Source of the DNA: an archaeon | GTDB lineage: Archaea > Iainarchaeota > Iainarchaeia > Iainarchaeales > 1-14-0-10-31-34 | Assembly (NCBI GenBank): GCA_043819075.1 | Contig: JBDRFE010000029.1 | Coordinates: 1-61,160 of the forward strand | DNA: 61,160 nucleotides | Direction: 5' to 3' | In this document: positions 1 to 61,160 of the stretch, one piece after another | How the letters are laid out: every line of letters begins with the position of its first letter | Numbering within the stretch: position 1 is the stretch's first letter | The notes under the pieces: model-generated | The model's input: only the letters and a program-made list of their open reading frames with translations | Databases searched by the model: none | What the model was told of the DNA's origin: nothing | Position numbers and translations under genes: made by a program

Positions 1-162
1 GTCTGGTTTAATTCTGTTTTAAGGGAATTAATTTCAGTTAAATCGTTGCCTTGTTTTTCTTCTGCCTGCTGAACACAGCCAAAAACAGCAATTAATACAA
101 TTAACACAAAAAAAAGTTTTTTCATGAAATAATTTAGTTCAAACAAGTATATATTTTTTGGC

Positions 163-2070
163 TTATCCTGCGCCCCCGCCTCCACCGCCTCCTCCGCCCC
201 CGCCGCCGGAAAATCCTCCGGAGCTGGAAGTTGCAGTAGAAGAAGCAAACGCTGAAGAAAAGTTTGTCATAGCAGAAGCAAAGCTTGAAGCAGAAAATGC
301 ATGAGATGAAGCAACAAATATTGCACCATTATATTCTCCTTTATAATTTACAAAAACATGGTTCATTGCTTTTTCAACTTTTTTTGCAACACCCAAAGGA
401 ATTGAATACACTAAAAATTTTTCCCACAAAGGAATTGCAGTTGGCGGCATGTTCTTTAAATTGCTGAAGTCTTCTAAAAACTTTTTCAAATTCATCCATT
501 TAGCAAAATGTTCTGCGCCTTTTTTTGTCCTGTTAGGCAGTGCATCGGGAAAAACGCCTCCGGCAAGAAGCAATGCAGTCAAGACAATCAATGGCGCAAC
601 AAAAGGTGCAATAAAAAAAGAAATTCCTGCAATAACAATTGTTCCAATAACGTATTGAATTATTCCGTTCTTGTTTGAAAAAAATTCCATTTCTTTTGCA
701 TTATTTTTCACTTCATTCTGCCATGCTTTAACAAACTGCTGGGTTTTATACGGCTGGCTCTGCAAAAAACTGGTTAACTCTGATAAAAGCAGTTCTTTTG
801 GAGTTGAATCTTTTTTGAATTTAGGAAACAATATTCCTTCAAATTTTCCTTTTGCTGCCTCGCAAAGCAAGTCCAAAACCATTTTTTCGCTGAAAGCCGG
901 TCCTTTAGTTGAATCATTTTTGATGTGAATCTTGTATTCTCCTTTGTCTAAAAAAGCAGGTTTTCTTATTTCTTCTATTCTGAGTTTTCCTTTTAAGCAC
1001 AAATCAAGTATTTCTGCTGTAATCTGGTTGAAGTCAGGCTTTTTGCTCCACTGGTGCATTAAAGCATTAACTATTGCAGGGCTGTAATCAAACGGAATAT
1101 CTCTTTCATAAATTGCATTGTATTCAATTTCTGGTTCTCTTCCGAAAAAATGCCATACTAATGCAAACAAAATAATCTGAAGCAAAATTAATGCCATTGG
1201 AATTATGCCTGCGTTGAATAAAAGCAATGCGCCAAAGATGATTTCAAGAAAAAATAATCCAATGATTATTTTTATGAAAGTGTTTCTAATGAAAACCAGT
1301 ATGACTGCAAGAATAATGAATAAAGGGCTGAACACAAAACCAAACAAAAAACTTTCCTGCAGGCTTTTCACTTCAGAGTCCATGCTGTTTTTCTTGTAGT
1401 TTTTTTCTTCGTCAATTATTGACTGCAACCCGTCATAGTTTCTTGTTAAAGCATTTTGTTTTGACAAAAGCAGTTCAACAGGAAAAGCAATTCTTATTTC
1501 AACAAAATCATTGCTTCCTAAACCAAAAACCTGGAACAATATTTTCTTGTTTTCAATTAAGCCAATTTTTCCGTTCAGCTGCGGATGTCCCCAGACAAAA
1601 ACGTTGTTTGCATCCTGAACTTCAGCAGGAAGCTCTATCCATCCGTATAATTCGTTTAATGGAACCCCCCAGCCTTCTCCCCAGACTTTCCAGTTTAATT
1701 CAGCTACATCATTAAAAGCGGTTATTGCTTTTTTTAAAGAGTATTTTATTGTAAAAGTTTTTTTCTCATTCTCTGCAGAATAATACCATTTAATTCTTGT
1801 ATAATTTCCTATATCGCTTATTTCTGTCCGGAGTTCTTTTGTTCCTTCAAATACTTGGATGTTGCTTACTTCCCATTGGCCTTTTGGAATATCCCTGAAA
1901 GCAAAAGTGTAAGCTCCTGTAAAATCAAAGGTAATAATTTCTTCTGCCTGAATTAATGCATCTGGCTGGATTTTTAAGAAAACTTCTGCTTTTGGAAGGT
2001 AATAGCTTTTAGCTGAAGCAAAAGAAACCAGCATTAAAACAAAAAACAGAAACAAAATTTTTTTGTCCAT
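163..2070 (-). CDS. DUF2207-family membrane protein
   Basis: Signal peptide, soluble N-domain (LNWKVWGEGW..P), central TM helices, W..FL..F / LW...LVY.I.LG motifs, Ser/Gly-rich tail (SSGGFSGGGGGGGGGG). Confidence 0.85.
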   Translation of the reverse strand: MDKKILFLFFVLMLVSFASAKSYYLPKAEVFLKIQPDALIQAEEIITFDFTGAYTFAFRDIPKGQWEVSNIQVFEGTKELRTEISDIGNYTRIKWYYSAENEKKTFTIKYSLKKAITAFNDVAELNWKVWGEGWGVPLNELYGWIELPAEVQDANNVFVWGHPQLNGKIGLIENKKILFQVFGLGSNDFVEIRIAFPVELLLSKQNALTRNYDGLQSIIDEEKNYKKNSMDSEVKSLQESFLFGFVFSPLFIILAVILVFIRNTFIKIIIGLFFLEIIFGALLLFNAGIIPMALILLQIILFALVWHFFGREPEIEYNAIYERDIPFDYSPAIVNALMHQWSKKPDFNQITAEILDLCLKGKLRIEEIRKPAFLDKGEYKIHIKNDSTKGPAFSEKMVLDLLCEAAKGKFEGILFPKFKKDSTPKELLLSELTSFLQSQPYKTQQFVKAWQNEVKNNAKEMEFFSNKNGIIQYVIGTIVIAGISFFIAPFVAPLIVLTALLLAGGVFPDALPNRTKKGAEHFAKWMNLKKFLEDFSNLKNMPPTAIPLWEKFLVYSIPLGVAKKVEKAMNHVFVNYKGEYNGAIFVASSHAFSASSFASAMTNFSSAFASSTATSSSGGFSGGGGGGGGGGGGAG

Positions 2071-2151
2071 AGAGAAAATAACTGCGGTTTTTAATTTAAT
2101 TCTTGCGGTTTAATTGCATACTTTTTTATTCCAGTTTTTCCTATTATTGTT

Positions 2152-3966
2152 GTGTTTAATTTAAAGCCTGATTTAGAGAAATTCCTTGTTATTTTAATTA
2201 TTGTTAATTTTCTTGTTATTGTTTTTCCTTTATTTCAGTTTCCTCTCCCCCAAAATCTTTACCCTGATTCAGCCCAGCATTACACCATGATTGAATTAAT
2301 AAAAGAAGATTTTAAGTGGGTTAACTATAATCCTGGCTATAGGAAAGCATTTCATTTAATGAGTGCTGTTGTTTCAAATTTCACTTCAGTTGGCATTGCA
2401 ATGGCTTTAGTCACATCATTTTTTGTTGCTTTGCTGATTTTTTTCTCTTTTAAGCTGGCTTTGCTTTTATCCAATGACAGGCTTGTTTCATTGTTCACTG
2501 CATTGCTTGTTTCAGGAATAACTATTGTTTCTGATGTTGGCTCAATTCCAAGCCCTGTTCCCCAGACAATTGGCTTGAGCTTGGGGATTATTTCCATGTA
2601 TTATTTTTTTAAGGAAGACTGGAAGGCAACAGGAATAGCAATCGGATTGTATGCTTTAACCCATACTTCTTTTCTTTATTTTATTGCCTTGATGGCTTTG
2701 GCTTCAGTTACAGAGTTATTCAAAGACAATAAACTAAATAAACTTGTTACTTTTGCAAAATCTTTTTCTGTTGTTTTAGTTGTGGTTGTTTTAACTGCTT
2801 TTCTTTCGCTTTCTGCCAAGATTTCTTTTTTTGATGTTTCCCCAAAAATAGCCATTTTAGGGCATGTTTCCCCTTTAAGTTTTCTTGATGTAACAGCCCC
2901 TTTTGGGATTATTCTTGTGGCTTTTTTCAGTGTTTTTTATTTCAGGAAAAAAATTTTTGAGGAATTAAACCATTTTATTGTGTTTTTGTGGCTTGTTTCT
3001 CCGATTTTGTTTTCCCAGATTTACTGGCTGGAGCTTCAATGGTTTCCAACCCAAAGAACATTAATTTTTATGCTGTTTCCTCTGGCGTTTTTTTCTGCAG
3101 AGGCGGTGTCGTTAATTAAAAACAAAAAAATCCTTTTTGTTCTTTCAGCGGTTTTTCTCCTTTTTTCTTTTTTCAGCCATTTTTATTTTTATGAAGAAAT
3201 GCCAAAAAATGATTTCAAGAAAGTTGTTGGAAAAGAAGACTTGGAAGTGATAAATTTTTTGAAGGAAAAGCCTTTGGACGAAATTGTTGTGGCAGAAAAC
3301 AAGTATAGCTATATGATTATTTTAAGCCACAAAAAACTGTCTTCCCAGAGGAATTTCTGGTTTATTTTAGTTGAAAAAAACATGAACAAACTTCTTGACT
3401 TGCATGATATAAAATATTTTTTGATAGACAAAGACAATTTTGAAAACTTTGAAGTAATTGAAGGGCTGGAAAAAGAATTTGAAAACAAAGAATTTGTTTT
3501 ACTTAAGGTAAAAAAAGAAGTGAAACCTGTGAAAACAGACAGACTGGAGGATTATGTTGTTGCGTTAGTTGCTTTTTGGGATCCAATCCGCACAACACAG
3601 AGCCTGGAGCCAAAATTCTTTAAAATAACCGCAACAGACACAAAAGAAGAAGTCTGTATTCTGGTTTATGATGGGTTAAATGTTTCTCCATGTCCGGAAA
3701 AAATTGACTTTGAAGTGAGCGGAAAAAAAGAAACATTAGTTGAGCTAATGAATTCTTTTAACAAGGAGTACTTTTACTTGAAAGCAGCTTATTTTATCAG
3801 AAAAAAAGAACTTCAAGTTCATCCGGATGAAATTGATTTTTTGGGGGAAGGCCCTTATCACATAACTTATTTAGCTCATACTTATTCCTGGGTAGGTGGA
3901 CCAGAGTACTCTAAGCCAAATCTTTTGATTGGAAAGTTTTTTTGGGATATCGGGCTTAACAGGTAA
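2152..3966 (+). CDS. Polytopic membrane protein, GT-C glycosyltransferase-like, with soluble C-terminal domain
   Basis: GTG start; first TM followed by PDSAQH (D..H loop typical of GT-C folds); about 10 further hydrophobic segments; about 250-aa soluble tail. Confidence 0.5.
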   Translation: MFNLKPDLEKFLVILIIVNFLVIVFPLFQFPLPQNLYPDSAQHYTMIELIKEDFKWVNYNPGYRKAFHLMSAVVSNFTSVGIAMALVTSFFVALLIFFSFKLALLLSNDRLVSLFTALLVSGITIVSDVGSIPSPVPQTIGLSLGIISMYYFFKEDWKATGIAIGLYALTHTSFLYFIALMALASVTELFKDNKLNKLVTFAKSFSVVLVVVVLTAFLSLSAKISFFDVSPKIAILGHVSPLSFLDVTAPFGIILVAFFSVFYFRKKIFEELNHFIVFLWLVSPILFSQIYWLELQWFPTQRTLIFMLFPLAFFSAEAVSLIKNKKILFVLSAVFLLFSFFSHFYFYEEMPKNDFKKVVGKEDLEVINFLKEKPLDEIVVAENKYSYMIILSHKKLSSQRNFWFILVEKNMNKLLDLHDIKYFLIDKDNFENFEVIEGLEKEFENKEFVLLKVKKEVKPVKTDRLEDYVVALVAFWDPIRTTQSLEPKFFKITATDTKEEVCILVYDGLNVSPCPEKIDFEVSGKKETLVELMNSFNKEYFYLKAAYFIRKKELQVHPDEIDFLGEGPYHITYLAHTYSWVGGPEYSKPNLLIGKFFWDIGLNR

Positions 3967-3989
3967 ACCAGTTTTTGTCTTTTAATTTT

Positions 3990-4682
3990 TCAGGCAAACC
4001 TTGGGATAAAACCCGGTTTTCTTCTTGTTTTTTCCCTGAACTTTTTTGGAAGCTCTCTTGCTTTTTTCATTATTTTTGTTATTTTCTTTGGTTCAGTTGC
4101 TTTTTCTATTGCTTTCCTGTAAGGAAACCTTCCATAAATTCCTTCTCTTCCATGATATAATGACAGGACTTTTTCTCTTGGAAAACCCATTCTGACAGCA
4201 ATTTTTGCGCTCATTAAATCAGCAATTAATTCTTCTGCCTGATTCGGGGTTAAATGAATTTCTCTTGAAAACTCAAAAACATTTCTTGTCGGATCATGGC
4301 ATATTTCGTGCATTAAAGTTTTCATGCCTTCCCATGAAGGAATGTTTCCGTGAAAAAAATGGTCTGCTGGAATTTCAATTAATCTTCCTTCCGGAACAAC
4401 TTTAAGCAAACCGCCTTGCCTTACAAGCCTGATGTTTTGCTTGTGTTCGCCTAAAACCTCTGAAGCAATAAAATGTTTTCCAATCTGAAAAACAGTTCTT
4501 GAAAGAGAATCTTTTGGATAAAAGTTTATGGGAACTGTCTCTAAATTAGTTAAAGCCCTTTCAAATGCTTCTCTTAAAACAGAATTGTTTTCATGTTTAA
4601 TCATTTCTTGTACTGCTGCCTGCATTTTTTTCCTGAAATAATTCAGGGTCCTAACTCTTTCTCTGCTCAAGATTTTTGCCAT
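3990..4682 (-). CDS. Basic hypothetical protein with HExxH motif
   Basis: 230-aa ORF, LMHEICHD zincin-like motif, K/R-rich ends. Confidence 0.55.
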   Translation of the reverse strand: MAKILSRERVRTLNYFRKKMQAAVQEMIKHENNSVLREAFERALTNLETVPINFYPKDSLSRTVFQIGKHFIASEVLGEHKQNIRLVRQGGLLKVVPEGRLIEIPADHFFHGNIPSWEGMKTLMHEICHDPTRNVFEFSREIHLTPNQAEELIADLMSAKIAVRMGFPREKVLSLYHGREGIYGRFPYRKAIEKATEPKKITKIMKKARELPKKFREKTRRKPGFIPRFA

Positions 4683-4731
4683 GCTCTCAGTATAAAAAAG
4701 TGTTAAAGTTTATTTAATCTTTCCGCTATTT

Positions 4732-5094
4732 TTATTCAAAAACTGTTTCGTCTTCTTTTTTCCAAGAAGGTTCCACAATGCACAAGATTTCAAGCTGTTT
4801 TTTCCCTGTGTTCTTAATCCACTGAACAGCATTTGGAGGAATGTAAACTACATCGCCTTTTTCTACTTCTCTTTTTTCTTTGTCAACAAACATTAATCCT
4901 TTTCCTTCTAAAATAAAATAAACTTCACTGCTTTTGAGCGTGTGTTTTGTGCTTGTTTTTCCCACAACAACTCTTGCGTGCGCCAAACTATAATTTAATT
5001 CCATTTTCTCTTTTAATGCATTAAAATATTCCCTTAAAATTGAATGGTCGCCTGCAGTGAATTCTTTTAAGTCTTTAAACTTTCTTACAAACAT
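4732..5094 (-). CDS. Cupin-domain protein
   Basis: H.L..SEVYFILEGKG and GDVVYIPP cupin motifs. Confidence 0.9.
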   Translation of the reverse strand: MFVRKFKDLKEFTAGDHSILREYFNALKEKMELNYSLAHARVVVGKTSTKHTLKSSEVYFILEGKGLMFVDKEKREVEKGDVVYIPPNAVQWIKNTGKKQLEILCIVEPSWKKEDETVFE

Positions 5095-5148
5095 TTTATT
5101 TCAGCCCCTTTAAGTATTTAATCAAACAAATTCCGCCTATTTTTAATA

Positions 5149-5224
5149 GGTGGTTTAACGCAGTGGAATTTGTAACGTCAAAAACCACCACGCCACTGGT
5201 CTTTGACCAGTAGTTTTTGACATT
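5149..5224 (-). other. Structured intergenic element (bulged long hairpin with alternative pairings)
   Basis: 5174-5185 pairs with 5213-5224, 5194-5201 with 5205-5212; 5149-5156 is complementary to 5182-5189 and 5161-5166 to 5193-5198. The mismatches become G-U pairs on the minus strand. Confidence 0.5.
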
Positions 5225-5240
5225 TCCTTTCAAACACATT

Positions 5241-5921
5241 TTATTTCAGCCTCGCCTGAATTTTTTCGCTGGTTAATTCCTTTAAAGCATCTGAGGCAAT
5301 CCATTTAGCGCTCTTTGAATTAATTTTCTTAATCTTTTTCCCCCATGCAATGGCTTTTTTGTTTAGTTTTTTGTTTCTTTTGCCGATCTGCCTTAAAGCC
5401 CAGTTAACAGCTTTTTTAACAAAATTCCTTTCATCAGCTGAATGCTTTTTTATGAGAGGAAAAAATTTTTCAAATTCCTTGTCTTTTGCTTTCTTGTCAT
5501 GAACAGATAAACAAGCCATTAACACAAAGCCGGCTCTTTTCACAAACTCTTCTTTTCTTTCACTCCATTCACTTGCTTTCTTCCAGGCAAACTCTGTTTT
5601 GTCAAACAAGTTTGAACAAACCTGGTCGCATACATCCCATGAATCAAATTCTTTTACCCAGTCTTCTAACTGTTTTTCTGTTGTTTTTCCTGTTTCATCC
5701 ACATATCCTGCCATAATTCTTGCTTCATGGACTCCGGTTTTCCATAAAGCTAAAGCAAGTTCGTGGCTGAACCCGTGTTTTTTTGCGAGCTCTCTTACAA
5801 CGTAAACGCTTACCCCAAAAGCTTTTTCTGTTTTAATGCCGAATCTAGCCATTCCTTTTCGGTTTTTTTCGTTTCCGCGCTTTTTTAGTTCACGCAGAAT
5901 TCCTTTTATTTTACCATCCAT
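5241..5921 (-). CDS. DNA alkylation repair protein (AlkD-like HEAT-repeat family)
   Basis: DSWDVCDQVC, W...EEFVKRAGF, DERNFVKKAVNWALRQIGKR motifs; start moved to MDGKIK. Confidence 0.88.
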   Translation of the reverse strand: MDGKIKGILRELKKRGNEKNRKGMARFGIKTEKAFGVSVYVVRELAKKHGFSHELALALWKTGVHEARIMAGYVDETGKTTEKQLEDWVKEFDSWDVCDQVCSNLFDKTEFAWKKASEWSERKEEFVKRAGFVLMACLSVHDKKAKDKEFEKFFPLIKKHSADERNFVKKAVNWALRQIGKRNKKLNKKAIAWGKKIKKINSKSAKWIASDALKELTSEKIQARLK

Positions 5922-7083
5922 AGTGTTTTGCCTGGCTGTAGCCAAAAGCTTTTGTTGCAGGAATTATTCCCTTGAAAATAAATCCTGGCTTTTGGATTAA
6001 CAGCCTTAAAACCATTGTTATTTTTTCTATTGCAGAAACCTCGCCTACATTTTCCGGCAAAAATCCTGCAATAAAATCAAGTTCTTTGTCAGAAAAATCG
6101 TATAATGCTGTCCTTCCCTTAAGTATTTCAGAATAATCTGGGAACTCTTTTTTCCATAATCTTTCGTATTCACTGAGAGTTTCTTTTGAGAAATCATTTT
6201 TTTCCACTGCTTTTTTTACAACCTGTGCGGCAAACTTTCCGGAAGTCAACCCCAAAGAGGTTCCTCCTTCAAACATAGGGGAAGTGAATCCAGCTGCATC
6301 GCCGACAAGAATTAACCCTGAATCAAATGTTTTTTGCATTGGCCCTGAACAAGGGATTAACCCGCCAAAAGTTTTCACCACAATTTTGTTTTCCCATTTC
6401 ATTTCTTTAATGAATTCATCCAAGAAAAATTTTGCCTTGTTTTTCTGGTTGGTAACTAATCCGACATTAGCCCTTCCGCCTGATTTTGGAATCATCCATA
6501 AGTATCCGTCAGGTGCAAGTTTTGGCCACAAAAAAAAGTCAAGATAGCCTGTTTCCGGAATATCCTTTAATTCATACTGCATCCCAATAACACTTTCAAA
6601 CCTTTTATTGAGATTTAGTTTTGCTGAAAGAAAAGAGGCAGAGCCTGTTGCATCAATTAAAATTTTTGCATTGAATTCAGTTTTGTCAGAGCATTTTACT
6701 TTCCAGAAATTGTTTTGCCTTACTGCATCAGTTACTTTAGAGTTAAGCCTTTTTTGTGCACCATTTTTTTCTGCTTCCCCTGCAATCCATTGTTCGAATT
6801 TGTGTTTTTCAAGGACAAAGCCTTTTTCTTTTACATAAAAGCTTTTTTTGCCGGGAAAAATAACTCTTACTCCGTTAACTTCTTTTGAAATAACTTCTTT
6901 GGGAAAATTCATTCCAAGCCTTTGTATGGCTAATTCAGAAAGGCATTCCCCGCAATGAACTGGCTTCCCAATTGTCTTGTGTTCTTCCAGAAGCAGTGTT
7001 TTTAATCCAAATTTGGCTGAATAAAGCGCGGCAGAACATCCTGCTGGCCCTGCACCGATTACAATCACGTCAAATTCTTGCAT
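5911..7083 (-). CDS. Geranylgeranyl reductase-family FAD oxidoreductase
   Basis: DVIVIGAGPAG, PVHCGE, GY.W..PK, LVGDAAG..SP..EGG motifs. Confidence 0.88.
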   Translation of the reverse strand: MQEFDVIVIGAGPAGCSAALYSAKFGLKTLLLEEHKTIGKPVHCGECLSELAIQRLGMNFPKEVISKEVNGVRVIFPGKKSFYVKEKGFVLEKHKFEQWIAGEAEKNGAQKRLNSKVTDAVRQNNFWKVKCSDKTEFNAKILIDATGSASFLSAKLNLNKRFESVIGMQYELKDIPETGYLDFFLWPKLAPDGYLWMIPKSGGRANVGLVTNQKNKAKFFLDEFIKEMKWENKIVVKTFGGLIPCSGPMQKTFDSGLILVGDAAGFTSPMFEGGTSLGLTSGKFAAQVVKKAVEKNDFSKETLSEYERLWKKEFPDYSEILKGRTALYDFSDKELDFIAGFLPENVGEVSAIEKITMVLRLLIQKPGFIFKGIIPATKAFGYSQAKHYGW

Positions 7084-7191
7084 TGAACCACTTTAGGCCG
7101 CCCCTAATAAACCTTTTTTTCAGTTAAGTTATTAAATAATTGAGCAATCCTTTTTTATTGTTTTTTTAATTTATTCCTGCTTAATTATTGT

Positions 7192-7818
7192 ATGAAAGCA
7201 CTTTTATTGTTAAGCGGGGGCATTGACAGCCCTGTGGCAGGTTTTCTTGCAAAACAAAAAGCAGAAGTTTTTTGCCTTCATTTTTCTTCAGTGAAAATAA
7301 CAGGCACTGCGGCAAAAGAAAAATCAAAAAAGATAGCGGAAAAGCTTGGAGCAGAATTTTTTTGCATAGATTTTTCTGATGCACTGCAGGAAATAGTGAA
7401 AAAAACAGACAGAAAGCTTTATTTTGTTTTAATGAAAAGGCTTATGCTTAAAACAGCTGAAAGAATCTGCGAGAAAAAAGGCTTTGATTTGATTGTTACA
7501 GGCGAAAACTTAGGCCAGGTTTCTTCTCAGACCTTGCAGAATCTTGTGTCAATTTCTTTTGGAGTAAAAAAGCCGGTTGCAAGGCCTTTGTTGTGTTTTG
7601 ACAAACAGGAAATAATTGACCTGTCAAAAAAGCTTGGCTTTTATGAATTATCGTCTGGCCCTGAAACATGTGATGTGCTTGGACCAAAACATCCTGCAAC
7701 AAAGTCGTTTCAGGCAATGGTTTCAGCAGAAGAAAAAAAAGCCGGTTTTGAGGAAATAACAGAAAAACTGCTTTTATCTTTTGAAAAACAAACAAAAACC
7801 CAGAAAACCACTGAATAA
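7192..7818 (+). CDS. ThiI-like tRNA sulfurtransferase catalytic (PP-loop) domain lacking THUMP
   Basis: Starts directly at LLSGGIDSPVA; has TGENLGQVSSQT, RPL..DK.EI and PETC...PKHPAT; only 208 aa. Confidence 0.85.
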   Translation: MKALLLLSGGIDSPVAGFLAKQKAEVFCLHFSSVKITGTAAKEKSKKIAEKLGAEFFCIDFSDALQEIVKKTDRKLYFVLMKRLMLKTAERICEKKGFDLIVTGENLGQVSSQTLQNLVSISFGVKKPVARPLLCFDKQEIIDLSKKLGFYELSSGPETCDVLGPKHPATKSFQAMVSAEEKKAGFEEITEKLLLSFEKQTKTQKTTE

Positions 7819-7883
7819 AAAACAAAGATTTATTAATCAAAGAACAATATTTATATCATTATTTTAGTTTTTGGAGGGATAAT

Positions 7884-8048
7884 ATGAGTGATTTCACAAA
7901 AAAAGGAAGCATTGTCTTTGGATTAATAATGTTCGCTATTGGAGTGGCATGGGTTGTTAAACCAATGGCAGCTAACTGGGGTGCACTCTCAGTAGTGTGG
8001 TTTGGCGTAGGTGCATTAGCTTTCAGCTTGTCTAAATTCAGCAAGTGA
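7884..8048 (+). CDS. 54-aa two-TM small membrane protein (not in ORF track)
   Basis: GGAGG SD before ATG; MSDFTKKGSIVFGLIMFAIGVAWVVKPMAANWGALSVVWFGVGALAFSLSKFSK. Confidence 0.75.
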   Translation: MSDFTKKGSIVFGLIMFAIGVAWVVKPMAANWGALSVVWFGVGALAFSLSKFSK

Positions 8049-8136
8049 ATCCTTTTTTTCATGTGTTTTTCCAGAAAATCCTTAATTATGTATAAGTATC
8101 TTGCTTGTTTTAACTTTTTCCCATCATTTTTTTTTT

Positions 8137-9060
8137 ATGCAGGAAAAAGTTTTCGCGGAGCATTTTGGTAAAACTTTGGAAAAAGTTTTTGTTTTAAGGT
8201 CATCTTCTGAGATTCACTTAAAAACCTATTTTGTCAGGCAGTTTTTCCTGAAAAAATTAATTTCCAACCTAAAGCAGTGCCTGAAAAACAACGGGTTAAA
8301 GCTTGTTGTTTCAGCCAGATTTTCAGGCATAATTGTGTGTAGGACAGGCGATAACGCCAAAGCAATTCCTTTAATGAAAAAAGTTTTTGGAATCCATTCT
8401 TTTTCTCTTGCAGAACAGCATGTTTTTTCTTCCCTTGAAGAACTGAAAAAAATCTTTCTTTTGTTTGCGCAAAAAAACCTTTTTGAAGGAGATGTTTTTG
8501 CCTTAAGGATTTCAAGGAACGGAAAACACTCTTTTTCTTCAAATGATGTTGCAGTTGAATGCGGACAGGAAATAATGGATTCAATTAATGGCCTGAAAGT
8601 CAATCTTTCAAAGCCTTCTAAAAAGATTTTCGCTGATATCATTGGAAAAAAGGTTTTTCTTTACACGGAAAAATTTGCCGGAGCAAAAGGAATTCCGGTT
8701 GGAGTTGAAGGAAAAACAGGCCTGTTGATGGATGGAATTAAAGAGGAATTAGTTTCAGCTTTTTTGATGATGAAAAGAGGCTGCAGTATTTTTCCTGTAA
8801 TAAAAAAAATGACTCCAGAAATAAAAAAGAACTTAAACCTGCTTTCTGAATGGAATTCTTTTACTGACTTCAAGCCAATCCTTTTATCTGAAATAAAAAA
8901 AGAAAAAGCTTTTTTGTCAGCCCTTGTTTCAGCAAAAAAAGAAACACAATTAATTGAAATAACTGAACTGCAGGAAAAAACCGGGTTTGTTGTTTTTTTC
9001 CCGCTGGCTTTTTTTCCGCCGGAATCCTTTGACGAAATACTTTTGGCGGTGAATGCATGA
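8137..9060 (+). CDS. THUMP-domain ThiI-like protein with degenerate PP-loop
   Basis: KVFGIHSFS, FALRISR.GKH.F.S, VNLSKP (NFLD+THUMP); G.PVG..GK followed by LLMDGIKE in place of LLSGGIDS, then FLMMKRG. Confidence 0.8.
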   Translation: MQEKVFAEHFGKTLEKVFVLRSSSEIHLKTYFVRQFFLKKLISNLKQCLKNNGLKLVVSARFSGIIVCRTGDNAKAIPLMKKVFGIHSFSLAEQHVFSSLEELKKIFLLFAQKNLFEGDVFALRISRNGKHSFSSNDVAVECGQEIMDSINGLKVNLSKPSKKIFADIIGKKVFLYTEKFAGAKGIPVGVEGKTGLLMDGIKEELVSAFLMMKRGCSIFPVIKKMTPEIKKNLNLLSEWNSFTDFKPILLSEIKKEKAFLSALVSAKKETQLIEITELQEKTGFVVFFPLAFFPPESFDEILLAVNA

Positions 9061-10280
9061 AAATTGCATTAATTTCTGACACTCATTTAGGCTTTGGAGA
9101 AAAAACCCAGAGAAAAGATGAAGCGCTGGAAAACGCCTTGGAAGCTTTTTCTCTTGCATTAGAAAATAATCCTGATTTAATTTTAATGCCAGGCGACTTA
9201 TTTGATTCAAAGATTCCTTCAATTGAGTCCTGGTATGATGCATTTGAATTGTTCAGTGTTTCAAGGAATGCAAAAACGCCTTCAATAAAAATTTTAAGGG
9301 AAGGAAAAGAGTTAAGGTTTACAGGAATACCGGTTATTGCAATTCATGGCACGCATGAATTAAGGTCAAGGGATTTCAAGAACCCTGTTCAGGTGCTGGA
9401 AAGCGCTGGATTTCTTTTTTACCTTCATTCAGGTTATTTGATTGCAGAAAAGGATTCAGAAAAAATTGCTGTTCACGGTTTTGGAGGGGTTCCGGAAAAA
9501 AAAGCGCTTGATGTGTTAAGGCTTTTGAATCCAAAGCCCTTTGAAGGCATGAAAAACTTTTTTTTATTGCATCAGTCAATAAAAGAATTCCTTCCGACAG
9601 AAGATGAAATGAGTGTTTCAATTTCTTTGTCAAACCTGCCAAAAGGATTTGATTTGATTATTAACGGCCATTTGCACTGGAATTCCGAGACAAATTTTGA
9701 GGGGGGAAAATTATTGATCCCTGGCTCAACTATTGTTACTCAAATGAAAAACCTTGAGTCAAAAAAGCCGAAAGGAATTGTTTTGATTGATTCTGGTTCA
9801 ATGAATGTTTCTTTCCTTCCTTTAAAAAAGCAGAGAAGGCTTTTTTATGAAAAAATTTCTTTTGATAATGCATTTGAAAACGAAATTCTTTCAAAACTTA
9901 AAGAAAGAATCCTTTTTTTTATTTCAGAAAACCGCTCTGGCTTAATTCCTTTGATCAGGATTAAATTAAACGGAACCCTTGCAAAAGGCCTGTTGCAGGG
10001 AGACATTGATTTAAACAAGGTTTTAAATGAATTTTCAGGCAGGGCAATTTTTTCTGTTGACAAAAACTTTTCTTCTGTTTCTTTCAGGAAAAGAATTCAG
10101 GAATTAAGGGAACTGCATAAAACAAAGAAATCTGTTTCTTCTCTTGGAATTGAATTGCTTGAAAAAAATTTAAGTGAAACTGCTTTTGACAAAAATTTTG
10201 ACATAAGAAGATTTTTTGAACTGCTTTGCGAGGAAGACCCTGACAAAGCAGTTTCATTTCTTTTAGACACTGCCTTTTAA
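9057..10280 (+). CDS. mre11: Mre11/SbcD-family metallophosphoesterase nuclease
   Basis: ISDTHLG, GDLFD, HGTHE, LHQ, NGHLH, PGS motifs; ATGA overlap with upstream gene. Confidence 0.82.
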   Translation: MKIALISDTHLGFGEKTQRKDEALENALEAFSLALENNPDLILMPGDLFDSKIPSIESWYDAFELFSVSRNAKTPSIKILREGKELRFTGIPVIAIHGTHELRSRDFKNPVQVLESAGFLFYLHSGYLIAEKDSEKIAVHGFGGVPEKKALDVLRLLNPKPFEGMKNFFLLHQSIKEFLPTEDEMSVSISLSNLPKGFDLIINGHLHWNSETNFEGGKLLIPGSTIVTQMKNLESKKPKGIVLIDSGSMNVSFLPLKKQRRLFYEKISFDNAFENEILSKLKERILFFISENRSGLIPLIRIKLNGTLAKGLLQGDIDLNKVLNEFSGRAIFSVDKNFSSVSFRKRIQELRELHKTKKSVSSLGIELLEKNLSETAFDKNFDIRRFFELLCEEDPDKAVSFLLDTAF

Positions 10281-10304
10281 GAAAAGGCAAGTTGCCAAAA
10301 CCAT

Positions 10305-12245
10305 TTATTTTGCTTTCAGCAATTCTTCCACTGCTTCCGGATTGCTTAGAGTTGAAATATTTCCTGTATCCTGACCTAAAACTTTTGCTTTAATGACTCT
10401 TCTCATTATTTTTCCGCTTCTTGTTTTTGGCAGGTCTTCTACAAACAATATTTCATCAGGCCTTGCAAGCTTTCCTATTTCTTTTGCTACATGTTCTGCT
10501 AATTCTTTTCTTAATGCATCAGAGATTTCAGCTCCTTTTTTGAGGATAACAAAAGCTGTAATGCTTTCTCCTTTGATTTCATGCGGTTTGCCGATTACTG
10601 CTGCTTCTGCAACTAATGGGTGTGACACTAAAGCTGACTCTATTTCAGAGTTGCCTATTCTGTGGCCTGAAACCTTTAATACATCTGAATCCCTTCCTTG
10701 AACCCAAAAGTATCCTTGTTTGTCTGCTCTTGCAACATCTCCAGCCAAATAAACATTTTTGTACATGCTCCAATAAGTTTCCTTGTATTTTTTTGGATTC
10801 TTGTATATCCCTCTTAGCATTGCAGGCCAGGGCTTTAACAACACTAATTCTCCGCCTGCATCAACTATTGCTTTTCCTTTTTTGTCAAAAACATTTGCTT
10901 TAATGCCTGGAAAAGGTTTTGTTGCAGAGCCTGGCTTTAATGGAGTAATTGGCAGCGGAGTAATGCAAAAGTTTCCTGTTTCTGTCTGCCACCATGTGTC
11001 CATTATCTGGCATTTTTCTTTTCCGATGAATTTGTAGTACCACATCCATGCTTCTGGATTAATTGGTTCTCCTACACTTCCTAATAACCTTAATGAATCT
11101 AGTGAATGTTTTTGCACCCATTCTTCTCCAAAATGCATGAACATTCTGATTGCAGTAGGAGAAGTGTATAAAACTGTTACTTTATGCCTGTCAATTATTT
11201 CCCACCACCTGTCTGGGTTAGGGAAATCTGGGGCTCCTTCATACATTACTGAAGTAACGCCTAAAATCAGGGGAGCATAAACAATATAGCTGTGGCCTGT
11301 AATCCATCCAATGTCTGCAGCACACCACCATACATCGTTTTCTTTTAAGTCAAAAACCCATTTAAGTGTAATTCCTGTTCCAACAGCATATCCTCCGTGG
11401 CAGTGAATTATTCCTTTTGGCTTGCCTGTTGTGCCTGAAGTATATAAAATGAATAAAGTGTCATTTGCATCCATTAACTCTGTTTTGCATTCCCCTTCTT
11501 CTTTTTCTGTTATTTCATGCCACCATAAATCCTTTTCATTCCACTGGATTTGTTCTCCTGTTCTCTTGAAGACAATGCAGTGTTCAACGCTTGGAGCCTC
11601 TTTTAATGCTTCATCTGCCTGTGATTTTAATGCAATTGTTTTTCCTTTCCTGTAAAAACTGTCGCAGGTAATAACCAGTTTTGCTTCTCCGTCGTTTATT
11701 CTTTCCCTGAAAGCCATTGCACTGAATCCAGAGAAAACAACTGAATGAATTGCGCCGATTTTAGCGCAGGCAAGCATTGCAATTGGCAGCTCTGGAATCA
11801 TTGGCATGTAAATTCCGATTCTGTCGCCTTTTTTTACCCCTAATTTTTTCATTGCATTAGCTAATTTGTTTACCTGAATGTATAACTCTTTGTAGCTTAT
11901 TTTTTTTATTTCTTCTTGGGGTTCGCCTTCCCAGATAAAAGCAGTTTTTTCTTTGTCTTTATGCCTGTCTAATGCATCAAAAACAATATTGTATTTTGCT
12001 CCCACAAACCATTTAGCGTAATTGTTTTTCCATTCAAGCACTTTTTTATAGGGCTTTTTCCATTCAACTATTTCTTTTGCTGCTTCCTTCCAGAACCACT
12101 CAGTTTTTCCTGCTTTTTCCAGCAATTCATCGTAATTTTTTATTTTGTTTTTTTTCATCCACTGCATTACATTAGAGTTTTCCACTAATTCTTTTGAGGG
12201 CTTAAAAACCCTTTTTTCTTTTAACAGCACTTCAAGATTTTCCAT
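10305..12245 (-). CDS. acs: AMP-forming acetyl-CoA synthetase
   Basis: [32 protein letters not shown] motifs. Confidence 0.95.
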
Positions 12246-12250
12246 TCAAT

Positions 12251-13663
12251 TCACCTCTTGGCTTTTCCTTTAAACAAAGAATAATCGTATAATGCTTTTA
12301 ATGCCCTTGCAGCGCCTTTCGGAAAACTGAATGTCGGCACAAACTCTTTTTCCATTAAAATTTTTTGTTTTTCAGTGTACTTTCCGCTTGCAGAAACAAC
12401 AATTAACGGCTTTAACTGTTTTTTATGGAATTCACTTATTATTTCAATAATTTTTTCATCTATTTTTGGCGGAGGAAACAATACTATTACCAGAATCATG
12501 TCAACGTTTTTGTCTTTTAATGCGGCTTCAATTGCTGTTTTATACATTTCTGTTGTTGCATCGCCTGTTAAGTCAATTATTTCTTTTAGTTCAGCAAAAG
12601 CCGGGGCAACATTCCTTATTTTTTCAAGGCTTTTGTCATTCATTTTTGCCAGCTCCAAGCCGTTTTCTGTTATTGCATCAGCTGTTAAAACTGCATAGCC
12701 TCCTCCGTCAGTTATTATCTGGACTTTTTTTCCTTTTGTTAAAGGCTCGTTGGCTAAAACTCTTGCATAATTAAATAATTGTAAAAAACTTTTTGCCTGA
12801 ATCAAATGGCATTGCCTGAAAGCTGCTTCAACAACTCTTGTTTCCCCTGCAATTGAACCAGTATGTGAGACAGCAGCTTTTTTTCCTTGCTCACTTACCC
12901 CGCCTTTTAGTATTACTATTGGAGTGTTTTTGTTTGCTTTTTTTGCTGTTTCCAAAAACTTTCTCCCGTTTTTCAGCCCTTCAATGTACAAGCAGATTAC
13001 TTTAGTTTCTTTGTCTTTATCCAAGTACTCTATTAAGTCAGTTACATCCACATCTAATGCATTCCCGAAAGAAATGAATTTGTTTATTCCATAGCCTTTC
13101 ATTGCAGCATAATCTATTAGAGTGCTTCCAACTGCACCGGATTGTGAAGCAAAAGAAATTCTTCCATCTTGTGGCCTTTCAAGCCTTTCTCTTGGAAGAA
13201 ACAAAGTGTCAATTCCCTGTTTTATATGTGTAATGCCTAAACAGTTTGGCCCAAGCACTTTCATTTCAGGAAATTTTTTCATTGCATTAAATAGTTCTTT
13301 TGTTGTTTTTTCGTTGCCTATTTCGTTGAAGCCGGAAGAAACAATTATTGCTGCCTTAACTTTTTTTTCACCGCAGTCAATTATTGTTCTTGGAACAATC
13401 ACTGCGGGAACAGCAATTACAGCCAAATCTGTTTCAGGCATGTCTTTAACTGAATTAAAGCATTTTAATCCCAGAATTTTTTTTGAATGAGGGTTAACCG
13501 GAAAAATTTTTCCCTTGAATCCTGCTTTAATCATGTTTTTCAGGATTACATGGCCTGTTTTGTTTTTTTCTTCTGATGCCCCGATTACTGCAACAGTTTC
13601 AGGGTAAAAAAAATAATCCATTGAATTCATTTTCTCACTTAATAGCTTCTCTGTTTCACCCAT
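12251..13663 (-). CDS. acdA: ADP-forming acetate/acyl-CoA ligase alpha subunit
   Basis: AVIGAS CoA-binding fold, LGPNCLG, SQSGA, phospho-His SHTGS; no fused ATP-grasp beta domain. Confidence 0.88.
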   Translation of the reverse strand: MGETEKLLSEKMNSMDYFFYPETVAVIGASEEKNKTGHVILKNMIKAGFKGKIFPVNPHSKKILGLKCFNSVKDMPETDLAVIAVPAVIVPRTIIDCGEKKVKAAIIVSSGFNEIGNEKTTKELFNAMKKFPEMKVLGPNCLGITHIKQGIDTLFLPRERLERPQDGRISFASQSGAVGSTLIDYAAMKGYGINKFISFGNALDVDVTDLIEYLDKDKETKVICLYIEGLKNGRKFLETAKKANKNTPIVILKGGVSEQGKKAAVSHTGSIAGETRVVEAAFRQCHLIQAKSFLQLFNYARVLANEPLTKGKKVQIITDGGGYAVLTADAITENGLELAKMNDKSLEKIRNVAPAFAELKEIIDLTGDATTEMYKTAIEAALKDKNVDMILVIVLFPPPKIDEKIIEIISEFHKKQLKPLIVVSASGKYTEKQKILMEKEFVPTFSFPKGAARALKALYDYSLFKGKAKR

Positions 13664-13956
13664 AATTCGTATTCTTTGTTGATTTCATCAAACTTAATGA
13701 ATGCAATGCACGGCAGCCTGTATGAATGAAGTTTTTTTACTTGTTCTGAAACAAGCTTTTTTTTTGTCTTGATTGTTTTTACAAGCAATAATGATTCTGT
13801 TTCATTCACGGTTTTGCCCTCCCATTTATAGCAGGAAGAAATTGCAGGAATAATGTTTGCGCAGGCAACAAGCCTTTTTTCCACTAAAGCGTTTGCAATC
13901 TTTTCTGCTTCTTTTTTGTTTTTGCAGGGAATGTAACCCAAAACAATCTCACTCAT
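13639..13956 (-). CDS. cutA: Divalent-cation tolerance protein CutA
   Basis: LVEKRLVACANI, Y.WEGK, LH.Y.LP motifs. Confidence 0.92.
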   Translation of the reverse strand: MSEIVLGYIPCKNKKEAEKIANALVEKRLVACANIIPAISSCYKWEGKTVNETESLLLVKTIKTKKKLVSEQVKKLHSYRLPCIAFIKFDEINKEYELWVKQRSY

Positions 13957-14008
13957 TTTTTCTCCAGCTAAAATTAGGCAAAAGAAATTTAAAATACTAA
14001 CTGTGTTC

Positions 14009-14515
14009 TTATTTTGGCCTTGTTTTCCTGAGTTTTATTCTTTTCTCTCCAATTGACCTTCTTAATGCAGTTCTTGCTTCATCCATTGTTTCAGTCGGTC
14101 TTCTTTTTCTAAGCTTTTTTTGCCTTGCCCTGTCAGGGGAAGTGTCCCAGCCTTTAATTAATTTTATTTGCGGGAACGCTTTTCTCAAAAAAAACCTTGC
14201 CCTGTTTTCAAGCAGGTCTGCAATGTTTTTTCCTGCGAATGTTTTAACACTCAAATCTATTGGATGAAATGAAACCATTGTTGCAGTTTTAGTTTTTTCG
14301 TCTACACTATAATTAATCCGCCCGAATTCTCTTCCAATAATCCTGCCTGCCCTGCTTTCCAGTTCTTTTAATCCTTTTTCTATTTCGCGGTTTGAAAGAA
14401 AAGTGCCTGAATTAATTCCTTGGTCAACAATAAAAGAAACAAAAAACCTGTCTTTTTTTCTTTCAGCCCCAAAAGAAGTTAAAACCCTTATTCCAAGCGT
14501 TTTTTTTCTTTCCAT
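14009..14515 (-). CDS. Basic hypothetical protein, possibly degenerate GNAT-like
   Basis: 168-aa ORF; FAGKNIADLLE resembles GNAT motif A; very R/K-rich C-terminus. Confidence 0.45.
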   Translation of the reverse strand: MERKKTLGIRVLTSFGAERKKDRFFVSFIVDQGINSGTFLSNREIEKGLKELESRAGRIIGREFGRINYSVDEKTKTATMVSFHPIDLSVKTFAGKNIADLLENRARFFLRKAFPQIKLIKGWDTSPDRARQKKLRKRRPTETMDEARTALRRSIGEKRIKLRKTRPK

Positions 14516-14595
14516 AAAAGGATTAGGCGTTACTGGAATTTAATTCTTTTCTGCAAGCAAAAGCCTTTTATTTTTGAAAAGCCTATTATTGAATC

Positions 14596-15261
14596 ATGTG
14601 GATTGCAAAAATGAAGTTCTGGCACAAGAACTCCCTTACAATTGAAGCAGCAAAAAAATTCAATGTAACAATTTTAGCTTTTCCGTTAAACACTGTAGTG
14701 GATGAAAAAACAGCTTATCTTACTGCAGGGCATTTAATTATAGGGGAAAAAAAGAACAAGGAAAAATATTTTGAGTTTGTAAAAAAACAGGCTAAATACA
14801 AAAACCTTGAAATTGAAGGAGATTTTGTTGTTTACTCTTATGAAGCCCCGATAAAAGAAACTCATTTGCAGATGTATTTTACCCCGGAAATTTTTTTCAT
14901 AAAACCAGTGACAGTAAAGCCAGACGGCTTTGAATACATTGAATTCGGCTCCTGGGACAAAAAAAACCTTACAAAATTCCTGAAGACAGTGAAAAAATGG
15001 CTGAAAATATATGATTTCAGCATAAAAAAAGAAAAAGTAACAGACATTTATTTGCCTCATTTAATGCCAAAACTCACAGACAAGCAGAAAACCGCTGTAT
15101 CTGCAGCATATCAGCAGGGCTATTATGATTACCCGAAAAAAACAAACATTGAAAAGCTTGCAAAAACAATGAAGCTGTCCCCTTCGACTTTCCAGGAACA
15201 CTTGCGCAAAGCAGAAGAAAAATTAATGCCCTTTATTTTAGAAAACACTCTGGGAAAATAA
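14596..15261 (+). CDS. HTH_10 (bacterio-opsin activator-type) transcription regulator
   Basis: C-terminal LTDKQ..A...AY..GYYDYPKK.....LA......STFQEHLRKAE.KL signature. Confidence 0.9.
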   Translation: MWIAKMKFWHKNSLTIEAAKKFNVTILAFPLNTVVDEKTAYLTAGHLIIGEKKNKEKYFEFVKKQAKYKNLEIEGDFVVYSYEAPIKETHLQMYFTPEIFFIKPVTVKPDGFEYIEFGSWDKKNLTKFLKTVKKWLKIYDFSIKKEKVTDIYLPHLMPKLTDKQKTAVSAAYQQGYYDYPKKTNIEKLAKTMKLSPSTFQEHLRKAEEKLMPFILENTLGK

Positions 15262-15285
15262 ATTTTCTTCAAATAAAACCCCTCT

Positions 15286-15307
15286 AAACCCGTTATTTAT
15301 CGGCTTT
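15286..15307. promoter_or_regulatory. Imperfect palindrome next to a TATA-like TTTAAA; candidate operator
   Basis: AAACCCGTTATTTATCGGCTTT (CCG-N8-CGG core; 16/22 positions self-complementary) between the regulator and the downstream operon. Confidence 0.35.
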
Positions 15308-15396
15308 AAACCTCTTTGTTTAACCCCTTGTGCAACGGGTAAATGCCTAATAAGATTAAACGCTGCTATTATGTATACAAGGTGTTTGGTGGTTGT

Positions 15397-15738
15397 ATGA
15401 GTAAAGCAGTTCCTTTGAGATTGATTGAAGCAAAAAACTTTGAAGTAACAGTTGATCCAAGGACTTTAGAGTACAGGACAAGAAAAGAAACAGTTAAAGA
15501 ATATTTTGACTGGGTTTTTTTAGTTGAATCCTTGAAAGCAAAATATTATGGTTTTATGGTATTAGATGGTGTTGTTGTTTTTTCTGGATTAATTTTTAAT
15601 CCGACTTTACTGGTTTTTTTGCTGCCTTTGCTGCCTTTGACTTTAAAAGCGCAGTTTGACTTTGGCGATAAATTAGATGACAAGGAAACCTGGGAATCAA
15701 AGTTTGTTTCAAGAGTTGACGGAGTCGGAGCTGACTGA
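15397..15738 (+). CDS. Small two-TM hypothetical membrane protein
   Basis: GGTGG SD before ATG 15397 (track start 15343 also possible); central hydrophobic hairpin. Confidence 0.65.
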   Translation: MSKAVPLRLIEAKNFEVTVDPRTLEYRTRKETVKEYFDWVFLVESLKAKYYGFMVLDGVVVFSGLIFNPTLLVFLLPLLPLTLKAQFDFGDKLDDKETWESKFVSRVDGVGAD

Positions 15739-15766
15739 ATTCTGGAGATGAAAGGAGGCTGATGTT

Positions 15767-16153
15767 ATGGCTTTGAAAATGATCAGAGGGCATTCAACTG
15801 ACATGAATATTGACCCTCATGTTCTTCCAAGAGAGCAGAGGGATGAAGTCGGAAGAAAATATTTTTCTTACAAGACCTCTGAAATATATTATTGGGTTTT
15901 GTTCTGGCTTCTTTCTTTGAGTTTTATTTTCTTTTTATGGAAAGCTTTGTCTGAGGTTTTTTTTGTTGTTGTTGCCGGAATACTTTTTTATTTCATGATT
16001 AGAGTGCATTTCAGTTACTTAAAGAGCTGGAGCAGGTGGAATAAATATGCAAGAAAAAATGTTGTCATAATGGACCCGGAAAAACAGATTCATGTTATTA
16101 CCGGCCCAAAAATGCCGTGGTGTTCTCTGAAAGGAGTGAGAAGAGGCATTTAA
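15767..16153 (+). CDS. Small two-TM hypothetical membrane protein
   Basis: AGGAGG SD; two hydrophobic segments. Confidence 0.7.
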   Translation: MALKMIRGHSTDMNIDPHVLPREQRDEVGRKYFSYKTSEIYYWVLFWLLSLSFIFFLWKALSEVFFVVVAGILFYFMIRVHFSYLKSWSRWNKYARKNVVIMDPEKQIHVITGPKMPWCSLKGVRRGI

Positions 16154-16234
16154 TTCAGGCAAACGTATTTTATTTTCCTGAATCAATATATTAAGCGGTG
16201 AGATTTGTTCAAGTAATCCCCTGAAGTGATTTGA

Positions 16235-17761
16235 ATGGCTGAATGGTTTTCAATGGAATCCATAAGGAAAATTAACCCGTTCCATATGCCTGCATTTCAG
16301 AGATACACTTGTGTTGAAGTAAAAAAAAGATTCGGCTTAAGGCTTGACGGAGCATGTTCGTTTCATTCAAAAAACGTTGAAATTTTGTTCAACAAAAAAC
16401 AGTTTAATTCTGCAGGAAAAAAGCTTTTAGAAAAAGTAATTAATGACCCGAAACTTGTTTCAGATGAAAACAAAAAATTAGTTAAGTATGCAAAAAAATA
16501 CAGAAAAACAGCCGACAAGATTCTGAAAACTGATTTAAGAAAAATTTCTGACAGCCAGCTTGCATTGTTTGCAGAAGAATACGCTGAAAACTATCTTAAT
16601 TCGCACAAGAACGGCGGGCACATGCTGCAATTGACAGAATTTGAGAACGAGTTTTATTCCAAATTCATCCAGTCAATCCTTGGAAAAAAAATCAGGAGAT
16701 ACAATTTAAATGAATCTTTGGCTGAAGCATTCACTTTGGCTTCAACTCCGGAAAAACTAACCAACATTCAAAAACAGGAAATTGAATTGCTTGAGTTGTA
16801 TCTTGAACTTCTTAAAAAGCCTGAACTCCTTAACTTGTTCAGGAAAAAATCAGTTAAAGAAATTGAAGAAAAGTTAAGCAAAGTTTCCCCGGCTTTTTCA
16901 AAAAAATTAAGCAATCATCACTCTAAATGGCTCTGGCTTCCTTTCATGTATGAAGGCCCTGCCTGGGAAAAAACCTATTTTATTGAAGTCCTTTCCTCTA
17001 TGGCAAGACAGTACCTTACAAAAGAAGAAGCTGAATTAAAGAAATCAGAGCCAAAAAACATGATTAAGAAAGCCGTTGCTTTCAGAAAAAAACTTCCTCT
17101 GGATAACAAAGAAAAAATGTTTTTTAAAATTCTTTTTGAGTCAGTGTACTTAAAAAGCTTCAGGAAAGACATAATGTATTTTGGCTGTTATACTGCAGAA
17201 AAACTTTTTTCTGAAATAGGAAAAAGGTTAGGGCTTTCGTTAAACCAGGTGAGAAACTTCATGCCAGAAGAAATAAAACAGGCTGTATTGCACAAAAAAT
17301 TTTCTGTGAAAGAACTGAATGACAGGCTTGACTTTACAGTCATTAAATGGATTAACTCAAAAGAAGAAGTCCTTTCAGGAAAAAAAGCAAGAAATTTTTT
17401 TAATAAAGTTTTTAAGTCAATGAAAATAAAGAAAGTAAGCAGGCTGAAAGGAAGCACCGCAGTTCCAGGCTTTGTTAAAGGAAAAGTGAAAATAGTCAAT
17501 CATCCGAACGAAATTTATAAGATGAACCAAGGAGACGTAATGGTTTCGCATTCAACTAACCCGAATCTTGTTCCGGCAATGAAGAAAGCCGGTGCAATAA
17601 TAACTGATGTAGGAGGAGTCACATGCCATGCAGCAATTGTTTCACGAGAACTGAACATTCCATGTGTTATTGGTACAAAACAGGCAACAAGAATCCTAAA
17701 AGACGGAGAAACAGTTGAAGTTGATGCTTCTCGTGGAATAATCAAGAGGCTGAAAAAATGA
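16235..17761 (+). CDS. PEP-utilising enzyme mobile (phospho-His swivel) domain protein, paralog 1
   Basis: C-terminal GGVTCHAAIVSRELNIPCVIG; about 400-aa helical N-region; no ATP-grasp or TIM barrel. Confidence 0.88.
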   Translation: MAEWFSMESIRKINPFHMPAFQRYTCVEVKKRFGLRLDGACSFHSKNVEILFNKKQFNSAGKKLLEKVINDPKLVSDENKKLVKYAKKYRKTADKILKTDLRKISDSQLALFAEEYAENYLNSHKNGGHMLQLTEFENEFYSKFIQSILGKKIRRYNLNESLAEAFTLASTPEKLTNIQKQEIELLELYLELLKKPELLNLFRKKSVKEIEEKLSKVSPAFSKKLSNHHSKWLWLPFMYEGPAWEKTYFIEVLSSMARQYLTKEEAELKKSEPKNMIKKAVAFRKKLPLDNKEKMFFKILFESVYLKSFRKDIMYFGCYTAEKLFSEIGKRLGLSLNQVRNFMPEEIKQAVLHKKFSVKELNDRLDFTVIKWINSKEEVLSGKKARNFFNKVFKSMKIKKVSRLKGSTAVPGFVKGKVKIVNHPNEIYKMNQGDVMVSHSTNPNLVPAMKKAGAIITDVGGVTCHAAIVSRELNIPCVIGTKQATRILKDGETVEVDASRGIIKRLKK

Positions 17762-19299
17762 AGAAATTAGACTGGTTTGTTGCAGAAGAGATTCCAAGGA
17801 CTCATTTTCATTTGCTTGAGCCTGTTTACGAGTACTGGGGCAAAGAAATGAAAAAAGACATTGGAATGATAATTGATGTTTTGTCTGTTTACAGGAACGG
17901 AAACGTCTTTTTTTGCTGGCCAAGAAAACAGTTCAGTTCAGCCGGAAAAAAAACTTTTGAAAAAACACTTAAAAACCCTGAATGGATGATTAAAATAAAT
18001 TTTCTTCTGGAAAAAACTGCAGGAAAACTGATTGAAAGCTCGAAAAAAATGGAGAAAAAGGATTTTTCTGTGATGACAAACAAAGAGCTTGAAAAAGTTT
18101 TTTCCAGCCACATGAAAATTCATTTCAAGTGCCATGCCCTTGGAATGCTTGCAACAATGATTGAATGGGATCACGAGCTTATTTCAAATTACCTGAAAAA
18201 TTATTTAAGCCAAAGAATCAGTGAAAAAAAGCTTTCTTTAAAGGTTGCAGAAACGTTCAGCCTGCTTACAACCCCTCTTGATGAATCCTTTCAGTTAAAA
18301 CACGAAAAAGAAATAATAAGAATTGCTTTAAATGTGCTGAATGACGAAAAAACAAAAAAACTTTTTCTTGAAAACGAACCATGCAAAATCATTGAATTGC
18401 TTCCTTTAACAAACAAAAAAATTGGCGAAGAACTTGAAGCCAATTACAGGAATTTCAGGTGGCTTCCCTTCATGTATATTGGCCCTGCATGGGAAAAAGA
18501 TTATTTTATTCAGCAGATTAAGGGCTTGATTAAATCTGGAGAAAACCTTTCCCTAATTTTGGAGAAAATGGATAACAGAATTAATGAAGTAAAAAGAAAA
18601 CAAATAGAATTAACTGAAAAACTTTCAGTTGATGAAAAACACAATAAGTTATTCGGTATTTCAAGGCAGATGATTTACTTGAAGGGATTAAGAAAGGATT
18701 CCCTCTATTATTCGTTTTTTTCTTATGAGCCTTTTTTGAAGGAACTTGGCAGAAGGCTTGGGCTTTCACTGAACCAGTTAAGATGCATGTGGCCAAGCGA
18801 GTTCAAAAAAGCAATCCTGAAAAGAGATTTTGATTCAAATGAATTAAATGAAAGGTTTAAGTTCAGCGTTTATGCCTGTGTTGATGGAAAAAGCAAGACA
18901 TTAACCGGAAAAAAAGCTGAAGCTTATGCCAGGCAGGCTCCTGATCCAAAAGAATACAAGATTTCAGAATTAGAGGGAAGTACTGCTGTTCCGGGAATGG
19001 TTAAAGGCACTGCAAAAATAATTAACCTTCCAGAAGACATGAATAAAATGAACCAAGGGGATGTTCTTGTTTCTCATGCAACCAATCCAAATTTGGTGCC
19101 TGCAATGAAAAAGGCTTCTGCAATTATTACAGATATTGGCGGGGTAACTTGTCATGCCGCCATAGTAAGCAGGGAATTAAACATTCCTTGCGTGATTGGC
19201 ACAAAAATTGCGACAAAAGTAATCAAAGACGGAGACTTATTGGATGTTAATGCCAACCATGGAATAATTAAAATACTGAAAAAGGAAGTGAAAAAATGA
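17758..19299 (+). CDS. PEP-utilising enzyme mobile domain protein, paralog 2
   Basis: Same His motif; shares WLPFMYxGPAWEK with paralog 1; ATGA overlap. Confidence 0.88.
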   Translation: MKKLDWFVAEEIPRTHFHLLEPVYEYWGKEMKKDIGMIIDVLSVYRNGNVFFCWPRKQFSSAGKKTFEKTLKNPEWMIKINFLLEKTAGKLIESSKKMEKKDFSVMTNKELEKVFSSHMKIHFKCHALGMLATMIEWDHELISNYLKNYLSQRISEKKLSLKVAETFSLLTTPLDESFQLKHEKEIIRIALNVLNDEKTKKLFLENEPCKIIELLPLTNKKIGEELEANYRNFRWLPFMYIGPAWEKDYFIQQIKGLIKSGENLSLILEKMDNRINEVKRKQIELTEKLSVDEKHNKLFGISRQMIYLKGLRKDSLYYSFFSYEPFLKELGRRLGLSLNQLRCMWPSEFKKAILKRDFDSNELNERFKFSVYACVDGKSKTLTGKKAEAYARQAPDPKEYKISELEGSTAVPGMVKGTAKIINLPEDMNKMNQGDVLVSHATNPNLVPAMKKASAIITDIGGVTCHAAIVSRELNIPCVIGTKIATKVIKDGDLLDVNANHGIIKILKKEVKK

Positions 19300-20231
19300 A
19301 TTTTGTTCTGCCGTTTAAGAAATTAAGCAGGAAAAGCGTTTCGGTTGCAGGAGGAAAAGGCGCTCAATTAGGTGAAATGTTTAATTCAAAAATTCCAGTG
19401 CCAAACGGCTTTGTTGTGTCGGCGGAATCATTTGATTTTTTCTTAAAAGAAAATAACCTGAATCCATTCATCGAATCAGAATTAAAAAAAGTTAACCAGA
19501 AAAAAACTGATTCAGTTAACACTGCCTCAGAAAAAATAAGAAAAGAAATTTCAAGGGCAAAAATGCCGAAAGAAACAGAAAAAGAAATACTCAAAGAATT
19601 CACTGAATTAAAAGCAAATTATGTTGCTGTAAGAAGTTCTGCCACAGCAGAAGACGCAAAAAACGCTTCTTGGGCAGGAGAACTTGAATCCTACACCCAT
19701 ATTACAAAAAAAGATTTATTGAATTCAGTCAAAAAGTGCTGGAGTTCCTTGTTCACCCCAAGAGCAATTTTTTACAGGAAAGAAAAAAAACTCAAGGGAA
19801 AAATTTCTGTCGGAGTTGTAATACAAAAAATGGTTGAATCAGATTCAAGCGGTGTCGTGTTTACAGTTAACCCTGTAACAAAAAACAAAAATGAAATAGT
19901 TATTGAAGCAGCTTTTGGCTTGGGTGAAAGCGTTGTTTCCGGTGCAGTTACGCCAGACAAATACCTTGTGAATAAAACTGAAATGTTTATTGAAAACATT
20001 GAAGTAAACAAACAGGAGCACATGCTTGCATTAAAGAACGGGAAAACAACCAAGATTCAGGTAAAAAAATCTGAGCAGGAAAACCAGAAGCTTTCAGGAA
20101 AACAGATAATGGAGTTAGCTGAATTATGCAAAAAAATTGAATCGCATTATAATTTTCCCCAGGACATTGAATTCGCTTTAGAAAAACAAAAATTGTTTAT
20201 TTTGCAGTCAAGGCCGATTACAACTTTATAA
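19296..20231 (+). CDS. Stand-alone PEP synthase/PPDK N-terminal ATP-grasp domain
   Basis: GGKGAQLGEM, VAVRSSATAED...SWAG, VVIQKMV, EAAFGLGE.VVSG, QDIEFA, ILQSRPITT; ends there at 311 aa. Confidence 0.9.
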   Translation: MNFVLPFKKLSRKSVSVAGGKGAQLGEMFNSKIPVPNGFVVSAESFDFFLKENNLNPFIESELKKVNQKKTDSVNTASEKIRKEISRAKMPKETEKEILKEFTELKANYVAVRSSATAEDAKNASWAGELESYTHITKKDLLNSVKKCWSSLFTPRAIFYRKEKKLKGKISVGVVIQKMVESDSSGVVFTVNPVTKNKNEIVIEAAFGLGESVVSGAVTPDKYLVNKTEMFIENIEVNKQEHMLALKNGKTTKIQVKKSEQENQKLSGKQIMELAELCKKIESHYNFPQDIEFALEKQKLFILQSRPITTL

Positions 20232-20831
20232 GTATTTGAGTTTTTTCAGTTCTTTGACTAATTCCGGAACTGAAGTGAACAGGATTCCTTTCATTCCGGC
20301 TTTTTGCGCTCCGTGGACGTTTTCTTCTGAGTCGTCAACAAAAACACAGTTTGAAGCCTTTACTCCTAATTCTTTTAATAAAATCTTGTAAATTTTTGCA
20401 TCAGGTTTCCGGACGCCATATTTTCCTGATAACACTTTCACGTCAAATATTTCGTCCCAGCCGAATTTTTTTTCATGAGCCAGATATGCATCCCAGTTGT
20501 TGTTGGAACAGATTGCAATCAAATGATGGTTCTTTAATTCTTTCAAAAGTTCTTTCATTCCTTTTATTTCAGTTAATTCTTGTGTAAAAAATTCTCCTTT
20601 TGTTATTACCCCTCCCATGTCAAATGCAACAGCTGTTGTCTTATAAAATTTCCTTAATTTTCTTCCAAGAATGACTAAAAAAGAGGAAAAAATGTATGAG
20701 GCAATTAAGACAATAATTAATTCCGGCAGGCTCTGCACATTAAGCTTGTCGTAAGCATAAAATAAAATGATTATCAGGAAAGTAAGAAGTATTCTTACAT
20801 CAGAGTACCTGAATAAAGTCCTTAACTGCAT
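20226..20831 (-). CDS. HAD-superfamily phosphatase with N-terminal membrane anchor
   Basis: Two TM segments, then FDMGGV, SNN, RKPD..IY, FVDD..ENV.GA motifs. Confidence 0.85.
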   Translation of the reverse strand: MQLRTLFRYSDVRILLTFLIIILFYAYDKLNVQSLPELIIVLIASYIFSSFLVILGRKLRKFYKTTAVAFDMGGVITKGEFFTQELTEIKGMKELLKELKNHHLIAICSNNNWDAYLAHEKKFGWDEIFDVKVLSGKYGVRKPDAKIYKILLKELGVKASNCVFVDDSEENVHGAQKAGMKGILFTSVPELVKELKKLKYL

Positions 20832-20954
20832 GTAAACCCAAAGAATTATGTTTAATCCTTATTTTAAGTTTTGCCCGTTGAATGCTTTAAAAACAGTTTT
20901 TAAGGCAGAAACTATTAAATAAAAAGAAAACACAACTGTTTGTGAAGTGTTGTG

Positions 20955-21254
20955 ATGCCGGGTAAATTGCCTAAAAGAAGGGGAAGGGAAATCAGGAGAA
21001 CAAATTTTGCTCTAAATAAAGAAGTTGCAAGACAAAAAGCCGCAGGCTCAGCAAACCGTGCAATTGTTCAGGGAAGAAAACCAAAGAGAAAAAAGGATAA
21101 AGTTTATCCAAAGGCATTTGGCGTTGAAAAACATGTTGTTTCAGCCGGAAGGCGCATAATAGGAATAACAGAGAATTCTTTAGGAAATAGAATTCACTGG
21201 TATACTGACAGAAGAATTAAAAAAGGAAAAATTGCCGACAGGAAAAAGAAATAA
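20955..21254 (+). CDS. Small highly basic hypothetical protein
   Basis: 99-aa K/R-rich ORF after TATA-like ATTAAATA; no recognised family. Confidence 0.5.
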   Translation: MPGKLPKRRGREIRRTNFALNKEVARQKAAGSANRAIVQGRKPKRKKDKVYPKAFGVEKHVVSAGRRIIGITENSLGNRIHWYTDRRIKKGKIADRKKK

Positions 21255-21258
21255 AATT

Positions 21259-22350
21259 TTAAGGCAGAAAGTCTTTGGATTTAATTTTTTGAGGCAAATA
21301 CTTTTCTGTTATGAATCTGATCCCTTTTTTGCTTAAGGCTTCTAATTCAAGTTTTATTGCTTTTTCTTTCATTAAATCAAATTCATCCTGCCATTCTTTT
21401 TTCTTAAACCAGTCATAGCCTTTCATTTCATTTAATCTTTTTACATCAAGCTTGTTTAATTTAATTGTAACTTCTTTTGGAATCTTGAATGTTTCTACAT
21501 CGCTTACTGTCAATCCAATATATTTTGTGTCTGGTGTTGCAAGTTTTTCTTCTGAATAACTCAAAGAAATTGAACCCTGTTTTATTACAGAATAAATATA
21601 CATTCCCCATGGGTCTGCATCCATTAAAGCAAAAACAGGCAGTTTATGTTCTTTATTTAATCTTTGCACAAACCTTCTTTCTGCTCTTGAAGGCTGGCCT
21701 CTTCCAGTAATAATAATGCATTTGTTTTTCTGCCAGAACTTGTCTTCGTTAAACCTTTTCCATACAGCATCTTTTTCAATGAATAAAACGTATTCTGCAT
21801 CCAAGTCCTTTATTTCAATTTTTTCCGGCTCTACATTAGATGGAACTCCCCAGCCCCCAGAACCCATTTTAGCCAAATCAATTGTGTCTTTTCCGTCTTT
21901 TATTTTCATGTAACCTGAAATAACTCCTTTGCTTGAAGCAGCTAAATGCAGTTCTTCTCTTAACAAATTCAGGGATGATTCAATGTCTTCAATGATTGGA
22001 TCTGATTCGCCTTGGTTTTCAAAAGTGTTTTCTTCTGTTCCTTCAATTGTATGCTTTAAAGCATAATACAAGTCTCTTATAGAAATTGTTGCTTCCTGTT
22101 CAATTACTTTCTTTAATTCTGAGGTAATAAGCATTGTCTGCATGAATTTTCTTGTGTGAGCTGTATTCAAAAACTGTCTTGTGCTTTTCTTGTCGCCTAA
22201 CTTGATTGTTTTTGTTTTCTTGTCAAAGAAAACGTTGTTTAAGCTTCTTACCGGAAGCTCGTATGAAGGGTCTTCTCCTTTGTCTATTTGTTTTGAAATA
22301 TCAATTCCGACTTCTTTTAGTTTCTGAATTACTTCCTTGTCTTTTGACAT
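21259..22350 (-). CDS. top6A: DNA topoisomerase VI subunit A
   Basis: SIRDLYY catalytic Tyr region, FIEKDAV and DADPWG toprim motifs. Confidence 0.96.
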   Translation of the reverse strand: MSKDKEVIQKLKEVGIDISKQIDKGEDPSYELPVRSLNNVFFDKKTKTIKLGDKKSTRQFLNTAHTRKFMQTMLITSELKKVIEQEATISIRDLYYALKHTIEGTEENTFENQGESDPIIEDIESSLNLLREELHLAASSKGVISGYMKIKDGKDTIDLAKMGSGGWGVPSNVEPEKIEIKDLDAEYVLFIEKDAVWKRFNEDKFWQKNKCIIITGRGQPSRAERRFVQRLNKEHKLPVFALMDADPWGMYIYSVIKQGSISLSYSEEKLATPDTKYIGLTVSDVETFKIPKEVTIKLNKLDVKRLNEMKGYDWFKKKEWQDEFDLMKEKAIKLELEALSKKGIRFITEKYLPQKIKSKDFLP

Positions 22351-22360
22351 AATCTTTCAC

Positions 22361-25300
22361 CTAGTCTGTTTCTTCTTCTTTCTCAACTTTTTTCAGGCCT
22401 TTTATTTTCTGGCTTTTCCCTGTATTTTTTCCTTCAGCTTTTTCAGCTTTTTTTGCTTCTTTTTCCATTTCTTTTTCAACTTCTTCGTCGCTTAACTCTG
22501 TTTTTTCTTTTTGTTCATCTATTTTAAGCCTTTTCAATACAATGTTCAAAAGCTTTTTTTCTATTTCTTTGTTGTCTTTTTTTGTGAGTTCACTTAAAGC
22601 GTTTGCAACTTCTATTGCATACTTCATGTACATTCTTTTTTTTGCTTCTTTTTCTTTTTCCCTTTTTTTTCCAATAATATGCCTTGCAATTCTTCTCCCT
22701 GAATCCATTAAAGCTAATCTCATTTCTTCAAGTATTTCAGCTTCATCTGAAATTGCCTGTTTTCCTGCTGAAGTGTAAGGAATGTGCACTGAAATCATGT
22801 TAATAAAAACAGTTAAAGGCGCTTCATCAATGTTTTGTATCCCGTATCTTTTCCAGTCAATTGTCTGAACAGCTTTTGTTATTGCACAGCCTCCTGAATC
22901 AAATAATAACGGAGCTTTGTTTGCAAAACGCATTACCTCCATTTTTTTGAGGTTTTCTTCTTCTGAGTTGTTTCCGTTTCCAAGAGCCCTTCCGGCGTTT
23001 CCCCCGAATGCAACTGCAACTTCTACTTGAAATGGAAAGCCCCCACTATAAACCTGGGCTTTTCTTGTGATTACTTTAAGGAATTCAGGCTGGACAATTG
23101 ACTTCAATGAAGCTTCAATTTGTTCTTCTCCTATAGGGCTTAATCCATCTGTTGTCGGGGCAATAAAATTAATTGACTTGAATGCCTTTATCACTTCTTC
23201 TGAGTCATTCCACTCCATTTTTTTCGGATCCATGTTCATGTCAAATGAAACCGTTTTAGTTATTTCTTCTATTGCTTTATCTCCCATTCTGTCAAAAGAA
23301 TTCTTTAAAAAAGAGCTTACTTTTCTTCCATCAGAGTATTTTGCCATTGTAACTAATTCGTCTACTGTAACTCCTTTTGGATGAGGCTGCATTTCTTTTG
23401 GTGCATCAGGAATTTTATCTGAAGTCCTCTTAAATAATGTTTTTTGGCCCATTGGGTCAATTAAGCTTATTTGTGCATGAGGGTTGGCTATTGCAGTCCT
23501 TCTGATGTATTCTAATGGCCCTTGCTCTGAAATCCTGTATAAAACATCTTTTACTTTTGCTTTTATTGCAAGGCCTTTGAATGGTTTGTCTATTTCTTTG
23601 AAGTTCTCTATTTTTGGCGTGTTTTTTTTCTGGTCAATTGTTAACTCCAGTGAAAAAGCTTTTCCTTTTCCTGTTCCAGAAATTACCTGAACAGGCTTTC
23701 CTGTTGTTGTCTGGGAATACATTGTTGCTCCTGCTGCACCAATTCCCTGCTGGCCTCTTGACTGCACCATTCTGTGGAATTTTGTTCCTGCAAGCAACTG
23801 GCCTAAAGCTTTGCCTACTGTGTCTTTTGTTAATCCAGGGCCATTGTCTTTGATTGTTATTTCATAATATTCTGTTCCTAATTCCTGTATTTTTATTTCT
23901 ATTTCTGGAAGAATGTTTGCTGACTCGCACGCATCTAAAGAATTATGCAAACAAATTGCTCCATAGCCTCCAACAAAGTTTTCATCTTTTTCAACAGAAT
24001 AATCGTAAACATATTCGTTTTCTTCCGGAATTCTTTCTTCTATTTCACTTATTTGCAGCAAACCTAAATCTCCTCCAATAAACCTTGCCGCTTCTTCGGA
24101 AATTCTTGCTTCATTTATTTTTAATGAAACCATTTTTTCGTAGCTGACTGTTTGCTGTCCTCTTTTGTTTATTGCCCATTTGAGTTTTGGTTCAATTACT
24201 GCTTCAATGCCCCCAAGTTCCATCGGAAAAAAGTTTAATGGAGAATTTTTTTGGTTAGTATAAAATTCTATTCTGTAGTTTTTCCCAAAGCTTGCTTTTT
24301 TTCCTGCTACAATTCTTTCTTCAGCTTCTTTTTCACTGGAACTGTAAGAATAGCCTAAACCTGATAAAAGATATTGGATTCCAATAGAAAGTTCTTCACT
24401 GGCTGTGGCTAAGACAATTTTCTCTTTTAAATTAAAATCTCCATTTAAGAGTTTCCTAAAAATCTTTGTTGAGGGATAGCCATCTCCTACTAAATATGCA
24501 AACAAGAATTCTTTTGCAAATTCTTCTGAAACACTAAAAACAATGCTGGGAATTCTTTTTTTTCTTGCTCCAAAACCACATTTAAAAATCTTCGTTAAAA
24601 TAAAAGCGACAGTTTTTGATGGTATTTCAACATTTACTGCTGTTCTGTGGGCTTTCCTTTGAATTGGTTTTAAACCAAAGATTTTTTCTGTTAAGAACGC
24701 ACAATATTCAATTAGTTCTTTTTCATGTGCTCCAAAAGATAAAGTAGAGCTTGCCATGGTTTTTCGTGTGCTTCCTTCAGCAATATATAAACCCAAAAAT
24801 CGCATTAGTTCTTTTGTTAAAATCATTTTTGTATTTAATTTATATTTGCAATGCCTTGCTCCAATCCTGCATTCATAAAAAAGTTTTATTTCTTCATCGT
24901 TCAATATTTTTAACAGTCTAATAGGAAGCCTGTCACATTTCATATAATTTCTGTAGAAATCGTAGTGCCTTTGTTTTGGCGTCAGTTGTGACTTTATTTT
25001 GTTTTTCAGTTTTTCATTTTGATAAAGGAGTTTTTTTACTCCGAAAACACTAAATTCCCCTAATTTTTCATCAGACAGTTTTAATGCTTCTTCTAGAAGA
25101 TTGATTTCTTTTTTTGTCTCTTCAATCCAAGACTTTCTTGGCACTACAAGATAATCCCCTGTATTCAGTTCCTCTGCTTTCATTTCAGTAACTTTCCCTT
25201 CTCTTAAACTGAATAGCCCATGATGTTTTGTTGCTTCGACTGTCCTGTTTCCAACTGTTTTTATTTTGAATATTTTTTCTCCTGCTTTCATTTTGTGTCT

Positions 25301-25747
25301 GTGAATCGATTTTACTGGTTTAAAATTTAATTTGTTTGTTTGCCTGTCGAAACACAAAACTTCAAACTTTTTAAAATCACGCAATGATTCAACGTCTTGT
25401 TTTTGGGAGTATTCAAAACCATTTTCTTCCATTAAACCATTAACTATTCTTCCTATTCTTTCAATTTTTACTTCTCCGTTTTCTCTTATTGCTGTCGGAG
25501 TATCAGTTGTAACGCTGTTAGTAGTATATTCGTGGATTATTGTTGTCAGAGTCCTTATTTTTCCTGTTAATCCAAGCATCTGCTTGTTTTTTTTGAAGAA
25601 TTCTGCAACAGAATGTTCTTTGAATTCTTTTGCAAGAGTTTCAGCAGTGATTTCTTTTGATTTTGCCTCTGTTTTTTCTGCTAAAGCTTCTTTCGGGGCA
25701 GTTTCAGGTTTAACTGCTGATGTTTCTTTTGCTTTGTTTTCTGCCAT
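22361..25747 (-). CDS. top6B: DNA topoisomerase VI subunit B, intein-containing
   Basis: HEYTTN/SLDACE split by intein, DNGPG, SRGQQGIG, RFANKAPL; start moved to MAENK. Confidence 0.95.
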   Translation of the reverse strand: MAENKAKETSAVKPETAPKEALAEKTEAKSKEITAETLAKEFKEHSVAEFFKKNKQMLGLTGKIRTLTTIIHEYTTNSVTTDTPTAIRENGEVKIERIGRIVNGLMEENGFEYSQKQDVESLRDFKKFEVLCFDRQTNKLNFKPVKSIHRHKMKAGEKIFKIKTVGNRTVEATKHHGLFSLREGKVTEMKAEELNTGDYLVVPRKSWIEETKKEINLLEEALKLSDEKLGEFSVFGVKKLLYQNEKLKNKIKSQLTPKQRHYDFYRNYMKCDRLPIRLLKILNDEEIKLFYECRIGARHCKYKLNTKMILTKELMRFLGLYIAEGSTRKTMASSTLSFGAHEKELIEYCAFLTEKIFGLKPIQRKAHRTAVNVEIPSKTVAFILTKIFKCGFGARKKRIPSIVFSVSEEFAKEFLFAYLVGDGYPSTKIFRKLLNGDFNLKEKIVLATASEELSIGIQYLLSGLGYSYSSSEKEAEERIVAGKKASFGKNYRIEFYTNQKNSPLNFFPMELGGIEAVIEPKLKWAINKRGQQTVSYEKMVSLKINEARISEEAARFIGGDLGLLQISEIEERIPEENEYVYDYSVEKDENFVGGYGAICLHNSLDACESANILPEIEIKIQELGTEYYEITIKDNGPGLTKDTVGKALGQLLAGTKFHRMVQSRGQQGIGAAGATMYSQTTTGKPVQVISGTGKGKAFSLELTIDQKKNTPKIENFKEIDKPFKGLAIKAKVKDVLYRISEQGPLEYIRRTAIANPHAQISLIDPMGQKTLFKRTSDKIPDAPKEMQPHPKGVTVDELVTMAKYSDGRKVSSFLKNSFDRMGDKAIEEITKTVSFDMNMDPKKMEWNDSEEVIKAFKSINFIAPTTDGLSPIGEEQIEASLKSIVQPEFLKVITRKAQVYSGGFPFQVEVAVAFGGNAGRALGNGNNSEEENLKKMEVMRFANKAPLLFDSGGCAITKAVQTIDWKRYGIQNIDEAPLTVFINMISVHIPYTSAGKQAISDEAEILEEMRLALMDSGRRIARHIIGKKREKEKEAKKRMYMKYAIEVANALSELTKKDNKEIEKKLLNIVLKRLKIDEQKEKTELSDEEVEKEMEKEAKKAEKAEGKNTGKSQKIKGLKKVEKEEETD
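23942..25516 (-). mobile_element. Intein in Top6B (525 aa) with LAGLIDADG endonuclease
   Basis: Starts SVTTDTP after ...EYTTN; ends ICLHN before +1 Ser; LGLYIAEGS and AYLVGDG motifs; YVYDYSV block F. Confidence 0.92.
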
Positions 25748-25757
25748 TAAATCACTT

Positions 25758-26279
25758 TCAGATTTCAATTTCTTTTTCTTTTTCATGCAAAAATGCTTCT
25801 GCAGTTGAATGTGATGCGCCTTCCAACAGCATTTCAACTGCTTTTTTTGCTTTTTGTATTCCCTCTGGGTTGCCTATGATGCAGATTGTTTTTCCGTAAA
25901 CTGAAATAAAAGTTGAAGTTTTTTCCTCTATGTCTTTTCTTGTTTTTCCTTTTTGTCCTATTACTCTTCCTTTTTTTTGCTGGATTACTTTGTCGTTTTT
26001 CCCAATCATTTCTTTTAAGTCAATTATTTCAAGAAAGTAATTTTCTTCTTTTAACAAAAAGGCGTGTTCTGGTGAAAATCCCCTGCCAATTGCTTTAATT
26101 ATGTTAAGTGAAATATAAAAATCTAATGCATTTTCTCCTTCAACATCAACTTCTCCTGAAGCAGAATTCACTTCAATTTTTGTCTGAGTGCGTTTTTCAA
26201 CCTCTTTTCTTGTTTCCCCGTTTTTGCCTATTAAGACTGCAATCCTGTCTTTTGGTATTTTTAAGTATTCCTGCATCAA
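25758..26279 (-). CDS. KH-domain pre-rRNA processing protein (Dim2/Pno1 family)
   Basis: Two KH GxxG loops (LIGKNG, VIGQKG); next to RIO1. Confidence 0.92.
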   Translation of the reverse strand: MMQEYLKIPKDRIAVLIGKNGETRKEVEKRTQTKIEVNSASGEVDVEGENALDFYISLNIIKAIGRGFSPEHAFLLKEENYFLEIIDLKEMIGKNDKVIQQKKGRVIGQKGKTRKDIEEKTSTFISVYGKTICIIGNPEGIQKAKKAVEMLLEGASHSTAEAFLHEKEKEIEI

Positions 26280-26375
26280 AACAACCTGAAATATTAAATA
26301 AAATAGAGCTAAAAAACTTTTTTTCCTCTATAAATTAGTGTTTGGAAAGCTTTTTATTTTAATTTGAGTTCCTTT

Positions 26376-27149
26376 TTAAGCCAGTTTTTGCTTCCATTTC
26401 CTTATCTCTTTTCTTAAATCTTCTTCTGTTTTTTCAAGCCCTTTTTTTGAAAAATAATTTGTTGTATTCCTTAAATCCCTTTCCAAAAACTCCTGGGCTT
26501 TCGGATGGCTTTTAAGTACTGCCTGCCCTACATCAATTACAATTAATTTTTCTTTTCCGTTCTCTGTTTTTACCAGAATATTGTATTCGCTTAAGTCAGC
26601 GTGAATTAATCCAGCCAAATAAAAGCTTCTTGCAATGAATTCTGCTGCCTGTTCAAAAGCATTTTCAAGGTCTTTCACGCCAATTTCTTTTAATGTTTTT
26701 GATGCAATCCCTTTTTCTCCAATGAATTCCATTACAAGGACATTGTTTTTGAATCCAATGGGAAAAGGCACTGAAGCATTTGCTTTTGATAGTTTCTCTA
26801 AATTCTTGAATTCTTTTTTAGTCCATTCTTTTACAATTTCTTTTTTTTCTTTTGGAACATTCTTGAAGCGTTTGTCTCCTTCAATGTATTCATTCATTTT
26901 ATGGAAATCTGATGTACTTGTCTTATAGATTTTTACTGCACGAAAGTTTCCGGCCCTGTCTCTTGCCCTGAAAACATGGGCTTCTTTTCCGGTTGAAACA
27001 ACAAATTCAATCCTGTCAATCAATCCTGCTGTTGCAGTTTTATGAATTGAATTCATTGTATCTTCATCAAAGACTTTGTCAAAAGTTTTTGACTGCTTTT
27101 TTTCAGGAAACCTTTTCTGTTTTTCTTCTGTTTCTTCCTGGTCTTTCAT
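26376..27149 (-). CDS. rio1: RIO1-type Ser/Thr kinase
   Basis: STGKEAHVF, IHADLSEYNIL, IDVGQAV motifs. Confidence 0.93.
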   Translation of the reverse strand: MKDQEETEEKQKRFPEKKQSKTFDKVFDEDTMNSIHKTATAGLIDRIEFVVSTGKEAHVFRARDRAGNFRAVKIYKTSTSDFHKMNEYIEGDKRFKNVPKEKKEIVKEWTKKEFKNLEKLSKANASVPFPIGFKNNVLVMEFIGEKGIASKTLKEIGVKDLENAFEQAAEFIARSFYLAGLIHADLSEYNILVKTENGKEKLIVIDVGQAVLKSHPKAQEFLERDLRNTTNYFSKKGLEKTEEDLRKEIRKWKQKLA

Positions 27150-27155
27150 TTTGAA

Positions 27156-27485
27156 TCAGTCTTCTAGCGGAAGATTATTTAAAAGGCCTTTTTTTCTTAA
27201 ATGGTTTGTCTGGACTTTAACATATCTCCAGATAATGTCTGCTTTAATCGGCTGAAAATCCCATAATTTGACTATAATTAAATCGCCTTCCCTTATCCAG
27301 ACTCTTTTCCTTAATTTTCCCGGAATCCTGCAGACTCTTTCCACTCCATCTTCGCACGCTGCCTTGATTTTGTCTGAGCCAAGCAATTGAATTGCAATCC
27401 CAAACATTTCCAGTTCCTTTCTTTTAGGCATTCTAATCCTGCTGACTAATTCTTCTTCACTTAATTGTTCTCTCTGTTGTCTCAT
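27156..27485 (-). CDS. eif1a: Translation initiation factor aIF-1A
   Basis: CRIPGKLRKRVWIREGDLIIV signature. Confidence 0.95.
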   Translation of the reverse strand: MRQQREQLSEEELVSRIRMPKRKELEMFGIAIQLLGSDKIKAACEDGVERVCRIPGKLRKRVWIREGDLIIVKLWDFQPIKADIIWRYVKVQTNHLRKKGLLNNLPLED

Positions 27486-27784
27486 TTGTTTTCCTCCGGC
27501 AAAAAATAAATCTGTAAATGGGGAACCTTGTTTATTTTTATCACGTTTTTTTCTTCTGCAATTTTTTCTTTTAATGCAACGCCAACGCTTTTTTTTCCCA
27601 CAAGGTTAACTGAATCAGCTTTTTTGATTAATTGAATTAATTTTTTTTCATCAATTTTTTCTTTTCCATAGAATTCTGGTTTTACTGTAAAGCCTGTTTT
27701 TTTGTCAAGAATTTTTCCGCTTAATTCACTGTCGCATGCTGCAAGAATTTTTTGTTCCCTGATTGAGTGAATTTTGTGAAAAAT
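27482..27784 (-). CDS. DUF424-family protein, apparent ATT start (not in ORF track)
   Basis: Open frame IFHKIHSIREQKILAACDSELSGK...FY.....A.SVNLVG...V..A...VPHLQIY; in-frame TAA lies two codons above ATT; SD GAGGGA; TGA overlaps aIF-1A ATG. Confidence 0.8.
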   Translation of the reverse strand: MFHKIHSIREQKILAACDSELSGKILDKKTGFTVKPEFYGKEKIDEKKLIQLIKKADSVNLVGKKSVGVALKEKIAEEKNVIKINKVPHLQIYFLPEENK

Positions 27785-27795
27785 AGTTTATCCCT

Positions 27796-28209
27796 CTACA
27801 ATTGTTTTATTGAGGTTACTGCACCACAGGCCTCGCATTTCATCATTTTAATGTTCTGCCTTTCAATGAATTTTGTGTCAGGCTTGCCGCATTCCTTGCA
27901 TAAAACAAAATTTTTGATGTAATTCTCTACTGTTGTTTTTATCTGGGCTTCAGAAAATTTTCCTATTATTCCGATTTTTCCTTCGCTTGAAGAAGTCGGC
28001 ACACCCAATTCTTTTGTAATGAATTTAAGCAAATGGTTTTCCTCTCTTTTAATTAATTTCAGCAGAGCAGGAATGTTTTTTATGACTGTGTTTGTTCCCT
28101 GAATATGGCTTTGTATTTCAGGCATCTGGAACCTTTCCTTTGTTTTTGTCTGCTCCGGAAGGCTTAAATACAGCCTGTCAAGCATTTTTTCGTATTCCAT
28201 TTGATTCAC
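27796..28209 (-). CDS. eif2b: Translation initiation factor aIF-2 beta
   Basis: YEKMLDRLY, ERFQMP, CKECGKPDT...CEACGA zinc ribbon. Confidence 0.95.
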   Translation of the reverse strand: MNQMEYEKMLDRLYLSLPEQTKTKERFQMPEIQSHIQGTNTVIKNIPALLKLIKREENHLLKFITKELGVPTSSSEGKIGIIGKFSEAQIKTTVENYIKNFVLCKECGKPDTKFIERQNIKMMKCEACGAVTSIKQL

Positions 28210-28278
28210 TTAACTATTTAAATAAAAAAAGTATATTAATACTTTTGTAAAGCACTTGCTTTAAAGGATGGTTTTTGA

Positions 28279-28770
28279 ATGGATGTCATGTCTGTGCTTG
28301 TTTCTTTAGTGAACTCTTATGGTTTGATGGGCATTTTTGTTGCTTCACTGATTGCAAATGCAACTCTTTTTCTTGTAGTGCCAATTGATGCAGTAATCCT
28401 GTTAATTGCTTCAACTAAAATATTTAATCCATTTCTTCTGGCTTTTTTTGCTGCTTTAGGCGCTGCAATAGGCGAAAGCACTGGCTATTTTGTGGGAAGA
28501 GGCGGAAGAAGCGTGGTGGAAAAAAAATACCATAATCAGTTAGACAAAGTGGATGATATCGCAAAAAAACTTTCTCAGTGGGGTTTTGGCTTTATTGTGT
28601 TAATGTCTTTTGTGCCTTTTGCTTTTGACTTGATTTCAATTATTGCCGGAATGCTTGAGTATGACTTAAAAAAATTTTATCCAGCTGTTTTTGTCGGAAG
28701 ATTTTTCCGTTACTCTATTATTGCTTTTTTTGGCGTTTCAATACTAGATTTTTTTCTTTCTTTTTTCTAA
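28279..28770 (+). CDS. DedA/VTT-domain membrane protein
   Basis: GAAIGESTGYFVG, P..FDLI.IIAG, GRFFRY motifs. Confidence 0.88.
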   Translation: MDVMSVLVSLVNSYGLMGIFVASLIANATLFLVVPIDAVILLIASTKIFNPFLLAFFAALGAAIGESTGYFVGRGGRSVVEKKYHNQLDKVDDIAKKLSQWGFGFIVLMSFVPFAFDLISIIAGMLEYDLKKFYPAVFVGRFFRYSIIAFFGVSILDFFLSFF

Positions 28771-29603
28771 ACCAAAACCCCTAAAGCATAGCATAATCCA
28801 AGCATTAAAAACATTATTATTGTCTGTAACGGCAGGGCAGGCAATGCATTCCCGACATTTTTTGAACTGTAATGGACGGTTAACCCTAATCCAACCAAAG
28901 AACCCCATAAAATTATTGCAGGTGAAACCAAATTGAACGGGAAAACAAAGTATTTGCTTGTTTCAGTTAAAACGCTTACTGCAAAAACCAATGGAATTAC
29001 CATGTCTCCTGTTCCTAACTCAAAATTGTGTTCTTTTGTCGGCAAGGCAAAAGTAAAAGCAAGGTTTTTTTTTGTAATAGATTTTGCAAGTACAACCATG
29101 TGTTTTGTATAAAAAACTGCAATAATATCATATCCTGCTAAAATGATTAAGAAAAGCATTACTGGAATTAACCCAAAATTGTATCCAATTAATGGCCCTG
29201 CGCCTGCTGCAGCAATAACTGAAGCAATATTCCTCAACAAAACGTTTTTTCTGAAAATTAATCTAGTTGCAACAAGAAGCACTGCAAGAGCCAGTGCAAT
29301 TAACCCGAGTTCTTCTGGCAGGACAAACCCAAAAACAATTAAAGAAGTCAAGAACACTAAAAGCGATTCAACGAATATGAAAAGCAGGTCTCCTTTATAG
29401 AATTTTAATACAATAAGCAGAATTGCAGTTGAAACAAGAATGTAACCAAACAATCCAACTGAATTAATCGGGTCATCCGGATTGTCATTAACTATTCCTT
29501 CTCTTTGGATTCCAGATGAAACAAGGTTTAATCCGACATATAACCCTAAAATCTGTGTCACCAAAAAAAGTGCAACAAGCTGAAGCAAAAGATTTTTGTT
29601 CAC
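28767..29603 (-). CDS. Presenilin/SPP-family intramembrane aspartyl protease (PSH)
   Basis: YD (AGYDIIAV), GxGD (LGTGDM) and PAL (LPALP) motifs; start moved to GTG 29603. Confidence 0.9.
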   Translation of the reverse strand: MNKNLLLQLVALFLVTQILGLYVGLNLVSSGIQREGIVNDNPDDPINSVGLFGYILVSTAILLIVLKFYKGDLLFIFVESLLVFLTSLIVFGFVLPEELGLIALALAVLLVATRLIFRKNVLLRNIASVIAAAGAGPLIGYNFGLIPVMLFLIILAGYDIIAVFYTKHMVVLAKSITKKNLAFTFALPTKEHNFELGTGDMVIPLVFAVSVLTETSKYFVFPFNLVSPAIILWGSLVGLGLTVHYSSKNVGNALPALPLQTIIMFLMLGLCYALGVLV

Positions 29604-29643
29604 ACAATTTAATATAAAAGAAAAGAAATTAAATGAATTGCAT

Positions 29644-29925
29644 TTATTTCGCGTAAATGTTGTCGTGGTGGTCAAAATCAAGGAATAAAATAAATTTTTT
29701 GTTTTTATCGTATTTAAAGGTTAAAACAAAGCTTTTGTCTATATGGACTCTTTTTTCTTCCTTGAAATCATGCCGTAAATTCTTGTAATGCTCTATTGTG
29801 GTTTCATCAGAGTTAATTATTTGCTTTACTTTTTTGTAAATTATTTCTGTTTTTTTTGGGTCTTTTCTTTTAAGTTTTTGAATTATGCCTTTAAGTTTTT
29901 TTGTAAAGTCATAATCAAAAGGCAT
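29644..29925 (-). CDS. RelE/ParE-superfamily type II toxin
   Basis: 93 aa, basic; RVHI...FVL.F and DFDHHD.IY motifs; downstream of antitoxin-like gene. Confidence 0.8.
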   Translation of the reverse strand: MPFDYDFTKKLKGIIQKLKRKDPKKTEIIYKKVKQIINSDETTIEHYKNLRHDFKEEKRVHIDKSFVLTFKYDKNKKFILFLDFDHHDNIYAK

Positions 29926-29931
29926 TCTTTT

Positions 29932-30183
29932 TCACATTCCAAATAATTTGTCTAATTCTTTGTCGCTCATTTTCCTGTAACCGTATTTTTTGAAATGCTC
30001 TTCCTCGATTTTAAGGATTTTTTTAATATAACTGTCTTTGACTTCTTTTTCAACTTCGTTTTCTCCGTAGGCTTCAACAAACTTGTTGAGTGCCTCGCTT
30101 TTGTCTTTTAATTCGTATTTTGCTTTCACTACGGCCAGAACTTTGTTGGTGTAACTGTTCAAGGAAACTCTTGCGTCAACCAT
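29932..30183 (-). CDS. Antitoxin (DUF2683-like)
   Basis: GAGGTG SD; N.VL.VVKAKY.LKDKSEA.N motif; upstream of RelE-like gene. Confidence 0.72.
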   Translation of the reverse strand: MVDARVSLNSYTNKVLAVVKAKYELKDKSEALNKFVEAYGENEVEKEVKDSYIKKILKIEEEHFKKYGYRKMSDKELDKLFGM

Positions 30184-30242
30184 AAATACACCTCGTATAC
30201 ACTTTATATGCATTTAATGTGCATTAAGTTATTTAAGCTTTG

Positions 30243-32342
30243 TTATTGTTCTACCGGAGAAATGAACCCGTGCTTTTTTTCGTAGATTTCGCCTTTTCTT
30301 TTTAAATCAGAGATTATTTCGTTTACTTTGTCTTTTTCTAAGCCAAGTATTTTTGCTTCTTCTATGACTTCAATTATTGGAACTAAATCCTGTTCTTTTG
30401 CTTTCTGCCTTATAATGTTCAATACATTTCTCATTGCAGTCATTTTAGAGTGTGTTGTGCCGATGTTAATTATATCCATGTCAATTCTTCCTGTCTCTGG
30501 GTCGGTTACTACATCCTGCAGTGAATTCTTTAACAGCCTGATAGCTCTTTCTGCGTCAGCTTTGTCCACTGAATCGCTTAACCTTACCCTAGCGCTTGCC
30601 TCGCTTAATCTTATTAATCCTTCTAACTGCCTGTGTGTTGCGGCATAGCTTCCTTCTTTTTTTCCCATTTCCCTTAAATTCAGGTAAAATTCACTTAAGG
30701 CTTTTATTGCGTCATCGCTTAAAACCGGAGAAATTTTCTGCCTTGCAAAAGAAATATATTTTTTCATCAACCATGTTTCAATTAACGGAGTAATTAATGC
30801 TTTTAATTCCTGCATTTCTTTTGAATCTTTTCTTCCGGTTCTTTTTCCCTGTAAAATCATTTCTCCTGCTTTATGTGTTTTTAAAATGCTTGCAGTTATT
30901 TCTTCGTCTTTTACCCTGTCAAGTACATCTCTTATCATAAAAAATAAGTCAAACCTTGAAATCAGGGTTGAAGGCAAATCAATCTGTTTTATGAACGGCT
31001 CATACGGGTCAAACCTTGAAAATTTTGGGTTGGCTGCAGCAAGAATTGATGTTTCTGTTTTAAACCTTGTTACAATTCCTGCTTTTGCAACTGAAACCAT
31101 TTGCTGTTCCATTGCCTCATGCATTGCACTCCTGTCATCTCTTTCCATTTTATCGAATTCATCAATGTTTGCTAAACCGCCTGAAGCAAGAACTAATGCT
31201 CCTGCTTTTAGTGTCCAGCCTCCTTCGCCGAAATCGTCTTTGACTGCAGAAGCAGTTATTCCGACTCCAGTTGAAGTTTTTCCTGCAATGTAAATTGATT
31301 TTGGTGCAATATTGTTGACTGCCATTAAAATCTGTGATTTTGCAACACCAGGGTCTCCTACAAGCAGTACATGAATATTTCCTCTTACAATTGCTTTTCC
31401 GGGAAGGGTTTTTTTTACTCCCCCGAATAACTGCAGTACAATTGCTTCTTTTACTTTTTCGTGGCCGTAAATTGCCGGTGCAATGCTTTGAGTCAGCATT
31501 TCATAAATTTTCGGGTTTTCCGCAAGCTCTTTTATTTTTGTTTCCTCTTCTTTTGATATTTCCACTTCCTCGAATTCTCTTGCGGTTTCTTCTAAATGAA
31601 TTACTTCCAAGTATCTCATGAAAACAAGTTTTTTGTCTTTTGGCGCCCTTAACCTTAAAATTCCTGTAATCCTTGTCCTGTCTCCTGCAGAAGCCTTGTT
31701 AACCAAATCATTTGTTGCATTTAATTCAAGGTTCACTGCCTGCTCTGAGCCTCTTAAAAATTCTAATGGTTCCTGTATTTCAATTTTCTGGCTGTCAATG
31801 AAATCGCTTGAATTTGGCAGTAACCTGAATTCCCTGTGCTTGCATTCACATATTGCAGGAGATGTGGGAACAGTTCCTGACTGATGTATTTTGTATGTGT
31901 TGCCGCAGCTCCTGCATTCCCATTTAGCTACTTTTAATCTTGGCAGAACATCTGTTATCTGCCTTATTACTCCTTCAACTGAAATCAGTTTTCCTAAATG
32001 CTGTGACCCGATGTCCCTTAACAATGGCTGGCTGTCTTTTGGCAGGTTAAAAACCCTTATGAATGGATTAAAGTTTTCTGAGTCAAGAACCGGAATGTCA
32101 ATGCTTTTCACTGCAATTTCTGCTGCTTCAATCAAATAATCAGGGTTGTCAAGCAATGAATCAGCTAACTCAAAATCAAATTCTTCTAATTCCTTGAAAT
32201 CTATTTCCAAAGACTTTTTTTCAGGGTAAACTGCTGCAAGCTTTTCAATATTTTTTTTGTACTGCTGGGAAAAAAACTGCTCGAATTTTGAGACAAAAGG
32301 ATTTTCTTCTGCTTCAAAGACTGTTTCAGTTTTTTCTTCCAT
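30243..32342 (-). CDS. mcm: MCM replicative helicase
   Basis: LVGDPGVAKSQ, STGVGITA, IDEFDK, AAANP, SRFDL, RQLEGLIRLSEA; no intein. Confidence 0.97.
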   Translation of the reverse strand: MEEKTETVFEAEENPFVSKFEQFFSQQYKKNIEKLAAVYPEKKSLEIDFKELEEFDFELADSLLDNPDYLIEAAEIAVKSIDIPVLDSENFNPFIRVFNLPKDSQPLLRDIGSQHLGKLISVEGVIRQITDVLPRLKVAKWECRSCGNTYKIHQSGTVPTSPAICECKHREFRLLPNSSDFIDSQKIEIQEPLEFLRGSEQAVNLELNATNDLVNKASAGDRTRITGILRLRAPKDKKLVFMRYLEVIHLEETAREFEEVEISKEEETKIKELAENPKIYEMLTQSIAPAIYGHEKVKEAIVLQLFGGVKKTLPGKAIVRGNIHVLLVGDPGVAKSQILMAVNNIAPKSIYIAGKTSTGVGITASAVKDDFGEGGWTLKAGALVLASGGLANIDEFDKMERDDRSAMHEAMEQQMVSVAKAGIVTRFKTETSILAAANPKFSRFDPYEPFIKQIDLPSTLISRFDLFFMIRDVLDRVKDEEITASILKTHKAGEMILQGKRTGRKDSKEMQELKALITPLIETWLMKKYISFARQKISPVLSDDAIKALSEFYLNLREMGKKEGSYAATHRQLEGLIRLSEASARVRLSDSVDKADAERAIRLLKNSLQDVVTDPETGRIDMDIINIGTTHSKMTAMRNVLNIIRQKAKEQDLVPIIEVIEEAKILGLEKDKVNEIISDLKRKGEIYEKKHGFISPVEQ

Positions 32343-32780
32343 TACCCAACACCAAATAAATTCTGTTTTTATGTTGCTTTAAATCTTTACAGGGCTTACT
32401 GCCGCTGAAAAAAAATAGGTATTGGGATAATGTGAACTTTTTTTTTGCTATAATGATTACTCCTTGAAAAGATATAATCATTCACAGTTAGTTTTCCGAA
32501 CCCACGGGTTTTTGCCTGAGTAAATTCACTGCCAAAAGAAGCAATGCAGTGTTTTCAATGAAACTGCGGCCTTTTTTTAGGAGAATTCAAAGAAAACAGT
32601 TAAAAAAACTAAGTTAAGTGAATAATATAAAGGAAACCGGTTTAAAAAAAGCGCAAAAACAGGGGAAAAAGTTTGAATAAATAACCGGCAGCCTGGCTTG
32701 GAAAAGCTTTAAATAGTTATTTTGTGTTTGTCTTTAAGTTTTGGGTTAAAAAAAGGAAGTTTTTACAGGGGATTTTTTTT

Positions 32781-35756
32781 ATGGCAGAATATTTTAAGTC
32801 AATCAGGAAAAGAAACAATAAAGTTGTTGCTTTTGACAAGGAAAAAATTGCTCAGGCAATTTTTAAGGCAGCTCAAAGTGTTGGCGGAAGCGACATAGAA
32901 ACAGCCAGAAAGCTTGCAGACAAAGTTGTTTTTGTTTTAAGAATAAAATTTGATTCTGAAACAGATGTTCCTTCAGTTGAACAGGTACAGGACATAGTTG
33001 AAAAGGTTTTAGTTGAAGAAGGCCATGTAAAAACAGCCAAAGCATTCATTCTGTACAGAGAACAGCATGCAAGAATAAGGGAAATGAAGGATACCTTCAT
33101 TGATGTAGAGCATGTAATAGATGAATACCTTAACCAGAATGACTGGAGAGTAAAAGAAAACTCTAATGAAGCATACTCTTTTTCCGGGCTGTTATTGCAT
33201 ACTGCTGGAAAAGTTATTGCAAGTTACGCTCTAACGCAAATTTATCCAAAAGAAGTAAGCGAAGCATACAAAAAAGGACACATGCATATTCATGACTTAA
33301 GCCATGGATTCATTGGATACTGTGCAGGCTGGTCGCTGAAAGACTTATTGGTTAAAGGTTTTGGCGGAGTGGCAAACAAGGTTGACGCAAAACCCGCAAA
33401 ACACTTGGATGTTGTTGTTCATCAGATGGTGAATTTTATCGGCTGCCTGCAGATGGAGTTTGCAGGAGCACAGGCTTTTTCTTCTGTTGACACCTTGCTT
33501 GCGCCTTTTGTTAGGTCAGACAATTTAACTTACAGGCAGACAAAACAATGCATGCAGGAATTAGTTTATTCTTTAAACATTCCAAGCAGATGGGGCTGTT
33601 TCAGCGAGGACACAGAGATTTTAACTGAAAACGGATGGAAACCTGGAAAAGATTTAGAAGAAGGAGAAGTTATTGCAACATTTAATATGGAAAAAGATGA
33701 AATTCAATACCTGCCTGTATTGAAAATGACTAAAGACCATTTCAAGGGAAAAATGTATAACCTGAAAAACAGGATAACCGACCAGTTAATCACCCCAAAC
33801 CACAGGGTGTTAAGAAGAATCCATAATTTTGAGGAAGGAAAATCCCAATCAAAGTATGTTTTAGAAGAAGCACAAAAACTGAAAACAAAAATTCCTTTGA
33901 TTCCTTTAGGTGGAACTTTCAAAGGAAAGGAAATGGACAAGAATCTTGTTAAGTCTCTTGCTTGGATTACCTCTGAAGGAAGCTTATGCAGGAATGAAAG
34001 AATTGCAATTTACCAGTCAGAAGAAATGAATCCAGAAAACTGCAACGAAATAAGAGATTGTTTAGATGAACTTGAAATTCCTTTTGATGAAATGCCAAGG
34101 CAGTCAGGTTTTACAGGAAAAATGAATTGTGTTAGATTCAGGTTAAACAGGCCTGAATCAAGAAAAATCCATGAAGAATTTTTCCCAAATTATGTGAAAG
34201 TCATTCCGAAAAGTTTAAGGAATATTTCTACAGAACTTGCAAGAGAGTTTATAGGCACTTACATGAAAGGAGACGGACATGTGCCAGAAAACAAGATTTA
34301 CACTAAAAAGAAAGAAGATGCTGATTTCTTGCAGGAAATGATAGTGAAAAGCGGATGGGGAAGCACTCTCTACAAAAACAAAAATGGCATTTATGTTGTC
34401 AGGGTAATAAAACACGATTTCACTCAAATAAGTTCAATAACAGAAGTTGATTATGATGGAATTGTCTGGTGTCCTACTACAACCAATAAAACAGTTGTTG
34501 CAAGAAGAAACGGGAAAGTTTTTTTGAGCGGAAACTCACAGTATCCTTTCTCTAATTTAACTTTTGACTGGACTGTTCCGGAAGACCTGAAAAAAGACAA
34601 GGCAATTGTCGGCGGAAAAGAAATGAGTTTTTCTTATGGTGACTGCCAGAAAGAAATGGATATGATTAATAAATCTTTTTTAGAGGTAATGCAGGAAGGG
34701 GATGCAAGCGGAAGAATTTTTACTTTTCCTATTCCAACATACAATCTTACAAAAGACTTTAACTGGGATTCAGAGAACGCTGAATTATTGTTTGAAGTAA
34801 CAGCCAAATACGGCATTCCGTATTTCCAGAATTATGTTGGCTCTGACTTGGATCCAAAAAGCATTCGCTCAATGTGTTGCAGACTTTCCATGGATACAAA
34901 CCAGTTAATTAACAGGCCAGGAGGAATGTGGGGCCCAGGAGATGCAACTGGAAGCATTGGAGTAATAACAATTAATTTGAACAGATTAGGCTTTGAATCA
35001 AAAACAAAAGAAGAATTTTTTGAGAGACTGGCTTATTACATGAATCTGGCTAAAATTGCTTTGGAACTCAAAAGAGAAATAATTGACAAAAATCTTGAAA
35101 ATAATTTAATGCCTTACACTAAAGCTTATCTTGGAACATTCAACAACCATTTTTCTACTATCGGCTTGTGTGGAATGAATGAAGCCTGCGTTAACTTTCT
35201 TGGAAAAGACATTGCTTCCCTTGAAGGAAAAAATTTTGCAATAGAAGTTTTAACTTTTATGAGGAATAAGTGCTTTGAATTCCAGAAAGAAACACAAAAC
35301 CTTTACAATTTAGAGGCAACGCCAGCTGAATCAGCGTCATACCGTTTAGCAAAACTTGACAAAGAATTTCATCCGGAAATTTTTACTGCAGGAAAAGAAA
35401 CTCCTTATTTAACTAATTCATCCCAGCTGCCGGTTGATTTTACAGATGATGCAATTACAGCAATAATGCATCAGAATGACTTACAGCCGTTATACACTGG
35501 TGGAACAATTTTTCATACTTTTTTGGGGGAAAAAATAAGTTCAGGCAAAGCCTGCAAGCAGTTAGTGAAAAAAATTGCTGAAAACACTAAACTGCCTTAT
35601 TATTCTATTACTCCAACGTTTAGTATTTGTCCAGTTCATGGTTATGTTAAAGGAGAGCATTTCACTTGCCCTGTGGCGGTTTCGTCCGCCAGTGACGACG
35701 CAGGGCATAAAGCCCAGCTGAACGAAAAAGAAATTGCAAAGGAGGCAATAATATGA
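32781..35756 (+). CDS. nrdD: Class III anaerobic ribonucleoside-triphosphate reductase, large fragment (ATP cone, intein, no glycyl-radical loop)
   Basis: ATP cone, HIHDL, YCAGWS, SMCCRL, EATPAES, ITPTFSIC..HG; ends before any R..GY motif. Confidence 0.93.
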   Translation: MAEYFKSIRKRNNKVVAFDKEKIAQAIFKAAQSVGGSDIETARKLADKVVFVLRIKFDSETDVPSVEQVQDIVEKVLVEEGHVKTAKAFILYREQHARIREMKDTFIDVEHVIDEYLNQNDWRVKENSNEAYSFSGLLLHTAGKVIASYALTQIYPKEVSEAYKKGHMHIHDLSHGFIGYCAGWSLKDLLVKGFGGVANKVDAKPAKHLDVVVHQMVNFIGCLQMEFAGAQAFSSVDTLLAPFVRSDNLTYRQTKQCMQELVYSLNIPSRWGCFSEDTEILTENGWKPGKDLEEGEVIATFNMEKDEIQYLPVLKMTKDHFKGKMYNLKNRITDQLITPNHRVLRRIHNFEEGKSQSKYVLEEAQKLKTKIPLIPLGGTFKGKEMDKNLVKSLAWITSEGSLCRNERIAIYQSEEMNPENCNEIRDCLDELEIPFDEMPRQSGFTGKMNCVRFRLNRPESRKIHEEFFPNYVKVIPKSLRNISTELAREFIGTYMKGDGHVPENKIYTKKKEDADFLQEMIVKSGWGSTLYKNKNGIYVVRVIKHDFTQISSITEVDYDGIVWCPTTTNKTVVARRNGKVFLSGNSQYPFSNLTFDWTVPEDLKKDKAIVGGKEMSFSYGDCQKEMDMINKSFLEVMQEGDASGRIFTFPIPTYNLTKDFNWDSENAELLFEVTAKYGIPYFQNYVGSDLDPKSIRSMCCRLSMDTNQLINRPGGMWGPGDATGSIGVITINLNRLGFESKTKEEFFERLAYYMNLAKIALELKREIIDKNLENNLMPYTKAYLGTFNNHFSTIGLCGMNEACVNFLGKDIASLEGKNFAIEVLTFMRNKCFEFQKETQNLYNLEATPAESASYRLAKLDKEFHPEIFTAGKETPYLTNSSQLPVDFTDDAITAIMHQNDLQPLYTGGTIFHTFLGEKISSGKACKQLVKKIAENTKLPYYSITPTFSICPVHGYVKGEHFTCPVAVSSASDDAGHKAQLNEKEIAKEAII
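33597..34535 (+). mobile_element. Intein in NrdD (313 aa) with compact LAGLIDADG domain
   Basis: CFSEDTEILT after SRWG; ends FLSGN before +1 Ser (SQYPF); LITPNH block B; WITSEGS and YMKGDG motifs. Confidence 0.92.
35667..35719 (+). repeat. GC-rich palindromic repeat unit inside the NrdD 3' tail
   Basis: 35692-35719 matches reverse complement of 46992-47019 at 24/28; 35676-35689 matches reverse complement of 47046-47059 at 13/14. Confidence 0.75.
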
Positions 35757-35923
35757 CTAAATGCAATGCAAACTGTGAAACCTATTCAAGAATAGTGGGT
35801 TATTTCAGGCCGGTGCAGAACTGGAATATAGGAAAAAGAGAGGAATTTAAGGACAGACTAGAATACACTGAAAAAAAATCAATGAACACCCAGTTCAAGA
35901 GCGCGGAAAAACCCAAGTGCTGA
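35753..35923 (+). CDS. Separately encoded NrdD glycyl-radical segment (56 aa; not in ORF track)
   Basis: MTKCNANCETYSRIVGYFRPVQNWNIGKREEFKDR...; GGAGG SD at 35741-35745; ATGA overlap with nrdD stop. Confidence 0.92.
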   Translation: MTKCNANCETYSRIVGYFRPVQNWNIGKREEFKDRLEYTEKKSMNTQFKSAEKPKC

Positions 35924-35959
35924 TTTTTTTCTTTTTTTTCTTATTTTTTTGGTGTTAAA

Positions 35960-36658
35960 TTGATTTTAAAAGGATTGCAGAAAACAACTTTAATTGATTT
36001 TCCCGGAAAAATTGCATGCACTGTATTTACTGCTGGGTGCAATTTTCACTGCGGTTTCTGCCAGAACCCTGATTTAATTAAAATTAATTCATCTCTTCCA
36101 GAGCTTCCTGAAAAAGAATTCTTTTCTTTTTTAGAGTCAAGAAAAAAATGGCTGCAGGGAGTCTGCATTACAGGAGGCGAGCCAACACTGCATAAAGACC
36201 TTCCGGAATTCTGTGAAAAAATAAAAAAAGCCGGGTTTGAAGTAAAACTAGATTCAAACGGAAGCAATCCATTAATGTTAAAAGAATTAATTGAAAAAAA
36301 ACTGGTTGACTTTATTGCAATGGACATCAAGACTTCAAAAGAAAAATATTCTGAACTCTGTGAAACACAAGTTGATTTAGATAAAATAAATTCAAGCATT
36401 GAATTAATTAAAAACTCTGGCATTGACTATGAATTCCGTTGCACTGTTTTACCTGAATTTTTTTCAAGAGAAGACGCTTTAAAGACTGGTGAATGGCTTA
36501 AAGGCAGTAAAATCTTTGTATTACAGCAGTTCCGCAATAATCTTCCAATGGTTAACCCTGTTTTTTCAAAAAAAGAGCCTTTCACCGAAAAACAGCTGCT
36601 TGAGCTGAAAAAAACCCTTGAACCATTTTTTGATAAGGTTGAAATAAAGAATATCTGA
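35960..36658 (+). CDS. nrdG: Anaerobic RNR activating radical SAM enzyme
   Basis: TTG start; GCNFHCGFCQN, ITGGEP, KLDSNG motifs. Confidence 0.92.
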   Translation: MILKGLQKTTLIDFPGKIACTVFTAGCNFHCGFCQNPDLIKINSSLPELPEKEFFSFLESRKKWLQGVCITGGEPTLHKDLPEFCEKIKKAGFEVKLDSNGSNPLMLKELIEKKLVDFIAMDIKTSKEKYSELCETQVDLDKINSSIELIKNSGIDYEFRCTVLPEFFSREDALKTGEWLKGSKIFVLQQFRNNLPMVNPVFSKKEPFTEKQLLELKKTLEPFFDKVEIKNI

Positions 36659-36747
36659 CTATTGAATAGCTTTTTAATTGTTTAACTTTCTAAGTTATAT
36701 ACTTTTTTTTCTCTTTAATTTTTTTTGATTGTATTTTAGGTGATAAA

Positions 36748-38274
36748 ATCAAGAACACATATTATGTTACAACTCCGTTGTATTATGTTAACGACAAACC
36801 TCATATCGGCTCTGCTTACACTACTATTGCAGCTGATGTCCTTGCAAGATTTCACAGGATTAAAGGAGAAAAAGTTTTTTTTCTCACTGGAACAGACGAG
36901 CACGGGGAAAAAGTTGCCAAAGCCGCAGCAGAAAAAGGAAAAGAGCCAAAACAGTTTTTGGATGAATTAATTCCTTTTTACAAGGAAGCATGGCAGAAGC
37001 TTAACATCTCTTATGATTTTTTTATCCGCACAACAGATTTAATGCATGAAAAAGCTGTTCTAAAGTTTTTCAAGAAAATCTATGACAACGGAGACATTTA
37101 TTTAGGGGAATACGAAGGCTATTATTGTGTTCCATGCGAAACCTATTACTCTAAAACACAGTTAAAAGAAGAAAAATTCTGTCCAAGCTGCGGAAAAGAA
37201 ACACAGCTAATGAGAGAAGAATCTTATTTTTTCAGGCTAAGCAAATACCAGCAGGCATTATTAGGTTACATTGAAAGCGATGAAGTTGTATTGCCTGAAC
37301 CAAGAAAAAACGAAATAATTAATTTCATTAAACAAGGCTTAACCGATTTATCTATTTCAAGGACTTCAATTAAATGGGGGATTCCTGTTCCATTAAACAA
37401 AAAGCATGTAATTTATGTCTGGTTTGACGCCTTGCTGAATTATATTACTGCAATAGGCTATGGAAGCAATTCAAAGCAATTCAAAACCATCTGGCCTGCA
37501 GACGTGCATTTAATGGGAAAAGAAATTGTAAGGTTTCATGCAGTTATCTGGCCTGCAATGCTTCTTTCAGCTGGACTGCCTTTGCCAAAAAAAGTTTTCG
37601 GCCACGGCTGGCTTACAGTTGAAGGACAAAAAATGTCTAAATCAAAAGGCAACGTAATTGACCCGATACAGGTTTCAGAAAAATATTCTGTTGATGCATT
37701 GCGTTATTTTTTGTTAAGAGAAATTCCTTTTGGCTCTGACGGGGATTACTCAGAAAAAGCCTTGGTGCAGAGAATTAATTCAGAGTTAGCTGATTCTTTA
37801 GGAAACTTATTGAACAGGACAATTGTAATGATTGAAAAATATTTTGATGGAAAAATTCCCAAAGCATTCAATATTTCCAAACAAGAAAAAGAGTTAAGGG
37901 ATTTAACTTTAAGCAAGGCAGAGGAAACAGGTAAATTAATTGATGCGCTTGAACTGCATAAAGCCCTGGCTTCTGTCTGGGAAATAATTGACGCATCCAA
38001 TAAATTCATTAATGATTCAAAGCCATGGGAACTCGCAAAATCAGGCGAAAAAGAAAAATTAGCTAATGTCCTTTACTCTCTTTCAGAGTCTTTAAGGATT
38101 ACAAGCATTTTATTGTTTCCTTTCATGCCTGAAACCTCTAAAAAAATCCAGAAACAGTTGGGGGTAAGTTCTTTTCAGTTTGATGAAGCATTAAAATGGA
38201 ATTTAATTAAAGAAAACACTCTTACAGGCACGCCAGAAATCTTGTTCAAAAAAATTGAGGAACAGAAAAATTAG
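36748..38274 (+). CDS. metG: Methionine--tRNA ligase (short form), apparent ATC start
   Basis: YYVTTPLYYVN..PHIG (HIGH), YVWFDAL, KMSKS; conserved YYVTTP lies upstream of the track's TTG at 36778. Confidence 0.93.
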   Translation: MKNTYYVTTPLYYVNDKPHIGSAYTTIAADVLARFHRIKGEKVFFLTGTDEHGEKVAKAAAEKGKEPKQFLDELIPFYKEAWQKLNISYDFFIRTTDLMHEKAVLKFFKKIYDNGDIYLGEYEGYYCVPCETYYSKTQLKEEKFCPSCGKETQLMREESYFFRLSKYQQALLGYIESDEVVLPEPRKNEIINFIKQGLTDLSISRTSIKWGIPVPLNKKHVIYVWFDALLNYITAIGYGSNSKQFKTIWPADVHLMGKEIVRFHAVIWPAMLLSAGLPLPKKVFGHGWLTVEGQKMSKSKGNVIDPIQVSEKYSVDALRYFLLREIPFGSDGDYSEKALVQRINSELADSLGNLLNRTIVMIEKYFDGKIPKAFNISKQEKELRDLTLSKAEETGKLIDALELHKALASVWEIIDASNKFINDSKPWELAKSGEKEKLANVLYSLSESLRITSILLFPFMPETSKKIQKQLGVSSFQFDEALKWNLIKENTLTGTPEILFKKIEEQKN

Positions 38275-38843
38275 GTTAATTTTTTTTCAAAATTTATTGT
38301 TTTTGGAATTTGGTCGCCTATTATCCCGTCTTGTGTATTCATTCTTTTAAGTTTTTTTGCAAGTTCTTTTTCAGATTTAACCCCGTATTGCTGGAAAGTT
38401 CTTTTCGGGTCAGTTACTTTCATTCCTGCAGATAAAAATAATAATGCACTGGTTTTTTTTGAAGTTGAAAATTTAACTATTTTTAAGCCTGCTGATCGTG
38501 CCATGTCAAAATGAGTTTCAAGCGCTATTCTTCCAAGGCCGTGGCCACGAAACTTTGGTTCAACAGCTCTAACAAAAAAACCCAGAGAGGCTCCTCCGGC
38601 ATTAACCAGCCCTTTTTTTGTCCAAAGGAAAAAGGTTTGAAATCCGTGTTCATAAATCGCGTGAATGAATATTTTTTTCCCTGCCCTGAAAACTCTTACT
38701 TTTTCTAAAGGAGACTTAGAACGCTGTTCAAGTCTGGTTATGATTGACTTTTCAAGCATCCTTTTCCTGCCTGCACGAAACCAGCCTTTTCTGGAAGATG
38801 TTTCTGGCTGAACTATTTTTGCTTTAGGTTTTTTGCTAGGCAT
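38271..38843 (-). CDS. Basic GNAT-like hypothetical protein
   Basis: VEPKFRGHGLG acetyl-CoA-binding motif A; K/R-rich N-terminus. Confidence 0.6.
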   Translation of the reverse strand: MPSKKPKAKIVQPETSSRKGWFRAGRKRMLEKSIITRLEQRSKSPLEKVRVFRAGKKIFIHAIYEHGFQTFFLWTKKGLVNAGGASLGFFVRAVEPKFRGHGLGRIALETHFDMARSAGLKIVKFSTSKKTSALLFLSAGMKVTDPKRTFQQYGVKSEKELAKKLKRMNTQDGIIGDQIPKTINFEKKLT

Positions 38844-38917
38844 TTTTACCGCAATATTATTTTAACAGATACCTTATTTTTAAAGATATTCAAAAAAACA
38901 GATGAAGAACTGGCTGA

Positions 38918-39235
38918 TTAGGCAGTAACTGCTATTTTTTCTTTTGGGGCGGTTTCTTCAATCATTCTTGATTCAAATTTCAGCAAATCATTAACCAGTT
39001 TGCTTTTTGTGTTTAATTTAAAGAGTTTTGTTTTTCCATAGACTCTTGTCACCTTAACCAGCCCTAATTCCTCTGCTTTATGCCAGTGATTGAAAAAAGA
39101 TGCCTTGCTTATCCCTGCTAATTCCTGCAGTTCTTTTTTAGAGTAATCTTCCCCTATGTTGTCAATCAAAGCATCCAAAATTCTGATAAATGGAGTGTTT
39201 CCAAAAAACCTAACCAAGTTTGTTGTGTTTTCCAT
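38918..39235 (-). CDS. Winged-helix DNA-binding protein
   Basis: DYSKKELQELAGISKASF helix-turn-helix and TRVYGKTKLFKLN wing. Confidence 0.8.
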   Translation of the reverse strand: MENTTNLVRFFGNTPFIRILDALIDNIGEDYSKKELQELAGISKASFFNHWHKAEELGLVKVTRVYGKTKLFKLNTKSKLVNDLLKFESRMIEETAPKEKIAVTA

Positions 39236-39290
39236 ACAACATTTGTCGAAAGAAAAGGTTTATATTATAATACTTTCAAAGTCTTTTTAA

Positions 39291-39563
39291 ATGGACAAAT
39301 GTGGTTTGGTTAAAGCCAAGCTTTTATTTAAGCTGGCAAGAAGAAGGAACTGGGGCAACAGCCACACAGCTTTCGATAACCTGAAAAAAGGTTTTAAGCC
39401 AAAAGACCATGGCTTAGTCAAAGAAGTTGCAGAGAATTTAATTAAAGAAAACTTTTTGTTCAAGAAGCCCACAGGCTATGGGCTTCATGTTTCACTTAAC
39501 CATGAAAAAGCCCTGCAAATAAAAAAAATTATTAATGATTTCCTGGGAGTAAAAGTTGATTAG
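39291..39563 (+). CDS. Small basic hypothetical protein
   Basis: 90-aa ORF (WG.SHT, KPTGYG..VSLN), divergent from the wHTH gene. Confidence 0.65.
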   Translation: MDKCGLVKAKLLFKLARRRNWGNSHTAFDNLKKGFKPKDHGLVKEVAENLIKENFLFKKPTGYGLHVSLNHEKALQIKKIINDFLGVKVD

Positions 39564-39566
39564 CCT

Positions 39567-39962
39567 TTATTCACTTGGCTTTTTCCTTATAACTTTAACG
39601 TTTTCCCCGTATTTCATGTACTCTACTTCGTCTCCTGAAGCCAGTCCCTTTAATTCTGATGGAAGCTCTGAAGTAAAAGTTGCATAAGAAAGTGTATCCA
39701 TTAACTGCAGAGAAGAACCCATTAATGCAACAACTTGTGCGTTTCCTTTTTCAATTATTGGAACTTCTGCATCAGCTGAAGTAGGCTGCAATAAGCCTTT
39801 TTTTGTGTTTTGGAAGACGCCTGTTGCAACAATTCTTGCTTTAGTTGAACCGTGTTTCCCTGGCTTTGATTTGTCAATTGAACTAATCTTGCACACTATA
39901 TCGTCAATCAATACATAACCGTTTTCTTTTAACTGGCTTATTTTAACAAATTTTTTTTCCAA
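39567..39962 (-). CDS. eif5a: Translation factor aIF-5A
   Basis: SKPGKHGSTKAR hypusine loop. Confidence 0.96.
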   Translation of the reverse strand: MEKKFVKISQLKENGYVLIDDIVCKISSIDKSKPGKHGSTKARIVATGVFQNTKKGLLQPTSADAEVPIIEKGNAQVVALMGSSLQLMDTLSYATFTSELPSELKGLASGDEVEYMKYGENVKVIRKKPSE

Positions 39963-40068
39963 TGAAACACCCCTGTCTTTTGCTTAAAAATCCTTTAAAT
40001 CAATATCTTAATAATTTTATGCCGCCATTTAAGTTAATGCATTATTATAATGCTTTCGAGGCTTTTAA

Positions 40069-40521
40069 ATGTTTTTGGATGGATTTTTTGGGAAAAAAGA
40101 GTCAGCTAAAAACATTGCAGTTTTCGTTGACGGCCCAAATATTTTAAGAAAAGAACTTAATGTTGACTTGGATGAAATAAAGAAATCCCTTGAAAAATTC
40201 GGAAAAATAAAGATAGGGAAAGTTTTTTTGAACCAATATGCTTCAGACAAATTAGTGGAAGCAGTCGTTAATCAGGGCTTTGAATCAATTATCACTGTAG
40301 GGGACGTTGATGTTTATATGGCAGTTGATGCAACAGAAACAATCTTCAATAACTCAATTCAGTTGATTGCTTTTGTAACAAGGGATTCAGATTTCCTGCC
40401 GGTTTTAGTGAAAGCAAAAAGATACGGCAAAGACACAATAGTTGTTTTGGCTGAAGAAGCTTCTGCTGCGGCATTAAAGAATACAGCAGACCATGTAATT
40501 GTATTAGGAAAAAAAAGGTGA
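40069..40521 (+). CDS. NYN-domain protein (TIGR00288-like)
   Basis: FVDGPN, DVDV.MAVDA, RDSDF.P motifs. Confidence 0.88.
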   Translation: MFLDGFFGKKESAKNIAVFVDGPNILRKELNVDLDEIKKSLEKFGKIKIGKVFLNQYASDKLVEAVVNQGFESIITVGDVDVYMAVDATETIFNNSIQLIAFVTRDSDFLPVLVKAKRYGKDTIVVLAEEASAAALKNTADHVIVLGKKR

Positions 40522-40525
40522 ATTC

Positions 40526-41017
40526 ATGAAACTGGTTGAAGGAAGAATCGTGGAACAGGCAGTTGAATTACAGCAAAACACTTTCAGCGACAGGATGATT
40601 GACTTAATCAAGACAAAATTCAGCGGTTACGTTAATATTACGATTGAAGGCTTTGACGGATTAGAAGAAGGAACACTGATTTTCAGGGAAGGAAAAATAA
40701 TTGCCTCTGCATATGAATACTTAAAATATGATGTGACAGTTAACGGTGACTCAGCTATTGCACAAACCTTTAATGCAGGTTCAGCTAAATTCGGGGTATT
40801 TGATGTAATTTCATTTCGTTCAACTGACGCAGAATTAACTATTGCAGTCAACCCAAAAATAAGGATTGACATTGATGTGTCCCCGAATGACATAAAAAAA
40901 CTGTCTCATTCTTCTTTCAACTCTTCTTATGCAAGGAAAGTGCTTTCAATGATAATGAAGACTTCAAGCAAGAAATCAGAGATAATGAAGAAATTAGGCT
41001 TGAGTTCAATGGGTTAA
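40526..41017 (+). CDS. DUF2226-like protein
   Basis: FSGYVNITIEG..G..EG.LIF..GKII pattern; AGGTGA SD. Confidence 0.65.
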   Translation: MKLVEGRIVEQAVELQQNTFSDRMIDLIKTKFSGYVNITIEGFDGLEEGTLIFREGKIIASAYEYLKYDVTVNGDSAIAQTFNAGSAKFGVFDVISFRSTDAELTIAVNPKIRIDIDVSPNDIKKLSHSSFNSSYARKVLSMIMKTSSKKSEIMKKLGLSSMG

Positions 41018-41077
41018 AAGCAATAAAAAGCAATAAAAACATTATTGCGAATCCTTTTATTTTATACAGGAATTAAA

Positions 41078-41530
41078 ATGAAATCAAAAGTTAAATTTCT
41101 TGCGCAAAAACTGCTTGGACTGGATTCAACTGAAGTGCCAAAAACACAGCTGAATGCAATCACTGAAATGCTTTCAAAACACAAATTCAACACAAACGTT
41201 GAAGATTTAAAGAAATTGCTTTCAATCCTGAAAAAAAAGCATTTGGTTGACCACATATGCATTGCAAGCAAAAATGGGTCAGTTATTGCTTCAACTGCAA
41301 ACGGCAACGGCTTAAAAGAAGCAATAATTGGCACAGCAATGTTTAATTACATTAAATCAGAAATCCCTAAATCTGAAACAGTTTTAATTAAATCAGATGA
41401 CTGGTACATGTTAATGCCGTATAAAAACAAGGTTTTTATTGTAAGGGCTCCGGCAAGCCTTTCAACAATTGAATTCAATGCTTTAGCAAAAGAGGTAGAA
41501 GACAAGCTGTCAAAAGGAAAAAGCTTTTAA
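41078..41530 (+). CDS. Hypothetical protein, possible Roadblock/longin-like C-terminal domain
   Basis: ICIASKNGSVIAS and strand pattern resemble Roadblock/LC7; weak. Confidence 0.45.
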   Translation: MKSKVKFLAQKLLGLDSTEVPKTQLNAITEMLSKHKFNTNVEDLKKLLSILKKKHLVDHICIASKNGSVIASTANGNGLKEAIIGTAMFNYIKSEIPKSETVLIKSDDWYMLMPYKNKVFIVRAPASLSTIEFNALAKEVEDKLSKGKSF

Positions 41531-41582
41531 TAACAAACAATTTCTTTTAATTATACTTAATTAATTTCAGAGGATTTTTTTT

Positions 41583-43886
41583 ATGGGAACAGTTTATGCT
41601 CTTGCTTCAGGAAAAGGCGGAGTGGGGAAAAGCCTGGCTTATGATGAATTTGTTAGCTTGTCTAATGGTTCTGTTATTCAAATAGGTCCATACATAGACA
41701 AACTGATTGAAGAAAGAAAAGAAGAAGTCAAACAATTAATCTGTAAGACGACTGAAGGAAAAGAAGAAATATTTGAAGTGCTGCAGCCTTCCACAGACTT
41801 AATTCTGGACACTGTTGAATTTAATGCTGAAAAACAGGAAATTATTTCTGAAATAAATCTTCCAGTTGCCTTGATGAGAAAGCCGGCTCCAAAAAAATTA
41901 ATTAAAGTTGAGTGTGCAGCAGGAAGCATTTCTGTTACTCCAGAGCACAAATTCATTGTGATGAGAAAAGGAAAGCTTGAAAAATTAAGGGCAGATGAAA
42001 TAAAAGAAAAAAAAGATTATCTTGTATTGCTGAACCAGTGCAATTCTTTTGAATTCCTTGAAGAAAAGATTTCAGCTGAAGCTGCTGAATTGTTAGGTTA
42101 TGTCACTGGAGACGGATACATGGAAGGCTATAAAATCCATGTTTTTTGTTCAGATAACAGCCTTCTTCCAAAAATAAGAGAAAACTTTATGGCTGTTTTT
42201 GGTTCATATAAAGAAAATGTTTCAAGAAACTTGCACAGAATTTCTTTTTTCAGAACAGGAACAGTGAAAGAATTGTATGAAAAATGTGGAGTAAAAATTT
42301 CAACTGCAGGAAGCAAGGAAGTCCCATCAGAATTATTTAACTCTTCAAATAATTCAGTGGCGGCTTTTTTGAGGGCGCTGTTTGACTGTGACGGTTCAGC
42401 CCACGTTTCCAGAAGGCAGATAGAATTTGATTCAAAAAGCAAAAAACTTGTTTTTCAGGTTGCATCCCTTTTAAGGACAAGATTTGGGATACTATCCCAG
42501 ATAAAGCCAACATTCAAAATTGCCAGAAACGGAAAAATGAAGGAAAAAGGAGAATACTGGAGAATGCATTTAACAGGAAACAACGCAGCAAAGTTTGCTG
42601 AATTTATCGGGTTCAACGATTCGGGAAAACAAGCAAGAATGATGGAACAGCTTAACAGCAGTAAAGCAGTAAACACAAACATTGACGTTTATCCTGTCGG
42701 AAAAATATTGAAACAAATCAGGCAAGAATCAAACATTTCTGCGCCAGCAATCGCAAAGACAATGAATTGTTCAAAGCAGATGATTTACGAATATGAATGG
42801 GAATATTACGCTTTATCAAAAGAAAAAGTAAAAAATTACATTAATGCATTTGAATCTCTTGGGGTTGAAAGCAAAATATTGAATTGGCTTAAATATTTAG
42901 TTAACTCTAATCTTGAATTCAGAAGAATTGAGAAAGCCAATGAATTTGAATACTATCATCCTTTTGTTTACGATTTTCAGGTTTCAGATAAAGGAGGCCA
43001 TTTTACTCATGCAACCGGAATAATAGTTTCAAATACAACTATTACAGCAAACCTTGGGATTGCATTGGCTCAAAAAGGAAAAAGAGTTTTATTGGTTGAC
43101 GCAGACATTGCAATGGCAAACTTAAGCCTGTTATTAGGAATGCAGTCTTCTCCGATTACTTTGCATGACGTTTTATTAGGCGAGAGTTCGTTGCAGGATG
43201 CAATCTATGACGGTCCAGGCGGAGTATCTTTTGTTCCATCTGGTTTAAGCTTTGAAAGCTATAGAAGAGTTGATTCAGCTAGATTAGCCGGAGTAATTGC
43301 TTCAGTTAAAGACGATTTTGACTACATTTTATTGGATGCGCCTGCAGGAATTGAAACAAACGTCATGTCAGCCTTAAGCGCTTCAGATAATGTTATTTTA
43401 ATTACAATGCCTATTTCTCCTTCAATTGCAGATGTATTAAAAACAAAAATTGTTGCTGAAAGGCTTGGAGCAAAGCCAATTGGCTTGATAGTTAATTTTG
43501 TGAGAGGCGAAAGAGGGGAAGTCATGCCAGAAGACATAATGAAAATGCTTGAACTGCCAATTTATGGTTTGGTTCCATACGACGAAGACATTAGAAAGTC
43601 TTTTATGCGCGAAAAAATAATGCCCACAATTTTATTTAAGCCAAACTCTAAAGGAGTTGAAGCAATAAACCTTGTGGCAGAAAAACTTACAGGAGTTTCA
43701 ACTGTAATCAGAATGAAAAAAAAGGGGCCCATAACAAGATTTTTAAACAAGTTGTTTTCTATCTTTAAAAGGAAACCAAAACAGGAAAAACAATTAAAGG
43801 AAAGAATACAGGAAAAAAAAGAAGAAGAAAGCTATGAGGATTTGCCTGAAATAAGCGAGGAAAGCATTGAAATAGGGCAAGAGTGA
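41583..43886 (+). CDS. minD: MinD/ParA-family ATPase, intein-containing
   Basis: SGKGGVGK/TTITANLG Walker A split by intein; VLLVDADIAMANL, YILLDAPAG, VPYD motifs; charged tail. Confidence 0.9.
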   Translation: MGTVYALASGKGGVGKSLAYDEFVSLSNGSVIQIGPYIDKLIEERKEEVKQLICKTTEGKEEIFEVLQPSTDLILDTVEFNAEKQEIISEINLPVALMRKPAPKKLIKVECAAGSISVTPEHKFIVMRKGKLEKLRADEIKEKKDYLVLLNQCNSFEFLEEKISAEAAELLGYVTGDGYMEGYKIHVFCSDNSLLPKIRENFMAVFGSYKENVSRNLHRISFFRTGTVKELYEKCGVKISTAGSKEVPSELFNSSNNSVAAFLRALFDCDGSAHVSRRQIEFDSKSKKLVFQVASLLRTRFGILSQIKPTFKIARNGKMKEKGEYWRMHLTGNNAAKFAEFIGFNDSGKQARMMEQLNSSKAVNTNIDVYPVGKILKQIRQESNISAPAIAKTMNCSKQMIYEYEWEYYALSKEKVKNYINAFESLGVESKILNWLKYLVNSNLEFRRIEKANEFEYYHPFVYDFQVSDKGGHFTHATGIIVSNTTITANLGIALAQKGKRVLLVDADIAMANLSLLLGMQSSPITLHDVLLGESSLQDAIYDGPGGVSFVPSGLSFESYRRVDSARLAGVIASVKDDFDYILLDAPAGIETNVMSALSASDNVILITMPISPSIADVLKTKIVAERLGAKPIGLIVNFVRGERGEVMPEDIMKMLELPIYGLVPYDEDIRKSFMREKIMPTILFKPNSKGVEAINLVAEKLTGVSTVIRMKKKGPITRFLNKLFSIFKRKPKQEKQLKERIQEKKEEESYEDLPEISEESIEIGQE
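41631..43034 (+). mobile_element. Intein in MinD Walker A (468 aa) with LAGLIDADG and HTH-like insert
   Basis: SLAYDE start; VTPEH block B; LGYVTGDG and RALFDCDGS; VYDFQV block F; ends IIVSN before +1 Thr. Confidence 0.92.
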
Positions 43887-43890
43887 TTTT

Positions 43891-44109
43891 ATGACAAGCA
43901 GACCATTTGATTTATTGAATGATTCAGTTGGAAAAGAAGTATTAGTTGTAACAAAAGGAAATTTAAGTTTCAGGGGCACACTAAAAGCCTTTGACATTCA
44001 CATGAACGTAGTATTAGAGAACGCAGAAGAATTAGTTGACGGCGAAGCAAAGAAAAAATACGGCAAACTCATCATCCGCGGCGACACAGTAATCTTTATT
44101 TCACCTTAA
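43891..44109 (+). CDS. Sm-like (Lsm) RNA-binding protein
   Basis: GTLKAFDIHMNVVLENAEE and IRGDTVIFISP Sm1/Sm2 motifs. Confidence 0.95.
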   Translation: MTSRPFDLLNDSVGKEVLVVTKGNLSFRGTLKAFDIHMNVVLENAEELVDGEAKKKYGKLIIRGDTVIFISP

Positions 44110-44206
44110 TTTTAAAGCAAGCCAATCTGTTTTCATTTCATCAAATAATATTTAATCATTTCACTTATTTAATGTTTTTATCCAATACTTTTTTCTGCAA
44201 CCAAAT

Positions 44207-44230
44207 GGGCTCTTAGATCAGTGGCAACAT
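44207..44230 (+). pseudogene. Relic tRNA 5' end (tRNA-Ala-like)
   Basis: GGGCTCTTAGATCAGTGGCAACAT has the layout of tRNA nt 1-20 (TAG at 8-10, D-loop GG) and aligns with the 5' end of the tRNA at 44958. Confidence 0.6.
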
Positions 44231-44252
44231 CCCAGAAAAAACAAAGGCAAAA

Positions 44253-44978
44253 ATGCTTCGAATGATTGAAGAAAATGCTTCATTAAACAATATTTCAAAA
44301 CAAACAGGGCTGGCAAAAACAACGATTTATTATTATTCAAGAAAAATTATTGGAAAAAAGTATTTTGAACCAGAATTTGAACTGGAATACTCTGAAACTG
44401 AAGGAGAAATTGCAGGCATTTTTGCAGGTGACGGAAGCCAGTTTCATGATTCAGAAAGAGGCAGTTATCAGGTTAATGTTCATTTTGGAAAAACAGATTA
44501 TGTCTTTTATGTAAAGGATTTGTTTGAAAAATATTTCAACAAAAAGTTCAGGTTGCAACAGGAAAGCAGAGGGCGAAGCAGGTTATGCACTCAATCAAAG
44601 AAAATTTTTTGCCATTTCAAGAATTATCTGGAATATGATTCAAGGGTTAAGCACTCAACTGTTAAATTAAAATCACTGAATTTCCCTGAAAAATTCCTGA
44701 TTGGTTTTTTGAGAGGCTTTCTTGATACCGACGGCACAATATCGCTGTGTTCTGACAGGCCAATGAGAATAGTTTACACTACAACTTCAAAAGAGCTTGC
44801 CAGTCAATTAAAAACTATTTTAAGGAAATTTGATATTGATTGCGGAGGATATACTGCTAAACGTTTAAATTTAAAAGATTTGCATCAAGTTTATATTTTG
44901 GCAAGATCTAATGAACAGTTTTTGCAAAAAGTGAAACCATTTAAAAGGAAAAGGCTTGGGCCTCTAGTGTATCGGTAA
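44253..44978 (+). mobile_element. Free-standing LAGLIDADG homing endonuclease-like ORF with N-terminal HTH
   Basis: IAGIFAGDGS and FLRGFLDTDGT motifs; N-terminal ISKQTGLAKTTIYYY HTH; last codons are tRNA nt 1-21. Confidence 0.85.
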
Positions 44979-45029
44979 CATATGCCCTTGGCATGGGCAA
45001 GACGCCGGGTTCGATTCCCGGGAGGTCCA
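44958..45029 (+). tRNA. tRNA-Ala(GGC)
   Basis: Cloverleaf: acceptor GGGCCTC/GAGGTCC with G3:U70, anticodon arm TGCCC-TTGGCAT-GGGCA, T arm CCGGG-TTCGATT-CCCGG, discriminator A. Confidence 0.95.
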
Positions 45030-45102
45030 CTTACATTATTTTTTCTCTTTTCAGAAATCTTTATATTTTATAACAACCCTAATTGATAGGATTGATTAAA
45101 AA

Positions 45103-46851
45103 ATGGCTGACAAAGAAACACTGTATTCAAGCATTAAGAAACTGCTTTCACTGAATGTATCAGAAGACGAAATAATAATGAATTTAGAGGAAGTCGGAAT
45201 AAACAAGCAGGAAGCAAAAAGCCTTTTAAGGGAAGTCAAGGCACAGCAGTCAGCCAAAAAAGAAGAAAAAAAAGAAGAACCAGTTAAAACACAATTCAAG
45301 GAAACAAGAAAAGAACTGCAAAAAAAAATCCTGAAAGAAAAAGAATTCATTGAAAAAGAGCCAGAACAGCCAAAGCCAAGAGAAAAACCCAAAGAAGTTT
45401 TTTCAAAGCTTCATGCAGGTGAAACAGAGGTATGGGAGAAAGGAATCCTGACAGTAGTTAATGAAAGGCTGGATGAAATAGAAAAAATCAGGGACAACAT
45501 AGAAGAAATAATTAACGAAAAAATAAAACAAGAACTTGAAAAAGAATCAAAAAAAATTAAAGTGTTATTGGAATCGCAAAGAGAATTGCTGGTTGACAAA
45601 ATAAATTCTTCTCTTGAAGTGAAATCAAAAGAATTAAGCTCTGGAATCGAGTCAAAGCTCATTGCATTAAAGGAAATAAAGATTTCTCTTTCAGAGACAA
45701 ACAGGAAAACAGAAGAAAAAGCAAAAGAAGATGAATTAATCCTTGGGGAAATTAAGTCAAAATTGAATGAAGTTGAAGTATCAAAAAAAGGCCTTGTCAA
45801 AGCATTAAAGAATGAAATGGAAGACTTAAAGAATGAATCAAAGCAGTTCATGTTTGATTCATCCAAGCAAATAGAAGAGCTTGATGACAGGGTAAACAAA
45901 GCCTTGGAGCTTGAATCAAAGATAACTGAAGGCTTAGTGAATACAGCTGAAAAAAAAGTTGAAGAAATAACTGTAAAACAGACTGAACGCATTTCAAGGG
46001 AACTTGAAAAAAAACTTAATGCATTCGAGGAATTAACAAGAAAAATTAATCCAAAACAGACAGAAGAAAACATTAGAAAGCTTTCAGCCGACTTTGAAGT
46101 AAAGATTTCAAACATTATAAGAGAAAAAGAAGATGAAATGGATGAAGTAATTAAGCTGAAAATAAAGGAAATAGAGGAAATAAAAAAGAAAATGGAACAA
46201 GATTCAACTGCAAAAAAGATTGCAGCTGAAATGGAAATGAAAATGGAGGCTTTCAGGATGAACCTTCAGAAAGAAATAGATGAATCCCTGCAGGAAATAG
46301 AGAACACTAAAACAGAATTAAAGAAATTTATTGCAGCCCAGCTGGCTGAATCTGCAACAGAATCACAGGGACAACTTGAAAGCCTGTACGAGCAAAGAAG
46401 GAAAGAGCTTGACAGCTTTCAGAAACAGATAATAAAAAACACTAATTTAACTGAATTCAAGCAGAAAATAGATGAACTTGATATATTCAAAGACCATTTC
46501 ATTAAAACCATAAAAAAAAGCCTTGAAGACATGAATGCCCAAAAAGAAGAAATTGAAGTTTTGTTGGAAAAAAGAGAAAAACAAGTAGAAGAAAGAATAA
46601 ATGAAGTTGACTCTAAACTAAAAGAATTAGATGAATTTGAAAAATCTTTTGCAAAAGAAATGGGATTAAAGTTAGAGCAGATAAGCAGAGCCAAGTCATT
46701 AAGACAGGAAGTTCGGGAAATAAGGGCGAGAACGCCTGAAACCAGAACTTCTTCTGCGCCAGAAAAAGAAAAATCGGTTAAAGCAACAAAAACTGCGTTC
46801 AAAAGCGGGAAACAAAAAAAGTCTTCTTCTCCCGGCAGAGGAATACGTTAA
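45103..46851 (+). CDS. Long coiled-coil hypothetical protein
   Basis: 582 aa, E/K-rich heptad pattern, no TM or NTPase motifs. Confidence 0.75.
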   Translation: MADKETLYSSIKKLLSLNVSEDEIIMNLEEVGINKQEAKSLLREVKAQQSAKKEEKKEEPVKTQFKETRKELQKKILKEKEFIEKEPEQPKPREKPKEVFSKLHAGETEVWEKGILTVVNERLDEIEKIRDNIEEIINEKIKQELEKESKKIKVLLESQRELLVDKINSSLEVKSKELSSGIESKLIALKEIKISLSETNRKTEEKAKEDELILGEIKSKLNEVEVSKKGLVKALKNEMEDLKNESKQFMFDSSKQIEELDDRVNKALELESKITEGLVNTAEKKVEEITVKQTERISRELEKKLNAFEELTRKINPKQTEENIRKLSADFEVKISNIIREKEDEMDEVIKLKIKEIEEIKKKMEQDSTAKKIAAEMEMKMEAFRMNLQKEIDESLQEIENTKTELKKFIAAQLAESATESQGQLESLYEQRRKELDSFQKQIIKNTNLTEFKQKIDELDIFKDHFIKTIKKSLEDMNAQKEEIEVLLEKREKQVEERINEVDSKLKELDEFEKSFAKEMGLKLEQISRAKSLRQEVREIRARTPETRTSSAPEKEKSVKATKTAFKSGKQKKSSSPGRGIR

Positions 46852-46878
46852 AAGGCTGTTAACTCTATCAAGCTGAAA

Positions 46879-47061
46879 GCGAAGATATTGCTTCGTTGCT
46901 CGCGCTCGAAACCGTTAACGCGAAGCATATACGGCTTTACGCCGCAGCCGTCACGTTCGGCTGGTGTACGCGCACCACGTAAAGTGGTGCTAGCACGGCT
47001 TTATGCCGTGCGCCGTCACACTCGCACGGAAGCGAGTCGGTGCTCGCGGGCGAAACCGCGA
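46879..47061. repeat. GC-rich tandem hairpin array abutting the tRNA-Val 3' end
   Basis: At least seven stems, e.g. GCACCAC-GTAAA-GTGGTGC, GCACGGC-TTTAT-GCCGTGC, CAGCCG/CGGCTG, ACTCGC/GCGAGT, TCGCGG/CCGCGA. Confidence 0.8.
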
Positions 47062-47133
47062 TGGACCTGGGCGGAATCGAACCGCCAGTCTTCTGCACGT
47101 CAAGCAGACGTCATGCCACTAGACTACAGGTCC
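47062..47133 (-). tRNA. tRNA-Val(GAC)
   Basis: Minus strand: acceptor GGACCTG/CAGGTCC, anticodon arm TCTGC-TTGACGT-GCAGA, T arm GGCGG-TTCGATT-CCGCC, discriminator A. Confidence 0.95.
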
Positions 47134-47235
47134 AAAACCCTTTCCAAAGGGTTTAACGAAATGCACAGGGCAAGCCTGTGCTGCTTTTTTAAATTAACAA
47201 AAATATGGCTTAAAATCTTGTGTTAGGTAAGCTTT

Positions 47236-48144
47236 TTAAATTTTAGATAATTTACTGCACACAGAACAGATTTTTCCAGAGCTTGGGGCGCCGCATATTC
47301 CGCATGAACCTTCTTTTTGTTTTGTTTTAATCAATGGCTTTAAGTTTTCAAAGCTTGAAAGAATTGAATAAAATGTTCCAGGAAACTTGTTTTCCATTTC
47401 ATTTAACATTGACCTGAAAGCATTTCTTTTAGCCTGCCAGGAAAAAGGGCAGCAGTTTTCACTGAAATGATTTATTTCATTTAAGCTGGCGAAAGCAATA
47501 ACCTCTTTTTCCGGAGTCAAATACAACGGCTTAATCCTTGGAACAAGATTTTTTCCGCCCTCGGTTTTTGCCCCAAGCATCGCCATTCTCGTAAAATCGT
47601 TGTCAAAAAAATTCATTGAAATGCTTTGAATTTCGTCATCCAAGTTATGGCCTGTTGCAAGTTTTGTTGCATTTAATTCCATTGCCCCTGTGTTTAATAG
47701 TTTTCTTCTGAATGGCCCGCAAAAAGAACAAGTTGAACCCAAGGTTTTTTTTCTGCCTGTTTTCTTCATTACTTCAGTCATTTGTGTTCCAAGCTTTTCC
47801 TTGAATGAAAGGATTTTGAATTCAATGTTTTTTTCGTTTAAGGTTTTTATTGCAGCCTTAATTGCTTTGTCCCTGTAATTTGGTATTCCTTCATCAATCA
47901 GCAAAGCCTTTATTGTCTGTGGCTTTGAATAAAATTTGTGCATTAAATGCAGTAAAACCATTGAATCTTTTCCGCCTGAAACCCCTATTGCAATAACATC
48001 GTTTTTGTCAAGTAATTCATATTTTCTTATTGTTTTCCTGAACCTTTGCTCGAAAAAATGATTAAAGTGTGTGCTGCAAAAATTGTGCGGCCCGTAAGCT
48101 AAAAAAAATTTTGCTGTACTATTGCATCTGTCGCATTTAGCCAT
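47236..48144 (-). CDS. TtuA/Ncs6/Ctu1-family tRNA 2-thiolation protein
   Basis: N-terminal CxxC, SGGKDS PP-loop, CSFC, GHNLDD, C-terminal CxxC..CxxC. Confidence 0.88.
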   Translation of the reverse strand: MAKCDRCNSTAKFFLAYGPHNFCSTHFNHFFEQRFRKTIRKYELLDKNDVIAIGVSGGKDSMVLLHLMHKFYSKPQTIKALLIDEGIPNYRDKAIKAAIKTLNEKNIEFKILSFKEKLGTQMTEVMKKTGRKKTLGSTCSFCGPFRRKLLNTGAMELNATKLATGHNLDDEIQSISMNFFDNDFTRMAMLGAKTEGGKNLVPRIKPLYLTPEKEVIAFASLNEINHFSENCCPFSWQAKRNAFRSMLNEMENKFPGTFYSILSSFENLKPLIKTKQKEGSCGICGAPSSGKICSVCSKLSKI

Positions 48145-48253
48145 ATAAGGACAGCATAAACACAACCTTTAAAACCTCTTGCGTTAAAAAATTATTATTA
48201 AAGGTAAAATTTAACCTGATTTTATTTTGTGTTTTTTTGTTGAAAGTGATTTA

Positions 48254-48853
48254 ATGTCTTACACTAAAGCAGTAAAAGAAACATTCCAGAAAGAGTATTC
48301 CGGAGAAAAAGGGCCATATGACTATAACAGGCTGTACAAGGAAAGGCTGATTGAATTCAGAAAAGAAAAACAGTCTATTGTAAGGCTGGAAAAACCCACT
48401 AATATTCCTAGGGCAAGAACTTTAGGCTATAAAGCAAAAAAAGGAATTTTTGTTGTAAGAGCCAGAATCAGAAAAGGTTCTGGAACAAAAACAAGGCCGG
48501 TTAAAGGAAGAAGGCCTAAAAGAATGGGTTTTATTAAATTAACCAGAAGAAAAAGCATTCAGGCAATGGCTGAAATAAGGGCTTCGGCAAAATACCCTAA
48601 TTGTGAGGTCTTAAACTCTTATTGGGTTGGAGAAGACGGAAAAAACAAGTACTTTGAAATAATTTTAGTTGACGTTAATGCCCCTGAAATAAAGTCAGAT
48701 AAGGACTTAAAATGGCTTGCAGAAAAACAGCACGATGGAAGAGCTGAAAGAGGATTGACTTCTGCAGGAAAAAAATCCCGCGGAATGAAATCAAAGAGAA
48801 AAAACACTCATAAAAACAGGCCAAGCAGAAGAAGCAACCAAAGGCAAGGATAA
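48254..48853 (+). CDS. rpl15e: 50S ribosomal protein L15e
   Basis: [27 protein letters not shown] motifs. Confidence 0.96.
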
Positions 48854-48880
48854 TTAAAGTTTTTTACCTATTTTTTTGTT

Positions 48881-49471
48881 ATGCAGGACATTGTTTTTTA
48901 TTCAAGTGAATTTAATTTAAGCGAGTTAGCTGAAAAACAAAAACTTTTAGGCAACACTGAAGTTGTTTTGTGCAGGAATTTTTCTGACAAAGAATTAAAT
49001 GAATTAAAAGAAAAACTAAAACAATCTTTTCCGGTAAAATTTTTTTCCTGTTATTTAATGCTGAAAAACGATTCAAGGGAATTAAACAGCTTCAAGAACA
49101 AAACAGATTTCATTGCAGTTTTAGGGGGAAACCCCTGCATAAACAATTTTGCTGTTTCAAGCAAAAAAATTGATTTTTTAATCAGGCCCTGTGCTGAAGG
49201 AAGGCTTGTATTTGATACAGCTCTTGCAAGGCTTTCAAAAGAAAATAACACTAAAATAATTATTCCTTTTTCGCAGTTTCTTGGCGCAGATTCCCATAAA
49301 AGAATTTCTTTAACCAAAAATTATGCTTTTATGCTGAAAATAGCAAAAAAGTTTAAATTAATTCCAGAGATAGTTTCTTTTGCGCATTCAGTTAATGAAC
49401 TGCGTTCAGTGGAAGAACTTCTGGAATTCAAGAAATTCCTTGAAAAAAAGTATGTGAAGGCAAGTGAATGA
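48881..49471 (+). CDS. rnp3: RNase P protein Rpp30-like (divergent)
   Basis: Position between L15e and Pop5; weak PHP-like pattern (D..LARLSKEN). Confidence 0.65.
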   Translation: MQDIVFYSSEFNLSELAEKQKLLGNTEVVLCRNFSDKELNELKEKLKQSFPVKFFSCYLMLKNDSRELNSFKNKTDFIAVLGGNPCINNFAVSSKKIDFLIRPCAEGRLVFDTALARLSKENNTKIIIPFSQFLGADSHKRISLTKNYAFMLKIAKKFKLIPEIVSFAHSVNELRSVEELLEFKKFLEKKYVKASE

Positions 49472-49815
49472 ACAAAAAAAAATCTGTTAATCCTATTCCG
49501 TTGTCTTTGAGGGACAGGAAAAGGTATTTGGTTTTTCAGTTAATTTCAGATAAAAGCTTTCAGGAAAAAAGCATTGCAGTTGCGTTAAAAAATCATTTAA
49601 CAAGAATGTTCGGCGAACTTGGCTTGGGCAAAATGAATTACCAGTTCATTTTATTCAATGAAAAAACAGGCAAAGGCATAATAAAATGCAGGCACACTGC
49701 AGTAGAAGACTTAAAAGCAGGGATTTTGCTGTTAAAAGAAATCAACGGAGTCAAAGTAATTCCAAGAACACTCAAAACTTCAGGGACTGTAAAGAAAGCC
49801 AAATCTTTTGCCTGA
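49468..49815 (+). CDS. rnp2: RNase P protein Pop5/Rpp14
   Basis: LRDRKRYLVF, GIIKC, SGTVKKA motifs. Confidence 0.9.
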   Translation: MNKKKSVNPIPLSLRDRKRYLVFQLISDKSFQEKSIAVALKNHLTRMFGELGLGKMNYQFILFNEKTGKGIIKCRHTAVEDLKAGILLLKEINGVKVIPRTLKTSGTVKKAKSFA

Positions 49816-49906
49816 AGCACCTTTTATAAAACTATTTGTATTTAAATAGTTAAGAAGGAAAAAGAAGTTTTGAAAAGTTTTGATAAAACTTTTTGAAAAG
49901 TTTTAG

Positions 49907-50650
49907 GTGATTGGATTGTATCCTGGTTCTAAGGTTTCAAGTGCAGCATACGACAGGGCTGCAACAATGTTTTCCCCTGACGGAAGATTATATCAAGTAG
50001 AGTATGCGTCAAAAATAGTTGAACAAGGCACTTTAGGAATTGGCTTTGTGTACGATAAAGGAGTTTTATTTGGCGCAGACAAAAAGATTTCAAGTTCTTT
50101 GCTGCTGCCGAATTCAATTGAAAAACTCTTCAGCATTGACGACCACATTTCTGCTATTTCTTCTGGTTTAGTGGGAGACGCAAGAAGATTAGTTCAGATT
50201 GCAAGGCAGGAAAGCCAGGAAAACAAGGCTTATTACGGGGAGCCAATTCATGTTGAAACTTTAGTTAAAAAAATTGCTGCAATAATGCAGGTTTTCACGC
50301 AATACGGGGGCATGAGGCCTTTTGGCGTGAGTTTTATTTTCGGGGGCATTGACCCTAATGGAGAAAAAAAATTATTTGAAGCAGAACCATCTGGTGCATT
50401 AGCTGAATACAAGGCTGTTGCAATAGGAAAAAACAAGAAAGAGGCTACAAAAGTATTGGAGACAGGGTTTAAAGATGGAATGAATAAGAAAGATGCAGTG
50501 AATTTAATGGTTAAGGCTGTAAAAGCAAGTGTGCTTGAAAACGAGAAATTTGATGTAAACAAGCTTGATTTTGCTTTTGTTGAACAGGGAATTTCATTTA
50601 CAAGGCTTTCAGCAGAAGAATTAATTAACCTGACTTCAAACAAAAAATAA
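49907..50650 (+). CDS. psmA: Proteasome alpha subunit
   Basis: YDRAATMFSPDGRLYQVEYA, RPFGVS motifs. Confidence 0.96.
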   Translation: MIGLYPGSKVSSAAYDRAATMFSPDGRLYQVEYASKIVEQGTLGIGFVYDKGVLFGADKKISSSLLLPNSIEKLFSIDDHISAISSGLVGDARRLVQIARQESQENKAYYGEPIHVETLVKKIAAIMQVFTQYGGMRPFGVSFIFGGIDPNGEKKLFEAEPSGALAEYKAVAIGKNKKEATKVLETGFKDGMNKKDAVNLMVKAVKASVLENEKFDVNKLDFAFVEQGISFTRLSAEELINLTSNKK

Positions 50651-50703
50651 TGCTTTCAGCTTTTGTTTGGTTTCACAGCACTTTCTAGGAAAAAGGTTTT
50701 TTT

Positions 50704-51393
50704 ATGGTTAAAGTCAGCGAAGCAATAATTGCAAGATACGAGAAAGACGGGGAAAAATTTGAGGTATTGGTTGACTCAAACCTTTCAATGGAATTAAAGA
50801 AAGGAAAAAAAGTTAATTTTAATGAATTGCTTGCAATTGACACTGTATTCAAGGATGCAGGCAAAGGCACAGAGGCTTCTCCTGAAGCAATTTCAAAGGC
50901 TTTTGGCTCGACTGACATAGAAAAAGTTGTTGAAAAAATAATTAAGGATGGCAGAGTCCAGCTGACAACAGAGCAGAGAAAAAAAATTCTGGAGCAGAGG
51001 AAAAGGGAATTAATTGATTTTATTTCAAGGAATGCAATTAATCCCCAGACTAAAACACCTCATCCTCCGCAGAGAATTGAAAACGTTTTAGAGGAAGCAA
51101 AAATTCATGTTGATCCAACGAAATCAGTTCAAGAGCAGTTGCCTGAAATAATGCATAAAATAAAAATGCTTATCCCGATTTCATTGGAAAAAATCAGGAT
51201 TGCGTTCAAGATTCCAGCAGAATACGCTGGAAAAGCAAATCACTTATTGCACAAGTATGAGTTAAAGCAAGAGGAATGGACTGCAGATGGTTCTTTAGTG
51301 GTGGTATTAGAACTGCCTTCTGGTGCAAAAGAAGATTTATTGAATGAATTAGGGCATTTAACCAAGGGAAACATTGAATCAAAAATACTTTAA
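50704..51393 (+). CDS. Ribosome maturation factor SBDS/Sdo1
   Basis: GEKFEVLV, QLTTEQR, PHPPQRIE motifs. Confidence 0.95.
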   Translation: MVKVSEAIIARYEKDGEKFEVLVDSNLSMELKKGKKVNFNELLAIDTVFKDAGKGTEASPEAISKAFGSTDIEKVVEKIIKDGRVQLTTEQRKKILEQRKRELIDFISRNAINPQTKTPHPPQRIENVLEEAKIHVDPTKSVQEQLPEIMHKIKMLIPISLEKIRIAFKIPAEYAGKANHLLHKYELKQEEWTADGSLVVVLELPSGAKEDLLNELGHLTKGNIESKIL

Positions 51394-51420
51394 AAAATTG
51401 TGTTTTTAGGAGGGAATTCC

Positions 51421-52038
51421 ATGAAAAAAATAGTTGTTCCAGGGGAACTTGTAACTGAACAGAGAAAAAGGACAGGCGAGCATGTTTTTGCGTTTAACGG
51501 AAAAATTTACTCTGATGTTGTTGGCATGACTGACAGCGAATCAGACACTGCTTTTGTTGTGCCATTAAAAGGCTTTTATGTGCCAAAAAAAGATGACATT
51601 GTAATTGGCTTGATTGTAAGCGAATTATTTTCAGGCTTTTTGGTTGACATTAATTCTTTTTATTTGTCTTTTCTTTCAAAAGAGTATTTAAGGGAGCCGT
51701 TAAAAAGAGGCTCTGTTGTTTCTGTAAGGATTTCAAAAGTCAATGAATTAAATGAAGCAGATGTAACTGATGCAAGGGTTTTTTATGGCGGGGAAATTTT
51801 TTCAATTCTGTCAATTAAAGTTCCCAGAATAATAGGAAAGAATGCTTCAATGCTTGAAATACTTAAAAGAGGGACAAACAGCAATTTTGTTGTCGGAAGA
51901 AACGGGCGCATTTGGGCTAAAGGCGGAAACACAAAGCTCCTTTTCAGGGCAATAAAAAAAATAGAGCAGGAAGCTCATACATCAAATTTAACCAACAAGA
52001 TGTCTGATTTCCTGGTAAAAGAAAAAAATAATGTTTAA
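51421..52038 (+). CDS. rrp4: Exosome RNA-binding subunit Rrp4
   Basis: VVPGE, S1 domain, KVPRIIGK..SM, VGRNGRIW KH motifs. Confidence 0.93.
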   Translation: MKKIVVPGELVTEQRKRTGEHVFAFNGKIYSDVVGMTDSESDTAFVVPLKGFYVPKKDDIVIGLIVSELFSGFLVDINSFYLSFLSKEYLREPLKRGSVVSVRISKVNELNEADVTDARVFYGGEIFSILSIKVPRIIGKNASMLEILKRGTNSNFVVGRNGRIWAKGGNTKLLFRAIKKIEQEAHTSNLTNKMSDFLVKEKNNV

Positions 52039-52056
52039 TTTTGAAGGTGAAATAAA

Positions 52057-52866
52057 GTGACAAAAGAAGAAAAAAAAGTTTATGTAAATAAAAAAGGATT
52101 GCGCCTTGACGGAAGAAAAACAGATGAGACAAGGCCGATAACAATTAAGGCAGGAGTATTAAAGAACGCAAAAGGTTCCTGTTACCTTACCTGGGGGCAG
52201 AACAAGGTTTTAGTTTCAGTTAACGGGCCGAATGAAGTGCTTCCAAAACACATGTCTGACCCATTGAAAGCAATAATTAAATTCAATTACCGAATGGCTG
52301 CTTTCTCTGTTCCAGACAGGAAAAACCCAAAGCCTGGAAGAAGGGATATAGAGATTTCAAAGGTATGCGGTGAAGCATTAGAGAAAGCAATTTTTGTTGA
52401 AAAATACCCTAATTCCCAGATAGAGGTTTGGGCGCAGATTTTGGACAGCAATGCAGGCTCTAGGGCTGCAGCATTAACTGCTGCTTCAGTTGCATTAGCT
52501 GATGCAGGAATTCCGATGAGGGATTTGGTTACTTCTGTTGCAGTCGGCAGGGTTGACGGAAAAATTGTTCTGGATTTGAATAAAGAAGAAGAAGATGCAC
52601 CTGATGCAGTTGACATGCCTGTTGCATTGCTTTCAAATTCAAAAGAAATTGTTTTGCTTCAGATGGATGGCTTGTTTTCAAAAAAAGAATGGGAAGAAGC
52701 ATTTGAGGTTGCAGCAAAAGGCATTGATGAAATAAAAAAATTGCAGGTGAATGCATTAAGGGAACAATTTGAAAACACTTTTTCGGATGAAAAAGCAAAT
52801 GAACTTAATCCAGAGAAAATTACTGAAAAAACAATATCAGATGAAACAAAAACAGGGGTGCAGTAA
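52057..52866 (+). CDS. rrp41: Exosome subunit Rrp41
   Basis: RLDGRK, PGRRDIEIS, AGSRAAA, DAVDMP motifs. Confidence 0.93.
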   Translation: MTKEEKKVYVNKKGLRLDGRKTDETRPITIKAGVLKNAKGSCYLTWGQNKVLVSVNGPNEVLPKHMSDPLKAIIKFNYRMAAFSVPDRKNPKPGRRDIEISKVCGEALEKAIFVEKYPNSQIEVWAQILDSNAGSRAAALTAASVALADAGIPMRDLVTSVAVGRVDGKIVLDLNKEEEDAPDAVDMPVALLSNSKEIVLLQMDGLFSKKEWEEAFEVAAKGIDEIKKLQVNALREQFENTFSDEKANELNPEKITEKTISDETKTGVQ

Positions 52867-52867
52867 A

Positions 52868-53650
52868 ATGCATAAAGACATATTGCTTGAATTCAGGGCA
52901 GAAAAAGTTTTGAACAGCTTAAAGGAATCAAAAAGATTGGATGGAAGAAAATTAGATGAATACAGGAAGATTTCAGTTGAAAAAAACCTTTACCAGAATG
53001 CAGAAGGCTCTGCAAAAGTTTTTTTGGGTGACACTGAAGTTGTTGCCGGAATAAAATTCATTGCAGGAAAACCTTATCCTGATACACCAGACGAAGGAAC
53101 AATTTCTGTTGGAGCAGAACTGCTTCCATTGGCTTCGCCTTATTTTGAGTCAGGCCCTCCTTCATCTGAGTCAATTGAATTGTCAAGGATTGTTGACCGC
53201 GGCATAAGAGAATCAAAGGCAGTTGATTTCAAGAAATTATGCCTTGAAGAAGGAGAAACAGTTTTTGTTGTTTTTGTTGACATTTATGCAGTCAACTTTG
53301 ACGGAAACCTGTTTGATGCTTCAGCTATTGCTGCAATTTCTGCTTTAAATGAAGCAAAAATTCCTAAAGTAGAAGACGGAAAAATAGTGAAAGACGAGTT
53401 TTCAGGAAAACTAAAACTGAAAAGAAAGCCTTTGCTGAGTACTTTTGCTAAAATAGGTAACACTCTTGTTGTTGACCCTGACTTACTGGAAGAAACTGCA
53501 ATGCAGGCAAGGTTTTCTGTTGCAACAACAGAAGACAATTATATTTCTGCGTTCCAGAAAGGCCTGTCAGGTTCAATAAAAAAAGAAGACGTTGACTCTG
53601 CAATAGACACTGCATTCAGTGCAGCAAAAGAAATAAGGAAACTAATCTGA
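52868..53650 (+). CDS. rrp42: Exosome subunit Rrp42
   Basis: RLDGR, AEGSA.V.LG.T.V, P.PDTPDEG, DGNLFDA motifs; start moved to MHKD. Confidence 0.93.
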   Translation: MHKDILLEFRAEKVLNSLKESKRLDGRKLDEYRKISVEKNLYQNAEGSAKVFLGDTEVVAGIKFIAGKPYPDTPDEGTISVGAELLPLASPYFESGPPSSESIELSRIVDRGIRESKAVDFKKLCLEEGETVFVVFVDIYAVNFDGNLFDASAIAAISALNEAKIPKVEDGKIVKDEFSGKLKLKRKPLLSTFAKIGNTLVVDPDLLEETAMQARFSVATTEDNYISAFQKGLSGSIKKEDVDSAIDTAFSAAKEIRKLI

Positions 53651-53658
53651 GGGATAAA

Positions 53659-54075
53659 ATGACTACAAAAAAAGTTTATTCAGCCGGAAGATTTGGTTCA
53701 AGATACGGGGTTGGAATAAGGAAAAGGGTTGTAAAAGTTGAATTAAAGCAGAAAGAAAAACATAAATGCCCTTTATGCGGTTTAGGCGCATTAAAAAGGC
53801 AGGCTGCAGGAATTTATTTGTGCCCTAAATGCGGGAAAGCGTTTGCCGGAGGAGCTTATACACCTGAAACAATGACTGGTTCTTTGATAAAAAAAATGGT
53901 TTCACAGAAACAGTTTTCTGCCCGAGAATTTGAAAAACTTGACAGGGAAATTGATTTGAAAGAAGAAGAACCTGAAAAAAAAGAGGAAAAAAAGGAATCA
54001 GGGAAAGAGAAATTTCTTTCAAAAGCAAAAACTGTTTTAGGCATGAATAAACCTAAAAAAGAAGAAAAAGATTAA
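53659..54075 (+). CDS. rpl37ae: 50S ribosomal protein L37Ae with charged C-terminal extension
   Basis: GRFGSRYG, CPLC..CPKC, AGGAY motifs. Confidence 0.93.
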   Translation: MTTKKVYSAGRFGSRYGVGIRKRVVKVELKQKEKHKCPLCGLGALKRQAAGIYLCPKCGKAFAGGAYTPETMTGSLIKKMVSQKQFSAREFEKLDREIDLKEEEPEKKEEKKESGKEKFLSKAKTVLGMNKPKKEEKD

Positions 54076-54089
54076 AGGGGGAATACAGT

Positions 54090-54239
54090 TTGAAGAAAAG
54101 CGAAGGAAAATACCAGTGCCAGAAATGCGGGGAAAAATTTGATGAACTGCCTAAAGGGGTTTTCAGGTGCCCTGCATGCGCATACAAGATAATAATGAAG
54201 TTAAGCCAGCCTGTGTTAAGGAAGATAAAGGCAGAATAG
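54090..54239 (+). CDS. rpoP: RNA polymerase subunit P (Rpo12) (not in ORF track)
   Basis: TTG start after GGGGGA; YQCQKCG...RCPACAYKIIMK; canonical position after L37Ae. Confidence 0.9.
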   Translation: MKKSEGKYQCQKCGEKFDELPKGVFRCPACAYKIIMKLSQPVLRKIKAE

Positions 54240-54248
54240 GTTTTTTTA

Positions 54249-54515
54249 ATGGAATTAGAAAACTATTCTTTTTTTCTTGATGCAAGCATTGATTTTGGCT
54301 CAAAAAAGAATGCAGAGTTTGCATTAAAGGCAATAGCACAGGATGTACTGAATTCAAGGGCAAGAAGCATTACAAGCATTACCCTTAAAAAGAATATTTT
54401 TTTAATTAATATTAAGGCAAGAGACAAGACGGCTTTAAGGGCTTCATTTAATTCTGTTTTGAAGCCGTTGATTGTATTCAATGAATTAAGTTTTGGAGGT
54501 AAAATCAATGGATGA
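54249..54515 (+). CDS. pcc1: KEOPS complex subunit Pcc1
   Basis: I.ARD.TALRASFNS motif; canonical position. Confidence 0.85.
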   Translation: MELENYSFFLDASIDFGSKKNAEFALKAIAQDVLNSRARSITSITLKKNIFLINIKARDKTALRASFNSVLKPLIVFNELSFGGKING

Positions 54516-54846
54516 ACAAAAAATTGACCAGGAAAGAATTGACTTTGAAAGGCAGAGGAACCAGTTAATGCAGTTGTCTTCACAAAAGCAGCAGTTGCAG
54601 TTCCAGGACAAATTATTAAAAGAGACACTGGACGAAGTTTCAAAAACAAAAGAAGAAAAAGTTTACAAGGCAGTGGGAAATATTTTGATTCTTTCTCCTG
54701 TAAGCGAAGTGAAAAAAGAAATTGAAAAACAGCTTGAATCAATTAAGTTAAGGCTTGATACAGTTAAGAAACAGGAAGACATTTCAGTTGACAAAATGAA
54801 TAAATTAAAGAACAGGATTGAATCAAAAAACAAGAAAGAAGAATAA
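54508..54846 (+). CDS. pfdB: Prefoldin beta subunit
   Basis: Coiled coils flanking VYKAVGNILI; GGAGGT SD. Confidence 0.9.
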   Translation: MDEQKIDQERIDFERQRNQLMQLSSQKQQLQFQDKLLKETLDEVSKTKEEKVYKAVGNILILSPVSEVKKEIEKQLESIKLRLDTVKKQEDISVDKMNKLKNRIESKNKKEE

Positions 54847-54866
54847 TTCAATAGCAGTTCAGTTTT

Positions 54867-55091
54867 TCATTTCATGCATTCTTCGTGGCATGCAATCCAT
54901 GAACTGAATTCGTTTTCTGAATTCATTTTTTCGTCGCATGATTCACTGCAGTAAATATTTTTTTCTTTCAGTGAACTGAATTCTTTTACTGCATTTCCTT
55001 CAATTCCTGTATTCATGAATACAATGAAAATGCTTGTTGCAATAAAAGCCATTGCAAAAAGCAATGCAAGTGTCTTATGTTTTTGCTCCAT
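54867..55091 (-). CDS. Small membrane-anchored Cys-containing protein
   Basis: N-terminal TM, TGNAV-like GNAV linker, C..C...C..C tail. Confidence 0.6.
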   Translation of the reverse strand: MEQKHKTLALLFAMAFIATSIFIVFMNTGIEGNAVKEFSSLKEKNIYCSESCDEKMNSENEFSSWIACHEECMK

Positions 55092-55385
55092 TTAATTCCC
55101 TCCTGTTACCTGATTGCAATAAACACACTCGTTTGATTCAGTGATATACCAGCCTTCCCCTAATTCACTGTTTCCCTTGAAATAAATATGAAGGTTTCCT
55201 TTTTCATCGCAGAACGCATCCTTGTTTTCTCCTGTGAACTTATAGCAGGGTTTTTGGTTTAATTCAAGCAACAGGTTTCCTGTACTGCTCAAGTAAATCA
55301 CTGAAAAAAATCCTGCAATAAAACCCAAAGCTAATGCAAGGAAAGTAAATTTTATCGGAATCCCGCTTTTGTTTTTAAAAAACAT
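55092..55385 (-). CDS. Small membrane-anchored protein, possible class III signal peptide
   Basis: KNKSG followed by hydrophobic stretch; four Cys in the tail. Confidence 0.6.
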   Translation of the reverse strand: MFFKNKSGIPIKFTFLALALGFIAGFFSVIYLSSTGNLLLELNQKPCYKFTGENKDAFCDEKGNLHIYFKGNSELGEGWYITESNECVYCNQVTGGN

Positions 55386-55398
55386 TTTTTTTTCTCCT

Positions 55399-58300
55399 TT
55401 AAATGTCAAAAGTAAAGAAAACATATGCTAGTGCAGCTGAAACAACAATTATTGCTGCTCCAATTCCCCATGGCACAAGATTTTCTTCTTTTTTGCAGTC
55501 AGGGTCGTTTTCACAGCTTTCATCGCATACATCATCTTTTTCTTCACTGCATGAATTTAATTCTATTTCAGCTGTATTCGAGTAATTGCTTGTTTTTCCG
55601 TCAATTGAAGCCCTGATTCTGTAAGAATACTTGTTTCCTTTTTCAACTCCACTGTCTTCAAAAGAGTTTTCTGTGGCTGTTGCAATTTGTTCAAAGGATG
55701 CATCATTTATTTTTCTTTGGATTATATAATAATCTGGTTTAGGTGAAGTGTGGTTCCATTGCAGTGAAACATTGTTTCCATCCATTGAAGCAGTCAATCC
55801 TGTTGGAGCCTGAACGCTTACAGGTCCTTTTGTTGTTGCTTCAACTTCACTTGAATAACTGCTTGTGTTTCCGCTGTTATCTGTTGCAGTTAATGCAATA
55901 AAATATTTTATTGAACCGCTTAACCCTGTAATGGTAAGGCTTGTTTCATTCTTTAATGCGGTTTCATCAAAGTCATAGTTTCTTGGGTTTCTTCCAAAAT
56001 AAACAGTGTATTTTTTTAAATCTGGTTCAGTGTTTGGAGTCCATTCAACTGTAATGCTGTTTTCTGTTGTTCTCATAACATTTAATCCAATTGGTTTTGC
56101 TGGTGCAGTTACATCGCTTGAATCACAGCTTTCATTACAGTTTCCTTCTTCTTCATCTAAACAACTATTGCATTTAGTGCAGTAAGTAGAAGAATTTTTT
56201 TCAGAGTAAGTCCATGTTCCTGTGTTACAGGAGCAACTGCTGTTGCATGTAACGCTTCTGGTTCCATATTTTTGGTTAGTGTAATCGCAGTTTCCTCTGG
56301 CATTGGATGAATAGCATTCTGCATCTAATTCGCATTCTTCTCCTGTTTCGCGTATTCCGTTGCCACACACTGGCACTGAACTTTTGTTGTTTACTTGAAT
56401 CATAATATAATCGTCGTCAGTGTTTCCAGCTAAATCCTCTGCAATGGCTTTGATTGTGTGTGAACCATTTGAAACACTAGAGGAACTCCAAGAGTATTCG
56501 TAAGAAGAAGTAGTGTCATTTGCTTTTAGCACATCATCAACATAAAATCTTACTTCTTTTATTCCGGTTTCATTGTCTGTTGCATCAGCTGAAATATTTA
56601 CTGTTCCGCTTACTATCTGGCTTTCTTGTGGCTGGGTTATTGTTACTGTTGGATTAACTGAATCTGTTTCAGCTGTAATTACAATTGATTTATCCGAAAA
56701 AGCTGTTCTGTTATTGCTGTCAGTTACAGTAACCCTTAAAACAGCTGTTCCTGCTGTAGTACAGCTAACTGAAGGATTCTGAATTGTTGTGCTTGTTAAA
56801 CTGCATCCCGTCGGATTGGTTGTTATCTGCCAAGAAAAACTTGTTGAGCCAATAAAATATTGTGGCACTGCATTCAGTGAAACTGCCTGATTCCTTAAAG
56901 CAGTTGATGGCCCAGTAATGCTTACTCCTAATTTTGGATAAGCTTTTGCTGTAGCAGAAGAACCACTGCATCCAATTGAATTGCATGCCTTAACTGAATA
57001 AGAATGTTCTATTGCATTAGTTGTTCCAGCTGAAGTTGCATGAGTAACAGAATTTGTTGTTGAATTAAGTGTTCCTGTTCCAACTGGGTTTGTTGTGCTC
57101 CAAGTTATTTCATAGCTTGTTGCTCCTGAAACAGAACTCCAGTTAACTGTTGTTTCTCCTGGCTGTGTTCCAGAAGCAGCTGTTAAATTCACCGGAATTG
57201 CAGGAATTTCTTGCGGATGGATTAAACTGAAATTCAGTGTACTGCTCTGGTAAGTGTTTGTCGGATTGGCGGTGTTTGTTGCAATTACATAAACAGTGTG
57301 TGCTCCGTCTTGTTGTCCTGCAATAGGCCAAGAGTATTCCCAGTATTCTCCTGTTGCCGGAACACTGGAATCAGTTCCTTTTAATACTCCGTCAACATAG
57401 AAATCAACTTTTAATAAGTGTGAGTCAGCGTTTGCCCCTAATGTTCCAGCTGAAGTTGCCCTGATTAATAAATCGCTTGCAATTGTCTGGCCTGTGGTTG
57501 GATTAATTATTGTCGTGAAAATATTTTGTGTTCTTGCACTTGTTTCACTTGACCACCCACTGCAGCCAGAAGCATTGCATGCCTGCACTGAATAAGTGTA
57601 AGTTGTATTGCTCAGTAATCCTGTGTGGTTATAGCTTGTTGAAGTAATATTAGTTGGAATTATTGTGTATGCAGTTGAATCTGTTTTCCATCTTAATTTA
57701 TAGTAGTCTGCTCCTGTAACTGAATTCCAGTTACTTTTGACAGTAGTGTACCCTGCCGGCAGGATGGCCCAAATGCTTGAAGGAATTCCTGGAATTGGCA
57801 CTGTGTCAACAATTGAAATTGAAGCAGAATCTGTTGCTGTTCCATTGTATGAATTCATTGTAAGCAAAACATTTATGGTTCCTGTTCCAGTGCATGTGAT
57901 TGAAGTGTTTTGTGCTGTTGAACTGGCTGTAAAAGTGCAGTTTGCCGGGTTAACTGGAATTGTCCAAGAAAAAGTTATTGGTTCTGCTGCGTAAAGTGGT
58001 GTTGAAGTTAATTGAATGACCTGGTTTTTTGGCGCACTTGATGGAGCAGTAATTTCTACTCCTGGTTTAGGGGAACCGCTGATTCCTGAAGAGAATTCAC
58101 TGCACCCTGATGCATTGCATGCTTTTATTCCATAATAGTGTTCTGCTCCATCGCTTACTGAATGAATTATTGTGTTAGTTGAAGCAGTTAATGTTCCTTT
58201 AGTGTAAGGGCTGAATCTAGCCCAGAAAACTTCATAGTATGTTGCTCCGGTTACTGTGTTCCAGTTAATTGTTATCTGCCCTACTCCAGGGCCTGAAACT

Positions 58301-58794
58301 GCTGTTGCATTTTGCGGTATTCCTGGAATTAATGGAACTGCTGCAGTGGCAATAACTGAATTTTGTGTACAGCTTCTTGAGCTGCAAGTCCATTCAGGGT
58401 AATCGCAGGAAGCATATCCTTCTATTCCAGAATTAGATGTCAGGTAATCATATGATTTTCCTGGAACAATATTTGAGTCCTCGTAAAATGTGCCTGAATT
58501 GTTTAAGTTAATCCAGGTAGTTGTTCCAGTTTCTCTTCTTTTAAGGTTTCCTGCCTGGCCAGAAATAGTTACTTCAATTTTTCCTGTTGTTGAATTAAAT
58601 GCAGCGCTTATTCCTGGAACTGTTGCAGTGCATGACTCGCCGCAAGTTGGAGCAGTTCCTTCACACGGAGGGGCTTTTCCTGTTGGAGTCAGTAAATCGG
58701 TTGAAGAAATAATTATTGCTGTTACTGCAATTATTGCTATTGCTGCTGCAATAATCAGTTCGTGCTGGCCTTTCATTTTTGTGTTCAATTTCAT
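55399..58794 (-). CDS. Large surface protein with fibronectin type III, PKD/Ig-like and Cys-rich domains
   Basis: MKGQ + hydrophobic N-terminus; five or more FN3 patterns (W..V.GA.YY, Y.Y.V.A.N..G.S); two V.FYVD Ig-like domains; CGNG..E.GEEC repeat; C-terminal TM. Confidence 0.85.
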   Translation of the reverse strand: MKLNTKMKGQHELIIAAAIAIIAVTAIIISSTDLLTPTGKAPPCEGTAPTCGESCTATVPGISAAFNSTTGKIEVTISGQAGNLKRRETGTTTWINLNNSGTFYEDSNIVPGKSYDYLTSNSGIEGYASCDYPEWTCSSRSCTQNSVIATAAVPLIPGIPQNATAVSGPGVGQITINWNTVTGATYYEVFWARFSPYTKGTLTASTNTIIHSVSDGAEHYYGIKACNASGCSEFSSGISGSPKPGVEITAPSSAPKNQVIQLTSTPLYAAEPITFSWTIPVNPANCTFTASSTAQNTSITCTGTGTINVLLTMNSYNGTATDSASISIVDTVPIPGIPSSIWAILPAGYTTVKSNWNSVTGADYYKLRWKTDSTAYTIIPTNITSTSYNHTGLLSNTTYTYSVQACNASGCSGWSSETSARTQNIFTTIINPTTGQTIASDLLIRATSAGTLGANADSHLLKVDFYVDGVLKGTDSSVPATGEYWEYSWPIAGQQDGAHTVYVIATNTANPTNTYQSSTLNFSLIHPQEIPAIPVNLTAASGTQPGETTVNWSSVSGATSYEITWSTTNPVGTGTLNSTTNSVTHATSAGTTNAIEHSYSVKACNSIGCSGSSATAKAYPKLGVSITGPSTALRNQAVSLNAVPQYFIGSTSFSWQITTNPTGCSLTSTTIQNPSVSCTTAGTAVLRVTVTDSNNRTAFSDKSIVITAETDSVNPTVTITQPQESQIVSGTVNISADATDNETGIKEVRFYVDDVLKANDTTSSYEYSWSSSSVSNGSHTIKAIAEDLAGNTDDDYIMIQVNNKSSVPVCGNGIRETGEECELDAECYSSNARGNCDYTNQKYGTRSVTCNSSCSCNTGTWTYSEKNSSTYCTKCNSCLDEEEGNCNESCDSSDVTAPAKPIGLNVMRTTENSITVEWTPNTEPDLKKYTVYFGRNPRNYDFDETALKNETSLTITGLSGSIKYFIALTATDNSGNTSSYSSEVEATTKGPVSVQAPTGLTASMDGNNVSLQWNHTSPKPDYYIIQRKINDASFEQIATATENSFEDSGVEKGNKYSYRIRASIDGKTSNYSNTAEIELNSCSEEKDDVCDESCENDPDCKKEENLVPWGIGAAIIVVSAALAYVFFTFDI

Positions 58795-58962
58795 TGTGCT
58801 CCCCTTTTCCTGCTTTCCCCAAAACAAACAAAATTATGTTTAATTCTGTATTATTACTATCTGTTTTTGTATTAAAATATATGCTTTTTTTTTAATTTGA
58901 GTTCTTTTTTTCCAGCGGAATATTTAAATAACTTAAATGGTTATTAGTTATCGGTCTTTTAA

Positions 58963-59457
58963 ATGAAGTTCAAGTTAAGCTATTCTTTTCCGGTAATAAT
59001 TGTTGTCTTTGCATTAGTTTCTGTTTTCTTTCTCTCAGAAATAGAGCCATTCAATTATGTTATTGCGGCAATAGTTTTGGTTATTGCAGGGGTAATGGCT
59101 TGGAGGATTTACTATGATTTTTCTTCTTCTCTTCCAAAAAAACAGGAAACAGGTTATGTTCCTTCATCTAAAGTAAGCAGCCTTATAAAAGAATCTCCTA
59201 AAGAAAGTAAGATGAAATTAGATGATTTTTTGAAGTCATCTCCAAAAGACTTTGAATCAGAAAAAGATTTTGAATCAGATTTTGAGAAAGAATTCAGCTT
59301 TGATTCAGGGAAAAAAGATTCACCTGATCCTTTTTCTGATGACTCTTTTGGCGACCTGAAATACAGGGAAATGAAGAATAAAGCTCTCGATGAATTAAAG
59401 AATGTGCTGAAAAAGGATCCATCCAAGAAAAAAAAAGATGAAAAAAACGATTCCTGA
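58963..59457 (+). CDS. Two-TM membrane protein with S/D/K/F low-complexity tail
   Basis: Two N-terminal TM helices; DFESEKDFESDFEKEFSFD repeats. Confidence 0.7.
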   Translation: MKFKLSYSFPVIIVVFALVSVFFLSEIEPFNYVIAAIVLVIAGVMAWRIYYDFSSSLPKKQETGYVPSSKVSSLIKESPKESKMKLDDFLKSSPKDFESEKDFESDFEKEFSFDSGKKDSPDPFSDDSFGDLKYREMKNKALDELKNVLKKDPSKKKKDEKNDS

Positions 59458-59570
59458 ATTAATCATTTTTTTTAAGGGTTTTGCGTTTCTTTTTTTAATT
59501 TTTGTTTTTTCCTGTTTAATTGATTTTTTTGCGTTTATTCTTTTATTAATTAGTTGTTTTGTTTTTTAAT

Positions 59571-60806
59571 TCATTTGCTTTTCTGGGTTAAAATATAGTG
59601 GATTGCACTGTTTGAGTCAACTGCAATGTTTAGTGTGTCTTTGTTTGGGTTGTTTCCGGTTGAATCGCTTAATAGTGTTGTGTTGCTCCAGCTTGAGTTG
59701 CTGTACAATATTTTTGTCCATGCTTTTGTTGAGTTCCATTCAGTGAATAAAAAGATTAAGTCGTTTGAAGAGTTTGAGGTTAAGCTAATGCCTCCTTCGC
59801 CTGTCCTGTACGGTGTTTGTCCTGTTTCGCTGTAATAGCCGCTGCAGTTTCCTGCATCAGAGTTAATTTTTTCTGCTGAAAACCAGTTTATTGCATCAGA
59901 TGATTTTCTGAAGTAGGCGTCTCCTAAGCTTGAGCCAGTGTAATAACAATAGCTTATTCCATAATTTCCGTCTAATGTTTTAATAAAATTTTTTGCTGCA
60001 TTAGATGGGTTTGGCAGAAAGTTTTCTGAAAGCAGTGAATGAGTTGTTTTATCCAACAAAACAAAGGCTGTTTTTGCTGGCTCTGCATCAGAGTTGTCAT
60101 CAACTGAATAGTATTGTATTCCAATATTTCCGTCTGTTGAAACTAGAATGCTTTCATTGTATAAATTCAAATCGCCAAAATTCACATCTTTTCTTGGATT
60201 AACATCTAACCTATAATAACTTGCATTGCAGTCTACTGCATTTACGTCAACACAGCTTAAATGCAGGTTTGCGTCAAAGTCCTGCCATAAACTATTATTG
60301 TCTATTAGGGTTGTTTTTGTTGAATAACCATTGAATACTGTCCTATAAGTAGGATTAGTGGCTGTTGGAGGAGTATAAACTGCATCAACCAGGATTCTTA
60401 GCTCGTAAATGCCTTGTTCTGTTATTTTTATTGTCCAGTTTAAATCATAAAATTTTCCTACCAACAAATTTGCATTTGAATCAGGGTTTGTTCCTGCAAC
60501 TAAACTAATTTTTCCTGTTGCACCAGCATTCTGCCAGTTGTTGCAGGCAATTCCTTCACACCATTGAATAAAAGAGCTTGCAGCACCACAAGTGGATTCA
60601 TTGCATTTAGTTCTCCCATTTATCATAATATTTTCATCTAATCCAAAAAAATAACCGTCTGCTTTCTGGTCATCAAAATAAATGCTCAAATAAGGATCAT
60701 CATAGTCAATACCCTGGTCTTTAATTGTTTCTTCTGGAGGCGGTTGGTCACCAAAACTATAACCCAAAAACAATACAATCAATAAAACCATTAAAATTTT
60801 TTTCAT
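59571..60806 (-). CDS. Secreted protein with BNR/beta-propeller-like C-terminal part
   Basis: Signal peptide; RKSSDAINW Asp-box-like motif; N/S/T-rich. Confidence 0.65.
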   Translation of the reverse strand: MKKILMVLLIVLFLGYSFGDQPPPEETIKDQGIDYDDPYLSIYFDDQKADGYFFGLDENIMINGRTKCNESTCGAASSFIQWCEGIACNNWQNAGATGKISLVAGTNPDSNANLLVGKFYDLNWTIKITEQGIYELRILVDAVYTPPTATNPTYRTVFNGYSTKTTLIDNNSLWQDFDANLHLSCVDVNAVDCNASYYRLDVNPRKDVNFGDLNLYNESILVSTDGNIGIQYYSVDDNSDAEPAKTAFVLLDKTTHSLLSENFLPNPSNAAKNFIKTLDGNYGISYCYYTGSSLGDAYFRKSSDAINWFSAEKINSDAGNCSGYYSETGQTPYRTGEGGISLTSNSSNDLIFLFTEWNSTKAWTKILYSNSSWSNTTLLSDSTGNNPNKDTLNIAVDSNSAIHYILTQKSK

Positions 60807-61160
60807 TGCACTTCACTCCAATAAAAATAATTCAAGTCAAACAAAGAATACATTAAATTTGAGTCCAAAGTTGAATATTCTTCTCCTGAAAACTTCCTGT
60901 AAGCATAAGCCAGTTTTCCATCCACTAAGCCTTCATCTAATACAACTGGATTAACACAATTTGTGTTTCCTCTGCAATGCGTTAACTCTATTTCTTTTTC
61001 CCATGCAGTTCCATTAAATCCTGTTAAGAAAACATTTTTGTTTGAGTTTGAATCAGAGGAAAACAAGACAATCAATTCATTTCCATTCACTGTTATCACC
61101 GGGTCAACTGAGGTTTTGCTTGAAACCAGTTCAGCTGAACTCCATCCACTTGAATACTTC
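60803..61160 (-). CDS. Partial (5'-truncated by window) beta-rich extracellular-type protein
   Basis: Frame open to the window edge (KYSSGWSSAELVSSKTSVDPVITVNG...); ATGA overlap with next gene. Confidence 0.7.
   Translation of the reverse strand, partial: KYSSGWSSAELVSSKTSVDPVITVNGNELIVLFSSDSNSNKNVFLTGFNGTAWEKEIELTHCRGNTNCVNPVVLDEGLVDGKLAYAYRKFSGEEYSTLDSNLMYSLFDLNYFYWSEVQ

Follow-up and report, generated by a model that had tools for sequence, protein, structure and literature searches.

A probable two-subunit class III ribonucleotide reductase with a separately encoded glycyl-radical domain in a groundwater archaeon

The window analysed here, a stretch of 61,160 nt of DNA from a groundwater archaeon, contains a locus for an anaerobic ribonucleotide reductase (RNR) of class III, an oxygen-sensitive DNA-precursor enzyme. 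The genes of the large chain NrdD, of a small glycyl-radical chain and of the activase NrdG follow one another on the forward strand. The features of the locus, together with further copies of a hairpin family found elsewhere in the window, are as follows.

32781..35756, forward strand: nrdD, large chain, about 991 aa from the ATG at 32781 (PF13597 and NF006126)
32799..33071, forward strand: ATP-cone domain (PF03477, residues 26-116 of the 1010-aa ORF, E 1.4e-21)
33597..34535, forward strand: intein of 313 aa with a LAGLIDADG endonuclease (LAGLIDADG_3 and intein_Nterm matches)
34869..34886, forward strand: finger loop SMCCRL, double-cysteine type, recognised in the sequence
35628..35672, forward strand: large-chain zinc knuckles C-P-V-H...C-P (Cys 35628-30, His 35637-39, Cys 35667-69)
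35673..35753, forward strand: linker remnant V AVSSASDDAGHKAQLNEKEIAKEAII, translated as the large chain's C-terminal tail
35674..35720, forward strand: dispersed two-hairpin repeat, present as an in-frame copy of about 48 nt and recognised from other copies and an empty site
35741..35745, forward strand: Shine-Dalgarno-like GGAGG, 7 nt before the small-chain ATG and within the tail codons K-E-A
35753..35756, forward strand: ATGA stop/start overlap
35753..35923, forward strand: small chain, glycyl-radical domain of 56 aa (NRDD profile), aligning with residues 608-645 of Thermotoga maritima NrdD (4COI)
35762-64, forward strand: small-chain Cys4, fourth zinc ligand position
35774-76, forward strand: small-chain Cys8, variable
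35798-35800, forward strand: small-chain Gly16, the radical glycine in RIVG16Y
35924..35951, forward strand: T-rich tract separating the small chain from nrdG, a possible archaeal terminator or attenuator proposed from sequence only
35960..36658, forward strand: nrdG, radical SAM activase of the NrdG2 type with a TTG start (TIGR02495 at 214 bits, cutoff 131)
46945..47181, reverse strand: further copies of the hairpin family on both sides of tRNA-Val (47060-47134), z = -3.3, matching no Rfam family

The frame of the large chain is open from a GTG at 32724 (ORF 32724..35756, 1010 aa) and ends with ...ICPVHGYVKGEHFTCPV followed by AVSSASDDAGHKAQLNEKEIAKEAII and the stop codon. The true start is likely the ATG at 32781 (MAEYFKS...), in agreement with the start in the relative L003. 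The chain matches PF13597 with an E value of 8e-162 (540 bits) and passes the curated NrdD cutoffs of NF006126 (981 bits, cutoff 548) and TIGR02487 (462 bits, cutoff 326). Its intein sits between RWG and SQYPF, and the intein-less L003 reads ...PSRWGSQYPF... at this position. According to the motif classes of the finger loop (PMC9669993), NrdD carries its finger-loop cysteine in either MGCR or MCCR, and the latter is found here. Residues M385, C386 and C387 are invariant when a read-through of both L003 chains is aligned with fused enzymes.

The large chain stops within the second zinc knuckle, at C-P-V, after which the tail of 26 residues begins. Its alignment with the Pfam NRDD profile runs to profile position 526, which corresponds to residue 984, the V of CPV. 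The large chain contains no RxxGY motif, and the only one in the window, scanned in six frames, lies on the separate ORF 35753-35923 instead of at the C-terminus of the same polypeptide. The translation of this ORF starts MTKCNANCETYSRIVGYFRPVQNWNIGKREEFKDRLEY..., with the N-terminus MTKCNANCETYSR (MTKC...), and carries YSRIVGYFRP. It matches Pfam NRDD from position 526 to 562 only (E 2.3e-10, far above chance). The profile thus breaks at position 526 in both ORFs, which supports a two-chain anatomy. At E <= 0.01, the small chain matches PF13597 alone, with no match to PF01228 (Gly_radical, the C-terminus of pyruvate formate-lyase, PFL). The overlap of the small-chain ATG with the large-chain stop implies translational coupling, and the same ATGA overlap is present in L001 and L250. 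Moreover, nrdG starts 36 nt downstream of the small chain, an activase gene nearby being a criterion of class III RNR. An earlier note, written from the sequence alone, had described an NrdD without radical motif, the motif on a downstream ORF with its own GGAGG and ATGA overlap, and nrdG as the next gene; the ORFs and profiles agree with this description in all these points.

The junction between the two ORFs is covered without gaps by contigs from three independent groundwater studies : X1 carries 9 SNPs over its 7960 nt, X2 is identical over 493 nt, and X4 differs at 1 position in 239 nt. None of them has an indel that would fuse the frames, which the earlier note had wished to see checked. 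In three metatranscriptomes of the same study, the only matches were low-complexity poly-T, and the locus was not covered. The order large chain, small chain and nrdG is also found in L001, L003, L004, L006, L015 and L250, and in bacteria in L018, L029, L037, L058, L063 and L078. A survey of genomes for NrdD lacking the motif next to a small ORF had been suggested, and several archaeal and bacterial relatives show exactly this layout. The relation between the two frames varies from locus to locus (overlap, same frame past a TAA, or a 5-nt gap), and in each of the 14 split loci examined a Shine-Dalgarno-like motif lies 5-10 nt 5' of the small-chain ATG. The small homologues found number at least 325, with lengths of 41-79 aa, which bears out the surmise that such fragments of nrdD occur in databases. 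The small ORF is under strong purifying selection, with a dN/dS of 0.06-0.08 among relatives. The radical domain is absent from all eight of the closest large-chain homologues (77-86% identity). Eight other homologues are fused and yet have inserts of 7-25 residues at the split position. On the tree, the split and fused states changed at least five times, three of the changes being forced by well-supported branches, and the split occurs in DPANN archaea, Lentisphaerota and Thermodesulfobacteriota. These comparisons of sequences confirm the separate radical domain as real, conserved and under selection. The proposal that it is permanently separate is supported as well, given the conserved ATG and Shine-Dalgarno motif, the low dN/dS, the number of homologues and the several independent lineages.

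In one-piece enzymes, the zinc site and radical loop follow the motif CPxHGY..CPxCGKx[CT]EVYSR. In the numbering of the L003 read-through, C637, H640, C650 and C687 vary little or not at all with respect to fused enzymes; C687 is located in the small chain and the other three in the large chain. All four conserved ligand positions are present, distributed three plus one over the two chains. Among 120 small homologues, 113 have a cysteine at position -7 from YSR, and in 80 only 2-3 residues precede it. The alignment supports the view that, in this subclade, a complete zinc site requires both chains, presumably with C, H and C from the large one and Cys4 from the small one. The large chains of some split relatives (L004, P0133 and P0140) retain CPxC, and a zinc site in trans is consequently no general rule. 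The suggestion of a zinc site formed by two chains, made in the earlier note, thus stands for this subclade and not for the L004 type. An AlphaFold2 model of the L003 read-through, a proxy that represents one chain of a relative with no zinc and does not extend to the two-chain assembly, reached a pLDDT of 84.6 overall, 50-65 in the tail and 76-87 in the radical domain. The predicted fold resembles solved class III RNRs with a TM of up to 0.77. The gene of L003 has an extra in-frame TAA within the barrel.

The locus very probably encodes an obligate two-subunit class III RNR with a zinc site completed in trans and two translationally coupled genes. The large chain carries the ATP-cone, three of the four zinc ligand positions (Cys-x2-His...Cys-Pro) and the catalytic barrel, whose finger loop is MCCR. 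The 56-residue chain, probably translated separately from its own Shine-Dalgarno motif and ATG in coupling to the large-chain stop, would contribute the fourth zinc cysteine and the glycyl-radical loop. Since a radical domain is absent from the large chain, the small peptide is the regular subunit. The peptide may dock into the barrel at the seat of the C-terminal domain of one-piece NrdD, be anchored to the large chain through their common zinc site and receive its radical from the adjacent NrdG. The arrangement probably arose by fission within a surface loop between the 'CP' and the last zinc cysteine, a loop which is an insertion hot spot in close relatives.

It is very improbable that the two ORFs are rejoined into one chain in RNA or during translation, whether through an archaeal bulge-helix-bulge (BHB) intron with a length of about 71-86 nt, programmed frameshifting, translational bypass or trans-splicing of the proteins. 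Excision of 35673-35758 (86 nt) would create an in-frame CP|KC junction, one weak BHB-like pairing in frame (35686/35757) exists, and stable hairpins lie inside the insert. Nevertheless, the candidate is A/U- and G.U-rich, the four motif matches found, one of them in frame, are at chance level, and the weak in-frame candidate is not conserved: on visual inspection, the pairing is degenerate in L003, and L004 has an unrelated tail. The split layout also occurs in bacteria, which have no BHB splicing, and an archaeal BHB intron was rejected. Programmed frameshift and bypass were discarded too, as neither a slippery heptamer nor matched take-off and landing codons are found at the junction and no single frameshift fits the frame relations, which vary among relatives. 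The same applies to a split intein, for which the 26-aa tail plus 3 residues at the small-chain N-terminus are far too short. Any rejoining is further opposed by the tail, open in the NrdD frame in every relative (26-52 codons), and by the conserved start signals of the small chain. A broken, non-functional nrdD, either a pseudogene or an artefact, is scarcely credible. The sequence is metagenome-assembled, and the additional TAA in the barrel of L003 could be read in this sense; an assembly error is nonetheless ruled out by the identical junction in three independent studies, and decay is at odds with the purifying selection on the small ORF, with hundreds of homologues in kept synteny including nrdG and with a split common to all closest relatives.

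Another explanation, rather unlikely and following the functional reading of the earlier note, concerns the role of the small chain, which, besides serving as the regular subunit, might be a consumable or exchangeable radical cartridge selected for cheap replacement after oxygen cleavage at the glycine, possibly with activation by NrdG off the enzyme. Several observations point in this direction. On a Lentisphaeria chromosome (L078), the small gene with its Shine-Dalgarno motif is present in 2.7 tandem copies (206-nt period, 98% identical). On viral contigs, 68 of the 79 best matches are lone small ORFs, and in L030 and L033 a small ORF is flanked by Sak4 and SSB within prophage-like modules, the NrdD of the lineage itself being split. 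According to the tree, fission recurred independently at one and the same site of the protein, and a 56-aa chain costs far less to remake than the intein-bearing chain of 991 aa. On the other hand, a zinc-bridged interface speaks for tight binding, the window has a single copy of the small chain, co-translated with the large one, and neutral fission at a permissive loop accounts equally well for the data. In its full form, the idea is that a free 5-7-kDa peptide is activated by NrdG, clipped onto the barrel via the trans zinc site and swapped after oxygen cleavage while the large chain survives, in this and many other anaerobes, which seems doubtful. If it were true, the tandem copies of L078 and the lone phage-borne copies would be ways to raise the supply of the limiting part.

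The proposed two-subunit enzyme can be compared to several known systems. It shares the ATP-cone, barrel, finger loop, zinc knuckles, RxxGY loop and adjacent nrdG with one-piece NrdD and NrdG, as known from phage T4 (1H78/1H7A), T. maritima (4COI/4U3E), Prevotella copri (8P23) and Streptococcus thermophilus (9DCA). In contrast to these, the last ~45 residues from the final zinc cysteine on (608-645 in T. maritima) are a separate product, and the zinc site is apparently divided between chains. For pyruvate formate-lyase, autonomous glycyl-radical proteins that act as a 'spare part' are known from Escherichia coli (GrcA/YfiD) and phage T4 (Y06I) (PMC8683613; review PMC13450708). Like them, the 56-aa chain is a small free-standing protein that consists of a glycyl-radical domain alone and would be activated by a cognate radical-SAM activase. 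However, GrcA belongs to the PFL type and occurs alongside a complete PFL, taking the place of that enzyme's tail once oxygen has cleaved it, whereas the small chain is an NrdD-type domain, and the large chain adjacent to it has no radical domain. As for other split RNRs, the class II NrdJa/NrdJb of Pseudomonas aeruginosa is reported to be one (PMC4520616), phage nrdD genes can be interrupted by introns, inteins or fragmentation (PMC3653736), and nrdA of phage Aeh1 is split by the mobE endonuclease. Their catalytic subunits are likewise encoded in pieces that work or are presumed to do so, but the break lies elsewhere in the protein or is due to introns or homing endonucleases, and none of them is reported to set the class III glycyl-radical domain apart as a conserved small subunit. 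A search of the accessible literature for a two-chain class III NrdD returned these other split RNRs and no description of such an enzyme.

The reviews and structures consulted present class III RNR as one chain, in which the radical domain has to swing out of the barrel to reach the activase. A natural free radical domain of 56 residues would offer a direct experimental handle on this step of swing-out and activation. Whether glycyl-radical enzymes besides pyruvate formate-lyase have detachable radical parts is an open question in a 2026 review, and a split NrdD bears on it. Furthermore, such small ORFs are easily overlooked, so that the large chain may be taken for a truncated pseudogene, and through this misreading metabolic models of DPANN archaea would wrongly lose dNTP synthesis.

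The earlier note had called the tail of the large chain unrelated. The tail does follow the CPV break, yet its origin is specific: it consists of a short linker remnant plus a dispersed hairpin repeat, one copy of which is read in frame here. The hairpins are TGGCGG-TTTCGT-CCGCCA and GCAGGGC-ATAAA-GCCCAGC, and four pairs with compensatory changes are found among the copies. The relatives L250 and L251 have an empty site, and the remaining copies are intergenic, often adjoining tRNA genes. Copies at unrelated loci and an empty site are what would be expected of a dispersed palindromic repeat (REP/RPE-like). The Rfam search of the hairpin region gave nothing above noise, and the MFE fold of 35640-35800 is no better than shuffles (z = -0.74). 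A fused insert in L026 (AEVSAEPTSDAS...) is similar to the tail at the protein level, but homology is not claimed, since the L026 DNA has no hairpins. Rickettsia palindromic elements (RPEs) were reportedly described by Ogata and co-workers in 2000 as inserted in frame in protein-coding genes. The tail resembles them as a dispersed palindromic repeat translated in frame, within a surface stretch where an essential protein tolerates it, and differs from them in its archaeal host, its sequence family and the intergenic, tRNA-adjoining position of its other copies. The leftover tail probably gained its copy after the fission, in this subclade. The copy illustrates the tolerance of the NrdD junction and is a rare case of a translated palindromic repeat within an archaeal gene.

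In the window, the class III ribonucleotide reductase (RNR) is encoded in two pieces, a large chain without glycyl-radical motif and a small chain, followed by nrdG:

32724 to 35756, + strand: long ORF of nrdD (large chain), with the C-terminal end SICPVHGYVKGEHFTCPV, then AVSSASDDAGHKAQLNEKEIAKEAII and the stop
35741 to 35745, + strand: GGAGG, 7 nt upstream of the small-ORF ATG
35753 to 35923, + strand: small ORF of 56 codons, in a frame different from that of nrdD, beginning MTKCNANCETYSRIVGYFRPVQNWNIGKREEFKDRLEY
35960 to 36658, + strand: nrdG, downstream of the small ORF (TIGR02495, 214 bits against a cutoff of 131)

The ATG of the small ORF overlaps the nrdD stop as ATGA, and the true start of nrdD is probably ATG 32781, judging by comparison with L003, the locus of a relative. 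In the Pfam NRDD profile, the match of the large ORF stops at position 526, which falls on residue 984 (V in CPV), and that of the small ORF runs from position 526 to 562 (E 2.3e-10). Since the match breaks at 526, the two ORFs are consecutive pieces of one family profile, about 83-86 nt apart. Only one copy of an RxxGY-type motif is found in the six frames of the window. The earlier note had described the ORF ends, frames, GGAGG, ATGA and nrdG in the same way, and the re-examined sequence agrees with it.

A T-rich tract of 28 nt (35924-35951) lies directly after the small-chain stop, 9 nt before the TTG start of nrdG. Its sequence makes it a candidate archaeal oligo-T terminator or attenuator, placed between nrdD plus the small gene and nrdG. 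The window is archaeal by its genes, which include MCM and an intein-bearing topoisomerase VI B, and has a GC content of about 35%. Three genes within 61 kb bear inteins:

33597 to 34535: nrdD intein, 313 aa, LAGLIDADG, ending ...SGN|S
22361 to 25837, - strand: topoisomerase VI B, intein-bearing
41583 to 43886, + strand: ParA/MinD-like ATPase, intein-bearing

In relatives of nrdD, the number of inteins ranges from zero to two and the length from 671 to 1503 aa.

The junction is crossed without a gap by contigs from three different groundwater studies, namely X1 (7960 nt, 9 substitutions relative to the window), X2 (493 nt, identical) and X4 (239 nt, 1 substitution), so the indel that could have fused the frames was not seen. 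The order large chain, small chain, nrdG is common to the relatives' loci L001/L002, L003, L004, L250 and L251. The junction itself varies: the ATGA overlap joins both ORFs in the window, L001 and L250, the small ORF of L003 follows a TAA in the same frame as nrdD, and that of L004 lies in another frame after a 5-nt gap. An SD-like motif was present 5-10 nt upstream of the small-ORF start in 14 out of 14 starts examined, and dN/dS of the small ORF is 0.06-0.08 (dS near 1). The varied frames, the SD motifs and the low dN/dS indicate a selected, separately initiated gene, as opposed to an error or a fixed frameshift. With the small ORF as query, at least 325 proteins carrying this domain, 41-79 aa long, were found. 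Of 120 that were retrieved, 113 have a Cys placed seven residues ahead of the Y/F in YSR, and in 80 that Cys is preceded by only two or three residues; the start codon is thus conserved right at the break. The claim that the radical domain is a permanently separate protein is borne out by these data. In L003 (526-kb contig), an extra in-frame TAA (3698-3700) interrupts the nrdD barrel at a position that is Met in the window; a sequencing error could explain it, as could a pseudogene or one more split.

Rejoining of the two ORFs at the RNA, translation or protein level, all models taken together, is highly improbable. In every relative, the NrdD frame continues through the large-chain tail without a stop for 26-52 codons, which counts against splicing, as a removed segment would need no open frame. 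Moreover, the layout of a motif-less nrdD with a downstream small ORF, for which a survey had been proposed, is found in bacteria as well as in the relatives. A scan for a bulge-helix-bulge intron gave four matches at chance level, the sole in-frame one being weak and, by eye, degenerate in L003. No slippery heptamer or take-off/landing pair was seen in the junction sequence, and a split intein would need much longer pieces. RNA runs gave zero coverage of the locus.

Fused relatives carry the motif CPxHGY-x10-CPxCGKx[C/T]EVYSRIVGY. The large chain of the window retains the C, H and C-P of this zinc motif, while Cys4 of the small chain is the Cys of "xC-GK". When the L003 read-through was aligned with 25 fused enzymes, C637, C650 and C687 were invariant and H640 nearly so. 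As C687 falls in the small chain and the other ligands in the large one, a zinc site completed across chains is predicted for the window's subclade. The alignment supports the earlier note's two-chain site to this extent, but not as a universal rule, since CPxC is kept in the large chain of L004, the homologues P0133 and P0140, and others. Nonetheless, the L004 small chain starts MTECGKEC. The window's small chain aligns with residues 608-645 of T. maritima NrdD.

Among the closest records, the labels are Micrarchaeota, Diapherotrites, Woesearchaeota or Nanoarchaeota, and the sequencing runs containing the window come from groundwater metagenomes; the source is probably a DPANN archaeon. The radical domain is absent from all 8 closest large-chain homologues and from about 28 of the 120 closest (67-86% identity), about 83 being fused. 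Eight of the 120 are fused and carry inserts of 7-25 residues at the exact break site of the split enzymes, after CP and before the last zinc Cys, so this loop is an insertion hot spot within which the fission occurred. Fused NrdDs with such inserts include L026 (3444-3533), L071, P0176, P0194, P0201, P0213, P0225, P0234 and P0238. On a tree of the last 260 large-chain residues from 76 loci, the split state requires at least five changes, three of them forced by well-supported branches. The window clusters with L001 and L004 (split) and L005, L026 and L060 (fused) with support 99. Lentisphaerota form a separate split clade, and Thermodesulfobacteriota with an Anaerolineae another. The common break point was therefore reached several times or spread by gene transfer.

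The tail had been called unrelated. It does follow the large-chain CPV as described, but it is not without origin, as it holds an in-frame copy of a dispersed hairpin repeat. Positions 35692-35714 agree in 21 of 23 nt with the reverse complement of 47019-46997, and 35676-35689 in 13 of 14 with 47059-47046. GC-rich 7-bp hairpins of the form GCW-N4-N5-N4-WGC number five in the window (0.055 expected); three flank tRNA-Val and one lies in the nrdD tail. In a metagenome scan, the two-hairpin module, CGCGG-TTCCGT-CCGCG-AG-N6-TGCACGGG-AYAAR-CCCGTGC, turned up at non-nrdD sites in several low-GC contigs, where it is intergenic and often beside tRNA genes. Seven copies have a two-hairpin consensus in common, with compensatory changes at four pairs. 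L001 has two in-frame copies at a distance of 72 nt. In L250 and L251, whose large chains are 85-86% identical to the window's, the split is present and the module absent; the split is thus older, and the repeat was later taken up in frame into a dispensable tail. Their tails read PLEVKEKIKEVILK and similar, and the window tail minus 48 nt gives PVEKEIAKEAII. The last tail codons (K-E-A/V) are merely the small gene's SD.

A GC-rich hairpin array (46945-47181; fold z = -3.3) spans both sides of tRNA-Val (47060-47134), with no Rfam match. The array is part of a two-hairpin family that also adjoins tRNA-His, tRNA-Lys and tRNA-Val in other low-GC metagenome contigs (L209, L242, L176/L168), and may be a signal for processing or termination, or else a mobile palindromic element.

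The analysis shows two genes with coupled starts, selection on the small ORF, ligands spread over two chains and an adjacent activase. In the working mechanism, the small chain would dock onto the large chain via the shared zinc site, its glycine loop would be inserted beside the finger-loop cysteine, and NrdG would make the radical. From there, catalysis would be that of a one-piece double-cysteine (MCCR) NrdD (PMC9669993). As a proxy of the complex, the natural L003 read-through was modelled as 738 residues, with Gln at each of its two in-frame TAA codons. This single-chain, zinc-free model of a relative, which does not probe assembly, reached a mean pLDDT of 84.6 and a pTM of 0.81, with 50-65 in the tail and 76-87 in the radical domain. 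Its best structural matches are solved class III RNRs (TM up to 0.77). The model fits a flexible linker remnant and a normally docked radical domain.

The earlier note had also proposed an exchangeable part, useful after O2 cleavage, which seems rather unlikely. GrcA substitutes for the radical domain of its enzyme, whereas the small chain is a regular subunit, because the large chain has no radical domain. Some observations hint that small-chain supply can matter. In the Lentisphaeria chromosome CP091727.1 (L078:3487-4043), the small gene with its SD occurs in 2.7 tandem copies (206-nt period, 98% identical) between split nrdD and nrdG. The best viral-contig loci (L085-L164) gave 79 motif-bearing ORFs, of which 68 are lone small ORFs; lone small ORFs also occur in Lentisphaeria prophage-like modules between Sak4 and SSB. 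Two such NrdD-type ORFs, with no adjacent nrdD, lie in replication modules between a Sak4-like annealing protein and SSB:

L030, 2905 to 3126: lone small ORF
L033, 3366 to 3671: lone small ORF

These hints fit a consumable subunit, but a plain auxiliary gene as well. The L078 large chain looks frameshifted in the long-read assembly.

To our knowledge, GrcA is the sole free glycyl-radical protein described. A 2026 review treats it as an open question whether enzymes other than that of GrcA have such parts. Split class I and II RNRs are known, as are phage nrdD genes broken by introns or endonucleases (PMC9669993, PMC3653736). No description of a class III RNR whose radical subunit has a gene of its own was found in open-access papers and preprints. 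The two-chain enzyme of the window is a member of an apparently undescribed but widespread variant, to which it adds a break inside the zinc knuckle and a translated hairpin repeat.

A C-terminal Cys (...KC, ...IC, ...VC) ends 34 of 120 small chains (P0001-P0120), in the region that corresponds to 35921-35923 of the window. In some fused relatives, the C terminus instead bears a glutaredoxin domain (PF00462: P0146, P0196, P0204) or is extended by about 100 aa. These C-terminal features may connect to the reductant pathway used by MCCR-type NrdD.

Follow-up and report, generated by a model that had tools for sequence, protein, structure and literature searches.

The tail of the large nrdD ORF in the window (the whole 61,160-nt stretch of archaeal DNA that was analysed) contains a copy of a modular hairpin repeat family, and the split of the nrdD gene at this place predates the copy. 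The element is probably a lineage-specific 48-nt repeat, similar to REP, Rickettsia palindromic elements (RPE) or GC clusters, that is tolerated in the linker of an already split nrdD.

Organization of the split nrdD gene

The large nrdD ORF (32782–35756, forward strand) matches the Pfam NRDD profile (8e-162) up to position 526 of 562 and carries an ATP-cone, the NRDD catalytic body and a LAGLIDADG intein (LAGLIDADG_3). Its start is GTG 32724 in the ORF listing; ATG 32782 (MAEYFK) is the likely start. All homologues can be aligned with it as far as ...GEHFxCP. In NrdD the conserved part ahead of the variable loop of the zinc ribbon ends with the Cys-Pro codons TGC CCT (35667–35672, forward strand), from which unsplit relatives go on as CPxCG...YSRIVGY or CP-x(6-25)-CGKxC. 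The large ORF runs 27 codons beyond Cys-Pro, and this tail has no conserved sequence up to the stop codon.

The rest of the enzyme is encoded by a small ORF of 56 aa (MTKCNANCETYSRIVGYFRP...; 35753–35923, forward strand), which covers positions 526–562 of the Pfam NRDD profile (2.3e-10) and carries the second half of the zinc ribbon along with the glycyl-radical loop. It begins 80 nt past the Pro codon, and its start overlaps the stop codon of the large ORF (ATGA). The AT-rich part of the linker (35721–35752, forward strand), common to relatives without the module, includes a Shine-Dalgarno-like GGAGG (35741–35745) located 7 nt upstream of the ATG. Both GGAGG and the start ATG ACT RAA TGY are kept in all eight relatives. 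An equivalent small ORF of 53–57 aa is called in every relative; in L007 the annotation begins at an upstream ATG and gives 72 aa, the conserved MTKC start lying within it. Third in the unit comes nrdG (radical-SAM activase; 35960–36658, forward strand), and the large ORF, the small ORF and nrdG are all present in each of the eight fetched relatives. No description of NrdD split at the glycyl-radical loop was found in the literature.

Two-hairpin module in the nrdD tail

The GC-rich module occupies 48 nt (35673–35720, forward strand) and scores 69.5 bits with the covariance model, of which it is a training member. It is formed by hairpin A (35675–35690, forward strand; GGCGG-TTTCGT-CCGCC) and hairpin B (35700–35718, forward strand; GCAGGGC-ATAAA-GCCCAGC, with a single A.A mismatch) separated by a 9-nt spacer. 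The region 35661–35718 (58 nt) is one of about 20 GC-rich islands in the window, the GC content of which is 35%. In the window the module lies straight behind Cys-Pro or the codon next to it. The original prediction placed the repeat exactly at the break of NrdD; this is accurate in the sense that the module directly follows the last conserved codons, whereas the large ORF ends, and the small one begins, further downstream.

The module leaves intact the codons at which the large ORF stops and the small ORF starts. Its end is 20 nt away from the Shine-Dalgarno sequence, which is not sequestered by it, and the fold of the whole junction is of unremarkable stability (z=-1.3). As the module is exactly 16 codons long and is open in two of the three frames, it is simply translated. 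The in-frame translation given originally, VAVSSASDDAGHKAQL, is correct, and the tail peptide of the large ORF includes …CPVAVSSASDDAGHK.

Match to the hairpin array behind tRNA-Val

About eight back-to-back hairpins (46861–47061, reverse strand; fold of -90.8 kcal/mol, z=-4.0) are located directly behind tRNA-Val(GAC) (47060–47134, reverse strand), and the first of them (47044–47061, reverse strand; TCGCGG-TTTCGC-CCGCGA) touches the 3' end of the tRNA. Two matches to this array had been reported: 35692–35719 with the reverse complement of 46992–47019 (24/28) and 35676–35689 with the reverse complement of 47046–47059 (13/14). Both were reproduced, and the compensatory stem change (GGGC/GCCC versus CGGC/GCCG) is real, being one of many among the copies.

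The best partner of the nrdD module is a full 48-nt copy in the trailer array (46991–47038, reverse strand), identical at 34 of 48 positions and composed of CTCGC-TTCCGT-GCGAG, the spacer TGTGACGGC and GCACGGC-ATAAA-GCCGTGC. The covariance model detects this copy with 55.7 bits (E=2.7e-13); the model was trained on five copies with the same 48-nt layout and fixed spacer, the tRNA-Val copy being left out. At the level of the module, the partner of nrdD hairpin A is the second hairpin of the array (47020–47037; CTCGC-TTCCGT-GCGAG), 9 nt before hairpin B. The first hairpin of the array is closer to hairpin A in its letters, yet it is not the module-level partner.

When the 50-nt insert was compared with the rest of the window by blastn-short, unit B ranked first (33.4 bits, E=2e-4), and the colinear unit A, on the same strand and 27 nt away, was tied for second. 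None of the 300 shuffled queries reached the score of unit B (maximum 29.5 bits), and the degenerate pattern of A was found twice with 0.06 occurrences expected. A chance match between the nrdD insert and the tRNA-Val array is thereby excluded.

A weak module-like hairpin pair lies on the 5' side of tRNA-Val (47136–47183, forward strand; covariance model 18.4 bits, E=0.007) and runs antisense to the genes on either side. At 18 of 19 positions its B-like hairpin, GCACAGG-GCAAG-CCTGTGC, agrees with the first B hairpin that L004 carries in its nrdD tail. Only two tRNAs reach the gathering threshold in Rfam, which gave nothing credible at E up to 10 in the region 46700–47250.

Other copies and composition of the family

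The module with its fixed spacer is present in the nrdD tails of three relatives. Outside nrdD, an intergenic copy with identical 48-nt geometry is found in L007 and has the 21-mer TCGCGGTTTCGCCCGCGAGCA in common with the tRNA-Val trailer of the window. L095 possesses a copy 9 nt past the stop codon of Lsm (covariance model, E=1.9e-8) and another copy of the family in the trailer of tRNA-Ala. The predicted modular hairpin repeat family is thus borne out, as is its ability to enter coding tails, the module in nrdD being read through in frame. The family is modular, with A-type hairpins (loop TTTCGY) and B-type hairpins (loop ATAAA) joined in differing numbers: the nrdD tail has A+B in the window, A'+A+B in L001, A with a decayed B in L002 and A+B+A+B in L004. 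The hosts are AT-rich DPANN archaea of groundwater, the relatives of the window bearing the source labels Micrarchaeota, Diapherotrites and Iainarchaeum, and most copies are adjacent to the ends of tRNA genes or other genes. Of the five copies that can be placed, four run in the same direction as the gene next to them. The extent of the family rests on a handful of loci.

The module of the window's own population was found on a 7.9-kb contig, and a separate contig of run X4 has A+B once more, in other surroundings. Variants whose linker is empty or holds a longer insert occur in runs from the same groundwater metagenomes and from others. A composite A-gap-B pattern had no matches in the species-representative genomes, a collection without members of the close clade, and five matches in JGI metagenome contigs. 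Four of the latter are chance matches in GC-rich contigs; the sole real one is another nrdD junction, of the L001 type. No account of such repeats in DPANN was found in the literature.

Conservation of base pairing

In the B stem of seven copies 93.8% of the cells are paired and five of the seven pairs are changed on both sides, whereas controls with a slid partner give 12–40% pairing. The A stem of nine A-type copies is paired in 84% of the cells, with three of the five pairs changed on both sides. The covariation score was reached by none of 500 shuffles for either stem. The variable columns of the module are distributed over the codon positions as 10/6/8, and the differences in the adjacent upstream 300 nt of nrdD as 12/5/42, other pairs being similar. 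The substitutions in the module are without third-position bias, and therefore the constraint acts on the nucleic acid and not on the protein. The pattern of substitutions indicates that the stems are maintained by base pairing and that the module peptide is under no protein-level constraint.

Age of the split and turnover of the module

NrdD is split at the same Cys-Pro loop in all eight closest relatives and in 26 of the 121 top homologues. The split, with a Shine-Dalgarno sequence and an ATG of its own, occurs throughout the well-supported nine-member clade of the window, in sister clades and in more distant archaea. Comparison of the nrdD tails of relatives, as originally suggested, revealed linkers with and without the module: in four of the eight relatives fetched, the linker is short, AT-rich and free of it (35–38 nt in L006 and L007). 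Decayed remnants of the module in the linkers of L008 and L009 were considered and rejected, since the covariance model gives 1 bit or less there. Further module-free split nrdD genes (L019, L020 and L022) came from the related-locus search in species-representative genomes. That search returned mainly bacterial and distant NrdD.

Because the split is clade-wide and includes module-free linkers, the element came after the split and then came and went; the split predates the module. Since nrdD was already split, the module did not cause the break, where it is probably a passenger. The original prediction allowed the repeat to have either caused or followed the split, and the latter alone is supported by a split in all nine members of the clade and with the absence of the module in half of the relatives.

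The tree contains three sister pairs, each consisting of one module-bearing and one module-free lineage. Two of them are supported by 100/100 and 97/95, and the third, which includes the window, has weaker support (84/89). Monophyly of the module-bearing lineages is rejected (AU test, p=8e-8). As these lineages do not form one clade, three or more events of gain or loss of the module are required among nine close relatives. In addition, it was duplicated in L004 and has decayed in L002. The two modules of L004 differ at 13 of 48 positions, and L004 and L007 differ at 51 of 200 third codon positions; with divergences of about the same size, gain of the module does not appear to be distinguishable from its loss. 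Presence and absence also differ at orthologous sites, namely the nrdD linker, the 3' end of Lsm (L095 versus the window) and the region upstream of nrdD (L007 versus L004).

Probable origin and possible role of the module

The most plausible sequence of events begins with a split of the class III RNR gene in the variable loop of the C-terminal zinc ribbon, which would yield the large ORF and, with a start of its own that mostly overlaps the upstream stop, an ORF of about 55 aa with the glycyl-radical loop. The module would then have become inserted, in frame, into the tail of the large ORF, which is dispensable. It is probably a selfish or neutral passenger spreading as DNA, for which the nrdD tail is presumably just another tolerated "gene-end" site. 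Neither a transposase or integrase family nor a RAYT/Y1-type mobiliser is found among the 54 ORFs (at least 110 aa) of the window. Comparison of the flanks of filled and empty sites gave no terminal inverted repeats and no clear or consistent target-site duplication, and so the word "mobile" refers here to the patchy distribution only. Nor does the module fit a MITE, as the two hairpins are separate local palindromes without consistent flank duplication.

It is also conceivable, though unlikely, that the module has an RNA function in the nrdD-nrdD'-nrdG transcript and in the tRNA trailers, as a block to 3'-to-5' decay, a processing or boundary signal setting the message of the large ORF apart from the cistrons downstream, or a pause site tuning the coupling to the small ORF. 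The stems covary, the loops (TTTCGY and ATAAA) and the spacer length are kept across genomes and contexts, and the placeable copies are mostly sense-oriented and lie at gene ends or shortly beyond them (nrdD, tRNA-Val, Lsm, tRNA-Ala); with these conserved loops and four of five copies in sense, a strand-specific RNA function would also fit. Exosome subunits and RNase P proteins are encoded nearby, so that hairpins at 3' ends could matter. However, half of the closest relatives have the same operon without the module, the B hairpin has decayed in L002 and one copy in the window is antisense to both its neighbours. The free Shine-Dalgarno sequence, 20 nt beyond the module, and the ordinary stability of the junction fold speak against such a role as well. 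In metatranscriptomes of the same study only low-complexity T-run matches were obtained, the organism being not detectably present. A K-turn or C/D-box reading of the spacer (GUGACGA ... CUGA) was rejected because it applies to the nrdD copy of the window only and the other copies differ. Somewhat more doubtful still is a lineage-specific machinery recognising the hairpins or their loops, in DNA or RNA, which might deliver or maintain modules at the 3' boundaries of expression units. If it existed, the split junction of nrdD would be treated as a gene boundary like tRNA discriminator ends and stop codons, and the in-frame copies would be cistron-boundary elements setting the processing, stability or coupling of the RNR subunit messages.

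The remaining explanations concern the split and the peptide. The element could have entered the CP loop in an ancestor and produced the split by supplying or provoking the stop, the Shine-Dalgarno sequence and the ATG, with clean losses from many lineages later. Every bearer does have the module at the codon where conservation stops after CP, and clean absences exist, but this scenario is very improbable: the part with the Shine-Dalgarno sequence and the ATG is AT-rich unlike the module, the same loop is split in at least 4–5 separate places of the tree and in distant module-free archaea, and long variable loops already present in unsplit relatives (e.g. P0062 and P0071) offer a simpler route. 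The observed pattern is one of unsplit close outgroups with an empty loop and of module-free split forms at the base of the split clades. There is similarly little to recommend a conserved peptide motif (xAVSSA..D..KPxLQ), serving for example in docking of the small subunit, to which the likeness with tRNA-Val would be secondary. It would account for the similar same-frame tails in four lineages. An excess of third-position substitutions is missing, paired stem changes replace amino acids on either side (G-H..A-Q versus R-D..P-V), this DNA is also found at non-coding sites, and sister lineages lack the peptide entirely. Removal or skipping of the insert, by a bulge-helix-bulge intron or ribosomal bypassing, so that one full-length NrdD results, is the least credible possibility, despite the seamless Pfam coverage with both ORFs meeting at profile position 526 and the in-frame CP-KCNANC obtained by taking out 86 nt. 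The frame offset between the ORFs varies (L002 and L003 differ), GGAGG and ATG at the right spacing are kept in every relative, and the fold has no conserved bulge-helix-bulge pairing. Programmed bypass of the T4 gene 60 or mitochondrial byp type was rejected for two reasons: CCT or GTG before the module and AAC after it are not matched codons, and no stop lies beside the take-off position.

Comparison with known repeats and significance

As a tolerated repeat, the module resembles REP/BIME/REPIN elements in being built of short imperfect palindromes arranged in mosaics of hairpin units, in its location mainly at gene ends and between cistrons, in its patchy occurrence among close relatives and in the compensatory change of its stems. 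It differs from these bacterial elements in its archaeal host and the lack of a RAYT gene in the 61-kb window, as well as in its conserved loops and spacer, the geometry fixed at 48 nt and the copy inside a translated ORF tail. REP elements are described (PMC3733652) as having a conserved tetranucleotide, GTAG or CGTC, at one end of the palindrome. By eye no GTAG/CGTC head is seen in the full-module copies, which begin with GTGGCGG, TTGCCGG, GTCGCGG, GAGCCGG or GCAACGG.

With RPE (reviewed in PMC10969869) the module shares the in-frame position of a palindromic repeat in a housekeeping gene and its translation as an extra peptide in a tolerant region. RPE are longer (~100–150 bp), belong to other sequence families and lie inside folded proteins, whereas the 48-nt module sits in a non-conserved C-terminal tail, and the copies of its family seen here are mostly non-coding. 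GC clusters and hairpin elements of AT-rich mitochondria, such as the GC clusters of yeast (PMC4478555) and the repetitive hairpin-forming elements of sponges (PMC2800124), are likewise GC-rich hairpins of an AT-rich reduced genome, are found near tRNA genes and gene ends, occasionally stand in frame in coding regions and turn over rapidly. These elements are organellar and have no sequence relationship to the module; some yeast relatives bypass such inserts in translation, of which there is no sign at the nrdD module.

The nrdD locus represents a clean natural experiment in an essential gene, where sister lineages differ by 0, 1 or 2 copies of the module. It dates the module relative to the gene split, points to base pairing and not the encoded peptide as what shapes the module, and corrects the attractive but wrong idea that repeats break genes at nrdD. 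It also adds an in-frame case in a coding tail to an apparently undescribed archaeal counterpart of the REP, RPE and GC-cluster repeats.

Stand-alone glycyl-radical proteins such as GrcA/YfiD carry the glycyl-radical loop as a small polypeptide of its own. The host gene, as distinct from the repeat, is similar in that its loop is made as a separate small polypeptide; unlike GrcA/YfiD, the small nrdD ORF is the enzyme's own C-terminus with half of the zinc ribbon and not a spare part. For annotation, the present analysis explains the odd low-complexity tails of DPANN NrdD proteins and identifies the glycyl-radical loop as a separate small ORF which gene callers may miss or misname.

The nrdD locus in the window

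The GC content of the window is 35%, and the segment 35661-35718 is among its few GC-rich islands. The island lies within the 3' end of nrdD, the intein-bearing gene of the class III ribonucleotide reductase. After the Cys-Pro codons TGC CCT (35667-35672) the large ORF reads GTG GCGGTTTCGTCCGC CAGTGACGAC GCAGGGCATAAAGCCCAGC TG. Its tail 3' of the inserted two-hairpin module (35673-35720) is A-rich, includes AAGGAGG and ends with the stop codon at 35756. This stop is overlapped by the small ORF of 56 aa, which begins with ATG at 35753 and encodes MTKCNANCETYSRIVGYFRP...; nrdG follows next. The NRDD profile of Pfam matches the large ORF up to position 526 and the small ORF at positions 526-562, so that the enzyme is cut cleanly between the halves of its C-terminal zinc ribbon. 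In the region of the split (35640-35923) the small ORF carries the CxxxC motif and the glycyl-radical loop, as well as its own GGAGG and ATG.

One LAGLIDADG intein is present in nrdD of the window (32782-35756). The intein load of this gene varies strongly among the close relatives P0001-P0008, from zero to apparently two inteins per NrdD protein (671 to 1503 aa). The neighbouring genes of MCM and topoisomerase VI-B are intein-bearing as well.

The two-hairpin module and the tRNA-Val array

The original prediction paired the insert with the reverse complement of the hairpin array of tRNA-Val (46861-47061, minus strand), and both claimed matches (24/28 and 13/14) were reproduced exactly. In a blastn-short search of the window the best match of the insert is the B unit (E=2e-4); the A unit, colinear with it and on the same strand, is tied second. 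The match is not a product of chance, as 300 shuffles of the query never gave a score as high. The array extends over ~200 nt as a series of back-to-back hairpins and adjoins the 3' end of the tRNA directly. Its fold has z=-4.0, and an Rfam search of the array matched no family.

The same GC-rich material directly follows Cys-Pro in three other lineages among the nrdD loci of the closest homologues. The tail contains A'+A+B in L001, A with a decayed B in L002/L003 and A+B+A+B in L004/L005. Five copies (window, L001, two in L004 and an intergenic one upstream of nrdD in L007) have an identical layout of 48 nt: a 5-bp stem with a TTTCGY-type hexaloop, a 9-nt spacer (sAGyrACrAn, counting its neighbouring base) and a 7-bp stem with an ATAAA-type pentaloop. 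The covariance model built from these five copies matches 46991-47038 (-) with 55.7 bits (E=2.7e-13). At the level of whole modules this site is the real counterpart of the nrdD insert; the hairpin that serves as its A unit comes second in the array and not first. The model also finds two weaker module-like sites flanking tRNA-Val in the window.

On its 5' side tRNA-Val is accompanied by a pair of hairpins (47136-47183) that runs antisense to the genes to the left and right; the second of them (GCACAGG-GCAAG-CCTGTGC) is 18/19 identical to one of the nrdD-tail B hairpins of L004, a different genome.

A further A+B copy was found in a different context on a short contig from another groundwater run, and pattern scans of public contig collections gave almost no matches. 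No published description of the repeat was found in the searched literature, and the family appears to be undescribed.

Module copies outside nrdD tails

In L095, a relative with an empty nrdD linker, a module lies 9 nt past the Lsm stop codon (E=1.9e-8, covariance model), and B-type hairpins, one of them found by the model in the trailer, lie directly behind tRNA-Ala(GGC). The respective intervals are 16794-16900 and 17851-17960. The window has no GC island at the 3' end of its own Lsm gene, and such elements are absent from its orthologous Lsm and tRNA-Ala sites. The tail of L007 is without a module, yet one module is located 350 nt upstream of its nrdD; in L004 the situation is the opposite.

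A promoter-like block (GGTATTGGG ... GGATTTTAATAACCTTT) upstream of nrdD is common to the relatives and is followed by a variable run of hairpins terminating in a T-run (L007 1640-1830, L002 620-930, window 32440-32580). A complete 48-nt module is part of the run in L007. Such a run may represent a small RNA gene or else a further site at which hairpin modules accumulate.

Constraint on the module

The copy in nrdD adds a test of constraint and allows the module to be dated against the split of the gene. In the B hairpins (n=7) 93.8% of cells are paired, against 12-40% in slid controls, and 5 of the 7 pairs of the stem are changed on both sides (GGC/GCC, GGG/CCC, AGG/CCT, AAC/GTT). The same holds for 3 of the 5 pairs of the A hairpins (n=9). 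Variable columns of the four nrdD copies are distributed as 10/6/8 over codon positions 1/2/3; the adjacent 300 nt of upstream nrdD sequence show differences of 12/5/42, and other pairs are similar. The compensatory stem changes alter the peptide on both sides (AGHKAQL, ARDKPEL, AQDKPVL). The module is therefore constrained as nucleic acid and not as protein. A tail conserved in relatives at the protein level would have spoken against a repeat, but no excess at codon position 3 is found and the stem changes rewrite the peptide. The tails are alike among relatives because they have a DNA module in common.

The split of nrdD

Among the 121 best homologues 26 terminate shortly after ...GEHFxCP, and their tails are unrelated. 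Such a widespread split needs at least 4-5 changes on the tree. Unsplit relatives continue with CPxCGxxxEVYSRIVGY or contain a variable loop, CP-x(6-25)-CGKxCEVYSR, so that the cut falls within a loop that varies naturally.

In each of the eight fetched relatives the large ORF is followed by a small ORF of 53-57 aa and then by nrdG, with GGAGG kept 6-9 nt 5' of ATG ACT RAA TGY in 8/8. (For L007 the annotation begins the small ORF at an upstream ATG, giving 72 aa, the conserved MTKC start being internal.) The offset in frame from the large to the small ORF varies, with L002/L003 unlike the rest. This variation, together with the conserved Shine-Dalgarno sequence and ATG, favours two separately translated polypeptides and counters an intron, a frameshift or a bypass. 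The two polypeptides would jointly form the zinc ribbon. No published description of an NrdD split at the zinc-ribbon loop was found in the searched literature.

The linkers of L006 and L007 are AT-rich, 35-38 nt long and without the module, and in those of L008 and L009 the covariance model finds nothing (1 bit or less). Beside L001-L009 the split occurs, without a module, outside the close clade (L019, L020, L022), with Iainarchaeum-labelled and Parvarchaeota-labelled genomes and one 49%-GC archaeon among the module-free cases. The original prediction was thus half right: a modular hairpin repeat does lie in frame in the coding tail, but it is not the cause of the split, which is the same in L006-L009 and more distant archaea lacking the module.

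Gain or loss of the module

In the tree of full-length exteins the clade of the window is well supported, and all nine of its members are split. Three sister pairs each combine a module-bearing and a module-free lineage: window and P0003 (support 84/89), P0006 and P0004 (100/100), P0005 and P0008 (97/95). A single clade of module bearers is rejected by the AU test (p=8e-8). Together these imply at least three gains or losses at the nrdD site. The two modules of L004 resemble a 72-nt tandem duplication and differ at 13/48 positions, which is close to the third-position divergence of L004 from L007 (51/200). These divergences are compatible with gain as well as with loss.

Run X1, a groundwater metagenome and the best DNA match to 35300-36100, also contains a co-occurring relative of ~85% identity in which 55 nt of the linker are swapped for 133 nt of other sequence. 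A second groundwater study is represented by run X5, in which a relative with an empty linker, as in L006, is present. Sibling lineages with differing module loads therefore occur in these groundwater metagenomes, and a single run can contain at least two.

Possible nature of the module

In our reading the module belongs to a repeat family akin to REP, RPE or GC-cluster elements that usually resides just past gene ends, and nrdD tolerates it as a passenger, the end of the large cistron being a place of this kind. Since it spans 16 codons and two of its three frames are open, insertion into the non-conserved tail leaves intact the catalytic body, the overlap of stop and start, and the small ORF. 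Transposase or integrase families matched none of the 54 window ORFs, and neither inverted termini nor a target duplication is evident at the module. A real rival is a functional RNA role as a decay block, boundary signal or coupling element, favoured by loop conservation, by the constant spacer and by an orientation that is mostly sense; against it, the module is absent from half of the closest relatives and decayed in L002.

An RNA-processing gene cluster (48881-53650), 2 kb from the tRNA-Val array, encodes RNase P subunits p30 and Pop5, a proteasome alpha subunit, SBDS and exosome Rrp4, Rrp41 and Rrp42. It bears on any idea of hairpins affecting RNA 3'-end decay. At E<=1e-5 no Pfam family matches nine of the window ORFs (128-604 aa), among them 2152-3966, 3990-4682, 14009-14515, 15343-16153, 38271-38843, 45103-46851, 54263-54742 and 59571-60806. 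One of the nine, of 582 aa, terminates 30 nt before the tRNA-Val array.

Follow-up and report, generated by a model that had tools for sequence, protein, structure and literature searches.

In the archaeal DNA analysed here, a stretch of 61,160 nucleotides (the window), the gene for a homing endonuclease runs into a tRNA gene. We propose, with a probability of roughly three in four, that this region is a mobile cassette of about 0.8 kb, in which a gene encoding a helix-turn-helix (HTH) and LAGLIDADG protein is fused end-to-start with its own tRNA-Ala(GGC), and that this cassette homed into a resident tRNA-Ala(GGC) gene.

Probable replacement of a resident tRNA gene

The ORF of 241 amino acids, coding for an HTH and two LAGLIDADG motifs, extends 21 nt into an intact tRNA-Ala(GGC) gene, so that its final codons, GGG CCT CTA GTG TAT CGG TAA, are at the same time tRNA nt 1-21 (Table 1). 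A preliminary description of this DNA had listed the TTTTTAT box, the upstream tRNA fragment, the LAGLIDADG ORF, the intact tRNA, its first 21 nt read as GPLVYR-stop, and AACAT at both junctions; all of these are present. The cloverleaf of the tRNA is its minimum free energy structure, with seven of seven acceptor pairs formed. The whole insert measures about 0.8 kb and holds the endonuclease gene and the tRNA and nothing else, in line with the suggestion of a selfish element without intron or integrase, built around a LAGLIDADG homing endonuclease gene. An Rfam scan of positions 43800-45300 at a permissive threshold gave the tRNA as the sole match, with no intron or other RNA family and no match on the upstream fragment. 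The endonuclease gene thus lies in no intron or intein: the tRNA is complete by itself, a hybrid of the fragment and the tRNA is not viable, and no Rfam intron was found. In one metatranscriptome from a related study, coverage of the window was limited to a low-complexity stretch at 45256-45289.

Table 1. Features of the endonuclease-tRNA region, in window coordinates.
Feature	Position	Strand	Basis or remark
Putative promoter and leader of the former resident tRNA-Ala(GGC)	44170..44206	+	Read from sequence; promoter role inferred
TATA-like TTTTTAT	44175-44181	+	26-32 nt 5' of the relic fragment
Relic, resident tRNA-Ala(GGC) nt 1-20, GGGCTCTTAGATCAGTGGCA	44207..44226	+	Match to relatives' tRNA
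GGGCTCTTAGATCAGTGGCAACAT	44207-44230	+	Relic fragment as earlier listed; present in the sequence
Open in-frame stretch 5' of the first ATG	44217..44252	+	ORF bounds, protein alignment, L140 sequence
AACAT	44226..44230	+	Second copy at 44977-44981 inside the new tRNA; origin uncertain
Free-standing homing endonuclease gene, 241 aa	44253..44978	+	Pfam, homologues, AF2 model, Foldseek, dN/dS
LAGLIDADG helix 1 (EGEIAGIFAGDGS)	44394..44438	+	Catalytic Asp60 codon 44430-44432
LAGLIDADG helix 2 (FLIGFLRGFLDTDGT)	44688..44735	+	Catalytic Asp160 codon 44730-44732
F-L-Q codons (TTT TTG CAA)	44919..44927	+	39 nt 5' of the tRNA; family TATA position, weakened
ORF/tRNA overlap, 21 nt	44958..44978	+	tRNA nt 1-21 translated as GPLVYR-stop
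Complete imported tRNA-Ala(GGC), no intron	44958..45030	+	ARAGORN; Rfam 55.4 bits; G3:U70; D arm GUGU/ACAU

The upstream fragment is a true 5' remnant of the resident tRNA-Ala(GGC). Its first 20 nt agree at 19 of 20 positions with the tRNA-Ala(GGC) adjacent to lsm in two relatives (L061 and L062), which supports the suggested entry into a resident tRNA-Ala(GGC) gene. A chance match is excluded, since 20,000 shuffles of the spacer never exceeded 15/20; the tRNA now present matches at 11/20. In blastn comparison with the tRNA of L061/L062, 20 nt are identical, two leader bases included. The block TTATTTAATGTTTTTAT 5' of the relic is common to the spacer before the resident tRNA at the empty sites of L062 and L063, and TATTTAATnTTTTTAT, lying before the relic in what was probably the resident promoter, is conserved with empty-site relatives. 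The relic still stands behind this putative promoter, as the earlier proposal of tRNA promoter capture implied. At the inner end of the relic, GGCAACAT matches the new-type D arm GGTAACAT at 7/8 positions and the resident GGTAGATC poorly, and the AACAT at this place is in frame with codons homologous to the N-termini of relatives' endonucleases; AACAT may derive from the end of a donor-type D arm or be a piece of the decayed 5' coding region of the endonuclease. The shared AACAT is one single 5-mer and carries limited weight.

The tRNA that now follows the ORF is foreign to the locus along its whole length. It is identical to the resident type at 38 of 72 positions, and nt 26-72, comprising anticodon stem, variable region, T stem and acceptor 3' strand, are also unlike the resident. 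In the acceptor stem, the partner of the 3' strand GAGGTCC is GGGCCTC, the new 5' strand, and not GGGCTCT of the relic; relic and new tRNA combined into a hybrid show a C6.A67 mismatch and unpaired D-stem strands (GAUC/ACAU), that is, no D stem. No resident-type tRNA 3' half was found within the window. Because of the 38/72 identity and the pairing of the 3' strand with the new 5' strand, the cassette is best described as an endonuclease gene plus a complete tRNA-Ala(GGC), which appears to have replaced nt ~20-72 of the resident; the earlier idea of a diverged 5' half completing a rebuilt tRNA is not supported. The D arm UAGUGUAGnGGnUAACAC is common to the endonuclease-linked tRNAs of the group and occurs in 0/13 empty-site tRNAs; the D-arm type of the window is found in the endonuclease-linked tRNAs of L001, L002, L003, L032, L115, L140 and L141. 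At the right junction, only about five shared bases (GTCCA) are usable for cross-species repair, which counts against the proposed transfer.

Presence and absence of the insert at the same site can be followed among close relatives. In 13 relatives, including L062 and L063 (Lsm 85% identical to that of the window, flanks 82-83% identical in nucleotides), tRNA-Ala(GGC) lies ~50-70 nt downstream of lsm. The preliminary description had named this empty-site comparison as a test that could overturn its reading, and close relatives without the ORF do carry tRNA-Ala(GGC) after lsm. Among metagenome loci with lsm-adjacent tRNA-Ala, 13 clean empty sites stand against one full copy and one remnant. Two near-isogenic pairs show the same polymorphism: L001 (filled) and L069 (empty), with flanks 94% and 92% identical and a relic of resident nt 1-29, and L140 (filled) and L061 (empty), with flanks 93% and 96% identical and a relic of nt 1-16. 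In L140/L061 the host sequence does not resume until the final bases at the 3' end of the tRNA. The tRNA differs throughout between filled and empty alleles of both pairs, and in L001 it has an intron, absent from the empty allele. An empty-site relative occurs together with the cassette-bearing organism in run X4. Among the longer lsm-tRNA gaps of relatives, only that of L126 was found to contain remnants of a decayed endonuclease gene. Endonuclease identities (78, 70, 65, 57 and 49%) run roughly parallel to those of host Lsm and MinD; therefore, much of the spread inside Iainarchaeia could be vertical, with rare gains. Part of the filled/empty polymorphism could stem from loss by recombination with the empty allele.

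The endonuclease and its tRNA-linked relatives

LAGLIDADG homing endonucleases make site-specific double-strand cuts at long targets of about 20 bp. The window protein belongs to Pfam LAGLIDADG_3 (E = 4.6e-15) and carries the motifs EIAGIFAGDGS and LIGFLRGFLDTDGT, the two LAGLIDADG helices of one chain; an N-terminal HTH (residues ~1-33) is followed by a monomeric double-LAGLIDADG core. The AF2 model has a pLDDT of 91, with LAGLIDADG helices 48-60 and 146-160 above 90, and residues 238-241, the C-terminal tail encoded by the tRNA overlap, disordered (pLDDT < 50). Foldseek comparison with the PDB recovers the alpha-beta-beta-alpha-beta-beta-alpha fold twice, with I-DmoI as the best small structural match (E = 1.7e-9, target TM 0.78), further matches to PI-PfuI, TliVMA and I-Tsp061I, and WhiA among the fold hits. 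G59-D60-G61-S62 and D158-T159-D160-G161 are invariant in an alignment of 28 homologues; D60 aligns to I-DmoI D21 (GDG) and D160 to I-DmoI E117 (AEG). The gene is under purifying selection (dN/dS 0.08-0.20). Judging from selection, modelled fold and invariant D60/D160, the protein looks functional. The open stretch 5' of the first ATG ends in IPEKTKAK, which corresponds by homology to MPLETKEK, the N-terminus in the closest relatives, and the ancestral start codon seems to have been lost in the window or to be non-canonical. The window copy may therefore yield a protein that is shortened at the N-terminus or poorly expressed.

The endonuclease has 74 homologues, and among 59 homologue loci there are 38 with the ORF stop within a tRNA of the same (+) strand. 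The overlap is thus recurrent and not due to chance, although its frame and length vary: stops fall at tRNA nt 8-10, 13-15, 19-21 or 21-23. The preliminary description had placed the stop in the D loop, where the relic breaks off, and had read this as an invasion of the D loop. The coincidence is real in the window and does not extend to the family, in which the stop takes the several positions just given and the relic may break off at any point between nt 16 and ~33; D-loop invasion accordingly holds as the position of the left scar only, and that scar shifts between nt 16 and 33 from locus to locus. Most family members have no relic. Upstream copies of the tRNA 5' end are significant in L016, L023, L027, L043 and L050 and borderline in L059.

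Identity of the tRNA follows the endonuclease clade, being Ala, Arg or Gly in DPANN archaea and Tyr in CPR bacteria, with tree support of 100/98 for the Tyr clade and 100/99 for the Arg clade; the same ORF-tRNA architecture is thus present at bacterial tRNA-Tyr. Viral contigs contained only distant LAGLIDADG genes (21-37% identity) and gave no sign of a viral carrier, no integrase genes or att-type repeats were seen regularly bordering the cassettes, and our literature search found no published description of a cassette combining endonuclease and tRNA replacement. As a tentative generalization, which we consider possible rather than probable, tRNA-replacement homing cassettes might form an undescribed class spanning the phyla of DPANN and CPR, in which each endonuclease lineage is devoted to one isoacceptor and spreads with an immune allele of that tRNA. 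A motif, CACTGGACAT, is conserved upstream in the family; the window counterpart CAGTGGCAACAT needs a 2-nt gap to match it and fails at two mismatches or fewer.

Proposed course of the invasion, alternatives and known systems

The course of events that we infer, including cleavage activity, target, immunity, repair pathway and transcription pattern, would be as follows. The cassette would have entered the resident tRNA-Ala(GGC) gene 3' of lsm in a DPANN archaeon of the Iainarchaeia type, leaving of the old gene the promoter and the first ~20 nt. The endonuclease would cut resident-type tRNA-Ala(GGC) genes between D loop and anticodon arm, and the break would be repaired from a cassette-bearing copy, through the flanks in close relatives and through the few tRNA bases common to both alleles in distant ones. 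Endonuclease gene and a tRNA allele that has a different D arm and presumably escapes cutting would thereby be copied in together. As this allele is complete, alanine decoding would never be lost and splicing would not be needed. Since the tRNA gene of the cassette, itself a tRNA-Ala(GGC), is uninterrupted, immunity would have to rest on sequence differences. Transcription of the window's endonuclease gene most likely starts at the captured resident promoter; the tRNA would be either co-transcribed and released by RNase P or started at a weak AT-rich box inside the 3' end of the ORF.

Several other explanations have to be weighed against a complete cassette. The insert might have brought, besides the endonuclease gene, only a replacement 5' part (nt 1-~21), making the present tRNA a chimera with the resident 3' two-thirds. 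A relic break at about nt 18-20, AACAT at both junctions and the upstream copies of L016, L023, L027 and L050, practically identical to the first 18-27 nt of the new tRNA, would all suit such a chimera; at these four loci the two designs are indistinguishable. At the window locus it is already contradicted by the dissimilarity of nt 26-72 and by the strand pairing described above, and in both near-isogenic pairs the difference extends over the whole tRNA, the L001 intron included; we regard this explanation as improbable. Equally doubtful is a domesticated, non-mobile, WhiA-like DNA-binding protein derived from LAGLIDADG enzymes, a host gene upstream of tRNA-Ala that might, for example, regulate tRNA transcription. 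The strong purifying selection, the HTH domain, WhiA among the fold hits, the MinD-Lsm-ORF-tRNA synteny in several Iainarchaeia and one Micrarchaeota MAG, and the conserved upstream motif as candidate operator could all be explained in this way. A host regulator would not, however, be missing from most lsm-adjacent tRNA-Ala sites and differ in presence between near-isogenic pairs, and the scar of a destroyed resident tRNA points to invasion. In L126 the gene is present as a decayed copy. WhiA is not known to have the LAGLIDADG catalytic acidic residues, both of which are invariant here.

Still less probable is replacement of the tRNA by some other recombination, such as a departed integrase-type element or allele exchange, with the endonuclease gene as a passenger. 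Against it stand the content of the ~0.8-kb insert, limited to endonuclease gene and tRNA, and the recurrence of this two-part unit at dozens of loci, where type of tRNA and endonuclease clade go together, even though recombinase-type elements do leave 5' tRNA fragments before intact archaeal tRNAs, as at Caldiarchaeum tRNA-Thr (PMC3293823). The least credible alternative is a giant bulge-helix-bulge intron or a split tRNA, in which the relic would be a real 5' exon spliced to a 3' part downstream or elsewhere. LAGLIDADG enzymes, I-DmoI for example, are encoded by archaeal rRNA introns. Introns at non-canonical positions and split genes also occur among archaeal tRNAs (PMC3218864, PMC4033280). 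The downstream tRNA is, however, complete alone and needs no splicing, the exons give no canonical cloverleaf (mismatched acceptor, no D stem), most family members lack a relic, and the window holds no resident-type 3' half. Moreover, the architecture recurs in CPR bacteria at tRNA-Tyr, and bacteria are not known to have the archaeal splicing endonuclease. With the hybrid tRNA defective and the architecture also bacterial, the splicing model was rejected.

Hosts normally put up with homing endonuclease genes since these are excised, with their intron or intein, from the product of the interrupted gene. The whole-tRNA cassette would reach the same tolerance by another route and on an RNA gene, the invader carrying a complete spare tRNA. 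Among the closest precedents are the mORFs of fungal mitochondria, free-standing LAGLIDADG or GIY-YIG genes that move with a foreign copy of the displaced part of a host gene and create gene hybrids at atp6 of Allomyces macrogynus and at atp6, atp9, cox2 and nad3 of Glomus; the imported copy keeps the host gene functional without an intron, and the native displaced part stays adjacent as a relic, closer to relatives than the imported part (PMC3630166). The same logic of relic versus import is seen here, with the relic at 19/20 to the relatives' tRNA and the imported tRNA at 38/72. In contrast, mORFs target protein-coding genes and place the replacement 3' (C-terminal) end before the ORF (PMC3630166), whereas here the target is an archaeal chromosomal tRNA, the ORF comes before it and reads into its 5' end, the import comprises the entire tRNA, and the elements reside in DPANN archaea and CPR bacteria. 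By this analogy the cassette appears to work like a mORF gene hybrid without belonging to that group.

Phage T4 SegB is a free-standing endonuclease encoded among tRNA genes that cuts the tRNA region of a SegB-less relative and is co-inherited with flanking tRNA alleles by gene conversion (PMC2330249). The link of a free-standing endonuclease gene to tRNA genes and intronless homing are common to both. SegB differs in being a GIY-YIG enzyme acting in mixed phage infections; there is no overlap between its gene and a tRNA, and neither a truncated tRNA scar nor a cassette of one gene and one tRNA is described for it (PMC2330249). Fold, catalytic layout and kinds of hosts are shared with I-DmoI and I-Tsp061I of archaeal rRNA introns and with the LAGLIDADG enzymes of CPR rRNA insertions, in whose description tRNA is nowhere mentioned (PMC11270868). 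Those enzymes, in contrast to that of the window, lie inside introns or intervening sequences that are removed from RNA; the window enzyme possesses an additional HTH at its N-terminus, and its gene, outside any intron, is linked to a tRNA gene. The element in Caldiarchaeum tRNA-Thr resembles the cassette in its order of 5' tRNA fragment, insert and intact tRNA of the same isoacceptor, and in being polymorphic in a natural population. It is a 1.8-kb insert encoding a recombinase and is thought to result from site-specific integration (PMC3293823), whereas here the insert is 0.8 kb long, with no recombinase and a diverged foreign tRNA overlapped by the endonuclease ORF.

If the proposed cassettes are real, site-specific selfish elements have single, essential tRNA genes in reduced genomes among their targets. 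Repeated overwriting by cassettes would account for tRNA alleles of close relatives that differ at half their positions, with abrupt changes in D arm and intron, and would leave orphan tRNA halves, a concrete mechanism, open to testing, by which tRNA fragments could arise in archaeal genomes; some of the split or intron-bearing tRNA genes of archaea possibly have this origin. The family would also supply a set of compact enzymes, likely recognising defined tRNA-gene sequences.

Possible interlocking of ORF and tRNA promoter

The two genes of the cassette appear to be interlocked. The stop codon of the ORF is supplied by the tRNA and, in most archaeal members, the TATA box of the tRNA lies in conserved F-I/L-K codons of the ORF; therefore, clean deletion of the selfish gene would silence the tRNA, so that the host would be kept in a kind of addiction. 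Throughout the family, coding sequence overlaps with stop codon, promoter and tRNA in an unusually dense form of dual coding. In the window, the PFK codons (ATTTAAAA, -24..-17) were considered as TATA box of the tRNA and rejected as too close to its start. Most members have a TATA box, TTTATAAA or TTTTTAAA, at the position taken in the window by the F-L-Q codons. This site corresponds to the F-I/L-K triplet at about -32..-42 from the tRNA, and its codon use is biased: Phe is encoded by TTT in 30/30 cases (background 65%), and 13 of the 14 Ile codons are ATA (background 38%).

Anatomy of the locus and origin of its tRNA

Our results describe a compact unit, composed of an endonuclease gene and a complete tRNA gene, which sits where a resident tRNA gene was destroyed. 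Very close relatives differ in whether they have the unit, and units of this type are found repeatedly at particular tRNAs throughout DPANN and CPR.

Four features separate the Lsm and coiled-coil genes of the window (see table). Re-reading of the relic (the 5' tRNA fragment), the open reading frame (ORF), the tRNA and their overlap showed the preliminary description of these features to be exact to the base: nucleotides 1-21 of the tRNA are at the same time the final seven codons of the ORF, GGG CCT CTA GTG TAT CGG TAA. Upstream lie Lsm and an intein-containing MinD gene, which marks the organism as an archaeon; top homologues of the endonuclease come from Iainarchaeum/Diapherotrites MAGs.

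Features of the window locus and of the compared loci (L-numbers)
Locus	Feature	Position	Remark
Window	Lsm gene	43891-44109	left boundary of the four-feature interval
Window	AT-rich spacer with TTTTTAT	44175-44181	first feature
Window	fragment GGGCTCTTAGATCAGTGGCAACAT	44207-44230	second feature
Window	241-aa ORF, N-terminal helix-turn-helix (HTH) and two LAGLIDADG motifs	44253-44978	Pfam LAGLIDADG_3, E = 4.6e-15
Window	intact tRNA-Ala(GGC), G3:U70	44958-45030	ARAGORN; Rfam 55.4 bits
Window	582-aa coiled-coil gene	45103-46851	right boundary of the interval
L001	decayed tRNA 3' ends	2123-2156 and ~2235-2262	T arm + acceptor strand + TAAAAT
L016	inverted-repeat leader	3800-3960	
L023	inverted-repeat leader	3820-3958	
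L027	inverted-repeat leader	3040-3165	
L008, L009, L011-L014, L016-L018, L020, L023, L024, L034, L040, L041, L001	motif CACTGGACA		
L043, L045-L047, L049, L053, L056, L058, L059	CPR branch, in front of tRNA-Tyr(GTA)		

Scanning of metagenome contigs with Lsm yielded 80 loci from relatives. In 13 of them tRNA-Ala(GGC) follows Lsm after ~50-70 nt with nothing intervening; in one of the 80 the endonuclease gene is present in full, and in another just the final third of it is left. The nearest relatives by Lsm that have an informative locus (L061, L062 and L063; 85-88% Lsm identity, ~82-83% nucleotide identity of coding flanks to the window) possess a tRNA of the sequence GGGCTCTTAGATCAGTGGTAGATCGCTCGG...AGAGTCCA. 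Over the first 20 nt of this tRNA the relic agrees at 19 positions, the match extending to two leader bases, and the spacer upstream has TATTTAATnTTTTTAT in common with these relatives. The match and the common block together identify 44207-44226 as the 5' portion of the gene for the resident tRNA, lying behind its own promoter region. A chance resemblance, the alternative to the relic proposed in the preliminary description, is countered by the presence of the matching tRNA after lsm in empty-site relatives and by the shuffled-spacer control, whose best score among 20,000 shuffles was 15/20.

According to the same description, the ORF entered the D loop and the tRNA was rebuilt by replacement of its 5' half only. 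An intron-less, integrase-less selfish endonuclease element that entered a tRNA gene and left it able to function is upheld in kind by our data; the partial replacement is not, since the element carries the entire tRNA. The present tRNA is identical to the resident type at only 38/72 positions and departs from it in the D arm, anticodon stem, variable region, T stem and acceptor stem. All acceptor pairs form between its own strands, GGGCCTC (5') and GAGGTCC (3'), and this pairing, together with the divergence along the whole length, rules out a chimera renewed in the 5' half. Splicing of the relic to the downstream 3' part is ruled out as well: against the relic's GGGCTCT, GAGGTCC forms a C6.A67 mismatch and two wobbles, and the relic D-stem strand GAUC is unable to pair with ACAU. 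The D arm UAGUGUAGnGGnUAACAC is common to the endonuclease-linked tRNAs of the window, L001, L002, L003, L032, L115, L140 and L141, and was found in none of the 13 empty-site tRNAs. The AACAT repeat may go back to a D arm of the donor type, the relic then being a chimera formed by D-loop crossover, or may equally be a coincidence.

Filled and empty sites in close relatives

Two pairs of near-isogenic loci display the replacement event directly. The flanks of the filled locus L140, whose endonuclease is 78% identical to that of the window, are 93% and 96% identical to those of L061; the difference is an 885-nt block substituting the resident tRNA from nt ~15 on, and host sequence TTCGCGGTTC... 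restarts right after the 3' end of the new tRNA. Filled L001 (endonuclease 65% identical to the window's) and its counterpart L069 are 94% and 92% identical in their flanks. In L001, resident nt 1-29 are retained upstream of the endonuclease gene, and the new tRNA contains an intron that is lacking in the empty allele. One or two decayed tRNA 3' ends downstream of it may stem from the 3' end of the resident gene and from an earlier cassette, i.e. endonuclease gene plus tRNA.

Several relatives show further features. In L061, a ~980-nt segment (2720-3702) with a minus-strand gene for 151 aa and GC-rich hairpins, unrelated to the endonuclease, separates lsm from the resident tRNA-Ala. GC-rich hairpin repeats also occur 3' of the tRNA in L061 and L140 (L140 1-453) and are similar to those around tRNA-Val in the window (46879-47181). 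L126 is a decaying endonuclease copy, of which only the last third of the gene (921-1181) is left in front of tRNA-Ala(GGC). This tRNA is nearly identical to that of the empty-site relative L121, which hints that strong divergence may not be universal among cassette tRNAs.

Distribution over tRNAs and hosts

The window ORF has 74 homologues (30-100% identity), and many of their C-termini (LGPLV, LGLLV, LGR...) resemble translated tRNA 5' ends. We examined 59 loci from species-representative genomes by ARAGORN with introns allowed. In 46, a plus-strand tRNA starts at or just before the ORF stop, and in 38 of these the stop lies within the tRNA; the overlap is thus a family trait. Usual overlaps are 10-11, 14-15, 21 or 23-24 nt in varying frames, and in those of 10-11 nt the stop is the tRNA's own U8-A9-G/A10.

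Most of the DPANN archaeal members have tRNA-Ala(GGC) as their partner, and small groups have Ala(CGC), Arg(TCG) or Gly(CCC); distant CPR bacterial homologues lie before tRNA-Tyr(GTA) and after tRNA-Thr(TGT). Partners track clades of the maximum-likelihood endonuclease tree (support 100/98 for the Tyr and 100/99 for the Arg clade), and their labels cluster better than in all 200 shuffles. Six of the nine CPR-branch loci lie between tRNA-Thr(TGT) and tRNA-Tyr(GTA), and L045, L047, L049, L053 and L056 overlap or abut the tRNA. Some contigs of this branch are labelled Gammaproteobacteria, probably by mis-binning.

Upstream copies of the first 18-31 nt of the tRNA are significant in L016, L023 (18/18), L027, L043 and L050 and borderline in L059; in L043 and L059 it is the 5' part of tRNA-Tyr that has been kept. 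A TATA-like box precedes every archaeal relic inspected by ~25-40 nt. In L022 (3816-4798) and L019 (2853-4820), the endonuclease precedes tRNA-Ala(CGC), with an endonuclease-free tRNA-Ala(GGC) upstream; the L022 gene lies between two tRNA-Ala genes and overlaps neither.

Most archaeal members encode a conserved F-I/L-K/N triplet ~32-42 nt before the tRNA as TTTATAAA or TTTTTAAA. Its Phe codon is TTT in 30/30 cases (65% elsewhere in these ORFs) and its Ile codon ATA in 13/14 (38% elsewhere). This codon bias points to an archaeal TATA box for the tRNA within the coding sequence. The site is weakened to TTTTTGCAA in the window (44919-44927) and likewise weak across the Iainarchaeia subgroup.

A conserved motif, CACTGGACA(T/A/C), at times in tandem (CACTGGACACTGGACA), precedes the start codon of the endonuclease ORF by about 51-62 or about 187-229 nt in 21/45 archaeal loci, against about 4 hits expected; a clear copy was not found in the window. 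Candidate roles are HTH operator, promoter element and left end of the cassette. Leaders of ~200 nt in Woesearchaeota/Nanoarchaeia share long inverted repeats AAAAAGAGAACACGCAAAACTGCC ... GCAGTTTCGC ... TTCTCTTTTT, with a second hairpin terminating in GGAGGT ahead of ATG, and may be structured regulatory 5' UTRs.

The endonuclease and its proposed mobility

The protein looks like a working endonuclease, as judged from sequence and model. Pairwise dN/dS among the window, L140, L141 and L001 is 0.08-0.20. The AlphaFold model is confident (pLDDT 91), its sole disordered part being the tRNA-encoded tail (residues 238-241), and top Foldseek matches are I-DmoI (TM 0.78 on target), PI-PfuI, the TliVMA endonuclease domain and I-Tsp061I. 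The family profile also matches I-DmoI by sequence (E = 6e-4); invariant D60/D160 align to its GDG and AEG motifs, bearers of catalytic D21 and E117. In the window, the frame is open 5' of the first ATG, and 44217-44252 contain no ATG, GTG or TTG. The upstream codons IPEKTKAK (open from 44217) are homologous to the relatives' N-termini MPLETKEK. The ancestral start codon is either gone, which would leave this copy with a shortened N-terminus, or non-canonical (possibly ATC at 44229).

In the mechanism we propose, cleavage by the enzyme would fall somewhere between the D loop and the anticodon arm of resident-type tRNA genes; the left scars have their ends at nt 16, ~20, 29 and up to ~33. Repair of the break from a cassette-bearing copy would bring in the endonuclease gene and with it a tRNA allele whose D arm is different and which is presumably protected from cutting. 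An intron would not be needed because a complete tRNA comes along. As the endonuclease gene begins 46 nt downstream of the relic start, it would most simply be transcribed from the captured resident promoter. The tRNA may share that transcript or be expressed from a promoter of its own. Speculatively, RNase P cleavage of a joint transcript at 44958 would leave mRNA without a stop codon, which might limit expression.

The differing scar positions argue for several separate events, but could also be due to erosion. Within Iainarchaeia, endonuclease identities roughly parallel those of host genes and the site is set by the tRNA, so synteny does not distinguish vertical descent from repeated homing.

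Full-text searches of the literature yielded no description of endonuclease-tRNA cassettes in DPANN or CPR; a study devoted to the LAGLIDADG genes that lie in rRNA insertions of CPR makes no mention of tRNA (PMC11270868). Functionally nearest is the "mobile ORF" of fungal mitochondria, which arrives with a foreign gene end and lets the native end persist as a relic matching close relatives (PMC3630166). T4 SegB is a free-standing endonuclease driving inheritance of a tRNA gene region (PMC2330249), and in Caldiarchaeum the intact tRNA-Thr gene is preceded by a 5' fragment that stems from a recombinase-type element (PMC3293823). The cassette is of clear interest to researchers of mobile elements and of archaeal tRNA gene evolution.

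A second LAGLIDADG-containing element, the MinD intein (window 41632-43030, within the MinD gene at 41583-43886), varies in presence among these relatives as well: the window and L062 have it, and L060, L061, L063, L001 and L141 lack it. Its distribution is independent of that of the tRNA cassette, which lies 1 kb away; L062 combines the intein with an empty tRNA site.

Follow-up and report, generated by a model that had tools for sequence, protein, structure and literature searches.

The tRNA-Val(GAC) gene in the window, i.e. the whole 61,160-nt stretch of archaeal DNA analyzed here, lies within a dense cluster of hairpins. This cluster is best explained (probability approximately 0.75) as a nested and tandem mosaic of selfish, non-coding palindromic DNA repeats lodged in both the trailer and the leader of the tRNA gene, and made up of two layers. 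The cluster apparently does not have the status of a new RNA gene, and its repeats appear to be mobile. Repeats of this kind gather precisely at the termini of tRNA genes in a small number of tiny DPANN archaea.

Structure of the tRNA-Val locus

The tRNA-Val(GAC) gene is situated at positions 47062–47133 on the minus strand (Rfam RF00005, 68.6 bits; ARAGORN bounds 47060–47134) and carries no encoded CCA. The genome of the window (G000) is a MAG of 75 contigs, 90.6% complete with 2.9% contamination. Its G+C content is 34.6% overall and approximately 30–35% in the stretches adjoining the cluster, while positions 46900–47099 reach 62.5%. The gene order PP-loop ATPase/tRNA-Val/convergent coiled-coil gene is kept in most relatives, and the tRNA-Val orthologue is syntenic in nine of them.

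At least nine stems are found 3′ of the tRNA within positions 46863–47061, and two further hairpins are present at its 5′ end. A sequence-only reading of the window had described a cluster of at least seven stems on the 3′ side, the first touching the discriminator base, with recurring words and with loops in both orientations, and two hairpins on the 5′ side at 47135–47154 and 47163–47181. All of these are present with the sequences and coordinates it gave: the words GTGACGGC and GGTTTCG occur twice each, and both RTAAA and TTTAY loops are found. The cluster is not a CRISPR array, as that reading also held. The units are unlike one another, abut and are palindromic, and there are no regular identical repeats with unique spacers.

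The first module, the M1 head, consists of the hairpin TCGCGG-TTTCGC-CCGCGA and a tail, GCACCGA (47037–47061, minus strand). Its stem (TCGCGG/CCGCGA, 47044–47061) begins one base after the discriminator, A47062. M2 follows on the same strand as CCGA-[ACTCGC-TTCCGT-GCGAGT]-GTGACGG (47013–47040), with the stem ACTCGC/GCGAGT at 47020–47037. The M2 hairpin sits within a CCGA...GTGACGG frame that is common to M4, and M2 is identical in four composites. Next is a twin hairpin, GCACGGC-ATAAA-GCCGTGC-TA-GCACCAC-TTTAC-GTGGTGC (46972–47011), in which a "flip" loop, RTAAA, is paired with a "flop" loop, TTTAY. Read on the tRNA strand, the first stem, GCACGGC-ATAAA-GCCGTGC, is at 46993–47011 and the second, GCACCAC-TTTAC-GTGGTGC, at 46972–46990; the form as a whole is its own reverse complement and is assigned to no strand.

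The remaining trailer modules are all on the minus strand. M4, GCGTACAC-CAGCCG-AACGTGA-CGGCTG, occupies 46945–46971 (stem 46945–46963) and is also found immediately 5′ of tRNA-Glu(TTC), tRNA-Ser(TGA) and tRNA-Ser(GGA). A small hairpin, H6 (CGGC-GTAAA-GCCG), is at 46932–46944. It is followed by M1′ (AACGGTTTCGAGCGCGAGCAACGA, 46890–46926), a degenerate second M1 with one mismatch to the M1 pattern that lies inside an outer stem, GCTTCG/CGAAGC. The degenerate second hairpin of the M1′ unit, CGAAG-CAATAT-CTTCG (46880–46895), together with the tail GCTTTCAGCTTGATAGAG forms the module at 46863–46895, which is 88% alike, in inverted orientation, to a tRNA-Gly leader module at C2:101788–101821. The mosaic ends at 46863, and the convergent gene's stop codon is 12 nt away. 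No oligo-T run is present between tRNA-Val and this far end of the cluster.

In the leader, U2 (47135–47154, minus strand), AAACCCTTT-GG-AAAGGGTTT, is a perfect palindrome rich in A+T that lies one base away from nucleotide +1 of the tRNA. A U2-type palindrome adjoins the 5′ end of the orthologous tRNA-Val in three relatives (G001, G002 and G005), and others adjoin further tRNAs and tRNA introns within G000. U1 is the hairpin GCACAGG-CTTGC-CCTGTGC (47163–47181, minus strand), which has the GCAC...GTGC frame of the twin hairpins and is probably located at or just after the transcription start of tRNA-Val. U1 and U2 together show a 96% match to C59:36825–36873, where they are mirrored and situated behind tRNA-Ser(GGA).

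Copies of the units within the genome

The cluster sequence matches 24 places in G000. Approximately 135 nt of it recur behind other tRNAs, loci that the sequence-only reading had singled out for comparison, with 93–97% identity behind two of them and 84% behind a fourth. The recently copied block extends over 46920–47048 on the minus strand (M1 tail, M2, twin hairpin, M4, H6, ..TGCTTCGC) and is common to two other tRNA trailers; it is 97.7% identical over 129 nt to C2:102034–102162 and 97% identical to C2:123994–124090. In the alignment the block is near-identical behind tRNA-Val, tRNA-Gly(GCC) and tRNA-Arg, and it is in their heads and tails that the three differ. Nested in the tRNA-Arg copy is a 56-nt insert of M1 type with a 7-nt repeat, GCACGGC, on both flanks.

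The M1 pattern, CNCGN-TTTCGN-NCGNG then ..CGA, has 20 copies in G000. Nine start 0–4 nt past the 3′ end of a tRNA on the same strand (binomial P approximately 1e-23 to 1e-31), four more lie further along these tRNA-adjoining clusters, one follows a tRNA missed by ARAGORN and one follows a short (approximately 13-nt) fragment of the tRNA-Glu 3′ end. The M1 head is found at approximately a quarter of the tRNAs of G000. M1-like sequences in leaders correspond to M1 trailers read on the opposite strand. The twin pattern is found at 16 loci, matched on both strands; among the loci listed, every one free of mismatches has this two-strand match. Copy number per family is low (16–20). Overall, G000 contains 235 GC-rich perfect hairpins with stems of at least 6 bp, whereas its shuffled counterpart contains 58.

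Turnover of the units is also seen between contigs C2 and C36, which are homologous. Their tRNA-Gly(TCC) genes are near-identical and their genes similar (approximately 80% identity), yet all flank and intron modules differ, and the hairpin in the tRNA-Gly(GCC) intron has opposite loop orientations on the two.

Distribution and insertion footprints

M1 is present in 27 of the 196 genomes of the order and is patchy even within one genus (5 of approximately 18 genomes). The twin hairpin is found in six of the 196, all in this genus only. At the tRNA-Val locus itself, the nine syntenic relatives show nine different flank contents. An M1-type hairpin is found behind the orthologous tRNA-Val in G003, G008 and G022, and GC hairpins are absent behind it in G004, G006 and G007. 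Of these, G004 has hairpins behind the tRNA that are all AT-rich, G006 has hairpins on neither side, and G007 has no hairpin behind but a different repeat in the leader. M1 also occurs 0–4 nt past the discriminator at 12 loci of three distant genomes. Other M1 copies are inverted, far from tRNAs, or located in spacers of ribosomal-protein operons with target duplications.

Among 62 M1 copies, 13 have flanking direct repeats that are matched by no more than one of 200 shuffles. Examples are repeats of 19/19 and 21/22 nt of tRNA ends, one of 15/15 nt, and one of 27/30 nt around an M1 unit in a ribosomal-protein operon spacer. Target duplications of the M1 unit in distant carriers measure 11–30 nt, and the range becomes 7–30 nt if the 7-nt repeat of the nested insert at tRNA-Arg is counted. 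Because such duplications flank copies in other carriers, the M1 unit is considered to have arrived by insertion. One apparent duplication, at locus L044, may be part of a longer repeat. Direct repeats of the 3′ part of a tRNA are found downstream of the insert at the G000 tRNA-Gln on contig C60 and at loci L058, L033 and L038. At tRNA-Gln, a 21-nt relic of the tRNA 3′ end is situated 98 nt downstream and is followed directly by M1. No target duplication was found around the tRNA-Val mosaic at the locus studied here, and there is no copy of the tRNA-Val end within 450 nt (a test for an att scar).

A general rule of insertion at the 3′ foot of any stem was considered and rejected. Copies beside tRNAs and those placed back-to-back obey it, but it fails in the operon spacers, and an M1 copy in G182 that abuts tRNA nucleotide 19 does not fit it either.

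Several candidate mobilisers were rejected. The Y1/RAYT domain (PF01797) gave no matches in G000, G001, G002, G003 and G005, while control genomes were matched; a RAYT/IS200 transposase is absent from G000, at its 90.6% completeness, and from four of five congeners. The reverse transcriptase domain RVT_1 (PF00078) is found in 26 of the 196 genomes but is missing from G000 and from 25 of the 27 M1 carriers, so that with this model a reverse transcriptase shows no co-occurrence with M1 as a SINE partner. The tRNA-linked LAGLIDADG endonuclease encoded in the window has homologues in 82 of 196 genomes and does not follow the pattern of carriers. No autonomous IS was seen adjoining the examined copies in G018 and G000; the neighbors of the identical copies in G018 are only ribosomal-protein and surface-protein genes.

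Folding and stem conservation

A 200-nt stretch of the cluster folds better than most shuffled sequences on the tRNA strand (z = −2.75, 2 of 200 shuffles as good). On the opposite strand z = −3.17, with none of 200 shuffles as good. The stems themselves are conserved as pairs. In M1, stem pair 2–15 is Watson-Crick in 93 of 100 distinct copies and shows four pair types; the TTTCG loop and the CGA tail are conserved across families. In the twin hairpins, Watson-Crick pairing is seen in 96 of 96 cases for the inner stem pairs that are unconstrained, and 451 of 462 stem pairs are perfect. As the stems are nearly always perfect, something maintains them, whether selection for mobility, correction of one arm by the other, or some function for the host. 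Mismatches are few and show no bias of G-T over A-C, either in the M1 stems (3 vs 3, 7 vs 3) or in stems around tRNA genes (3 vs 5).

Rfam 15 was searched with the window, distant copies and 20 other clusters, at the gathering threshold and at E-values up to 10, and matched tRNA and rRNA only. For the cluster itself tRNA was the only match, and no known RNA family, which the sequence-only reading had weighed against its own proposal, accounts for it. SRP RNA, RNase P RNA, C/D and H/ACA guides and K-turns were also considered from the sequence and rejected; their defining boxes are absent and the units are repeats.

Origin of the mosaic

The older of the two layers would be a two-hairpin unit of approximately 65–120 nt with a sharp head, the M1 hairpin, that is scattered patchily through the DPANN order and that, judging by the target duplications in other carriers, came by insertion. 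The younger layer, confined to the genus, would comprise M2, the twin hairpin, M4 and the small hairpins with RTAAA loops. Approximately 135 nt of it appear to have been copied recently, as one block, among trailers that carry M1 and belong to three or more tRNA genes, most likely by ectopic recombination or gene conversion via common M1 sequences, or by further insertion.

With no oligo-T run before its end, the mosaic is likely co-transcribed with tRNA-Val, as a passive passenger. RNase Z and RNase P, whose protein subunits have genes in G000, would cut it off, and insertions here would be tolerated because of this removal. Any importance of the hairpins, for spread or for maintenance, would lie in the DNA; at most, as a side effect, they would form a two-way 3′-end barrier where the tRNA and the protein gene converge. 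The sequence-only reading had offered a BIME-like mosaic of repeats or a structured ncRNA co-transcribed with the tRNA, and its view that mixed orientation favors a DNA-level repeat is borne out by the dispersed units, the strand-symmetric twin, the mirrored U1-U2, the turnover at the orthologous locus and the lack of an Rfam match. The term BIME-like holds for the behavior of the units only, since the genome lacks a RAYT transposase and target duplications are made by the base unit.

The precise location of the M1 head raises the alternative that it is a cis-acting signal of the trailer, perhaps together with the AT-rich palindrome at −1 in the leader. It would serve pre-tRNA maturation or termination, as an RNase Z/RNase P determinant, a terminator or an insulator between convergent genes, with the remainder hitch-hiking. 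The head lies at the RNase Z site with near single-base precision, 0–4 nt past the discriminator in 9–10 tRNAs of G000 and at the 12 loci of distant genomes. Its loop and tail are conserved and its stems covary across families, and it recurs after the orthologous tRNA-Val in G003, G008 and G022. A palindrome with compensatory changes is found at the tRNA-Val 5′ end in four congeners, and the cluster lies between convergent genes with no oligo-T run before its end. However, only approximately a quarter of the tRNAs in G000 have M1, it is missing from 169 of the order's 196 genomes, and it is absent behind the orthologous tRNA-Val in G004–G007. Furthermore, there are also copies that are inverted, distant from tRNAs, or situated in ribosomal-protein operon spacers with target duplications, and the M1 stems show no G-U bias. 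A cis-acting role is thus unlikely. It is highly improbable that the cluster is a stand-alone structured ncRNA of approximately 190 nt, co-transcribed with tRNA-Val, freed by RNase Z and functioning in trans. Stable RNAs do stand out as GC-rich islands where the genome is AT-rich, and this island starts exactly at the RNase Z site, folds better than shuffles and shows compensatory stem changes between copies. But the opposite strand folds at least equally well and the central module, the twin, has the same form on either strand; there is no Rfam match or G-U bias; the content of the orthologous locus is different or missing in every relative; and near-identical copies stand behind other tRNAs, one of them with a nested insert.

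A SINE-like retroposon, with units copied via RNA by target-primed reverse transcription, would explain long variable target duplications and one sharp and one ragged end. In keeping with this, the duplications have lengths of 11–30 nt, the units vary at one end but not at the head, and the head coincides with an RNA-processing site. This origin is nevertheless quite improbable, as RVT_1 is present in 26 of 196 genomes but in only two of the 27 carriers and not in G000, and mirrored and flipped copies point to DNA. In addition, the recent block starts inside M1 and ends at TGCTTCGC, and is therefore not bounded by transcript ends. The chance of an assembly artefact (a mis-join or collapsed repeat), a concern of the sequence-only reading as well, is close to negligible. 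The MAG is fragmented into 75 contigs with 2.9% contamination, and some repeat copies are situated at contig ends, e.g. C51:33–99. However, 14 kb separate the locus from the end of its 61-kb contig, most relatives have the tRNA in the same gene order, and the repeat family recurs in independent assemblies of six species.

A further reading can be put forward tentatively, although it is doubtful. The units would be a new kind of mobile element that has no protein of its own, is directed to its insertion sites by the tRNA maturation machinery, and enters with long variable target duplications and without a transposase of known class or a resident reverse transcriptase. Sites after the discriminator would correspond to RNase Z, sites before +1 to RNase P, and introns to the splicing endonuclease. 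The route might be provided by a host nuclease specific for DNA structure, or by template switching during replication, where tRNA genes are folded as single-stranded DNA. If this were true, the tRNA-Val mosaic would be a record of repeated hits at one site.

Whatever their route, mosaics of this kind break assemblies, and when AT-rich genomes are screened for GC islands they can be mistaken for structured RNA genes. Because tRNA introns and flanks are inflated by them, annotators should mask them.

Comparison with known repeat elements

Bacteria and organelles are well known to have small palindromic repeats; for DPANN archaea, no published description of them was found. The units described here resemble REP/BIME/REPIN elements in that they are short, GC-rich extragenic palindromes, placed back-to-back in alternating orientation, that form dispersed lineage-specific families, and REP/BIME elements often lie between convergent genes, as here. 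REPs have a tag, GTAG or CGTC, at one end of the unit (PMC3733652). By inspection no such tag is present here, where heads begin with CNCG or GCAC. In contrast to REP/BIME systems, there is also no Y1/RAYT gene in G000 or four of five congeners, the base unit makes target duplications of 11–30 nt where REPs make none, and the copies dock at tRNA ends, occur in tRNA introns and are few (16–20).

Rickettsia palindromic elements and the transposition of tRNA introns in Thermoproteales are examples of hairpin repeats that survive where they are harmless, in frame or in spliced or processed parts of an RNA. Their sequences differ from those of the present units, and to our knowledge docking at tRNA flanks has not been described for either.

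The GC clusters of yeast mitochondria and the hairpin elements of fungal and sponge mtDNA are GC-rich single, double or triple hairpins in compact AT-rich genomes (PMC4478555, PMC2800124). By analogy they share with the present family tandem multi-repeat motifs, rapid merging and shuffling, and presence or absence that varies between close relatives; many copies lie beside tRNA genes and no dedicated transposase is known. The host here, however, is a cellular archaeal chromosome and not an organelle, the yeast target duplication is 2 nt (AG) where it is long and variable here, and docking at tRNA 3′ and 5′ ends to the single base is not described for those elements.

Like MITEs, the units are small, non-coding and dispersed and leave insertion footprints, but they have no terminal inverted repeats and the length of the target duplication is not fixed. 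Variable-length target duplications, one constant end and an association with tRNA genes are shared with SINEs. Unlike SINEs, the head is a hairpin and not a tRNA-derived promoter, copies are mirrored and flipped, and G000 and most carriers have no reverse transcriptase. The family combines docking at tRNA ends to the single base, strand-symmetric unit forms and, in the base unit, long variable target duplications without a RAYT or reverse transcriptase in the genome. Should its mode of spread be elucidated, a new way of inserting DNA that is linked to tRNA genes may come to light.

The hairpin cluster at tRNA-Val(GAC)

The finding is real: dispersed and apparently mobile hairpin DNA has built up a mosaic in the disposable flanks of tRNA-Val(GAC), and the cluster is not a new RNA gene. 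The genome under study, G000, is a metagenome-assembled genome of 1.24 Mb in 75 contigs with 34.6% G+C, and the window is its contig C29. Around the cluster lie archaeal genes (for ribosomal protein L15e, RNase P subunits p30 and Pop5, and a PP-loop ATPase), and the size and gene content of the genome agree with a DPANN archaeon. The PP-loop ATPase gene (47236-48165, minus) lies upstream of the tRNA gene (47062-47133, minus strand), which is convergent with a 582 aa coiled-coil open reading frame that ends at 46851. A stem, TCGCGG/CCGCGA, starts one base past the discriminator A47062 and is followed, with no spacers, by eight further stems as far as 46880. These nine stems bear out in every detail the run of back-to-back GC-rich stems that the sequence-only reading described 3' of the tRNA. 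The two hairpins that it placed 5' of the gene are present as well: U2 (47135-47154), separated by one base from nucleotide +1 of the tRNA, and U1 (47163-47181). The G+C content of the hairpin stretch is 62.5% vs 30-35% in the background, and the stretch folds better than shuffled sequences on both strands (z = -2.75 on the tRNA strand and -3.17 on the other).

A BLAST search of the organism's own genome shows that the central 129 nt of the cluster recurs behind three other tRNAs: at C2:102034-102162 (97.7% identity), C2:123994-124090 (97%) and C60:56930-57060 (84%). All three copies start within a few bases of tRNA 3' ends, the tRNAs being an intron-bearing tRNA-Gly(GCC), tRNA-Arg(TCG) and tRNA-Pro(GGG). 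The cluster is a repeat and not a locus-specific structure. In alignment A1 the first three composites, i.e. multi-module hairpin blocks behind tRNAs, are near-identical from CGCGAGCACCGA to TGCTTCGC (~135 nt, 3-4 differences), with a different head hairpin and distal part in each; thus the block has recently been copied between trailers. Recombination or gene conversion via shared sequences of M1, the head hairpin, would be the simplest route, since the breakpoints at tRNA-Val lie inside M1 and at TGCTTCGC, immediately before a degenerate second M1. In the tRNA-Arg copy a 56-nt insert, which has an M1-type hairpin of its own, is nested between 7-nt GCACGGC repeats. Insertion of one unit into another is therefore how the mosaic grows.

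Modules of the mosaic

M1 follows the pattern CNCGN-TTTCGN-NCGNG, then NG-NNN-CGA. With one mismatch or fewer it is found patchily, in 27 of the 196 genomes of the order; the pattern read backwards gives at most two matches per genome. There are 3-20 copies in each of the six species of the genus, 18 in G022, 12 in G018 and 10 in G182. In genus g33, with about 18 species, only 5 are carriers. Of 100 distinct copies, 93 have a Watson-Crick pair at stem position 2-15, with four different pairs used. In distant genomes M1 heads a two-hairpin unit of 66-123 nt that has a variable second hairpin and an AT-rich tail. Nine of the 20 M1 copies in G000 begin 0-4 nt past a same-strand tRNA 3' end (P ~1e-23 or less), four more occupy distal positions within the same tRNA-adjacent clusters, and one is found behind a tRNA missed by ARAGORN. 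Another follows a short fragment of a tRNA-Glu 3' end. Ahead of this unit (C9:2037-2060, minus) stands ...CTCGGTCGGAGCATTTT, which copies roughly 13 nt from the end of tRNA-Glu(TTC) together with the TTTT linker. The genuine tRNA-Glu is 3 kb away and bears an M1 as well, so the unit seems to have moved along with a piece of the tRNA end.

The twin hairpin, GCRC-NNN-RTAAA-NNN-GYGC-TA-GCRC-NNN-TTYAY-NNN-GYGC, occurs at 16 loci in G000 and only in the six genomes of the genus; a pattern search found none in the other 190 genomes of the order. At all listed mismatch-free loci it matches on both strands, since reverse-complementing the form gives the same form again. Each stem has three inner pairs that the pattern leaves unconstrained; in G000 these are complementary in 96 of 96 cases, and fourteen different inner triplets are used across the genus.

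Other modules also adjoin tRNAs. M4 (CAGCCG-AACGTGA-CGGCTG plus a lead) is found immediately 5' of three other tRNAs as well. The U1-U2 pair recurs inverted behind tRNA-Ser(GGA) at C59:36825-36873 with 96% identity, so that the same end, an AAACCC palindrome, touches the tRNA at both sites. A leader ending ...GTGCTCAAACGGCGAAACGTT directly before the tRNA is the reverse complement form of an M1 trailer. Two tRNAs of G000 have this leader, as does tRNA-Val in G003 and G004.

Turnover at orthologous loci

Nine relatives were examined. All of them keep the PP-loop ATPase gene and tRNA-Val(GAC) in synteny, and the tRNA flanks are different in each. On the 5' side, G003 and G004 carry the inverted M1-like leader; G001, G002 and G005 have an AT-rich palindrome abutting +1; and no hairpin element is seen in G022 or in G008, where a gene end lies near +1. 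On the 3' side there are M1 followed by other units in G003, AT-rich hairpins only in G004, a trailer beginning directly with module M2 in G005, a short trailer of different content in G002, an unrelated mosaic of ~330 nt in G001, a simple M1 plus second hairpin in G008, and three M1-like hairpins in G022. G006, from another genus, has short AT-rich flanks without hairpins on both sides, and G007, also from another genus, has no hairpins 3'. The G007 leader (locus L019) is taken up by another kind of repeat, which contains hairpins and several GGTATCGG words; the genus of G007 is without M1 and without the twin hairpin.

Within G000 itself, C2:101600-103150 and C36:1560-2760 are homologous, both with tRNA-Val(TAC), a small open reading frame, tRNA-Gly(GCC, intron) and tRNA-Gly(TCC), and represent either two strains in one bin or a diverged duplication. 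The tRNA-Gly(TCC) genes are near-identical, and likeness is ~75-90% for the remaining tRNA exons and for the protein gene that both contigs share. All leader, trailer and intron modules differ. An M1 unit behind tRNA-Gly(TCC) is present on one contig and missing from the other, and an intron hairpin has opposite loop orientations (GTACGGC-TTTAT-GCCGTAC vs GCACGGC-ATAAA-GCCGTGC). Selfish DNA with a fast turnover behaves in this way; a conserved RNA does not.

In several tRNA genes of G000 (C2:102178-102397, and C59:9770-9943, C36:1901-2081, C71:2829-2994 and C14:5061-5178 with introns of 76-185 nt) the introns are enlarged by these GC hairpins together with a family of AT-rich perfect palindromes (AACCTTTTT..AAAAAGGTT type). 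Some of these tRNAs are mislabelled or missed by ARAGORN.

Insertion footprints

The 40 nt before each M1 head were compared with the sequence 50-140 nt after it, with 200 shuffles. For 13 of 62 copies the flanking direct repeats were equalled by no more than one of the 200 shuffles. Examples in G182 are a perfect 19 nt of tRNA-Ile (nucleotides 1-19) and 21/22 nt of a tRNA-Ser 3' end; in G022, 11-12 nt of tRNA-Arg and tRNA-Pro 3' ends; in G178, 15/15 nt; and in G018, 13/14 and 27/30 nt. The head end of the units is sharp, 0-3 nt from the repeat, and the opposite end is ragged. In G000, a decayed copy of the tRNA-Gln(TTG) 3' end, 21 nt long, lies 98 nt downstream of that tRNA with M1 immediately after, and C27:5908 shows a candidate 11-nt duplication. 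No flanking direct repeat is found around the tRNA-Val mosaic.

Three M1 units of G018 are situated in ribosomal-protein operon spacers, where the repeat restores both the upstream gene's stop codon and the downstream gene's Shine-Dalgarno/ATG. These two-hairpin units (locus L066, G018:C28:49500-58500, at ~1216-1315, 6276-6366 and 6808-6923; spacers S3/L29, L32e/L19e and L19e/L18) all point the same way, antisense to the mRNA. Imperfect duplications of 13-30 nt, which leave these signals intact, enclose each unit, and each has a TATA-like AATTATTA on its upstream side. In one case, L044, the apparent duplication may belong to a longer repeat. At L098 (G018:C2) the 18-mer CAACTCAACRCTGAGCCT occurs three times (2439-2456, 2546-2563, 5358-5375), two of them directly before M1 heads; instead of a target duplication, it may represent extra sequence at the 5' end of one subfamily.

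DNA element or RNA

The sequence-only reading left a choice between a structured RNA co-transcribed with the tRNA and a DNA-level repeat mosaic, and preferred the latter. Dispersed copies, strand symmetry and flank turnover show that preference to be right. The evidence points to a DNA-level element because the twin form is strand-symmetric, modules are placed mirror-wise at tRNA 5' and 3' ends, the intron hairpin loop has opposite orientations on C2 and C36, both strands fold equally well, and G-T mismatches are not in excess over A-C, either in M1 stems (3 vs 3 and 7 vs 3) or in stems around tRNA genes (3 vs 5).

The mosaic is probably co-transcribed with tRNA-Val, since the sequence has no oligo-T run from the tRNA to the cluster end and a TATA-like TTTAAAAAA is found ~25 nt upstream of U1. 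The first oligo-T is T4 at 46850-46853, with a T7 a few tens of bases further on. The transcribed flanks would then be cut away by RNase Z, which is encoded (345 bits), and by RNase P, whose protein subunits are encoded in the window.

Candidate mobilising enzymes

The means of spread of the family is the interesting question. Y1/RAYT transposase is rejected as the mobiliser, the gene being absent from G000 and from four of five congeners. The RVT_1 reverse transcriptase, found in 26 of the 196 genomes, is present in only 2 of the 27 M1 carriers and not in G000. A 241 aa LAGLIDADG_3 endonuclease open reading frame (44253-44978, plus) overlaps the 5' part of tRNA-Ala(GGC) (44958-45030), 2 kb from the tRNA-Val cluster. 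Its homologues are widespread (82 of 196 genomes; the G018 copy is 65% identical) and do not track M1 carriers.

Elsewhere in the window, an intein-like insert appears to split a 767 aa MinD/ParA-like ATPase open reading frame (41583-43886, plus); the insert starts with C, ends ...HATGIIVSN and has an endonuclease-like middle.

Comparison with known systems

The mosaic is an instance of an undescribed archaeal repeat family. No paper was found on such hairpin elements in DPANN archaea; one REP survey treats archaea only broadly (PMC12306157), and a 2026 census calls some archaeal repeats 'SINE' on RepeatMasker likeness only (PMC13343696). A SINE model fails on the partner enzyme, MITE membership on terminal inverted repeats and fixed duplications, and REP/BIME membership on the RAYT gene, the end tag and target duplications. 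In behaviour, bacterial REP/BIME mosaics are nevertheless among the closest systems. Even closer are elements of AT-rich mitochondrial genomes, namely GC clusters and repetitive or double hairpin elements. These merge and shuffle, differ from one close relative to the next and often adjoin tRNA genes, and no dedicated enzyme is known for them (PMC4478555, PMC2800124).
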